In this document: one piece after another, positions 1 to 32,000 of the stretch
Layout of the letters: each line of letters starts with the position of its first letter
Numbering within the stretch: the first letter of the stretch is position 1
NCBI RefSeq assembly: GCF_004102945.1
Contig: NZ_CP019384.1
Location: 1,050,001-1,082,000, forward strand
Length of the DNA: 32,000 nucleotides
Source of the DNA: Candidatus Velamenicoccus archaeovorus
GTDB lineage: Bacteria; Omnitrophota; Gorgyraeia; Velamenicoccales; Velamenicoccaceae
Direction: 5' to 3'
Program-made: the position numbers and the translations under genes
The notes under the pieces: generated by a model
Database searches by the model: none
Told to the model about the DNA's origin: nothing
The model's input: only the letters and a program-made list of their open reading frames with translations

Positions 1-76
1 GGGCCGAAAAAGGGATAAAATCCAACGTCGTGATATCCTGGTAGGCCGCATCTTCCAGGAGAGCGGCCTTGATCAT
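1..76 (-). CDS. NadC-like (nicotinate-nucleotide pyrophosphorylase) N-terminus, first 25 codons only; continues past the left edge
   Basis: A minus-strand ATG at 76-74 lies 16 nt after the valS stop. My translation is MIKAALLEDAAYQDITTLDFIPFSA, which shows the L-x-E-D-x4-D-I-T-T pattern I associate with NadC N-termini. The fragment is too short for certainty and is not in the ORF track because it is truncated. Confidence 0.35.
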   Translation of the reverse strand, partial: MIKAALLEDAAYQDITTLDFIPFSA

Positions 77-92
77 AAGCGCCACCGAAGGG

Positions 93-2882
93 TCATTGAA
101 GCGCACGTCGAATCTCCTCCAAGTCGGCCGTCTTTGCCTTGAGCTCCTCAAGTCTTTTACGCTCAGCGGCGACAACTTGCTCCGGCGCCTTCTTGACAAA
201 CCCCTTGTTCTTCAGAAGCGCCTCTTTGGCTTTGATCTGCTTGTGCCCCTGCGCGATCTCGCCGGCCAAACGTTCTCTCTCCTGCGCGATATCCACCAGG
301 CCTTCAAGCAGAAGATACAGATGGGCGTCGCGGGCCACAAGCAGGCTCAAAGAATTCTGCGGCGCCGTATCGTCATCCAACCACTCCAGTTCGCTCGCCT
401 GCGCCAGCTGACAAATGACAGGCGCAGCCGCCAGAAGCGCGGCTCTCTTTTTTGGGGCTGCCCACATGCGCACGCGCACCTTCACCGCAGGGTTCAGCTT
501 CAACTCATGGCGCCGTTCGCGCAAAAGAAGCACCGCGTCGAAAATAATGCGCATCAATTCGCGCGCCTCCTTATTCTCGAACTTCTTTTCAGGCTGCGGC
601 CACGGAGCAACGGCAATAGTCTCAAACGAAGAACCTCCAAGCACAGATGAAATCTCATCGGTAATGAACGGCATAAACGGATGCAACAGTAAAAGCGAGA
701 CCTTGAGGACATGAACCAGAATTTCCTGAGTATTTTTTTCGCAGATCGTCTGCTTGGCCATCTCTACATACCAATCGCAGAATGAATGCCAGAAAAAGGT
801 GTAGAGCAAATTGACGGCCTCGTGAAAACGAAAAGCATCGACGGCCTTTGTCACACGGCGGATGGTATCGTTGAGTTCGGCAAGGATCCAGAGGTCCTGG
901 ATGCGGCAGGCGGCCGGGTCAATCCGGCTGCCGTCGACGCCGACGGCCGCATTCATACGGATAAACCTGGAGGCATTCCATATCTTGTTGGCAAAGTTGC
1001 GGCCCTGCTCGAATTTCTCCTTGGAGAGGAAAATATCCGAGGCGCATGCGGAAATAAGGCTGAAACGCAGGGCGTCCGCTCCATACGTCTCGATCACTTC
1101 CAATGGATCGATGCTGTTGCCCAGGGATTTGGACATCTTGCGGCCCTGCGCGTCACGGACCGTCCCATGGATAAAAACATCCTTAAAAGGGATCGACCCC
1201 ATGAAGGCGAAACCCGCCATGATCATCCGCGCCACCCAAAAAAAGATGATCTCCGGCGCCGTCACAAGGACCGATGTCGGATAGAAATACTCCAGCTCTT
1301 TTTTCTGCTCTTCTGTTCTCCGCTTTGCGTCTTCAGACACCTGGTCTGAAAACGGCCACCCGAAGGTCGCAAACGGCCACAACCACGACGAAAACCAGGT
1401 ATCCAACACATCTTCGTCCTGTTTTAAGTCCGTTCCACCGCAATCCGGACACTTTTCAGGCCTGACCCGCGCAACAATAATACCTTTTTGTGTATTTTTT
1501 GAATTTTTTTTGAAATTGGAAATTGGAACTTGGGATTTGCTTCCTGTTTCTGCCATACACCGCTGACAATAATAAACGGGAAGCCGGTGCCCCCACCATA
1601 TCTGGCGCGAGATGCACCAATCCTTGATATTCTCCATCCAGTTGAGATATACCTTGGTCCAACGCTGGGGGGTGAATGCGATCTTGCCCTTCTTGACGGC
1701 GTCGATGGCCGGCTTGGCCAGCGGCTTGGTGCGCACAAACCACTGCTTGGACAAATAGGGTTCTACGATCGTATGGCAACGGTAGCAATGGCCGACAGCG
1801 TGGCGATGGGGTTCGATCTTGACAAGGAGCTTGCGCTCCGTCAAATCCTCGATAATGGCTTCCCTGGCCTCAAAACGGTCCATGCCCGCATAGTCCCCCG
1901 CATGGGCGTTAAGGACCGCATCGGGCTGCATGATATTGATGAATTCCAGCTCATGCGTTTTGCCCATCTGATAATCATTGGGGTCATGGGCCGGCGTTAC
2001 CTTGACTGCGCCTGTACCAAAAGATTTGTCCACCAGGTCGTCGGCAATGATCCCGATCTCCCTTCCGACGAGGGGCAAGACAAGCGTGGCGCCGATCAGG
2101 TGCTTATATCTCTTGTCCTTGGGGTTGACGGCGACCGCCGTATCTCCCAGCATGGTCTCAGGACGCGTGGTCGCTACGATAATCCCATCTTCGGGCGCCG
2201 CCGTCTTCTTGCTGTTTCTTTTTGACTTGCGTCCGGCGGCCTGCGGCTCCTTCAACGGATATTTGATGTAATACAGTTTCCCGTCCAGGTCGTGATGAGG
2301 AGCTTCCTCGTCGGACAAAGCTGTCTGGCAACGCGGACACCAGTTAATGATATAGTCGCCCTGATAGATCAGGTCCTTTTCGTAAAGGGAGACAAAAACC
2401 TCCGTGATGGCGCGCGAATACCCCTCATCCATCGTGAAGCGTTCACGCTGCCAGTCGCAGGTAGCCCCCAGCCTTTTGAGCTGATTGATGATCGTCGAAC
2501 CGTAATTTTCTTTCCACTCCCATACCTTCTCTAAAAACTTCTCGCGGCCCATCTGGCCGCGGGTCAACCCCTCTTTGGCGATCTGCCTCTCCACGACGTT
2601 CTGCGTCGCTATCCCCGCGTGGTCGGTGCCCGGCATCCAGAGTGCCTCACAGCCTTGCATGCGCCGCATGCGAATCAAGATGTCCTGAAGGGTATTGTTC
2701 AAGGCATGGCCCATATGAAGGATACCCGTCACATTCGGCGGCGGGATCACGATCGTGAAATGCTCCTTGTCCGGGTTGACCGAAGCGTGAAACAACGGCA
2801 TGCGGGCCCAGAGGCCGGCCCATTTCTCTTCGACCTCTTTAGGGTTATATTGGGCGCTTAACTCGCGGGGCAGATCATTCAT
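93..2882 (-). CDS. valS: valyl-tRNA synthetase
   Basis: The 935-aa ORF carries class I aaRS signatures (PPPNVTGILHMGH; KMSKSLGN) and a C-terminal coiled coil typical of ValRS. I prefer the start at MNDLPRELS (ATG 2882-2880), 2 nt after the cimA stop. The ORF is open up to 2900. Confidence 0.95.
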   Translation of the reverse strand: MNDLPRELSAQYNPKEVEEKWAGLWARMPLFHASVNPDKEHFTIVIPPPNVTGILHMGHALNNTLQDILIRMRRMQGCEALWMPGTDHAGIATQNVVERQIAKEGLTRGQMGREKFLEKVWEWKENYGSTIINQLKRLGATCDWQRERFTMDEGYSRAITEVFVSLYEKDLIYQGDYIINWCPRCQTALSDEEAPHHDLDGKLYYIKYPLKEPQAAGRKSKRNSKKTAAPEDGIIVATTRPETMLGDTAVAVNPKDKRYKHLIGATLVLPLVGREIGIIADDLVDKSFGTGAVKVTPAHDPNDYQMGKTHELEFINIMQPDAVLNAHAGDYAGMDRFEAREAIIEDLTERKLLVKIEPHRHAVGHCYRCHTIVEPYLSKQWFVRTKPLAKPAIDAVKKGKIAFTPQRWTKVYLNWMENIKDWCISRQIWWGHRLPVYYCQRCMAETGSKSQVPISNFKKNSKNTQKGIIVARVRPEKCPDCGGTDLKQDEDVLDTWFSSWLWPFATFGWPFSDQVSEDAKRRTEEQKKELEYFYPTSVLVTAPEIIFFWVARMIMAGFAFMGSIPFKDVFIHGTVRDAQGRKMSKSLGNSIDPLEVIETYGADALRFSLISACASDIFLSKEKFEQGRNFANKIWNASRFIRMNAAVGVDGSRIDPAACRIQDLWILAELNDTIRRVTKAVDAFRFHEAVNLLYTFFWHSFCDWYVEMAKQTICEKNTQEILVHVLKVSLLLLHPFMPFITDEISSVLGGSSFETIAVAPWPQPEKKFENKEARELMRIIFDAVLLLRERRHELKLNPAVKVRVRMWAAPKKRAALLAAAPVICQLAQASELEWLDDDTAPQNSLSLLVARDAHLYLLLEGLVDIAQERERLAGEIAQGHKQIKAKEALLKNKGFVKKAPEQVVAAERKRLEELKAKTADLEEIRRALQ

Positions 2883-4473
2883 GAGGCAACACGGCTCCAT
2901 CCTTTAACAACTTATACTCGATGCTGTCGACCAACGCCAGCCAGCTGGCTTCAATGATATTCTCCGAAACGCCCACCGTCGTCCAGGAGTCGCGTTCATC
3001 CTGCGACTGGATGAGGACGCGCACCTTCGCGGCTGTCCCGTCCTTGGCATCCAGCACCCTGACCTTGAAATCGGAAAGGTGCATCTTGGAAACAACCGGA
3101 TAAAAACCCTTCAACGCCTTGCGCAGGGCATTGTCCAGGGCGTTCACAGGACCGTCCCCATCGGACGACGTATGTTCCTGAACGCCCCCCACTTTCAGCT
3201 TGATCGTGGCCTCAGAGGTAATCGTCCCTTTTTGGCGTTTCTCGACGATCACGCGAAAACCCTCAAGCTCGAAAAACTTTTTATATTGTTTCAGGGCCCG
3301 CTTGACCAGGATCTCAAAGCTCGCGTCTGCCGCCTCGAACTGGTAGCCCTCATGTTCCAGGTCCTGGAGCAATTTGACGACTCTCTTGGTGTCGGGCGAA
3401 TCTTTTTTCAATTGCAGCTTGAGCTCTTCGGCCTTGGTCAGGATGGGCGTCTTACCGGCCAATTCCGAGACAAGGATCCTGCGGACGTTCCCCACGCGCT
3501 CAGGCTCGATATGCTCGTAGCTTTTTGGATTTTTGTAAACCGCGTTGATATGGACGCCGGCCTTATGGGCAAAAGCAGACTTGCCGACAAAAGGCTGGTT
3601 GTCGGCCTGCTTCATATTGCTGATCTCGCTGACGAAATGCGACACCTCCGTCAGCTCCTTGAGCTGCTCGTCTGTGACACAATCGAGGCCCATTTTCAAC
3701 TTCAGGATTCCGACGATAGGAATCAAATCCGCATTACCGCAGCGTTCACCATAACCGTTGATCGTCCCCTGCACCTGGACGCACCCGGCCTCGACGGCCG
3801 CAATGGAATTGGCCACCGCAAGACCAAGATCGTTGTGGACATGGATGCCCAAAGGAAGCTTCACATTCTTCTGGACATCGGCAATGACGGCAACGAGCTG
3901 CGACGTCAGCGTGCCGCCGTTGGTATCGCAGAGACAAAGCAACCGCGCGCCGCAGTCCTGGGCCGCCAGAAGCGTCGCCATCGCGTAGTCGCGGTTATGT
4001 TTATACGCATCGAAGAAATGCTCGGCGTCATAAATGAGCTCCAGCCCCTCTGCGACGAGATATTTGACGGAATCCCTGATGATCTCGAGGTTCTCCTCCA
4101 GGCTCACGCGCAGGACGTCGCGCACGTGCAAGTCCCAGGATTTTCCGAAGATAGTCGCAACCCGCACCCCTGAATGAAGGATGGCCGCAAAGACAGGGTC
4201 GTCCTTGGCTGCCACGCCCGCCTTGCGCGTAGCGCCGAAGGCGGTCAAGGCCGCGTTTTTGAGCGGGTGTTTCTTGAACTCCTCAAAAAACATCCTGTCC
4301 TTCGGGTTTGAGCCGGGAAATCCCCCTTCAATATAGGCGACGCCAAGCTCATCAAGCTTGCGCGCAATCTTGATCTTGTCCGCAACGGAATACGAGATCC
4401 CCTCTGTCTGGGAACCGTCGCGTAATGTCGTGTCGTAAAGCTCTATCTTTTTCATAACGGCCTCTCTGGTCAT
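2875..4473 (-). CDS. cimA: (R)-citramalate synthase (CimA-type member of the 2-isopropylmalate synthase family)
   Basis: The 532-aa ORF has the N-terminus MKKIELYDTTLRDGSQTEGISYSVADKIKIARKLDELGVAYIEGGFPGSNPKD and the length typical of the long CimA clade. It sits next to lysC as in Geobacter-type citramalate loci. The ATGA overlap with the lysC stop gives a start at 4473. An alternative start is the ATG at 4455, which has a GAGAGG RBS. Confidence 0.8.
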   Translation of the reverse strand: MTREAVMKKIELYDTTLRDGSQTEGISYSVADKIKIARKLDELGVAYIEGGFPGSNPKDRMFFEEFKKHPLKNAALTAFGATRKAGVAAKDDPVFAAILHSGVRVATIFGKSWDLHVRDVLRVSLEENLEIIRDSVKYLVAEGLELIYDAEHFFDAYKHNRDYAMATLLAAQDCGARLLCLCDTNGGTLTSQLVAVIADVQKNVKLPLGIHVHNDLGLAVANSIAAVEAGCVQVQGTINGYGERCGNADLIPIVGILKLKMGLDCVTDEQLKELTEVSHFVSEISNMKQADNQPFVGKSAFAHKAGVHINAVYKNPKSYEHIEPERVGNVRRILVSELAGKTPILTKAEELKLQLKKDSPDTKRVVKLLQDLEHEGYQFEAADASFEILVKRALKQYKKFFELEGFRVIVEKRQKGTITSEATIKLKVGGVQEHTSSDGDGPVNALDNALRKALKGFYPVVSKMHLSDFKVRVLDAKDGTAAKVRVLIQSQDERDSWTTVGVSENIIEASWLALVDSIEYKLLKDGAVLPHE

Positions 4474-5690
4474 GCCTGCTTGCCCAGACCGAATTTCGCA
4501 TGAATGGACCTGACGGCTTTTTCCGCATCCTTCTTTCTGATGATACAGGAAATACTGATCTCCGACGTTGTGATCATGCCGATATTGATCTTCTTCTGCG
4601 CCAACGCCTCAAACATGCCGGCGGCGACCCCCGAGTGCGTCTTCATGCCGACACCCACGATCGACACCCTGGCGATATCCTTATCTTCCAACACCTTGCC
4701 CGCATGAATCTTCGAAGCGAATTTCTCCATCACCTTTTTGGTCTTTGCCAGATCAGCGAGCGAGACGGTAAAAGAAACATCCGTAAAGCCCGTGCGGGAG
4801 ACGTTCTGGACGATCGTATCGACGTTGATCCCTTCGCGGGACAATTCGCGAAAGAGCTTGGCTGCAATCCCCGGCTTATCCGGGACATCGCACACGGTCA
4901 CCTTGGCTTCGTTCTTATTCAACGTGACGCCGCTGATAACAAAATCTTCCATTTTATCCGCCTCCTTTAAAATGAGCGTCCCCTCCGCCGCGTTGAAACT
5001 GGATCTCACATGAATGGGGATATCGAATTTTTTAGCCACCTCAATGGAACGCGCCTGCATGACCTGCGCCCCCAGCGATGCCATCTCCAGCATCTCGTCA
5101 TAGGTGATCTGTTTGAGCTTGCGCGCTTCAGGCACGATCCTGGGATCTGTCGTATAGACCCCTTCCACGTCCGTGTAGATCTCGCACGTCTTGGCACCTA
5201 TGGCCTTGGCCAGGGCTACGGCCGTCAAGTCTGACCCTCCGCGGCCCAGCGTCGTGATATCCTGGTCCTGAGTCACCCCCTGGAAGCCGGCCACGATGAC
5301 GATCTTGCCTTCCTGGAGGGCCCTGCGGATGCGTCCTGCACTGATATCGACGATCTTGGCCTTGGTGTGTGTCTTGTCCGTCACGATGCCGACTTGCCCG
5401 CCCGTAAAAGAAATCGCATCGTAACCCAGCTCTTCGATCGCCATGGCCAAAAGCGAACAACTGATCTGTTCGCCGGTCGACAAAAGCATATCCATCTCCC
5501 TGGCAGGCGGCTCGCTTGTGATCTGGCCGGCCAGCTCGATCAATTCGTCTGTCGTATCGCCGAGCGCGGAAACGACCACGACCAGCTTCCAGCCCTTTGC
5601 CCTGTAGGAAACGACGCGGCGCGCCACATTTTTGATGCGGTCGACATTAGCAACAGAGCTCCCTCCGAATTTTTGAACAAGAACTTTCAT
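4470..5690 (-). CDS. lysC: aspartate kinase (monofunctional, with ACT domains)
   Basis: The 406-aa ORF starts MKVLVQKFGGSSVANVDRIKNVA, has GRGGSDLTAVALA, and carries C-terminal tandem ACT-like regions. Its start overlaps the cstA stop in an ATGA junction. Confidence 0.92.
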   Translation of the reverse strand: MKVLVQKFGGSSVANVDRIKNVARRVVSYRAKGWKLVVVVSALGDTTDELIELAGQITSEPPAREMDMLLSTGEQISCSLLAMAIEELGYDAISFTGGQVGIVTDKTHTKAKIVDISAGRIRRALQEGKIVIVAGFQGVTQDQDITTLGRGGSDLTAVALAKAIGAKTCEIYTDVEGVYTTDPRIVPEARKLKQITYDEMLEMASLGAQVMQARSIEVAKKFDIPIHVRSSFNAAEGTLILKEADKMEDFVISGVTLNKNEAKVTVCDVPDKPGIAAKLFRELSREGINVDTIVQNVSRTGFTDVSFTVSLADLAKTKKVMEKFASKIHAGKVLEDKDIARVSIVGVGMKTHSGVAAGMFEALAQKKINIGMITTSEISISCIIRKKDAEKAVRSIHAKFGLGKQA

Positions 5691-7294
5691 CGCTTCTGAC
5701 CCCTTTTGTTCCTGAAGAACGCCCGATAGACTTCTCCAACCATAACCAACGCCAATATCAAAAGGACAACACTCAATCCTGCCAAAAGATACTGCCCGCT
5801 TCTAAGATACGACAAATATTGGATCCCCAGGGCCGCCACCGTCGTCAGAAACATAAAAATAGCCGGCACAAGCGTATAACCTGTCGGCTTCTTCTTCATC
5901 AAAAACCAAAGGCTGGCGACAAATAACGCCAGCGCCGCCACAAGCTGATTGGACGCTCCGAAAATAGGCCATATCCGGCTCCAGGCCCCGGAAAACGCCA
6001 AAATGCCGGCAACGGCGACAACGATCAACGTCGAAACAAACCTGTTCGACAATCCCGTCAATTCCTGGGTAATATACCGGCAAACGCGTGTCGCCGTGTC
6101 CAGCGTCGTCAATATGAACGCATTCAAGATCATCACGGCGATATAGAGGCCGTAGTCCCCGAAGAAAACGCGCGTCAAACCGGTATACCCGGTCCCAAAC
6201 AGACAGATGGGTCCCTGGTCTTTGAACAATAAACAAAGATCTTGCTGGGTCTTTCCAGGGATGCCGCTGACAACGGCCAAAACAGCGATCAAGGCCACCA
6301 GCCCCTCGGCCACCATGGCGCCATAGCCGATTTTCCTGCCATGGCGTTCGCTGGCCAGCTGTTTTGATGTCGTGCCGCTGGCGATAATCGCATGGAAGCC
6401 GGAAATTGCGCCGCAGGCGATCGTCACGCACATCATCGGCCACAACGCCCCCTGGGACGTCTGCCAGGAAATAAAAGCCGGCTGCGTGATGACCGGCCGC
6501 GAGACCACCAGTCCCAGAAGCCCCATCCCCGCGCCGAAAAGCAAAAGAAAACTGCACAAATAATCGCGCGGCTGCAGAAGGATATTGACCGGCGTGACGG
6601 ACGCCGCAAAACAATAAACCAACAAAACTATCAGCCAAACAACATAGGCTTGGCCGCCGACATCAATGGGAACATATTTCCCGAGAAATAATAAGCCAGC
6701 CAAAAACAACAGGCCCAACACCGTCGAAAACGTCAAATTCGCCTTGCGGACATACATGAGATAACCCGTCAAAATAGCGACCGGGATAAGACCAAGGGAC
6801 GACAAGACGATCTTCTTCTCTGCAATGAATGTCTTGGCGCACAGATCCGCAAACACGGCGATCACAAGGATCAGAGTCAACCATACAAAGACAGAGAATA
6901 TCAGGCGCGCTTTGCGCGAGACGACCGTTGCCGAAACTTCAGCCACGGAAGCCCCTTCTTCGCGCACGGAGATCATGAGCGCCGCAAAATCATGCACTCC
7001 GCCCACAAGGACCGTTCCCAGGACGATCCAAACGACCGACGGAAACCAGCCCCACCAGATACACCCGATCACAGGGCCGATGATCGGACCGGCGCCGGCA
7101 ATGGAAGAAAAATGGTGGCCGAACAGAACAAGCCAGTTTTTGGCAGGAACATAATCCACGCCGTCGAACTTTTTGACGGCGGGCGTCTCCCTTCGGGGGT
7201 CGATAGGAAAAAGCCCTGCAATGCGGCCGCCGTATACAAAATACCCCAGCGCAAAAACCGCCAGACATCCGAGCAAAACAACCAAAGAACTCAT
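5687..7294 (-). CDS. cstA: carbon starvation protein CstA family transporter
   Basis: The 535-aa polytopic membrane protein has the conserved CstA block HHFSSIAGAGPIIGPVIGCIWWGWFPSVVWIVLGTVLVGGVHDF. Confidence 0.85.
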   Translation of the reverse strand: MSSLVVLLGCLAVFALGYFVYGGRIAGLFPIDPRRETPAVKKFDGVDYVPAKNWLVLFGHHFSSIAGAGPIIGPVIGCIWWGWFPSVVWIVLGTVLVGGVHDFAALMISVREEGASVAEVSATVVSRKARLIFSVFVWLTLILVIAVFADLCAKTFIAEKKIVLSSLGLIPVAILTGYLMYVRKANLTFSTVLGLLFLAGLLFLGKYVPIDVGGQAYVVWLIVLLVYCFAASVTPVNILLQPRDYLCSFLLLFGAGMGLLGLVVSRPVITQPAFISWQTSQGALWPMMCVTIACGAISGFHAIIASGTTSKQLASERHGRKIGYGAMVAEGLVALIAVLAVVSGIPGKTQQDLCLLFKDQGPICLFGTGYTGLTRVFFGDYGLYIAVMILNAFILTTLDTATRVCRYITQELTGLSNRFVSTLIVVAVAGILAFSGAWSRIWPIFGASNQLVAALALFVASLWFLMKKKPTGYTLVPAIFMFLTTVAALGIQYLSYLRSGQYLLAGLSVVLLILALVMVGEVYRAFFRNKRGQKR

Positions 7295-8484
7295 TTTAAG
7301 AATACTTCCATCAGTTGATGGCCCTCGAAATGAACCTCGCTCTTGCGGGCCTCTTCCTCCGTGAACCTCTCAAAACCGTTTTTGGCGATCCCCTGACCCA
7401 TCATCGTCATGCACACCCGATCTGCGACGTGCTTGCGCAGCTCGACGGGTGTCGCATGATCCGGCAAAACCATCAGACGCCAACCATTCCCGGAGGATTT
7501 GAAATGATCCAGAATCGTCCCCACGACCAATTTATCGAACCGCTCGATACAGGCGATCTTGTTACGCAGATCGCCGTTGTGGCCCGCCTCGTCGGTGGCC
7601 TCCACGTGGATAAAAACAAAATCCAGGCGCTCCAGGGCTTTTAGACCTGCTTCAGCTTTCCCCGTATAATTCGTATCGTAGTAGCCCGTCGCCCCCTCCA
7701 CGTTGATCACCTCAAGGCCGATCAGCTTACCGATCCCCTTGATAAGATCAACGGCTGAGATCACCGCGCCGGTCACGCCGTACTTCTGGCGGAACAGAGG
7801 CATCTGGCTCTTTTGCCCCTGCCCCCATAACCAGATCATGTTGGCCGGGTTCTCGTGCAAGTCAAGCCTCACCCTGTTGATCTCATGACGCGAAAGGACG
7901 TCTTTGGACTTCTCCATCAGCTCGAGAAGGACTTGCGCGCCCTTGCCTTTCGGTATGTGCCTGCGGATGGGCTCGCCCAGGATATCATGAGGAGGTGCGC
8001 ATAGGCACCGGCTCAATTCTTCCACGGGATATCCCCGAAGCACGGCCAAATGTCTGTAGCTGACGCCCGGATAAAACCTGACGGCATCGGAACCCAACCC
8101 CCTGTTCAACTCCTGGATAAGGACGGAGGCCTCGTGAGTAGAGATATGCCCCGCACTGTAATCGGCCATCTTTTCGTCGGCAATCGTCACGAGATTGCAG
8201 CGGAAGGCGACATCCTGCGCCGTTAAATCGACGCCGAGATGGGCGGCTTCCAGCGGAGCGCGCCCGGAATAGAACTCCCTAGGATCATAGCCGATGATGG
8301 AAAGATTGGCGACATCCGAGGCAGGGGCCATGCGGTCAGGAATGGTCGTCACCTGGGCAAGGAGCCCGTTCTTGACGACATAATCCATGTTCGGCGTCTC
8401 CGCCACTTCCAGCGGAGTCTTGCCGCCTAATTTTTCGACGGGATAATCAGCCATCCCGTCCGGGACAAGCACGATATATTTCAT
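7291..8484 (-). CDS. apgM: archaeal-type cofactor-independent phosphoglycerate mutase family protein (ApgM-like); candidate non-canonical homoserine kinase
   Basis: MKYIVLVPDGMADYPVEKLGGKTPLEVAETPNMD and HVEATDEAGHNGD are typical of the ApgM / metalloenzyme superfamily. I prefer the start at the ATG 8484-8482 (AGGA RBS). The ORF is open up to 8523. Confidence 0.8.
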   Translation of the reverse strand: MKYIVLVPDGMADYPVEKLGGKTPLEVAETPNMDYVVKNGLLAQVTTIPDRMAPASDVANLSIIGYDPREFYSGRAPLEAAHLGVDLTAQDVAFRCNLVTIADEKMADYSAGHISTHEASVLIQELNRGLGSDAVRFYPGVSYRHLAVLRGYPVEELSRCLCAPPHDILGEPIRRHIPKGKGAQVLLELMEKSKDVLSRHEINRVRLDLHENPANMIWLWGQGQKSQMPLFRQKYGVTGAVISAVDLIKGIGKLIGLEVINVEGATGYYDTNYTGKAEAGLKALERLDFVFIHVEATDEAGHNGDLRNKIACIERFDKLVVGTILDHFKSSGNGWRLMVLPDHATPVELRKHVADRVCMTMMGQGIAKNGFERFTEEEARKSEVHFEGHQLMEVFLK

Positions 8485-8535
8485 CAGCGATCCTGCAAAG
8501 ACAGATCCTGTGCCGGACGTCAAGGTTCCGGTGCA

Positions 8536-8674
8536 GTCAACCCATATTCCCTGGCCTTGCCCTTGGCCTGCCCTTCGGGCAAGGCCAGGGGCAAGGCCGG
8601 GGCTTGTTTCTGGTTACTCTAAGCGGCACAACACTCTTGCGCCCTAAAGGGCGGAGCTTTAGGCCGCGCAGAGT
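8536..8674. repeat. structured intergenic repeat, copy 1 (139 bp) of a two-copy family
   Basis: It shares gtcaacccatattcc...ggccttgccct... and a 58-nt 3' module (ctctaagcggc...gccctaaagggcggag.tttaggccgcgcagagt) with 22894-23004 in the same orientation. Relative to copy 2 it carries a 28-bp net excess that includes a GC-rich palindrome. Confidence 0.75.
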
Positions 8675-9321
8675 CATGCCATCTTCTCTTTTAAAATCTT
8701 GAACAACGACGCCGCCAGCGCCTGCTTGGACGCGGACTTAGCCAGGATGTTCTTTGAGCCGAGGATAAACCCCCTGTAATGGCCGCCCTCAAACCTGTTG
8801 GCGATGACAAGATCTGCCGACGCCTTTTTCATCGCCTCCAGAGACCTCTTGAGCAAGACAGCGTCCGTCACCTTTCCTTCCAGCTTGAACATGACAAGAA
8901 AAGCCTTCGGGTTCAGGCGCCTCATCACATCGATCAGCTTCGGGGCAGAGGTCAGGCGTAAAATCAATTGGGGGTTCGCCGACGATATCTTCCCCGGCAC
9001 CGGTTTAAGCAGATAATCACTCACCGCCGCCGCATGCAGGATGATGTCATATTGTCTGCGCGCCAGCGTCGCCGAAACATGCCTCAAAAGCTCATCGAAA
9101 TATTTGAAACGTTCCACGCGCACGCCCTTCAGCGGATCGCGGTAAGTGACAGGCCCCAGGATCACATCAACATCCATGCCGCAGGCCTGCGCCTCTTTAG
9201 CCAAAAGCGTCCCCATTTCTCCCGACGAGGTATTGCTGATCACGCGCACATCATCGATAGGCACCCACGTCGGCCCGGCCGTGATAAGGATCTTTTTTCC
9301 GGCCAAAGCATGCCCCTTCAT
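8674..9321 (-). CDS. coaB: phosphopantothenate-cysteine ligase, stand-alone CoaB domain
   Basis: The 215-aa ORF has [31 protein letters not shown], which matches the CoaB half of Dfp/CoaBC. No flavoprotein (CoaC) half is attached. Its start overlaps the thrC stop in an ATGA junction. Confidence 0.8.
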
Positions 9322-16469: not shown

Positions 16470-16568
16470 GGATTTCCGGTGGGCAATGGTTTTGATTTCA
16501 TTCGCCTTCCCAGGATGAACGAAACGACCCGGCCTCGATCGAGACGCCGGCCCTGAAACGACGGGAAA

Positions 16569-17321
16569 CTAAGCGATCACCCGATCGGTCTTCTTGGTAC
16601 GGATCTTCGCCACCTCCCAGGAATAATCATAGAGGTGCAATCCCTTGGAAGCGGCGACAATCTCTCCGTCTTCGACGCCGATCATCTCGGCCATATACTG
16701 CTTCACCAATTGCAGACCGCCGAGGTTTGAAGGAAAACCGCCCCAGAGATCCCAGGAGCGAAAATAAAGAAAAAAATGAAGCTTGCGGTCCCTCACTTTT
16801 GTGTCGATCAGCCTCAGGCAAGGCGGATCCTGGAGCTTGATGTCCGACGGCATGCCGATCTCCATGACGGCCTGGTTGGTCCCAAAACCTTCTTGCCTGT
16901 ACATCCTGATGACTTCATCAATCTGATTGACATGCAAGGGCAACTCCCGGACCATCTGACGGCCGTCCTTGTCTTCAGCGAAACGCACCTTGGGATCCAC
17001 CAGCCTTTCGCCATAGGTATAGTCTTCCGTCTCGGTTTTCGCTCCGGTCAACAAATACGAAAGATATCCCTGGATGTAGTCCATGTCCGTCGGAGCCGGG
17101 ATATTCAGGCCTTCAGGGATGATAGGAATGATTTGATGCGAAGGTTTGCGCACCCGAACGACAACGAAATCAAACTCCAGACGCTTGGAACCCTTGTAGC
17201 TGCCCCGTGTAATGGTATAGACCCGACCCTTGTCCAGAATAGCCGATAACGTCTGGAACCAGGCGTCGTCCAGGTCAAAAGCATCCACAAATACAGGAGA
17301 AAGGAATTGTTCCGTAGGCAT
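16569..17321 (-). CDS. thymidylate synthase family protein (archaeal-type ThyA-like)
   Basis: The 250-aa ORF has the C-terminal half NQIDEVI...DPPCLRLIDTKVRDRKLHFFLYFRSWDLWGGFPSNLGGLQLVKQYMA...GLHLYDY. This aligns by eye with the ThyA core (DQI...APCH..[33 protein letters not shown]...THLY), including the catalytic Cys. The N-terminal half is divergent, as in methanogen-type enzymes. Confidence 0.7.
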   Translation of the reverse strand: MPTEQFLSPVFVDAFDLDDAWFQTLSAILDKGRVYTITRGSYKGSKRLEFDFVVVRVRKPSHQIIPIIPEGLNIPAPTDMDYIQGYLSYLLTGAKTETEDYTYGERLVDPKVRFAEDKDGRQMVRELPLHVNQIDEVIRMYRQEGFGTNQAVMEIGMPSDIKLQDPPCLRLIDTKVRDRKLHFFLYFRSWDLWGGFPSNLGGLQLVKQYMAEMIGVEDGEIVAASKGLHLYDYSWEVAKIRTKKTDRVIA

Positions 17322-17337
17322 CGCCTTTTGTTTATCT

Positions 17338-17715
17338 CTATCGCGGCCCGATCAACCGGTGGATCTCCTCCAAAAGCTCCTTCGGATCATAGGGCTTTGC
17401 CAGGAAAAAATTATGTCCGAGCTCATGGCCCTCTGTTTGCTCTTCCCTCTTGGTATAAAGACACGTCAGAAACAGGATCGGGATATCCTTGGTCTTGGCA
17501 TCCTTCCTCAGGATGCCGGCGACTTCCGAACCGTCCATCCCCGGCATGGCGATATCCAGGATGATGAGGTCCGGAGTTTTTTTCTGGGCAAGGGCGACAG
17601 CTTCCTTTCCACAGGAAGCCTTGATGACCTCGTAACCCGCCTTGGCGAGACGCTCGCCAAGCAACTTCAGCACATCCGGCTCATCGTCGACAATCAGCAA
17701 TTTTTGCTTGTCCAT
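17338..17715 (-). CDS. single-domain response regulator (receiver only)
   Basis: The 125-aa ORF has LLIVDDEPDV, the phospho-acceptor context DLIILDIAMPGMDG, and KP near the C-terminus. There is no output domain. Confidence 0.88.
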   Translation of the reverse strand: MDKQKLLIVDDEPDVLKLLGERLAKAGYEVIKASCGKEAVALAQKKTPDLIILDIAMPGMDGSEVAGILRKDAKTKDIPILFLTCLYTKREEQTEGHELGHNFFLAKPYDPKELLEEIHRLIGPR

Positions 17716-17719
17716 ATCC

Positions 17720-18109
17720 TCATTCCTCCTCTTTCTTATTCAACGCCATGCGCAAGACGAAATTCAGTTTTTCCGGATCATACGGCTTTGTCAGGAAAAA
17801 TTCCCCGCCGGCCTGCTTGCCCATTTCAATATCTTCTTTCTGGGCCAGAACGCTTAAAAAAACGACGGGGATCCCTTTCGTCGCATAATCCGATTTGAGC
17901 TTCTTGCAGACTTCGATACCGTTGAAATACGGCATCATGATATCAAGAATGATCAAATCCGGCTTCATGGATTTCGCCATCTCAATGCCCGTATAGCCGT
18001 CTTCTGCGACGATAACATCGAAACCGAAAGAAACGAGCCTGAATTTCAGCAAATTCCTCAAGCCCACTTCATCATCGATGATGAGGATCGTTTTCTTATC
18101 TTCTGCCAT
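17720..18109 (-). CDS. single-domain response regulator (receiver only)
   Basis: The 129-aa ORF has ILIIDDEVGL, DLIILDIMMPYFNG and FLTKPYDP. It is a paralogue of the adjacent receiver, from which it is separated by 4 nt. Confidence 0.88.
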   Translation of the reverse strand: MAEDKKTILIIDDEVGLRNLLKFRLVSFGFDVIVAEDGYTGIEMAKSMKPDLIILDIMMPYFNGIEVCKKLKSDYATKGIPVVFLSVLAQKEDIEMGKQAGGEFFLTKPYDPEKLNFVLRMALNKKEEE

Positions 18110-18112
18110 AAT

Positions 18113-21100
18113 TTACCCGCGTGTTATGGGAAGAGTGAATTTAAAGGTTGATCCCTCTCCCAATGTGGACTCAACCCAAATACGGCCCCCCATGGCTTCT
18201 ACCAGGTTGCGGGAAATGTAAAGCCCGAGCCCCGTCCCCCCGACCCGCCGCACAAGCGTGCTGTCGAGCTGAACGAATTTTCCGAAAAGGCGCGCAATCT
18301 CCTCCTGGGGAATCCCCACCCCTTCATCTTTGATGCTGAATTCTACGGAATCATGGACCTGCCGCACCGCCAGGACGATCCTGCTGCGCTCCCGCGTAAA
18401 TTTAATGGCATTGTTCAAGAGATTCATCAATACCTGGATGAGCCTATCTTTGTCCGCCATCGCCGACGGCAGGTCTTTCTGGCAATCGGTGACAAACACC
18501 AGCCCCCGTTTTTCAATCTCGATCCTGACCAGACTGTATACCTGATCGATGACCTCGCAAATATTGCACGGGCTCATATGGACTTTGAGCAAGTTGGATT
18601 GGATCTTCGAGATATCGAGGATATCGCCGATCAGGCGGTTCAAACGGTTGATATTGGACAAGGCGATCTGAAGACACTCCTTCTGGTTCCTGTTGATCTT
18701 TCCCTGGGTGCCGTCGGCGACGATCTCGACCCCCTCCTTGATGGCCGACAAAGGCGTCCTGAGCTCGTGGGAAACCATCGAGACAAATTCGGTCTTGATC
18801 TTCTCGATCTTTTTGCGTTCCGTAATGTCGCGAATATTGCATTGAATGATCTTGCGCTTTTCGACGAAATAGGTAGAGGCCCTGAATTCTGCCTCGATCT
18901 CCCTCCCCGTGCACGTCTTGAGCCTCACATCATCATACAAGACAGACATCTGTTCCTTGAGGGCCAAAAAGGCCCTGTCGTAAACCTGGGACTCGCGGAA
19001 AAAAGGAACAGCGTTGTAATGCAGGCCCATCAACTGGTCTCTTGTGCACTCCAGGATATGCAAAAGATACGGATTGGCGCTGATGATGTTTCCGCTCGAG
19101 GCGTCGATGATCAGTATGCCGTCCTGGGCCGATTCAAAAAGGTTCCTGAACATGAGTTCGGAGACCTGTAAAGCCCTCGTCCTCTCTTCGATCAAGTTCT
19201 CCAGGTCATGCGAATAACGCTTCAATTCATCTTCCAGGCGCTTGCGATCGGTCACGTCGTGAGAGATGTGGATGACCCCGATGATGCGCCCCTTTTCATC
19301 CTTCAGGGGCGAGAGGGTTACATCCACATAAGCCTCGCGGCCGTCGCGCATTTTATGGATATGCGTGGATTCGATCGTCCGGCCGTGCTTGGCGACCTCT
19401 TCAAACGAACAGGCCTCGCAGGCGGAACAAACGTGCCGGTAGACCTCTGAACACGGCTTACCGATGACATCTTCCTTGCGCATGCCCGCCTGCTCCATAA
19501 AATAACGGTTAACATCCAGGACGACCTTGGTGTTGCAGTCAAGCACGATCAGTGAATCGCTGATGGAATCGATGACATTGCGCGACAGGGCCCGCTCGAA
19601 TTCCAGCATCTCGACCATGCTCTTGCGTTCCGTCATATCCAGCGTCAACTCCAGGACCTGCTCCACTTCCCCCCGCTCATTTTTGACCGGAGTGCAAATC
19701 AGGAGAAAATCTATGACCCGGCCGTCGGGGAAAACCGACCTCTCTTCACCCGTCTGCACCTGACCCGTCTCCATGGCCCTTCGCGAAGGACATGTCAGAC
19801 AGACAGAATCACGAAGTTGATATACCTCGAAGCACTTGCGCCCCTGGATCGTGCCCAGTTTGCCGAACCACTTCTCCATAACCTGGTTGACCCAGACGAT
19901 ATTAAAATTCTTATCGATAAGCGACAGTCCCGCTCCGATAGAATCGGCAATCGTCTTGAGACGGCCGCGCTCTTCCGACAGGGAAGCTTCCAGGTGTTTT
20001 TGCTCCGTCACATCCTGGATGATGCCGTAAAAAACTTCCCCGTACCTTTCGTCATGCTTAACCACTGCAGTGACCGAGGCCCAGAAAAGACGTCCTTTAA
20101 GGGTCTTGCCGCGAAATTCGTAATTCTTTACGAAACCGTTCTTGAGCAACATATCGCTGAAACGCTTTCTTTCTGCGGGATCGGCATACAAAGTCTTCAC
20201 AGAGATATTTTCCACGGAATCGGTCTCGAAAATTTTAAGCAGCGCCGGATTTGCCTCAAAAAACCTGCCATCGGGACCCGGCGTATTGATATAGACGCCT
20301 ACGTTAAGACTCTCAACAAGGTCCCTGTATTTTTCCTGCGTCTCGAGCAGTTCCTTTTCAATCCTGCGGATCCCGCTCTTGTCGATACCGATCCCCAGAA
20401 AACCGACGAGCTCTCCCTTGTCGTTCCGTATGCCGGCAATGGTCAAATCGACAGGAAAGCGCGTGCCGTCTTTCTTGACCATGATCCATTCGCGCTGAAG
20501 AACACCGCCTTGCCGTACGACCTCTGTGATTACCTCGAAACCATGCAAATCCTTCCCTGTCTTTCTGCAGAATTCCTCCTCGAAAAGCCTCAAATCTGCG
20601 GGGTCATGAAGGACAAGGGGCGTCTTTCCCAAAATCTCTGAAGCGGTATATCCGAAGAGCTCTTGCGCCCCATCGTTCCACATCTGAAAAGCACCCGACA
20701 AGTTCGTAGCGCACATGGAAATTTGGCTGGCGCCATCCAGAAAAGACCTTAGCCTCGCATGGGCGTCCGCCAGTCTCTCTTCATAGCGCTTGTGGGTCGT
20801 GATATCTTGCGCCAAGCCCAGGACAAACAGGATATGCCCCTGCGGATCTTTCACCGGGAATACCGTCAGGGCGACGTCCAGTTCTTCGCCGTCCATGTTC
20901 TTTTGGGCCAGTTCACGGATGAGGGTATGCCCCTCGAACACCTCCATAATCTCACTTTCCAAAGAAACAACGCCCAGCACATCCGTCACCTTCCTGCTCC
21001 GGAGAGGATTTCTTTCATCAATGACATCGGCCTTGCGGTAACCGTAGAGTTTTTCGGCCCCTTGATTCCAAAAGATCAGACGCAGATCCCTGTCAAAGCC

Positions 21101-22588
21101 AAAGATGGCATTAGGCGAATTATTAAGGATGCCCCGAAACGTCTCCTCTGACCTCGCCAGCTCCCGCTGTGCTTCACGCAGACTTACGAGAGCCTTATCG
21201 AGGTTGTCTTTCTGGATCTGTAATTCAAGCCCTTTGAGCGCGAAGATGATCAAGAACGCATAACCAACCACCAGCAGGATGAGGAAACTAAAACATATGC
21301 CGATGACAAAAAGCCTGACGCGATACACTTCCCCTTGAAGCTTGGCAACGTCAATATCGACCCCCAAAAGGGCCAGGGCCTGATCGTCCTTATCAAGAAC
21401 GGGGAAAAAAACCGTATAGGCGGGACGGCCGTCATTCCCCAGATAGGGCCCGACGAGCGTCGGTTTCTTTGAATAAAAAGAATCCGCAATCGCCTTCTGA
21501 GGGATTTGAGCGCCGAAGGACGGGACGACCTCGTGCGGAAAAACCTGGGGCGAGCTTCCGACGGCAAAAGAAAAACGGTCTTTTCCCGGCAGGATCAAAT
21601 ACAGCGCCTTCGTGTAGAGCGACAGCTCGGGCAGGTCCGACATGCGGTTATGCATTTTAAGATACTTCTTGTAAACGGATACGTCCTCCTCGGCAATGAA
21701 CTGACGGACATCCAGTGTCCCGATAATATCCGCCAGGTTCCTGGCGTCCGTCAGGACAAGCTGCTTGAGGTGTTTTTTCTCGAACTTGTCAACAGATCCC
21801 ATAAGCATGAATCCGCCGGCGAAGAAAACGAGATAGAAAAAGAGAAAACTGTACATGAGGACCTGGCGGCGCCTCCCTCTGACATTTCTGGATGGAAGAT
21901 CAAGGACATAACGGGTGGCCTGATGGATCAAAAGAAAGGCGACAAGCATCGCCCCTAAAGCGCGTTGGAAAGCCGCCGGAACCAGAAAGGCATAATAAAA
22001 AGACGGTTGGCTCGCGGACAAAGCGGGAAGCGTGGCGATCTGGAGAGGCGCTAACGGCAAACAGTAAAAGAAAAAAGCAATGCCAATAAAACGGTAGCTC
22101 CAGCGTGAACTGGCTCTCTCCTGCCTCGAAGAATAAAGCAAAAACACGGCTCCTGCCGCAAAAGTCGCCGGCCCCCTCAATGTCACGGTGATAAATCCGT
22201 TTAATATCGAGGCGTTGCGGATAAAAAACAAACCGAGCACGAAAACGCCGAAAGGCAGGATATACAGCCATTTATTGATTTGTTTTCCGCTCAAAAGGAC
22301 GTAGGAACTTCGGGAGAATTCCATGAGAAAAACGAAAGAAGCGACGAGCAGGATAAGACGCAAGCTGTTGAATAAAGATGGGTCCGCGTTAGATATGGCC
22401 AAGAGATCGAGCCATTTATTCAAAGCGCGCAAAAGAGCAAAAAATACGAAAAACAACCAGTTCAATGTCAATGCATGGTGCGATCTTTCGCGAATATAAA
22501 AAATAAAACCGGCGGACGCCAAAAGAAAAAATGCCGCGCCATAAAAGAAATAAAGATAGTCTAAGTTCTGCAGGAAAAATAGCTGCAT
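18113..22588 (-). CDS. membrane-bound multi-PAS sensor histidine kinase (1491 aa)
   Basis: Residues 1-265 hold about 8 hydrophobic segments. Residues 266-425 are a probable extracytoplasmic segment, followed by a TM at 426-452 and a coiled coil. Six PAS-like modules lie between about residues 480 and 1260. The HisKA motif is SHELRTPL (H1274) and the HATPase_c region has NLLNNAIKFT and GTGLGLYISR. Confidence 0.9.
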   Translation of the reverse strand: MQLFFLQNLDYLYFFYGAAFFLLASAGFIFYIRERSHHALTLNWLFFVFFALLRALNKWLDLLAISNADPSLFNSLRLILLVASFVFLMEFSRSSYVLLSGKQINKWLYILPFGVFVLGLFFIRNASILNGFITVTLRGPATFAAGAVFLLYSSRQERASSRWSYRFIGIAFFFYCLPLAPLQIATLPALSASQPSFYYAFLVPAAFQRALGAMLVAFLLIHQATRYVLDLPSRNVRGRRRQVLMYSFLFFYLVFFAGGFMLMGSVDKFEKKHLKQLVLTDARNLADIIGTLDVRQFIAEEDVSVYKKYLKMHNRMSDLPELSLYTKALYLILPGKDRFSFAVGSSPQVFPHEVVPSFGAQIPQKAIADSFYSKKPTLVGPYLGNDGRPAYTVFFPVLDKDDQALALLGVDIDVAKLQGEVYRVRLFVIGICFSFLILLVVGYAFLIIFALKGLELQIQKDNLDKALVSLREAQRELARSEETFRGILNNSPNAIFGFDRDLRLIFWNQGAEKLYGYRKADVIDERNPLRSRKVTDVLGVVSLESEIMEVFEGHTLIRELAQKNMDGEELDVALTVFPVKDPQGHILFVLGLAQDITTHKRYEERLADAHARLRSFLDGASQISMCATNLSGAFQMWNDGAQELFGYTASEILGKTPLVLHDPADLRLFEEEFCRKTGKDLHGFEVITEVVRQGGVLQREWIMVKKDGTRFPVDLTIAGIRNDKGELVGFLGIGIDKSGIRRIEKELLETQEKYRDLVESLNVGVYINTPGPDGRFFEANPALLKIFETDSVENISVKTLYADPAERKRFSDMLLKNGFVKNYEFRGKTLKGRLFWASVTAVVKHDERYGEVFYGIIQDVTEQKHLEASLSEERGRLKTIADSIGAGLSLIDKNFNIVWVNQVMEKWFGKLGTIQGRKCFEVYQLRDSVCLTCPSRRAMETGQVQTGEERSVFPDGRVIDFLLICTPVKNERGEVEQVLELTLDMTERKSMVEMLEFERALSRNVIDSISDSLIVLDCNTKVVLDVNRYFMEQAGMRKEDVIGKPCSEVYRHVCSACEACSFEEVAKHGRTIESTHIHKMRDGREAYVDVTLSPLKDEKGRIIGVIHISHDVTDRKRLEDELKRYSHDLENLIEERTRALQVSELMFRNLFESAQDGILIIDASSGNIISANPYLLHILECTRDQLMGLHYNAVPFFRESQVYDRAFLALKEQMSVLYDDVRLKTCTGREIEAEFRASTYFVEKRKIIQCNIRDITERKKIEKIKTEFVSMVSHELRTPLSAIKEGVEIVADGTQGKINRNQKECLQIALSNINRLNRLIGDILDISKIQSNLLKVHMSPCNICEVIDQVYSLVRIEIEKRGLVFVTDCQKDLPSAMADKDRLIQVLMNLLNNAIKFTRERSRIVLAVRQVHDSVEFSIKDEGVGIPQEEIARLFGKFVQLDSTLVRRVGGTGLGLYISRNLVEAMGGRIWVESTLGEGSTFKFTLPITRG

Positions 22589-22642
22589 GATGATCTGTCT
22601 GTTGTGCCTTGATCCAGCCTTCGGAAGAAGCCGGAGTGAAAC

Positions 22643-22667
22643 AAAAAACTGCGGAGCCCCTCCGCAG
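22643..22667 (-). terminator. intrinsic terminator (or 5' leader hairpin) between the tRNA-Gly island and the kinase gene
   Basis: The minus strand reads CTGCGGAG-GGG-CTCCGCAG followed by TTTTTT, 55 nt upstream of the kinase ATG. Confidence 0.55.
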
Positions 22668-22893
22668 TTAAATAATAATATTAATCCTTATGCATGATCA
22701 ACCGCCATGACCTTTGAGAAGTTTTAAATAACTAAACGCGTAACCCTATGTTAACACAAACACTTAAGTGAGTCAATGGGGTGATCAAGGAAGGAAGATC
22801 TGGAGCGGGAGATGGTACGTAAAACTCGCCTCGGCCCGTAAAATATTCGTATTCCACAGGGCAAACCTTTACATCAACTTGTCCCGAATCAAA

Positions 22894-23004
22894 GTCAACC
22901 CATATTCCCCGGCCTTGCCCTCGGCCTCCGGCCATGTTTCGGGTACCTCTAAGCGGCCTCAACACTCTCCGCCCTAAAGGGCGGAGTTTTAGGCCGCGCA
23001 GAGT
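22894..23004. repeat. structured intergenic repeat, copy 2 (111 bp)
   Basis: It is a direct-orientation match to 8536-8674. The 58-nt 3' module has the same length and is about 90% identical by eye. It contains the perfect hairpin ctccgccc-taaa-gggcggag. Confidence 0.75.
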
Positions 23005-23010
23005 GAAATC

Positions 23011-23100
23011 CAAACGGGATCCCGTCACGTCTCCGTTCAATAGAGCGGGTGATCGGAATCCCCGCCTGCCGGCGGGCAGGGAACCGACGTAACCAGCTTG
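23011..23100 (-). pseudogene. duplicated tRNA-Gly 3' portion plus trailer, with a 20-nt GC hairpin inserted in the T-loop
   Basis: 69 of 70 positions are identical to 23123-23192 (the tRNA-Gly trailer plus tRNA positions 36-73). The segment is interrupted at 23061-23080 by cccgcctgccggcgggcagg. Identity ends inside the anticodon, between positions 35 and 36. Confidence 0.8.
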
Positions 23101-23155
23101 TCCCGCACCGAAATGTTACAATCAAACGGGATCCCGTCACGTGTCCGTTCAATAG

Positions 23156-23226
23156 AGCGGGTGATCGGAATCGAACCGACGTAACCAGCTTGGAAGGCTA
23201 GTGTTCTACCATTGAACTACACCCGC
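23156..23226 (-). tRNA. tRNA-Gly (anticodon UCC), CCA not encoded
   Basis: Hand-folded cloverleaf: GCGGGTG TA GTTC AATGGTA GAAC A CTAGC CTTCCAA GCTGG TTAC GTCGG TTCGATT CCGAT CACCCGC T (71 nt). Confidence 0.9.
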
Positions 23227-23509
23227 GAAATCTGAACATGACGGGAGAAGGCTAGGTCCTCCACAATGCGGAATGCGGAGACCTGCCCTTTCTGGGCTAG
23301 TATTCACCCACTGTTCCGACGCTCCGAAAAAACGGAGGTCGAAATCCCGACCCCGGACGCTTTTGGGCCGGGCGTCGGGAAACTACTCCCGCAATCAATC
23401 AAGAAACTCAAAATCAAACAGCGCATTGCGGGAGTCACATTAATGTATCACTGCCCGCCGTAGGCGGGTCCGCCTTCGGCGGAAACTACTCCCGCAAAGA
23501 AATGAAATC

Positions 23510-23632
23510 GGAATACACTTTGGTTGTGGCGCTGGATTTCGCTGCATGGCTTTGTCGCCATGCGACGCGAAATCCGCATCCCTACCTGCCTGGCCTTTGG
23601 CCAAGCGGGCGTTTTTCCCTCTGCCGGGGAAA
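23510..23632 (-). repeat. degenerate 123-bp unit of the tRNA-Tyr-linked hairpin repeat
   Basis: It is colinear with the 91-bp unit (aatacactttggttgtggcgctgg... versus acaacaaggtggtggcgtcgg...; ...cgcatccctacc...ttttt versus ...ggcatccaccattttttt). It has its own long hairpin, ggatttcgc-t-gcatggc-tttgtc-gccatgc-gac-gcgaaatcc, and an extra insert of about 25-30 bp. Confidence 0.55.
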
Positions 23633-23640
23633 TACACTAA

Positions 23641-23903
23641 GGTGGTGGCGTCGGAACAATCTGTTTCGCTTATCGCTCCACAACGATTGTTCCGGCATCC
23701 ACCATTTTTTTGCTCTGTCGCTTTACAACAAGGTGGTGGCGTCGGAACAATCTGTTTCGCTTATCGCTCCACAACGATTGTTCCGGCATCCACCATTTTT
23801 TTGCTCTGTCGCTTTACAACAAGGTGGTGGCGTCGGAACAATCTGTTTCGCTTATCGCTCCACAACGATTGTTCCGGCATCCACCATTTTTTTGCTCTGT
23901 CGC
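23641..23903 (-). repeat. perfect tandem repeat, 91-bp unit x 2.9, abutting the 3' end of tRNA-Tyr
   Basis: Units start at 23641, 23732 and 23823 and are identical at every position I compared. The last unit is cut at 81 nt, where it runs into aaaaaaatggtgg and the tRNA-Tyr CCA end. Confidence 0.92.
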
Positions 23904-23910
23904 AAAAAAA

Positions 23911-23996
23911 TGGTGGACGGGAGAGGATTCGAACCTCTGAAGCATGTGTGCAGCAGATTTACAGTCTGCCCCCTTTAGCCACTTGGGTACCCGTCC
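23911..23996 (-). tRNA. tRNA-Tyr (anticodon GUA), class II long variable arm, CCA encoded
   Basis: Hand-folded cloverleaf: GGACGGG TA CCC AAGTGGCTAAA GGG G GCAGA CTGTAAA TCTGC TGCACACATGCTTC AGAGG TTCGAAT CCTCT CCCGTCC A CCA (86 nt). Confidence 0.9.
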
Positions 23997-24122
23997 AAAT
24001 TTTGACAGGCAAGGTATTTCTACCTTGCAAAATTTGCCCCGAAGTCTAATCCAAAAATCATCTCCAAACATGCTCAAGATAATTTTTGAATTGTCTTAGA
24101 CAAGGGGCCGATATATTCAAAG

Positions 24123-24195
24123 AGCTGGCGACCCGAATCGAACGGGTGACCCTCTCATTACAAGTGAGATGCTCTACCTGCTGAGCTACGCCAGC
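24123..24195 (-). tRNA. tRNA-Thr (anticodon UGU), CCA not encoded
   Basis: Hand-folded cloverleaf: GCTGGCG TA GCTC AGCAGGTA GAGC A TCTCA CTTGTAA TGAGA GGGTC ACCCG TTCGATT CGGGT CGCCAGC T (73 nt). It begins 3 nt after the stop of the upstream endonuclease ORF. Confidence 0.9.
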
Positions 24196-24198
24196 AAA

Positions 24199-24613
24199 TC
24201 ACTTATCAAAGAAATCAAATCTGGCTTCATATCTGGAAGCCGGAACAATTTTCTCTTGCTGGTTATTTCTCGCCGGAATCAGGCGTATTTTAAAACTGCT
24301 CCTGTTGCTGATATTTTTAAGCGGTACAAAATAAACCTTGCGTGCTGCATCATGGTATGCCGCTATAATATCAACATCCAGCGGCGAATAATGAATAACT
24401 TTGTGATTATTACAACTCCTTAGGGGGATCTCAAGAATTCCGTTTTTGGCAGAGACATATTTGACTTGGACTTTTTTATAGATACCGTTCTTTTCCGCCA
24501 CCATATCAAATCTATGATCTTCTCCCCAGGGGACAAGAACATGGAAACCCCTCTGCTTGAGCAAAAAAAACATAGGCTTCGGCGATATCACCCTTGAGCT
24601 TTGTTTCTGCCAT
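24199..24613 (-). pseudogene. PD-(D/E)XK endonuclease of the group-I-intron-associated type, frameshifted in a T8 run
   Basis: The ATG at 24613-24611 directly follows the stop of the upstream gene and gives MAETKLKGDIAEAYVFF. That frame then stops after 33 codons. The 130-aa track ORF continues in another frame with LLKQRGFHVLVPWGEDHRFDMV...KKVQVKY. Removing one T from the run (plus-strand A8 at 24563-24570) joins them into a KGDIAE...G..V..P.G.....D...QVK pattern typical of this family. Confidence 0.7.
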
Positions 24614-25564
24614 TTAACGGCACCTCTTGAACGCCTTCGGCAAATAGTCTATCACATCAGAGGCGATCATCCCCGGCTGCGTCTTCTCTTTGGCGGCCAA
24701 ATCGGCAGCCAAGCCATGAATATAAACGGCGCGGCATGCCGCCTCAAAAGGCTCCATCCCCTGCCCCAAGAAAGCCGCAACGATCCCGGAAAGAACGTCA
24801 CCGCTCCCGGCTGTCGCGAGACCCGGATTGCCCGTTGTGTTTTCATAGAGCCGGCCGCGGGAAGAACACACCACACTCCTGGGCCCCTTCAAAATCAGGG
24901 TAACATTGTAACGAAGAGAAAAATCTTTTGCAACTTCTTTTCTGGCTGCCGGCGCGGCGACAATCCGACGGCCGCAGAGACGTTCCATCTCCCCGGGGTG
25001 CGGTGTGAGGACAACAGGATGCTTCAATCCTCTCAGGATGCCCAAATGCCCCGCCATGGCATTAAGGCCGTCGGCATCCACGACCACCGGCGTCGAGGCA
25101 CGTCTCACCAGAGAACGTATCAATGCCTGCGTGGAAGGATGACGCGACATGCCGCAGCCAACCAGAAGACAATCAGATTTTTTCAAGACCGGCACGAGCT
25201 GCGGCAACGCCCTTTCAGAAACACTCTGTTGAGCCGTCGAACGCAACGGAAGCGTCACGACTTCCCTTACACCGCAAGCAATGACACCCTGGAGGCTCTC
25301 AGGAAAAGCGAGGGTCACGTATCCAGCACCGGATCTCATGGCGGCCCCGGAACACAAAAGAGCGGCGCCCGTATAACTCCGCGAACCGGCCACGATCAGG
25401 ACATGCCCGTAATCGCCTTTGTGCGTTTGCTTCTTACGATCAAAGAATAGCGCTGGCCACAGCATAGTGATCCGTATGGGACAAGGAGAGGGCGATAGAA
25501 GTCTTTCTATTCTTGATGCGGCAGAAAGGCCGCCCGTTAACATCATTGATGATCTCGATATCAC
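24614..25564 (-). CDS. nnrD: ADP-dependent NAD(P)H-hydrate dehydratase (YjeF C-terminal type only)
   Basis: HKGDYGHVLIVAGSRSYTGAALLCSGAAMRSGAGYVTL and GSGDVLSGIVAAFL match the carbohydrate-kinase-like Nnr dehydratase. The start is uncertain: the ORF is open from 25564, and an internal Met at 25465 (MLWPALFFDRKKQTHKG) is also plausible. Either start overlaps the end of acpS. Confidence 0.85.
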   Translation of the reverse strand: MISRSSMMLTGGLSAASRIERLLSPSPCPIRITMLWPALFFDRKKQTHKGDYGHVLIVAGSRSYTGAALLCSGAAMRSGAGYVTLAFPESLQGVIACGVREVVTLPLRSTAQQSVSERALPQLVPVLKKSDCLLVGCGMSRHPSTQALIRSLVRRASTPVVVDADGLNAMAGHLGILRGLKHPVVLTPHPGEMERLCGRRIVAAPAARKEVAKDFSLRYNVTLILKGPRSVVCSSRGRLYENTTGNPGLATAGSGDVLSGIVAAFLGQGMEPFEAACRAVYIHGLAADLAAKEKTQPGMIASDVIDYLPKAFKRCR

Positions 25565-25778
25565 GAAAGTTCAGCTTCGGACTGTTCCCCAGGGCCTTGA
25601 AAATCGCCTCTTTGGCCGCAAAACGTGCCGCCAAATGCTGGAGCGGATGACGCTTGCTCCTGGAATAAGCCAGTTCTTTCGCAGTATAAACACGCTTCAG
25701 GAAAACATCCCCCCAGCGTTTTACAGCCCGGTCAAGTTTCTTGATCTCGACGATATCGATCCCGCTGCCTCTGACCAT
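25440..25778 (-). CDS. acpS: holo-[acyl-carrier-protein] synthase
   Basis: The 112-aa ORF has GIDIVEIKKL, FAAKEAIFKALG and SLSHTDHYAVASAIL, typical of AcpS. Confidence 0.88.
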   Translation of the reverse strand: MVRGSGIDIVEIKKLDRAVKRWGDVFLKRVYTAKELAYSRSKRHPLQHLAARFAAKEAIFKALGNSPKLNFRDIEIINDVNGRPFCRIKNRKTSIALSLSHTDHYAVASAIL

Positions 25779-25788
25779 GCACCCTCTT

Positions 25789-26517
25789 TTAGGATTTCCC
25801 GGCGTTCGTCACCAGGGCCTTCATCTGGCGGACCGCGCGTTCCAAACCCAAAAAAATGGAAAAACACACGATCGCATAGCCGATGTTCAACTCATGCATA
25901 CCCTTCATCGACGCCACGGGGCAGACGTTTTCATAGTCCAGACCGTGGCCGGCATTCACGACCAGGCCCAGGTCGCGGGCGTAAGCCACGGCTTCCCGAA
26001 ACTCCGCAAGCATCTTCTTTCGGGCGCCCGCCAACCGGCAGTCGGCATAACGGCCTGTATGCAGCTCGACCGTACCCGCGCCGACATCCCTGGCCATTTT
26101 GATCTGGCGGCGGCTCGACTCGATGAAAAGACTGACCTCGACATTCTTCTCTCTGAGCCTCGAGACCGCTCTCGCCACGCGCGTTCCATACCGAACAACG
26201 TCCAAGCCCCCCTCCGTCGTCAATTCCTGGCGGCGCTCGGGCACAAGGGTCGCTTGATGCGGTTTGAGACGACAGGCAATCCCGACGATCTCATCCGCAA
26301 TGGACATCTCCAGGTTAAATTTTTTCGTGACGGTCTTACGCAACGCAAAGACATCGACATCCTGGATATGCCTGCGGTCTTCGCGCAGATGCGCCACAAT
26401 GGAATCAGCGCCTGCATTCTCGCAAATCCTGGCGGCAAAAAGAAGATCGGGATAGGGCGCACGGCGCTGCTGCCTGAGCGTCGCGATATGGTCTATATTG
26501 ACTCCTAAAAGAGGCAC
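25789..26517 (-). CDS. pdxJ: pyridoxine 5'-phosphate synthase
   Basis: The 242-aa ORF has LGVNIDHIATLRQQR, IVAHLREDRRHIQD and NAGHGL. It uses a GTG start with an AAAGGA RBS. Confidence 0.92.
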   Translation of the reverse strand: MPLLGVNIDHIATLRQQRRAPYPDLLFAARICENAGADSIVAHLREDRRHIQDVDVFALRKTVTKKFNLEMSIADEIVGIACRLKPHQATLVPERRQELTTEGGLDVVRYGTRVARAVSRLREKNVEVSLFIESSRRQIKMARDVGAGTVELHTGRYADCRLAGARKKMLAEFREAVAYARDLGLVVNAGHGLDYENVCPVASMKGMHELNIGYAIVCFSIFLGLERAVRQMKALVTNAGKS

Positions 26518-26586
26518 AACAATCCTTTCTCCGCAAGGGTCAAACCGGCATCGAACCGCCGGAATCGCGCTTTCACAGAGACGGCC

Positions 26587-26712
26587 CTATTTAAATTCTC
26601 CGTTAACGTAAAGGTAAACGACGACCGCAAGGATCAAAGCGAGGACCTTGTATAAAGGGTAATACGTGAACCATTTTTTGAAATCTTGCAGTATCTTTTT
26701 CAGCGTGCCCAT
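26587..26712 (-). CDS. 41-aa membrane peptide resembling the N-terminal anchor of CdaR/YbbR
   Basis: This ORF is not in the track because it is below the size cut-off. My translation is MGTLKKILQDFKKWFTYYPLYKVLALILAVVVYLYVNGEFK*. A GGAGA RBS lies 6 nt upstream, and the ORF starts 55 nt after the cdaA stop. Its position and hydrophobic segment mimic the start of CdaR. Confidence 0.35.
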   Translation of the reverse strand: MGTLKKILQDFKKWFTYYPLYKVLALILAVVVYLYVNGEFK

Positions 26713-26767
26713 AAACGTTCTCCGTAATGCTTGTGGCCCCTCATCCGCGGCGGACGAGAAAAATACG

Positions 26768-27571
26768 TCAGGACACAGCGTGTTTCTTCGTCTGGACGAG
26801 CTGATCGCGCAGGGCCTGCGAGAATTCCTCGCGCGTCAATCCCTGCGTCAGCCGTCCGCCGACGGCCAGAGAAACCAACCCCGTCTCTTCAGAAACAACC
26901 AGAACAACAGCGTCTGTCTCCTCGCTGATACCTAATGCCGCCCTGTGCCGTGTCCCCAGGGCATGGCTGAGATAGGGATTCTGCGCCAAGGGAAACAAGC
27001 AGCTCGCCGCCACCAAGGTGTTGCCTTGAATAATAACGCCTCCGTCGTGCAAAGGGGACGGCGGAGTAAAAATGGTTTCGATCAATTCCGGCGTTATCCG
27101 CGCCTGGATAAGGATGCCGCTGTTGATATAGCCCTTGAGCCGGTCCTCGCGTTCGATGGCGACGATCCCCCCGATCCTCCTCTGGGACAGATAAAACAAT
27201 GAGGAGCTGAGTTGGCGGATCAGGTCATCGACTTCCTCCTCCTTCAATCCTGTCCCGAAAAGATGCGGTTGTCCCAACCGGGCAAGGCCGAATCGCAGCT
27301 CCGGCTGAAAGATAACGATAATAGCGATGACCGATATGGCAAATAATTTCGTCAGGATCCAATCGAGGGTATTCAAACCCAGTTTTTGGGCCAGAAAGAA
27401 CGCGATGACAAGGATAAAAATACCTTTCCAGACCTGACCGGCGCGAGTCCCCTCGAAAAAAATCATGATCCTGAAAAAAACAAACCACAGGATCGTGATC
27501 TCAATGACCGGCTTCAATACAGACCAATAGATGTTGACGAATTCAACAATGCTGTTCCACATCAACTGCAC
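26768..27571 (-). CDS. cdaA: diadenylate cyclase CdaA (membrane-anchored DAC domain)
   Basis: The 267-aa ORF has three N-terminal TM segments and a DAC domain with DGGVIIQ and TRHRAALGISEETDAVVLVVSEETG. Confidence 0.9.
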   Translation of the reverse strand: MQLMWNSIVEFVNIYWSVLKPVIEITILWFVFFRIMIFFEGTRAGQVWKGIFILVIAFFLAQKLGLNTLDWILTKLFAISVIAIIVIFQPELRFGLARLGQPHLFGTGLKEEEVDDLIRQLSSSLFYLSQRRIGGIVAIEREDRLKGYINSGILIQARITPELIETIFTPPSPLHDGGVIIQGNTLVAASCLFPLAQNPYLSHALGTRHRAALGISEETDAVVLVVSEETGLVSLAVGGRLTQGLTREEFSQALRDQLVQTKKHAVS

Positions 27572-28767
27572 CTTTTGTGAATGGCGTCCGCGACGCGGAC
27601 GACTTGCTTGATCTGACGGACATCATGCACCCGCACGATATCCGCGCCTCCGGAGATAGCGGCGCAGACTGCTGCAGCTGTCCCCCAAAGTCTCCCGGAA
27701 ACTCCTGCATTGAGGATCCTGCCGATGAACCACTTGCGGGACACCCCCACGAGGATCGGCCGGCCGAACATCCTCAACTCAGAAAGCCTCTCAATGATCT
27801 CAATGTTATGGGAAAGCGTTTTGCCAAAACCAATGCCCGGATCGATTATTATTTTATCTTGCCGGATACCACTATCAAGTGCTTTTTTTATTGAATCATC
27901 CAGGAAACCTGTGATCTCCCCCATGAGGTCGTCATAATGGGGGGATTCCTGCATCGTGCGAGGGGTCCCTTTCATGTGCATCAGGACAACGGCCGCCCCA
28001 TAACGGGCCACCAGCCTGGCCATCTTCTTATCGCCCCTGAGAGCCGAAATATCATTGACGATACCGACGCCGCAATCCAGGGCCGCATGGGCCACTTCGC
28101 TCTTGGTCGTATCGATGGAAAGAGCAACCCGCAGGGACTTTGCAAACAATTTAACGAAAGGCAGGACACGCTTCAATTCTTCTTTTGCAGAAACAGGTCT
28201 GGAGCCGGGACGGCTGGATTCTCCTCCGATATCGATGATGTCGGCGCCCTCCTCCGCCATACTGCGGGCAAGACTCAACGCCCGCTGAGGAGAAGCCCCC
28301 AGCATCCCGTCGCCGCTGGAGGAGTCTGTTGTGGCATTTAGAATGCCCATGACCAGGGTCCTGCGACCTAAACGCAGATGCCGGCGACCCAGATGAAGCG
28401 GCACTCTTCGGTCTGCCGAACGGGCAAGGCACAAGCGGACTTCCTGCCCGAGCTCGGAAAGGCCAAACGGCTGTTTCTTTAATTTGGAGGACAGCGACGC
28501 ATACTGGGAAAAGGTCCCCAAAAGAAGACAATCGGTATGCCTGTCGGTTCCGGTGATCGAGCCGCGGCTCAGGGCGGCGTCCCCGCCGAGAGAAAGCATC
28601 TCCTGCTTGAGGATATTGGCACAGAAACCGGGGAGGTGCGAGACTTTGACGATACGCAGGAAGGCCTTGGGGCGCATGATCTTCATGCCGCCCCCATCGA
28701 CGCCGATACGCTTGAATTCCTTCAGGAGATCGGCGGAATTTTTCAAAGCGAGAACGCGTGGAACCAT
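27562..28767 (-). CDS. folP: dihydropteroate synthase with an N-terminal extension of about 130 aa
   Basis: LVMGILNATTDSSSGDG...GADIIDIGGESSRPG...IDTTKSEVA...NDISALRGD matches the pterin-binding DHPS core. I prefer the start at MVPRVLAL (28767), just after the ftsH stop. The ORF is open up to 28815. Confidence 0.9.
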   Translation of the reverse strand: MVPRVLALKNSADLLKEFKRIGVDGGGMKIMRPKAFLRIVKVSHLPGFCANILKQEMLSLGGDAALSRGSITGTDRHTDCLLLGTFSQYASLSSKLKKQPFGLSELGQEVRLCLARSADRRVPLHLGRRHLRLGRRTLVMGILNATTDSSSGDGMLGASPQRALSLARSMAEEGADIIDIGGESSRPGSRPVSAKEELKRVLPFVKLFAKSLRVALSIDTTKSEVAHAALDCGVGIVNDISALRGDKKMARLVARYGAAVVLMHMKGTPRTMQESPHYDDLMGEITGFLDDSIKKALDSGIRQDKIIIDPGIGFGKTLSHNIEIIERLSELRMFGRPILVGVSRKWFIGRILNAGVSGRLWGTAAAVCAAISGGADIVRVHDVRQIKQVVRVADAIHKRCS

Positions 28768-28774
28768 AGGCGGC

Positions 28775-30634
28775 TTACAGCGCGAAGCCCAGCAGTTTTT
28801 TGACTTCTTCGGCATCCATGACTTCGCGTTCCCGCAAAGTATTGGCCAAAAGCGTCAACTTGTCTTTATTCTGCTCCAAAAGGAGTCTTGCCCGATCGTA
28901 GCATGAATCGATGATCGCCTTGATCTCATCATCTATGATCTTAGCGGTCTCGTCGCTATAATTGCGTTCTTCCGAAAGATTTTTGCCCAGGAAAATCAAC
29001 CCCTGACGATGGCCGAGGGTCAGATAGCCGATCTTTTCAGACATGCCGAATTCACACACCATGCGCCGGGCCATTTGCGTCGCGACTTCGATATCGTTCT
29101 CGGAACCCGTCGTGATATCCTGGAAATAAAGATTCTCGGAAGCGCGGCCGGCCAACAAGACCGTGATGCGGCCGATCAGTTCGCTTTTCATCATGATGTA
29201 ACGGTCCTGCAAAGGCAGCTGGAGCGTATAGCCGAGGGCTGCCACGCCGCGAGGAATGATGGAAACCTTGTGCAGCGGATCAACCTCCGGCGTCAAGAGG
29301 GAGACAAGCGTATGCCCCGCCTCGTGAAAGGCCACTATCTCTTTTTCTTTAGGACTGATCACGCGGCTCTTGCGTTCAGGCCCGGCGACGACACGTTCTA
29401 TGGCCGCCTCCATCTCTTTTTTGCCTACGGCCTCCTTGTCATAACGCGCGGCAAGCAGAGCAGCTTCGTTGCAAAGGTTGGCCAGGTCCGCCCCGGAAAA
29501 ACCCGGCGTCTGCCTGGCGATGGCCTCGAGACCGACATCAGCCGCCAGCTTGATGTTCGCGGAATGCACTTTCAGGATCGCCTCACGTCCTTTGATGTCA
29601 GGCCGGTCAATAACCACATGCCGATCGAAACGGCCGGGCCTCAATAAGGCGGGATCAAGCGTATCGGGCCTGTTGGTCGCGGCAATAAGGATGATGCCCT
29701 CCTGCGGATCAAATCCGTCCATCTCCACGAGAAGCTGATTCAGGGTCTGCTCCCTCTCGTCGTGGCCGCCGCCGATCCCGGAAAACCGCAGACGGCCGAC
29801 CGCATCGATCTCGTCTATGAAAATAATCGCGCCCCGGCCAAAGGTCTTTGCGGCCTTGCGGGCCTGCTCGAAAAGATCCCTGACGCGCGACGCGCCGACG
29901 CCGACGAACATCTCGACAAAGTCGGATCCGCTGATGTTAAAGAAAGGGACGTTGGCTTCCCCGGCGACAGCCTTGGCGATCAATGTCTTGCCGCAACCCG
30001 GAGGGCCCACAAGAAGCACGCCTTTGGGAATCTTGCCCCCAAGACGCTGGAACTTCTTGGGATCCTTAAGGAACTCTATGACCTCCTGGAGTTCTTCTTT
30101 GGCCTCGTCGACCCCGGCCACATCGGCAAAAGTCACCTTCTCCTTGGGCTCCGTCCCCAAGCGCGCCTTCACTTTGCCGAAAGACCAGATCCGGTTGCCC
30201 ACCTCGGCCCCCCGATAGCTGAAATACCACAAAAAGGCGATAAAAAGGACAACGGGACCCAGAGAAAACAAAAGATTCGTCCAAATCGTCCGGGCCGGCT
30301 TGACCTGAAAATCAGGCGCATGAGTACGCAGGAGCGCCAAGAGGTCTTTGTCGTCAGGGGGGATATTGACAAAAAAACGCGAGCCATTCACGAACTCCCC
30401 CTGGAGGATGTCTTCGGACATCGTGACAACCTTGAGCCGCGACGGTTCCTCTGTCAAGACACGATAGAACTCGGTGTATGAAAGCTCTTTGCGGGCCACC
30501 CCATTGTTCTGCAAAAGCCCCATCAGATAAAGGGTGCCGACAATAAAAAGGATCCACACGAAAACAGAAAGATTGTTCTTCTTAAATCTTTGTGCAGGAG
30601 ACTGTTTCATTTTACGGGGATTGGATTTATTCAT
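28775..30634 (-). CDS. ftsH: ATP-dependent zinc metalloprotease FtsH
   Basis: The 619-aa ORF has two N-terminal TM segments, Walker A GPPGCGKT, an SRH region, and the zinc motif HEAGH. Confidence 0.96.
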
Positions 30635-30672
30635 GGTTTTCCTATTATAACCTAACGCGTCTTAAAAGCAAA

Positions 30673-31695
30673 TCATCTTTTGGCACAAACTTTTCTCCGG
30701 GAAAGGCGGTGACGGCGAGACTTGCGGCAAGCGAAAGAAAGCGTACAAGCCTCCTTGGACACAACCACGCCTCCCGGCAGATGGACCTCGGATCCGGCAG
30801 GGCGCCCAAACAGCAACTCTTCCAATTCGAGAGAATGCCGGAACCCGAGCAGGCCGGGAATCCCCGTCAACGACGAAATCGCCATCCGCACAACCATGCG
30901 CCTCAACGCTATATCCAGCGACTTCAACGGTTCTTCTGCTATCATCAGCTGTCCGGCGACCGAGCGGCCGTGTCCCTTAAGGAAATCCCAGGCACGCTGT
31001 TCCAAATAATCATAATCAGCGCCCACGGACAAGGCCGTATTCACAAGCACTCCCCTGACATTGGCATTGAATTCTTTCTCAAGAAAAGGAAGAAGTCTAA
31101 GTCGGATTTTATTGCGCAGGTAAACTTCTTCTTCGTTCGTTTCATCCACCCGGTAATCCAATCCCTCTTTCTTGAGATATCGAAGGACGTCTTTCCTGGA
31201 AACGCCGATCAACGGCCGGACAATCTTCAGCGCCCCCTGCCGCCTCACGGGCAAGACGGCCATCAACCCCCACAATCCGCTGCCGCGCACAAGACGCATC
31301 AAAACCGTTTCCGCCTGGTCGTCGCGCGTATGCCCCAATGCCATCGCATTCGCGCCCGTGTCCGCGGCAATCCTTGTCAGAAAATCATAGCGTGCCCGGC
31401 GCAAAAAATCCTCGGAAAGACGGCTTTTCCCTTTATGTTTCAAACGCTCCGTGAAAAAAGGATACCCCAGGCTTTCAGACAACTGCCTGACAAATGCCAC
31501 ATCGCGCCCGGAGTTCTTGCGGATGCCGTGATCAAAGGAAGCGACGGAAATTTCCAAACCAAGGGCCGCCTGGAGGCGTTTCAGAACACTCAGGAGCGCA
31601 ACGGAATCCGGCCCGCCGGAAACAGCCGCCAATACCTTATCTTGCGGCGCAAACATCCGATAGGTTTCGACAGTCTTCTTGACGCATGCGTACAT
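30673..31695 (-). CDS. tilS: tRNA(Ile)-lysidine synthase
   Basis: The 340-aa ORF has the PP-loop AAVSGGPDSVALL and sits immediately upstream of ftsH, a common arrangement. Confidence 0.88.
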   Translation of the reverse strand: MYACVKKTVETYRMFAPQDKVLAAVSGGPDSVALLSVLKRLQAALGLEISVASFDHGIRKNSGRDVAFVRQLSESLGYPFFTERLKHKGKSRLSEDFLRRARYDFLTRIAADTGANAMALGHTRDDQAETVLMRLVRGSGLWGLMAVLPVRRQGALKIVRPLIGVSRKDVLRYLKKEGLDYRVDETNEEEVYLRNKIRLRLLPFLEKEFNANVRGVLVNTALSVGADYDYLEQRAWDFLKGHGRSVAGQLMIAEEPLKSLDIALRRMVVRMAISSLTGIPGLLGFRHSLELEELLFGRPAGSEVHLPGGVVVSKEACTLSFACRKSRRHRLSRRKVCAKR

Positions 31696-31724
31696 GGTTA
31701 CATCCCCACTATTCTAAGCCGAGG

Positions 31725-32000
31725 TCAAGCCGGAGGGACACCGTATTTGAATTGGCGGACAATGTTGGGATGGGAAAAAAAATAGATCAGGCCGAGGTAA
31801 TAAGAAAAAGACAAAACAATCCCTATGATCAGAAAAACGACGGGGACATCCGTCATGACTTCCTGTGCCAGGAAAACATTGAGACAGATATTGACCAAAA
31901 AGTTGATGAGATAAACGGACATGACGACGCGCAAGGTCTGACGCGCCCAGTCCTTCAGATGAAGAGCGCCGATCCCGCAGACCACCCACGCCAAAAAGAT
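31725..32000 (-). CDS. hypothetical membrane protein, C-terminal part; continues past the right edge
   Basis: The frame is open to the window edge. The sequence is hydrophobic (WVVCGIGALHL...VPVVFLIIGIVLSFSYYLGLIYFF) and I recognise no family. The competing frame 31714-31989 looks less protein-like. Confidence 0.4.
   Translation of the reverse strand: MFLAWVVCGIGALHLKDWARQTLRVVMSVYLINFLVNICLNVFLAQEVMTDVPVVFLIIGIVLSFSYYLGLIYFFSHPNIVRQFKYGVPPA

Follow-up and report, generated by a model that had tools for sequence, protein, structure and literature searches.

What is the perfectly repeated hairpin that stands directly behind a tRNA-Tyr gene of Candidatus Velamenicoccus archaeovorus, and does it have counterparts elsewhere? 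We analysed it within a stretch of 32,000 nucleotides, hereafter the window. The 91-nt tandem array is confirmed as real: Tandem Repeats Finder reported it as the only array, at 23639-23903, with a period of 91, 2.9 copies, 100% matches and a score of 530, and the equality of each position with the one 91 nt further on holds over 174 consecutive positions at most, covering that same interval. The array adjoins tRNA-Tyr (23911-23996, minus strand), lying directly downstream of it and on the same strand. One 21-mer of the unit occurs three times in the window versus 0.00 times expected from shuffles.

Architecture of the array and its surroundings

A previous sequence-only reading of this DNA had described three units identical base for base. 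This holds for the units at 23641 and 23732, which agree over 91 of 91 nt, but the one at 23823 agrees only over its first 81 nt and deviates at seven of its last ten positions, which are the junction with the tRNA. What is present three times exactly is a 64-nt hairpin core, the full 91-nt period being present only 2.9 times, and a fourth, diverged unit that had not been counted also lies at 23522-23584. The features of the tRNA region and of a second locus are as follows.

24122..24195, minus strand: tRNA-Thr(TGT), heading the Thr-Tyr-Gly cluster; CCA not encoded (ARAGORN; Rfam tRNA 69 bits)
23911..23996, minus strand: tRNA-Tyr(GTA); CCA encoded; 3' end ...CCCGUCC-A-CCA, then U7 (ARAGORN; Rfam tRNA 59.4 bits)
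23878..23919, minus strand: tRNA-trailer hairpin, core 23881-23916, CCACCA-U7-GC-GACAGA-GC-A7-UGGUGG (fold)
23823..23886, minus strand: unit copy 1, tRNA-proximal; 64-nt minihelix UGGUGG-AUGC-stem-GUUGUGGAGCGAUAAGCGAAACA-stem-ACG-CCACCA-CC (model R1 88.7 bits; fold)
23796..23822, minus strand: internal linker 1, UUGUUGUAAA-GCGACAGAGC-A7, holding the duplication junction motif GCGACAGAG (sequence, motif spacing)
23732..23795, minus strand: unit copy 2, same as copy 1 (model R1 88.7 bits; identity check)
23705..23731, minus strand: internal linker 2, same as linker 1
23641..23704, minus strand: unit copy 3, distal, same as copies 1 and 2 (model R1 88.7 bits; identity check)
23606..23640, minus strand: distal linker, UUAGUGUAUUUCCCC-GGCAGA-GGGAAAAACGCCCGC, orthologous to the linkers of loci L008 and L011 (sequence comparison)
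23522..23584, minus strand: unit 4, diverged 'F-type', ending CGCCACAACC (model R1 41.2 bits, E = 1e-9)
23428..23495, minus strand: cluster of hairpins whose closing stem, GCGGGAGU/ACUCCCGC, is the tRNA-Gly acceptor stem found in relatives (sequence)
23239..23392, minus strand: broken copy of tRNA-Gly, interrupted by hairpins in the D-loop and behind the anticodon stem (compared with the relatives' intact tRNA-Gly)
23155..23226, minus strand: intact tRNA-Gly(TCC); CCA not encoded (ARAGORN; Rfam tRNA 72 bits)
23011..23112, minus strand: duplicated tRNA-Gly 3' half plus flank, with a 20-nt GC hairpin in the T-loop at 23061-23080 (repeat families D3, D7)
22647..22669, minus strand: canonical intrinsic-terminator-like site, a 10-bp stem then a U-tract, downstream of the tRNA region (consensus scan)
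12281..12470, minus strand: second locus with modules, following tRNA-Pro at 12571-12645 (model R1 38.5 bits, E = 6.5e-9)

CCA is encoded after only one of the four tRNA genes of the window. The terminator-like site at 22647..22669 is likely the end of the tRNA transcription unit. The hairpin cluster is a second kind of spacer element closed by a tRNA end, and the block that contains it (23381-23498) is 92-95% identical to UBA6210 and L008, versus 73-88% for the flanks. At the tRNA-Pro locus, a remnant tRNA-Pro 3' part ending CCCCGACCA is followed by a linker U6CC-GAUAA-GGA6, by a unit at 12341-12406 with ends UGGUCG...CGACCA-CC, and then by a second linker and a truncated unit.

Each module of ~91 nt is composed of a linker hairpin that is rich in A/U and has a GAYARA loop at its tip, the 64-nt minihelix and a leader (an A-run plus UGGU). 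The minihelix has ~15 stacked pairs, then an internal loop and then a GAUAA loop; the 23-nt stretch formerly taken as a loop is not a plain one, since in it an internal loop with two G.A oppositions separates helices of 3 bp and 2 bp, the latter capped by the GAUAA loop. The unit folds at -30.7 kcal/mol (z = -4.6), and the tRNA-plus-array region as a whole gives a fold z of -9.1. The hairpin that had been noticed at the tRNA junction, 23881-23916, is present as well (-27.8 kcal/mol, z = -9.4). Since the leader is the complement of the preceding element's 3' end and U-rich trailer, the genuine 3' end of tRNA-Tyr is locked in a predicted hairpin of 17-19 bp. The hairpin with its core at 23881-23916 can be extended into the acceptor 3' strand via GGAUG/CGUCC.

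The array is non-coding, as the sequence-only reading had argued: no Pfam match was obtained for the ORFs that cover it, which also extend through the tRNA gene, and the AUG-started frame is lost in relatives, where unit 1 of UBA6210 stops after 5 codons. Rfam, at gathering and E <= 10 thresholds, returned only tRNAs, and the module family is not in Rfam; weak matches to YrlA, sX4 and HgcC (16-19 bits) are noise. A type III toxin-antitoxin repeat array was rejected on context, what lies downstream being tRNA-Gly, the terminator and a PAS histidine kinase, and a CRISPR was rejected only because whole 91-nt units are identical, in place of short repeats with unique spacers.

Copied tRNA ends and a module family in relatives

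The earlier suggestion that the array is built on the tRNA 3' end proved well founded, and not for tRNA-Tyr only: comparison of the unit ends showed that they match, apparently as copies, the acceptor end of the cognate tRNA at Tyr, Pro and Gly loci. The top pairs of the minihelix, the discriminator and the next nucleotides repeat the acceptor end of the neighbouring tRNA. Thus, the Tyr unit reads GGAUG/CGCC-A-CCA and tRNA-Tyr reads GGACG/CGUCC-A-CCA, with only 6-8 nt of the tRNA end copied; the Pro unit reads UGGUCG...CGACCA, with a minihelix CG.../...CG-A-CCA (R1 38.5 bits), and the Gly unit AGCGGG...CCCGCA, with GCGGG/CCCGC-A (R1 28.5 bits). A non-tRNA core is common to the three kinds of unit, and the modules always run in the orientation of the tRNA. 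At a locus of a relative (L019), a 105-nt module stands behind tRNA-Pro in 2.9 copies with 99% identity. The minihelix is not a strict tRNA mimic, as it has ~15 stacked pairs rather than 12 and no T-loop. In this sense, a helix copying the cognate acceptor stem, discriminator and NCCA-like tail is present at Tyr, Pro and Gly units, while the 12-bp acceptor/T-arm stack with its T-loop is absent from the unit, and the Rfam tRNA model matches true tRNAs only.

The trailer hairpin covaries. In nine sequences 94% of cells are paired, with double-sided change in 10 of 16 pairs, a result that none of 500 shuffles matched. The leader tracks the genomic trailer, in the pairs CCACCA/UGGUGG, CCACAA/UUGUGG and CCAUAA/UUAUGG, and the ACCA-like tail, with its variants CAA, AAA and CUG, is paired with the leader. 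Covariation of the UGGU leader is with the trailer as encoded in the genome (CAA, UAA) rather than with added CCA, and on this ground we rejected the idea that the leader captures mature tRNA ends in the manner of a T-box.

Such modules are found in tRNA operons of Ca. Velamenicoccus archaeovorus and of related Omnitrophota. Thirteen orthologous Thr-Tyr(-Gly) loci (UBA6210 plus 12 metagenome loci) carry 0-4 units behind tRNA-Tyr, with a unit length of exactly 64 nt almost throughout and several sequence types under one common fold. In the ungapped alignment A2 of eight distinct units, 90% of cells are paired and 11 of 20 pairs show double-sided changes; 0 of 500 shuffles reached these values, and slid controls gave 30-48%. 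These data show the existence of a lineage-specific module family with conserved length and fold, and with covariation. The element had at first appeared peculiar to one spot; it is instead a family member whose copy number varies in relatives. The modules are dispensable for tRNA-Tyr, since some relatives (L012, L013 and L015) have no unit at all behind it. Selection at the RNA level on the tRNA strand is not proven because, apart from an invariant U8.G56 wobble in alignment A2, G.U pairs (3) are no more frequent than C.A mismatches (4); as a strand test these counts are uninformative save for U8.G56.

Unit A of the window is 95-97% identical (by mismatch count) to that of L008 or UBA6210, versus 73-88% for the flanking genes. 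The order of unit types is kept at orthologous positions, with flank identities of 73-95% across genomes, and this conserved order, together with a conservation of the units above that of the flanking genes, agrees with vertical descent under selection. The GAYARA loops are kept on one strand, and the linker motif occurs 12 times in the window plus loci L001-L018, on the tRNA strand and inside modules every time. Other arrays include that of L016, with two identical units of period 89, and that of L017, with at least two units of another type.

A generic genome-wide REP without tRNA linkage had been named as the finding that would speak against a dedicated element; it was not seen in the ~190 kb scanned, where all R1 matches with E < 1e-3 (in the 32-kb window and ~160 kb of related loci) lie inside tRNA operons. 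The unit 21-mer has a single occurrence in the UBA6210 representative genome. Matches of this 21-mer in Bacteroidota and Pseudomonadota genomes were treated as chance: the four loci have no tRNA and R1 scores of at most 16 bits, and in the two that were checked (L001 and L005) the match falls inside long ORFs. In viral contigs the linker motif gave three matches with no tRNA nearby and, by eye, an isolated linker-like hairpin only. The literature searched on Velamenicoccus and Omnitrophota makes no mention of the modules.

A proposed processed spacer RNA and competing explanations

We propose, with a probability of about 0.5, that the array repeats one module three times, and that this module belongs to a lineage-specific family of structured RNAs located in the trailers and spacers of tRNA operons, RNAs that would be co-transcribed and processed by nucleases. 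The modules would be transcribed together with tRNA-Thr, tRNA-Tyr and tRNA-Gly; RNase P would cut 5' of the U|GG start, RNase Z or 3' exonucleases would act at the A-CCA-like end, and RNase III might cut the long helices. These cuts would set the 3' trailer of tRNA-Tyr and may set free minihelix RNAs of ~60-90 nt, as tyrT transcripts of E. coli release the RtT RNA. A response-regulator gene begins 20-40 nt past the last unit in both L014 and L009, which places the units inside a transcription unit, and the consensus scan found no canonical terminator before the end of the tRNA-Gly region. RNase P is able to cleave 4-7 nt past the CCA, removing a hairpin after the tRNA (PMC2811032), and it separates polycistronic tRNA transcripts (PMC2190699, PMC7049720). 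A minihelix mimic or processing module was among the roles suggested by the sequence-only reading, and it is the one that we infer and favour. The covarying hairpin that sequesters the last nucleotides of tRNA-Tyr offers a testable model for tRNA 3'-end maturation.

We consider it rather unlikely that the modules are tRNA-acceptor-end mimics of a new class, derived from tRNA ends and acting on tRNA biology, whether as stable minihelix RNAs released by RNase P/RNase Z that compete with or buffer tRNA 3'-end enzymes, or as elements that propagate at tRNA genes by copying the ends of their targets. If true, the E. coli RtT repeats and this module family would be convergent solutions to one task at tRNA-Tyr operons.

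A serious rival to the processed-spacer reading, somewhat unlikely in our judgement, is a selfish palindromic DNA element that settles in the ends and loops of tRNA genes. REP/BIME/REPIN and Rickettsia palindromic elements are imperfect extragenic palindromes that form hairpins, vary in copy number and can enter RNA genes, and MITEs would be a further parallel. Under this explanation, the stem covariation would reflect the need for a single-strand DNA hairpin in mobilisation, and both the identical tandem copies and the differences in presence among relatives would reflect activity, not function. The copy number of 0-4 in close relatives is consistent with it, as are the hairpins inserted in loops (D, anticodon and T) of broken tRNA copies, the homologous cores at three tRNA types and the trailer hairpin, which is almost wholly Watson-Crick, as expected of a DNA-level palindrome. 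Also, the inner hairpin of unit 4 is inverted relative to L008, L011 and L009 (alignment A1), and inverted unit fragments are scattered at 23305-23325 and 24234-24249, both of which point to rearrangement at the DNA level. However, REP-type elements are genome-wide and not specific for tRNA ends, whereas all the confident copies in the ~190 kb are tRNA-linked, co-oriented with the tRNA and provided with tRNA-specific ends, not something that a transposing unit would bring along. The single 21-mer occurrence in the UBA6210 representative genome, the conserved order of unit types at orthologous positions and their conservation above that of the flanking genes argue against it too, and no transposase, RAYT or integrase was found in the 20 window ORFs scanned (five ORFs at 93-8523 lay outside the scan).

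Neutral debris is an improbable source of the units. They would be decayed tandem duplicates of tRNA-Tyr, and likewise of tRNA-Pro and tRNA-Gly, that kept the acceptor ends and the leader/trailer complementarity without function. The tops of the units are recognisable as the tRNA-Tyr acceptor with one deletion and one transition, partial tRNA copies are plentiful at the loci, and units are wholly missing in some relatives. Nevertheless, debris would hardly keep a strict 64-nt length over diverged sequence types, compensatory change in 11 of 20 pairs, GAYARA loops conserved on one strand and a conservation above that of neighbouring genes, and a single non-tRNA core across Tyr, Pro and Gly units is not expected from independent decay.

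It is also quite improbable that the units form a cascade of leaky terminators or attenuators that would grade read-through from tRNA-Tyr to tRNA-Gly and the downstream kinase/regulator genes, with copy number tuning polarity. A U-rich stretch does begin 2 nt after each stable helix (UUGUUGU in the internal linkers of the window, UUAGUGUUUUU and UUAGUGUAUUU elsewhere), and the CCA of tRNA-Tyr is followed by U7. On the other hand, the consensus scan that flagged the canonical terminator further downstream (22647-22669) flagged no unit as terminator-like, and the tails behind the units are variable; the U-rich tract is not conserved, reading UAAUAGAGCG in L014 and UUAAUGUAAAC in L009, and in these two loci the genes 20-40 nt past the last unit leave no room for a promoter. 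Intrinsic terminators were rejected on these grounds.

That the three identical copies are an assembly artefact, with a mis-estimated copy number and a true locus of one or two units, seems very unlikely to us. The perfect 265-bp repeat exceeds many short reads, and contigs of relatives end within such arrays (L006, L007, L017, L020 and L021); the breaking of short-read Omnitrophota assemblies at these tRNA loci is a practical point for assemblers. But the source record is a single 1.97-Mb contig, like arrays appear in independent assemblies (two units in L016, 2.9 copies in L019, at least two units in L017), and a single copy would still leave the family, the hairpins and the mimicry of tRNA ends in place. 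The recent amplification that had been deduced from the identity of the copies finds support in a ~95%-identical relative with one A-type unit versus three in the window. The motif GCGACAGAG lies at offsets 93 and 184 in L011 and L008, with one unit between, and at 93, 184 and 275 in the window; the 91-nt period equals the distance that ancestrally separates the two GCGACAGAG linker loops on either side of that relative's single unit. This spacing would explain the triplication by a recent unequal exchange, and we infer that the three identical copies are the product of either unequal crossing-over between linker loops or replication slippage from one loop to another.

A set of attachment sites, left as elements that target the tRNA-Tyr 3' end integrated one after another, was also among the roles formerly considered but is hardly credible: the tRNA 3' end is directly repeated behind each unit, and both tRNA-Gly and tRNA-Pro have partial tRNA 3' halves downstream of them, but the tRNA-Tyr repeat covers only 6-8 nt at 91-nt spacing, with no direct repeat of the tRNA 3' end of at least 15 nt, the period has no space for cargo, the same 20 ORFs (93-8523 excepted) hold no integrase, and the duplicated tRNA-Gly half brings its own downstream flank, as in a tandem duplication and not in an attL/attR pair.

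Comparison with RtT repeats and other known systems

The statement that no bacterial element with this architecture has been described was mistaken: the 178-bp repeats of E. coli tyrT/tyrV (rttR/RtT) end in copies of the tRNA-Tyr 3' end (PMC3318445). The tyrT repeats and the RtT RNA have been known since 1991, according to the citation of Bosl and Kersten in PMC3318445; one repeat unit encodes an sRNA (PMC3318445), whose function is still unclear (bioRxiv 10.1101/2024.07.17.603846). By Tandem Repeats Finder, the tyrV repeats have 178 bp, 3.1 copies, 95% identity and a 19-nt overlap with the tyrV 3' end. Like the window array, RtT (rttR, Rfam RF00391) lies directly behind tRNA-Tyr in the same orientation and forms a tandem array of about three units, each closing with a copy of the tRNA 3' end including ACCA; in the E. 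coli fold an upstream complement (GGGGAAGGAU) pairs with the end copy, leaving an ACCA-type tail. RtT and the Omnitrophota modules thus have in common a layout of complement, core, tRNA-3'-end copy and ACCA tail.

RF00391 gave no match at E <= 10, and hence none at its gathering score of 45 bits, in window positions 22500-24300 and seven Omnitrophota loci, and four matches of 133-137 bits in the E. coli control locus, where model R1 in turn gave none. Deep homology to RtT was rejected, as neither covariance model supports it and the only identity, of 10 nt (AACGACCCGA), has by a rough estimate ~0.3 occurrences expected by chance. The window unit is half the size of the E. coli one, with a single 64-nt minihelix plus linker hairpin, and copies 6-8 nt of the tRNA end, in contrast with 19 nt in E. 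coli. The E. coli tpr small ORF has no conserved counterpart in the window modules: a search for a tpr-like small basic ORF found a 39-aa ORF at a conserved AUG, with no Pfam match, and the period of 91 shifts its frame. Unlike RtT, the Omnitrophota family has sister units with matched ends at tRNA-Pro and tRNA-Gly, and a covarying hairpin sequesters the own 3' end of tRNA-Tyr. The plan of complement, core, tRNA 3'-end copy and tandem amplification behind tRNA-Tyr hence recurs in a family that is unrelated to RtT and comes from a distant phylum, which suggests by analogy that the plan itself may be selected. The comparative data are richer here than for E. coli, with several sequence types, three tRNA identities, 0-4 copies and strong covariation.

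More distant likenesses can be drawn. In mascRNA/MALAT1, a tRNA-like helix is the cleavage signal for RNase P and RNase Z. E. coli leuX has, as here, a stable hairpin right behind CCA (PMC2811032), but that hairpin is a Rho-independent terminator ending a monocistronic transcript, whereas the module trailer hairpin includes the last nucleotides of the tRNA, is A/U-rich and is followed by more modules and genes. The CCACCA degradation tag, which resembles some native tRNA trailers (PMC5824355), recalls the unit-end motif A-CCA-CC. Both mascRNA/MALAT1 and this tag are, however, eukaryotic or post-transcriptional systems, while the modules have no cloverleaf or T-loop, and in relatives CCACC decays to CAACC, AAACC and CUGCC.

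The tRNA-Tyr array and the fold of its unit

As the sequence-only reading had claimed, an array lies at tRNA-Tyr; it is the sole tandem array in the window according to Tandem Repeats Finder (23639-23903, period 91, 2.9 copies, 100% matches), and the identity check agrees. Its three units had been described as identical base for base over 91 bp. We found that the two distal 91-nt units are identical and that the tRNA-proximal one is the same over 81 nt, differing only at the tRNA join, so it is the 64-nt core that is repeated exactly three times, while the full period reaches only 2.9 copies. Examination of the ORFs over the array also bore out its non-coding nature.

Features of the tRNA-Tyr locus
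24122-24195, minus strand, tRNA-Thr(TGT)
23911-23996, minus strand, tRNA-Tyr(GTA)
23823-23886, minus strand, 64-nt hairpin core, tRNA-proximal copy (repeat identity)
23732-23795, minus strand, 64-nt hairpin core, middle copy (repeat identity)
23641-23704, minus strand, 64-nt hairpin core, distal copy (repeat identity)
23155-23226, minus strand, tRNA-Gly(TCC)

On the minus strand, tRNA-Tyr ends in ...GUCC-A-CCA and is followed by U7-GC-GACAGA-GC-A7 and then by the units, each reading UGGUGG-AUGC-CGGAACAAUC-(23 nt)-GAUUGUUCCG-ACG-CCACCA-CC, with UUGUUGUAAA-GCGACAGAGC-A7 after it. CCA is encoded after tRNA-Tyr only, the Gly, Thr and Pro genes in the window being without it. The junction hairpin (23881-23916, or 23878-23919 when extended) has a folding energy of -27.8 kcal/mol (z = -9.4), and the unit one of -30.7 kcal/mol (z = -4.6).

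Nearly all units are exactly 64 nt long, from NNNNGG-AUG to CCANNNCC, and the stems differ between types. When 8 distinct units are aligned without gaps, 90% of cells in the proposed structure pair and double-sided changes occur in 11 of 20 pairs, a covariation equalled by none of 500 shuffles (slid controls, 30-48%), and RNAalifold recovered the main helix independently. Each unit is a long hairpin, as described earlier, but its 23-nt loop is itself structured: pairs 24-42, 25-41 and 29-37 covary, two G.A oppositions face each other in an internal loop, and the loop beyond reads GAUAA/GACAA. The U.G wobble 8-56 is invariant; the other strand would have an A.C mismatch there. On this comparative evidence, the unit belongs to a family with a conserved predicted fold. 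Rfam searches gave no match to the units, and neither Rfam nor the literature searched includes the family.

The tRNA trailer hairpin and the cognate ends

Across loci, the tRNA trailer and the next leader change together (CCACCA/UGGUGG, CCACAA/UUGUGG, CCAUAA/UUAUGG), and the U-run/A-run and closing pairs of the trailer hairpin likewise co-vary. In this hairpin 94% of cells pair and 10 of 16 pairs show double-sided change, which 0 of 500 shuffles equalled. In L010 and L017 (related metagenome loci) and in the locus of Ca. Omnitrophica bacterium UBA6210 (L003), where the leader could pair with either, it agrees with the tRNA trailer and not with its own unit's tail. Because the leader matches the trailer, the cis hairpin is the feature maintained, and pairing of the leader to the mature CCA end was rejected. 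There are 12 instances of the linker motif (U-run, GAYARA loop, A-run) in the window and L001-L018, all of them on the tRNA strand and within modules.

The unit ends are copies of the cognate tRNA's ends. The top of the Tyr unit is GGAUG/CGCC-A-CCA vs GGACG/CGUCC-A-CCA in the tRNA, its bulged A being A3 without a partner and U8.G56 a mutated C4-G69. R1, the covariance model built from Tyr units, also matches a unit of the window that lies behind tRNA-Pro (12341-12406, 38.5 bits, E = 6.5e-9); the two ends of this unit are UGGUCG...CGACCA-CC, and before it come the remnant of a tRNA-Pro 3' end (CCCCGACCA) and a linker, U6CC-GAUAA-GGA6. This second module locus (12281-12470, minus strand) holds a remnant older tRNA-Pro 3' part ending in CCA, then a full unit and a truncated one, with ends that agree with tRNA-Pro. 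A further R1 match (28.5 bits), after a tRNA-Gly 3' fragment in L010, has the ends AGCGGG...CCCGCA. The core common to R1-aligned units is GCGAGC(C)GAUAAG(G)CGAGCAG. Among relatives' tRNA-Pro loci, L019 has an intact tRNA-Pro and then 2.9 copies of a 105-nt module that are 99% identical (2134-2438), L022 has one module (2340-2440) and L024 none.

Copy number in relatives and origin of the period

A genome scan with a unit 21-mer located the orthologous UBA6210 locus and gave four matches in other phyla, which we take as chance because the two examined lie inside ORFs and none is near a tRNA. Scanning metagenomes for the tRNA-Tyr 5' half added 12 Thr-Tyr(-Gly) loci, whose flanking DNA is ~95% identical to the window in L011 and L017 and 66-72% in L010, L016 and L007.

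Units behind tRNA-Tyr, by locus
Four (three identical, one diverged): window
Three: L008, L011
Two: UBA6210, L009, L010, L016
One: L014
None: L012, L013, L015

Unit A, the type triplicated in the window, is 95-97% identical by mismatch count between the window and L008 or UBA6210, vs 73-88% for the flanks. The diverged fourth unit (23522-23584, minus strand) carries an inner hairpin that is the reverse complement of that in L008, L011 and L009 (loop GACAAA vs UUUGUC); read from this comparison, a short piece of DNA in the stem has been inverted.

In L011, with its ~95% identical flanks, and in L008, two linker loops flank a single A-type unit, and their GCGACAGAG motifs are 91 nt apart (offsets 93 and 184). 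In the window the motif lies at offsets 93, 184 and 275, and the perfect tract starts exactly at its first G (23903). Unequal exchange or slippage between the short linker-loop repeats would explain the array, which, judging from these loci, must have been amplified since the window's lineage parted from that of L011. An independent array, of two copies and period 89, is present in L016. Relatives' metagenome contigs often end within arrays (L006, L007 and L017 for Tyr; L020 and L021 for Pro), which suggests that module repeats routinely break short-read assemblies.

Possible role and neighbouring features

We give a probability of about 0.5 to the modules being co-transcribed spacer or trailer RNAs whose acceptor-like ends and long helices would be recognised by the tRNA-maturation machinery. 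Their cleavage would liberate tRNA-Tyr along with small minihelix RNAs, much like the RtT RNA of E. coli, and array size would change by unequal exchange; we infer transcription of the modules, their cleavage sites and any function in trans. As precedent, RNase P can remove a hairpin by a cut close behind a tRNA, and it separates polycistronic tRNAs (PMC2811032, PMC2190699, PMC7049720).

Behind tyrT-tyrV of E. coli K-12 lies a repeat of 178 bp (3.1 copies, 95% identity), which takes in the final 19 nt of tyrV and carries the annotations rttR and tpr. Every unit has AAUCCUUCCCCCACCACCA at its end, and in the fold GGGGAAGGAU pairs to this copy of the tRNA end, leaving an ACCA-type tail. One repeat unit encodes a small RNA (PMC3318445). 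The role of RtT is still described as unknown (bioRxiv 10.1101/2024.07.17.603846). Its organisation follows the same logic as the Omnitrophota modules, and by analogy the window array can be regarded as a variant of RtT-type tRNA-operon repeats, but the covariance models place the modules outside the RtT family: RF00391 has four matches in the E. coli locus (133-137 bits) and none in the Omnitrophota loci, and R1 has none in the E. coli locus. A short likeness between the RtT core (L018, 700-760; AACGACCCGAAGGGCGAAGCG) and some Omnitrophota units (L003 unit 1, L022; AACGACCCGAUAAGGGGCGUAGCG) is within chance by rough estimate and backed by neither model.

The main rival, a selfish palindromic element, is a serious one but seems to us less likely. 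It would fit the broken tRNA copies with hairpin inserts in their loops, the flipped inner hairpin, the inverted fragments scattered nearby and a trailer stem that is almost pure Watson-Crick. The modules may also be part of a genome-wide REP; every confident copy in the ~190 kb scanned is tRNA-linked. A scan of viral contigs did not show the unit. The array is not one of attachment sites, an option raised from sequence alone, with no integrase found among 20 window ORFs scanned (a set without the five at 93-8523) and the tRNA copied over 6-8 nt only. Nor is the array a canonical terminator, since the scan that marks 22647-22669 downstream flags no unit and a gene begins 20-40 nt past the last unit in L014 and L009.

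The locus is richer than first described.

Neighbouring features
24199-24591, minus strand, 130-aa PD-(D/E)XK endonuclease (Pfam PDDEXK_5, E = 8e-22), flanked by tRNA-Thr and the gene for NAD(P)H-hydrate dehydratase
23428-23495, minus strand, GC hairpin cluster; the closing GCGGGAGU/ACUCCCGC is the tRNA-Gly acceptor stem of the relatives
23239-23392, minus strand, broken tRNA-Gly copy with hairpin inserts in the D-loop (~70 nt, 23311-23380) and past the anticodon stem
23011-23112, minus strand, tandem duplicate of the tRNA-Gly 3' half plus 32-nt flank (98% over 50 nt)
18113-22588, minus strand, 1491-aa multi-PAS histidine kinase, then two single-domain response regulators (17720-18109, 17338-17715)
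16569-17321, minus strand, 250-aa ORF with weak sub-cut-off matches to thymidylate synthase models

The GC hairpin cluster may represent another conserved spacer RNA whose end is tRNA-like; the block containing it (23381-23498) is 92-95% identical to UBA6210 and L008, vs 73-88% for flanking genes. The broken tRNA-Gly copy ends in UCUCCCGUCA, resembling the tRNA-Tyr 3' strand, and comparable D-loop and anticodon-loop insertions occur in L019 (a tRNA-Pro copy) and L011. In the tandem duplicate, the T-loop contains an inserted hairpin of 20 nt, CCUGCCCGCCGGCAGGCGGG (23061-23080). The endonuclease gene, missing from the UBA6210 locus, holds at its 3' end a 16-nt inverted unit fragment (24234-24249, 15/16 identical). 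The 250-aa ORF may encode a divergent ThyA-like enzyme, its best match being the methanogen-type TIGR03283 (102.6 bits vs a cut-off of 174.6). Several relatives have a response-regulator gene immediately after tRNA-Tyr or after the last unit.

Follow-up and report, generated by a model that had tools for sequence, protein, structure and literature searches.

The spacer between nnrD and a tRNA-Thr(UGU) gene of Candidatus Velamenicoccus archaeovorus holds an endonuclease gene of the I-Ssp6803I family (PD-(D/E)XK; Pfam PF11645), as judged from both its sequence and its predicted fold. This is probably a decaying, free-standing homing endonuclease gene that has travelled with its tRNA neighbor as one cassette; cleavage, target, resistance of the tRNA partner and transfer by gene conversion are put forward here from sequence comparison, with moderate confidence. 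The argument is built on a lesion seen against an intact allele, filled and empty insertion sites, occurrence in scattered lineages, a position next to tRNA-Thr in several phyla, and a linked tRNA-Thr allele that is foreign. Positions refer to the whole stretch of DNA analyzed (32,000 nt), termed the window.

Gene organization and family assignment

The earlier note had placed a frameshifted endonuclease gene at 24199–24613, and its coordinates and reading all hold on the minus strand (Table 1). The nuclease ATG, at 24613, directly follows the nnrD stop codon (24616–24614; TAAATG), and the last nnrD codons, which differ between filled and empty sites, contain a Shine–Dalgarno-like GAGGTG upstream of this ATG. 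The upstream frame starts MAETKLKGDIAEAYVFF and stops after 33 codons. The second frame is open over 24199–24591, reads ...LLKQRGFHVLVPWGEDHRFDMV...VQVKY..., and ends in a TGA that is separated by the three bases TTT from tRNA-Thr(UGU), in a cluster with the order tRNA-Thr(UGU)-Tyr-Gly. The run at which the frame is lost reads A8 on the plus strand. The nuclease ORF thus fills the spacer between nnrD and the tRNA, and an Rfam search of 22900–25000, covering group I introns and other RNAs, returned nothing besides the three tRNAs. Both observations agree with the description in the earlier note of a free-standing gene adjoining a tRNA cluster; the ORF does not lie inside a self-splicing intron or intein.

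Table 1. Features of the nuclease locus, in window coordinates
Feature	Position	Strand	Remarks
Whole PF11645 (I-Ssp6803I-like) endonuclease gene	24199..24613	(-)	Split over two frames in the present assembly; the read-through is a full-profile match
Lesion site, T8 run on the coding strand	24563..24570	(-)	Closest intact allele reads TTCTTTTTTT there; 2 nt missing
Upstream frame, 33-codon ORF	24512..24613	(-)	Homologous only over the first 15–17 codons
Downstream frame, annotated publicly as 124 aa from an internal ATG	24199..24573	(-)	Start of helix 1 absent
nnrD (Carb_kinase, PF01256), left flank	24614..25564	(-)	
tRNA-Thr(UGU), 'type A' allele	24122..24195	(-)	Uninterrupted, 74 nt; the genome's only UGU isoacceptor gene
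Short trailer 3' of tRNA-Thr	24105..24121	(-)	Unlike G002; similarity to G002 returns ~17 nt past the tRNA
tRNA-Tyr(GUA), right flank	23911..23996	(-)	Intronless; 97–98% conserved in most nuclease-free relatives of the same family

The read-through protein matches PF11645 with 90.3 bits over profile positions 2–137 of 138 (curated cut-off, 26.1 bits). The 130-aa downstream piece alone scores 78.1 bits (positions 18–137) and the 33-aa upstream piece 12.2 bits (positions 2–32); homology runs on across the frame break, so the two frames are not a chance match. PDB entry 2OST was matched by sequence (E 2e-7), and an AF2 model of the intact allele described below (P0001; pLDDT 82.9; helix 1 at residues 3–21) has 2OST_A as its best PDB match in Foldseek (TM 0.75, E 3.5e-11). 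The upstream frame encodes most of helix 1 with the family-invariant residues T4, K5, K7, G8, A11, and E12, and the downstream frame holds D37, Q50, and K52 of the PD-(D/E)XK motif, for which the family pattern is an acidic residue on helix 1, Asp on strand 2, and (D/E/Q)xK on strand 3. E12, D37, Q50, and K52 are invariant among 14 homologs; as assembled, this catalytic set is distributed over the two frames and is absent from any one polypeptide, but it is present on one in the intact allele. The earlier note, which proposed a profile search of the repaired protein, had named the I-Ssp6803I family, and Pfam, the 2OST sequence match and the 2OST fold match all bear this out. None of the NCBIfam models matches the nuclease, and a PF11645 search of the genome returned this gene as the sole copy.

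Distribution and insertion site

Of 299 genomes in the class, 13 (4%) have the nuclease gene, and these represent at least nine families. Empty sites, in which nnrD is followed by tRNA-Thr within 0–70 nt, were found in G002, a member of the same genus, and in at least 18 other genomes (G007, G010, G011, G012, G020, G026, G027, and G032 among others); 18 or more species have filled sites (G000, G003, G009, and G030 among them). Between close relatives, the spacer differs by presence or absence of the ORF alone, as expected of a free-standing homing endonuclease gene. The patchy spread, with the same nuclease clade found in several phyla incongruently with the hosts, is likewise of the kind expected, and a single genus holds all the anticipated stages: empty site, and intact, frameshifted, nonsense, and deleted copies. 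Clades of the protein tree sort by tRNA identity and by side of insertion, not by host phylum. A search of phages and viral contigs for close relatives that could act as a transfer vehicle found only proteins of ≤38% identity; many of these sit in tRNA arrays.

Orthologs lie 3–27 nt from tRNA-Thr(UGU) in Omnitrophota, Aerophobetes, Margulisiibacteriota, Acidobacteriota, Gammaproteobacteria, and CPR, with different neighbors on the other side. Around 0.3% would be expected to lie within 30 nt of any tRNA by chance. Orthologs beside tRNA genes, for which the earlier note had suggested looking in relatives, thus occur in at least six phyla, and this nuclease clade follows tRNA-Thr(UGU) in all lineages examined.

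A foreign tRNA-Thr allele linked to the nuclease

Nuclease-carrying and nuclease-free genomes were paired within three families. The closest pair of each family has tRNA-Thr genes that are 69–79% identical and tRNA-Tyr and tRNA-Gly genes that are 91–100% identical, a pattern compatible with co-conversion; over all such pairs, identity of the flanking tRNAs spans 76% to 100%. Comparison of the window with its nuclease-free congener G002 gives 69% for tRNA-Thr and 97% for tRNA-Tyr. Type A tRNA-Thr alleles, in turn, are 89–100% alike between families. The edges of the replaced segment fall in the last nnrD codons and, on the right, ~17 nt past the tRNA. None of the 26 genomes with a full-length type-B-like allele carries the nuclease. 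The association of nuclease and type A has an odds ratio of 48, a figure inflated by relatedness. Sampling of both kinds of genome relied on biased queries, and relatives do not count as independent cases.

Some genomes have type A tRNA-Thr but no nuclease (G010, G020, G099, G118, G185, and G297), and type A could therefore be the preferred insertion context rather than a co-converted immune allele. The spacers of these nuclease-free type A sites contain no convincing nuclease remnants. In G020, the spacer bears a weak '...DLPLEE-stop' resemblance, and the C-terminus of nnrD resembles that of G000. Three nuclease-carrying genomes have other tRNA-Thr alleles. The anticodon arm reads CTCACTTGTAATGAG in most linked alleles versus CTGTTTTGTAAACAG in type B; we do not claim this as an immunity signature, as three nuclease-carrying loci (L022, L024, and L105, a duplicate of L024) depart from it. 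Identity of nnrD is just ~50% from one family to another, which makes upstream homology-driven conversion hard to picture for long-range transfers.

Probable inactivation of the window copy

In a strain of 98.8% identity (L012), the gene is intact and encodes 138 aa; it reads GTT CTT TTT TTG where the window reads GTTTTTTTTG and matches the window gene at every other base. As the two alleles are identical bar a 2-nt gap, the lesion is a loss of 2 nt from a 138-aa gene, and not the one extra T supposed in the earlier note, for which a T7 version would have been intact. The sequence suggests that the window copy was inactivated by this loss in a T-rich run, as would be compatible with the decay phase in the life cycle of homing endonucleases. 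The remainder of the gene is 100% identical to the intact allele, and no further decay has accumulated. Other lesions are found in sister lineages: GAA>TAA at codon 41 in strains L013–15, on 12 contigs from several samples; an internal deletion of ~80 nt plus a stop in G003; and a frameshift in L042. These lesions are independent of one another and show the nuclease gene to be dispensable. Between intact alleles, pN/pS is 0.07–0.16.

The frameshift might instead stem from an error of assembly or consensus calling in the pyrimidine run of a truly intact gene, for example one reading TTCT7, or T10 miscalled as T8; this is unlikely, though by a degree that leaves appreciable room for it. Such an error would touch the broken state only and not the identity or context of the gene. 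The lesion does sit in the sole long homopolymer of a gene with no other difference from the intact allele, and no second assembly with the frameshift allele turned up when the 124-aa and 130-aa products were looked up by exact match; against this, the two lost nucleotides are one C and one T, unlike a simple run-length miscount, and the lesions in sister lineages are independent and real. The argument of the earlier note that homopolymers are not systematically miscalled also stands. Its control run (T8, 1504–1511) is in frame inside a long ORF, as are 685 runs of ≥7 nt genome-wide (109 of them of 8 nt), and ~5 kb compared with L012 contain no coding indel besides the lesion, which together rule out a genome-wide homopolymer artifact; 39 runs bear a frame-switch signature, but this count takes in ordinary gene junctions and is thus a maximum. 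HiFi and Illumina data obtained later are said to have 'confirmed the genome sequence', although not at base level (PMC12583861).

The earlier note held that the shift may be real, as a pseudogene, a phase-variable gene, or a gene in need of a programmed frameshift. The pseudogene is favored. Runs of U8 or A8 are known slippage sites, the 0-to-+1 shift needed here could happen on UUU UUU U, and a toxic nuclease might benefit from low expression; even so, it is very improbable that the T8 run keeps expression low by programmed +1 ribosomal frameshifting, transcriptional slippage, or a phase-variation switch, as all other full-length orthologs are single ORFs and the two-frame layout occurs in none. 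Close strains are in frame through TTCT7, the T run is absent outside the species group, and other lineages have been knocked out by lesions of unrelated kinds.

Discussion

The window nuclease shares with I-Ssp6803I (PDB entry 2OST; PF11645 PDDEXK_5; Synechocystis tRNA-fMet group I intron) its family, fold, length of ~140 aa, positions of the D...QxK motif, and tie to a tRNA gene. However, the I-Ssp6803I gene sits within an anticodon-loop group I intron, whereas the window gene is intergenic, without a ribozyme, and its tRNA-Thr is uninterrupted. In addition, the 2OST chain has Gln at the family-invariant E12 position, the window copy is broken, and identity is just 27–32%. Of a member of the family one would expect site-specific double-strand DNA cleavage and tetrameric binding of a long pseudo-palindromic site. 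The core restriction-endonuclease-like fold is also seen in the archaeal Holliday-junction resolvase Hjc (PDB entry 1GEF), the next-best non-SPARDA match (E 2e-4). This match is weaker than that to 2OST (TM 0.50), and Hjc is a conserved housekeeping enzyme, in contrast to the patchy, site-linked insertion described here. In genomic setting, a parallel is phage T4 SegB (GIY-YIG), likewise encoded by a free-standing nuclease gene among tRNA genes, whose action leads to preferential inheritance of the nuclease and neighboring tRNA genes, that is, to intronless homing with co-conversion (PMC2330249). SegB differs in its nuclease fold and in acting on phage genomes during co-infection rather than on bacterial chromosomes, and its activity has been demonstrated, while that of the window nuclease is a prediction from sequence. 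Collaborative or trans homing, as in F-CphI with the cyanophage psbA intron and T4 mobE with I-TevIII (PMC3984707, PMC2790892), involves an intron that the window does not have, and the constant cross-phylum partner of the window clade is tRNA-Thr, not an intron-bearing tRNA-Tyr.

In the mechanism proposed, the intact enzyme would cut the tRNA-Thr(UGU) locus of genomes without the nuclease gene. Repair off the carrier copy would then import both the nuclease gene and the tRNA-Thr allele next to it, which presumably resists cleavage, such that the spreading unit would be a cassette of ~0.5 kb (nuclease plus tRNA) displacing the resident single-copy tRNA-Thr. The window copy would represent the decay stage, in which the 2-nt loss separates the frame of the catalytic core from that of the first 15 codons, which encode most of helix 1 with the invariant Glu12. 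Intronless homing, co-conversion, and post-fixation decay have each been described (PMC3984707). For the family itself, a patchy, HGT-like distribution is all that PMC3424549 notes, and our literature search found no paper on free-standing PF11645 genes beside tRNA genes.

A different target would be the anticodon loop of tRNA-Tyr, with the window as the intron-less remnant of a partnership between nuclease and intron. A group I intron (RF00028, 88–106 bits) interrupts tRNA-Tyr at 7 of 18 nuclease-carrying versus 0 of 19 nuclease-free Omnitrophota loci (Fisher p = 0.003), the prototype I-Ssp6803I cleaves its tRNA gene at the intron insertion site (PMC3384342), and NCBI calls one relative a 'group I intron-associated PD-(D/E)XK endonuclease'. 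We nevertheless consider this improbable. The tRNA-Tyr gene is intronless in the window and at 10 other nuclease-carrying loci, and the introns could merely ride in co-conversion tracts. In one family (f20), the intronless tRNA-Tyr of a nuclease-carrying genome is 100% identical to that of its nuclease-free relatives, and so a carrier and a target are not distinguishable at tRNA-Tyr. The gene, moreover, adjoins tRNA-Thr(UGU) with neither tRNA-Tyr nor an intron nearby in Margulisiibacteriota, Aerophobetes, and L033. It is decidedly doubtful, too, that the nuclease is a host factor, such as a repair, processing, or defense nuclease linked to the tRNA operon, inherited and lost like an ordinary accessory gene without mobilizing itself. 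Selection on the protein, evident from pN/pS, would suit such a role, as would translational coupling to nnrD (TAAATG) and a weak PADLOC 'HEase' match, but a host factor accounts poorly for the low and patchy prevalence, an insertion that is exactly ORF-sized and confined to a single site, adjacency to the same tRNA species in unrelated phyla amid otherwise different neighbors, the linked foreign tRNA allele, and repeated inactivation.

The earlier note had further suggested that the half-tRNA duplications at the Pro, Pro-like, and Gly loci stem from repair after an endonuclease had cut anticodon regions. This is highly unlikely. Partial tRNA-Gly copies are real, and family members of other sub-clades and genomes do associate with tRNAs that include tRNA-Pro(UGG) and tRNA-Gly(UCC). 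The present clade, however, follows tRNA-Thr(UGU) only, of which the window has no partial copy, and PF11645 is represented by just one gene in the genome; the window carries a GGG-type Pro gene, and the other clade is linked to UGG. The tRNA-Gly 3' fragment is also found in a sister lineage with an intact nuclease (L016), where it matches a different tRNA-Gly allele. Being common to both, the fragment predates the split of the lineages, and it occurs whether the nuclease gene is intact or broken.

Beyond the cassette reading of the window locus, it is conceivable, although here we lean slightly towards doubt, that the PF11645 nucleases constitute a class of free-standing homing endonucleases that spans domains and is specialized on tRNA genes, with members in many bacterial phyla, an archaeon, and phage tRNA arrays. 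Each clade would be tied to one tRNA, namely Thr(UGU) upstream, Thr(UGU) downstream, or Pro(UGG), and would spread as cassettes of nuclease and tRNA that overwrite the resident tRNA gene, which is often essential and present in a single copy.

Taken alone, the frameshift marks a commonplace pseudogene or possibly a consensus error; its importance comes from context. To our knowledge, experimental insight into PD-(D/E)XK homing endonucleases derives from one intron-encoded enzyme, I-Ssp6803I; the same family is seen here free-standing in bacterial chromosomes. The linkage is unusual in that the gene is locked to one tRNA species over phyla and is linked to a tRNA allele of foreign type. A true cassette model would explain in concrete terms how distant bacteria exchange tRNA genes that are essential and single-copy. 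Members of the family could supply new long-site nucleases with predictable natural targets. Should the wider reading of a tRNA-specialist class also be true, it would constitute a dedicated route for the horizontal replacement of core tRNA genes.

Sequence, Fold, and Integrity of the Nuclease Gene

The nuclease gene is read in two frames that meet at a T8 run (Table). The first, from the ATG at 24613, encodes MAETKLKGDIAEAYVFF, then nonsense, and reaches a stop after 33 codons; the second, open from 24199 to 24591, encodes ...LLKQRGFHVLVPWGEDHRFDMVAEKNGIYKKVQVKY... and terminates at a TGA. The two pieces match consecutive parts of the PF11645 (PDDEXK_5) profile, and the read-through protein covers the entire profile at 90.3 bits (cut-off 26.1). 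The earlier note had described this two-frame gene, and its coordinates, frames, and T8 junction are all borne out, as is membership of the I-Ssp6803I family on profile search with the repaired protein. PF11645 is represented in the genome by this copy only. No group I intron was found around the gene, which is therefore free-standing.

I-Ssp6803I (PDB entry 2OST) is the one solved structure matched by the sequence of the read-through protein (E 2e-7). The intact allele of a close strain was modeled with AlphaFold2 (pLDDT 82.9), and the top PDB matches of the model are the four 2OST chains (TM 0.75, E 3.5e-11), with SPARDA nuclease domains and archaeal Hjc resolvases ranking next, far behind. 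Residues T4, K5, K7, G8, A11, E12, D37, Q50, and K52 are invariant across 14 homologues. D37 and Q50-x-K52 hold the PD-(D/E)XK positions, and E12 is located on helix 1 (model residues 3-21), where a further catalytic acid is retained in many PD-(D/E)XK enzymes (PMC3424549). The frame breaks after codon 15, and the publicly annotated downstream ORF P0016 (124 aa) therefore lacks six family-invariant residues.

The close strain, represented by metagenome contig L012 (GCA_041890195.1), is 98.8% identical to the window across 5.7 kb. Its nuclease gene is intact (138 aa) and agrees with the window at every base except that GTTCTTTTTTTG becomes GTTTTTTTTG in the window, a 2-nt loss. This is the sole coding indel between the two over ftsH, folP, cdaA, pdxJ, acpS, and nnrD, the remaining gaps all falling within the divergent tRNA-Thr/tRNA-Tyr spacer. 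The T8 run at 1504-1511, previously offered as a control, is indeed in frame within a long ORF, and 685 in-frame homopolymers of at least 7 nt (109 of them 8 nt) lie inside long ORFs genome-wide; homopolymers pose no systematic problem in this assembly. No second assembly bearing the frameshift allele is on record, and a local consensus error is a possible, though unlikely, source of the frameshift. Programmed frameshifting, also suggested in the earlier note, is argued against by the orthologues, none of which has the two-frame layout. Outside the window, long ORFs in two frames meet at a G21 run (G000:C1:652717-652737), and this gene could be phase-variable or broken.

Lesions of other kinds occur in relatives. 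A third strain, represented by 12 contigs of JGI and Logan origin, carries GAA>TAA at nuclease codon 41; in the congeneric G003 genome, approximately 80 nt are deleted internally and a stop is present. The gene is clearly expendable in the window's group. A Pyrinomonadaceae contig, at a coverage of only 1.1x, has a frameshift at codon 76. Ratios of pN/pS between nuclease alleles are 0.07-0.16, and the protein was therefore under purifying selection until recently.

Filled and Empty Sites

The window's organism belongs to Omnitrophota; CP019384 is the closed genome of Candidatus Velamenicoccus (PMC12583861). In G002, from the same GTDB genus, nnrD is followed after 14 nt by the tRNA-Thr(UGU)-Tyr-Gly cluster with no nuclease gene, and the empty arrangement recurs in G007, G010, G011, G012, G013, G020, G026, G027, G032, and other families. 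The locus is an insertion polymorphism. At filled sites the nuclease ORF occupies essentially the whole nnrD-tRNA spacer, starting 0-14 nt past nnrD or overlapping it, and ending 3-14 nt ahead of the tRNA. Carriers make up 13 of 299 genomes in an even sample of the class, spread over at least nine families. In the sister lineage L016, a 140-bp insert with a GC-rich hairpin (CCCTGCCCGCCGCTCGCGGCGGGC...) separates the nnrD stop from the nuclease ATG (L016:2860-3000). A similar hairpin (CCCTGCCCGCCGGCAGGCGGGG) breaks the T-loop of the window's tRNA-Gly fragment at approximately 23060-23080; the two may represent a small REP- or MITE-like element.

tRNA Partners of the Nuclease Family

Scanning prokaryotes at one genome per species yielded 53 nuclease loci. 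Omnitrophota orthologues (54-68% identity) are all flanked by nnrD on one side and tRNA-Thr(UGU) on the other. Beyond this phylum nnrD is missing, yet tRNA-Thr(UGU) still adjoins the gene (Table). In the window's genome, approximately 0.3% of random gene ends would be expected within 30 nt of a tRNA. The constant partner of the nuclease is tRNA-Thr(UGU).

Four further Omnitrophota (43-49% identity) have the order nnrD-tRNA-Thr-nuclease-tRNA-Tyr; together with loci from two Gammaproteobacteria and one CPR genome they form a second sub-clade (42-49% identity), situated downstream of tRNA-Thr(UGU). A distant PF11645 clade (30-38% identity) is situated 200-630 nt from tRNA-Pro(UGG) in Omnitrophota, Gammaproteobacteria, Cytophagales, and Hydrogenimonas. 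In the maximum-likelihood tree, clades track tRNA identity and insertion side, not host phylum (support 95/92 for the Thr-upstream clade, 100/96 for the Pro clade). Bacillus-group members lie approximately 1.2 kb from tRNA-Gly(UCC). Distant viral homologues are found inside tRNA arrays in 5/7 GenBank phage matches and 3/5 full-length viral-contig matches, some ORFs abutting or overlapping the next tRNA; carriers include Synechococcus phage Sf-FR1, Streptomyces phage Navo, Halorubrum virus HSTV-4, and an IMG/VR contig.

Table. Features of the nuclease locus and of the related loci compared
Feature	Position or loci	Strand	Relation
nnrD stop (TAA)	24616-24614	minus	directly followed by nuclease ATG at 24613
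T8 run (plus-strand A8)	24563-24570		meeting point of both frames
tRNA-Thr(UGU)	24122-24195	minus	3 bases from TGA of second frame
Partial 3' tRNA-Gly copy	window 23011-23100; L016:4300-4440		after intact gene
Intron-split tRNA-Tyr	L020:3538-3742; also L022, L023, L024, L025, L027, L028, L110		next to tRNA-Thr
Sub-clade downstream of tRNA-Thr(UGU)	L108, L109, L110, L111 (= G180, G062, G065, G303)
Further loci of this sub-clade	L037, L039, L040
Distant PF11645 loci	L006, L007, L009, L046, L051, L063, L065, L069		tRNA-Pro(UGG)-linked and Bacillus-group
Viral PF11645 loci	L115:1486-1971; L116:1504-1946; L121:890-1426; L122:405-992		in tRNA arrays
Nuclease, Aerophobetes			3 nt to tRNA-Thr(UGU)
Nuclease, Margulisiibacteriota/WOR-1			6-10 nt to tRNA-Thr(UGU)
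Nuclease, unclassified bacterium		opposite	4 nt to tRNA-Thr(UGU)
Nuclease, Pyrinomonadaceae			~10 nt to tRNA-Thr(UGU)
Nuclease, two Gammaproteobacteria and one Magasanikbacteria genome			12-27 nt downstream of tRNA-Thr(UGU)
Nuclease, an archaeon			179 nt to tRNA-Thr(UGU)

Linkage to a tRNA-Thr Allele

The most informative result of the analysis is the linkage of the nuclease gene to a foreign tRNA-Thr allele. The genome has no UGU isoacceptor gene other than the type A copy beside the window's nuclease (GCTGGCG...CTCACTTGTAATGAG...). G002 and eight other nuclease-less genomes of the window's family (f1), covering six genera, have type B (GCCGAAG...CTGTTTTGTAAACAG...), whose copies are 97-100% identical mutually and 69% identical to type A. 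Flanking tRNAs are better conserved: identity between the window and nuclease-less f1 relatives is 97-98% for tRNA-Tyr (most relatives) and 92% for tRNA-Gly. The Thr-Tyr spacers of the window's genome and G002 are approximately 90% alike from approximately 17 nt past the tRNA onward, and the differing segment (~0.5 kb in the window vs ~0.1 kb in G002) therefore consists of the nuclease ORF, tRNA-Thr, and a short trailer. The genome's own tRNA-Thr(CGU) is 84% identical to type B and 65% to type A, which fits type B as the native allele of the lineage.

The same pattern is seen in two further Omnitrophota families. For the closest carrier and non-carrier pairs, identities of tRNA-Thr, tRNA-Tyr, and tRNA-Gly are 79%, 100%, and 100% in f20 (G301 vs G215) and 74%, 91%, and 99% in f7 (G282 vs G069); in other f1 and f7 pairings flank identity falls to as low as 76%. 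Across f1, f20, and f7, similarity among type A alleles is 89-100%. Across the class, 6/11 type-A-like genomes and 0/26 full-length type-B-like genomes (at least 88% identity) carry the nuclease gene. The odds ratio for the nuclease against type A is 48, a figure inflated by relatedness and the way loci were collected. Three carriers have other tRNA-Thr alleles.

Half-tRNAs and the tRNA-Tyr Intron

Genuine half-tRNA copies exist at the Pro and Gly loci, but the nuclease, proposed in the earlier note as their driver, is an improbable source: its clade associates specifically with tRNA-Thr(UGU), of which there is no partial copy here, and the tRNA-Gly 3' fragment is common to the window and L016, a lineage with an intact nuclease gene. 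This makes the fragment old and independent of the state of that gene. In L016 the fragment agrees with the tRNA-Gly allele of the window and not with the intact one of L016 itself, suggesting that tRNA-Gly, too, has undergone allele turnover. Past tRNA-Tyr, three 91-bp tandem units (23633-23905) each close with a copy of the tRNA 3' end; units related to the window's 91-bp repeats can be recognized in G002 (L090).

A group I intron (Rfam RF00028) splits tRNA-Tyr in 7/18 upstream-type carrier loci of Omnitrophota (88-106 bits; 76-106 bits with one downstream-type locus added) and in 0/19 loci lacking the nuclease; the window's tRNA-Tyr is intronless. This intron could be the true partner of the nuclease, through collaborative homing. 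However, in other phyla the nuclease adjoins tRNA-Thr with no tRNA-Tyr nearby, 11 carrier loci are intronless, and the intronless tRNA-Tyr of f20 is identical in carrier and non-carrier genomes. An intron riding in the same conversion tracts as the nuclease is favored over collaborative homing.

Proposed Mechanism

The reading with the most support makes this a free-standing gene for a homing endonuclease of the intronless-homing type (PMC3984707); the nearest precedent worked out in detail is T4 SegB, in a phage tRNA cluster (PMC2330249). I-Ssp6803I recognizes a pseudo-palindromic site within a tRNA gene (PMC3384342). If the present enzyme acts analogously, it would cut resident tRNA-Thr(UGU) alleles, the linked allele would resist cutting, and repair would copy nuclease and tRNA jointly. 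Type A could instead be a preferred landing context for the gene; six genomes (G010, G020, G099, G118, G185, G297) have type A without it, and their spacers contain no convincing nuclease remnant. Under intronless homing, the copy in the window would have reached the decay stage that comes after fixation.

In the literature searched, descriptions of I-Ssp6803I are confined to an intron-encoded enzyme, mainly of cyanobacteria (PMC3384342), and PF11645 is mentioned only as patchy and HGT-prone (PMC3424549); no description was found there of free-standing members locked to tRNA genes. What is new here is the linkage of the nuclease to an apparently replaced tRNA allele, replicated in three families.
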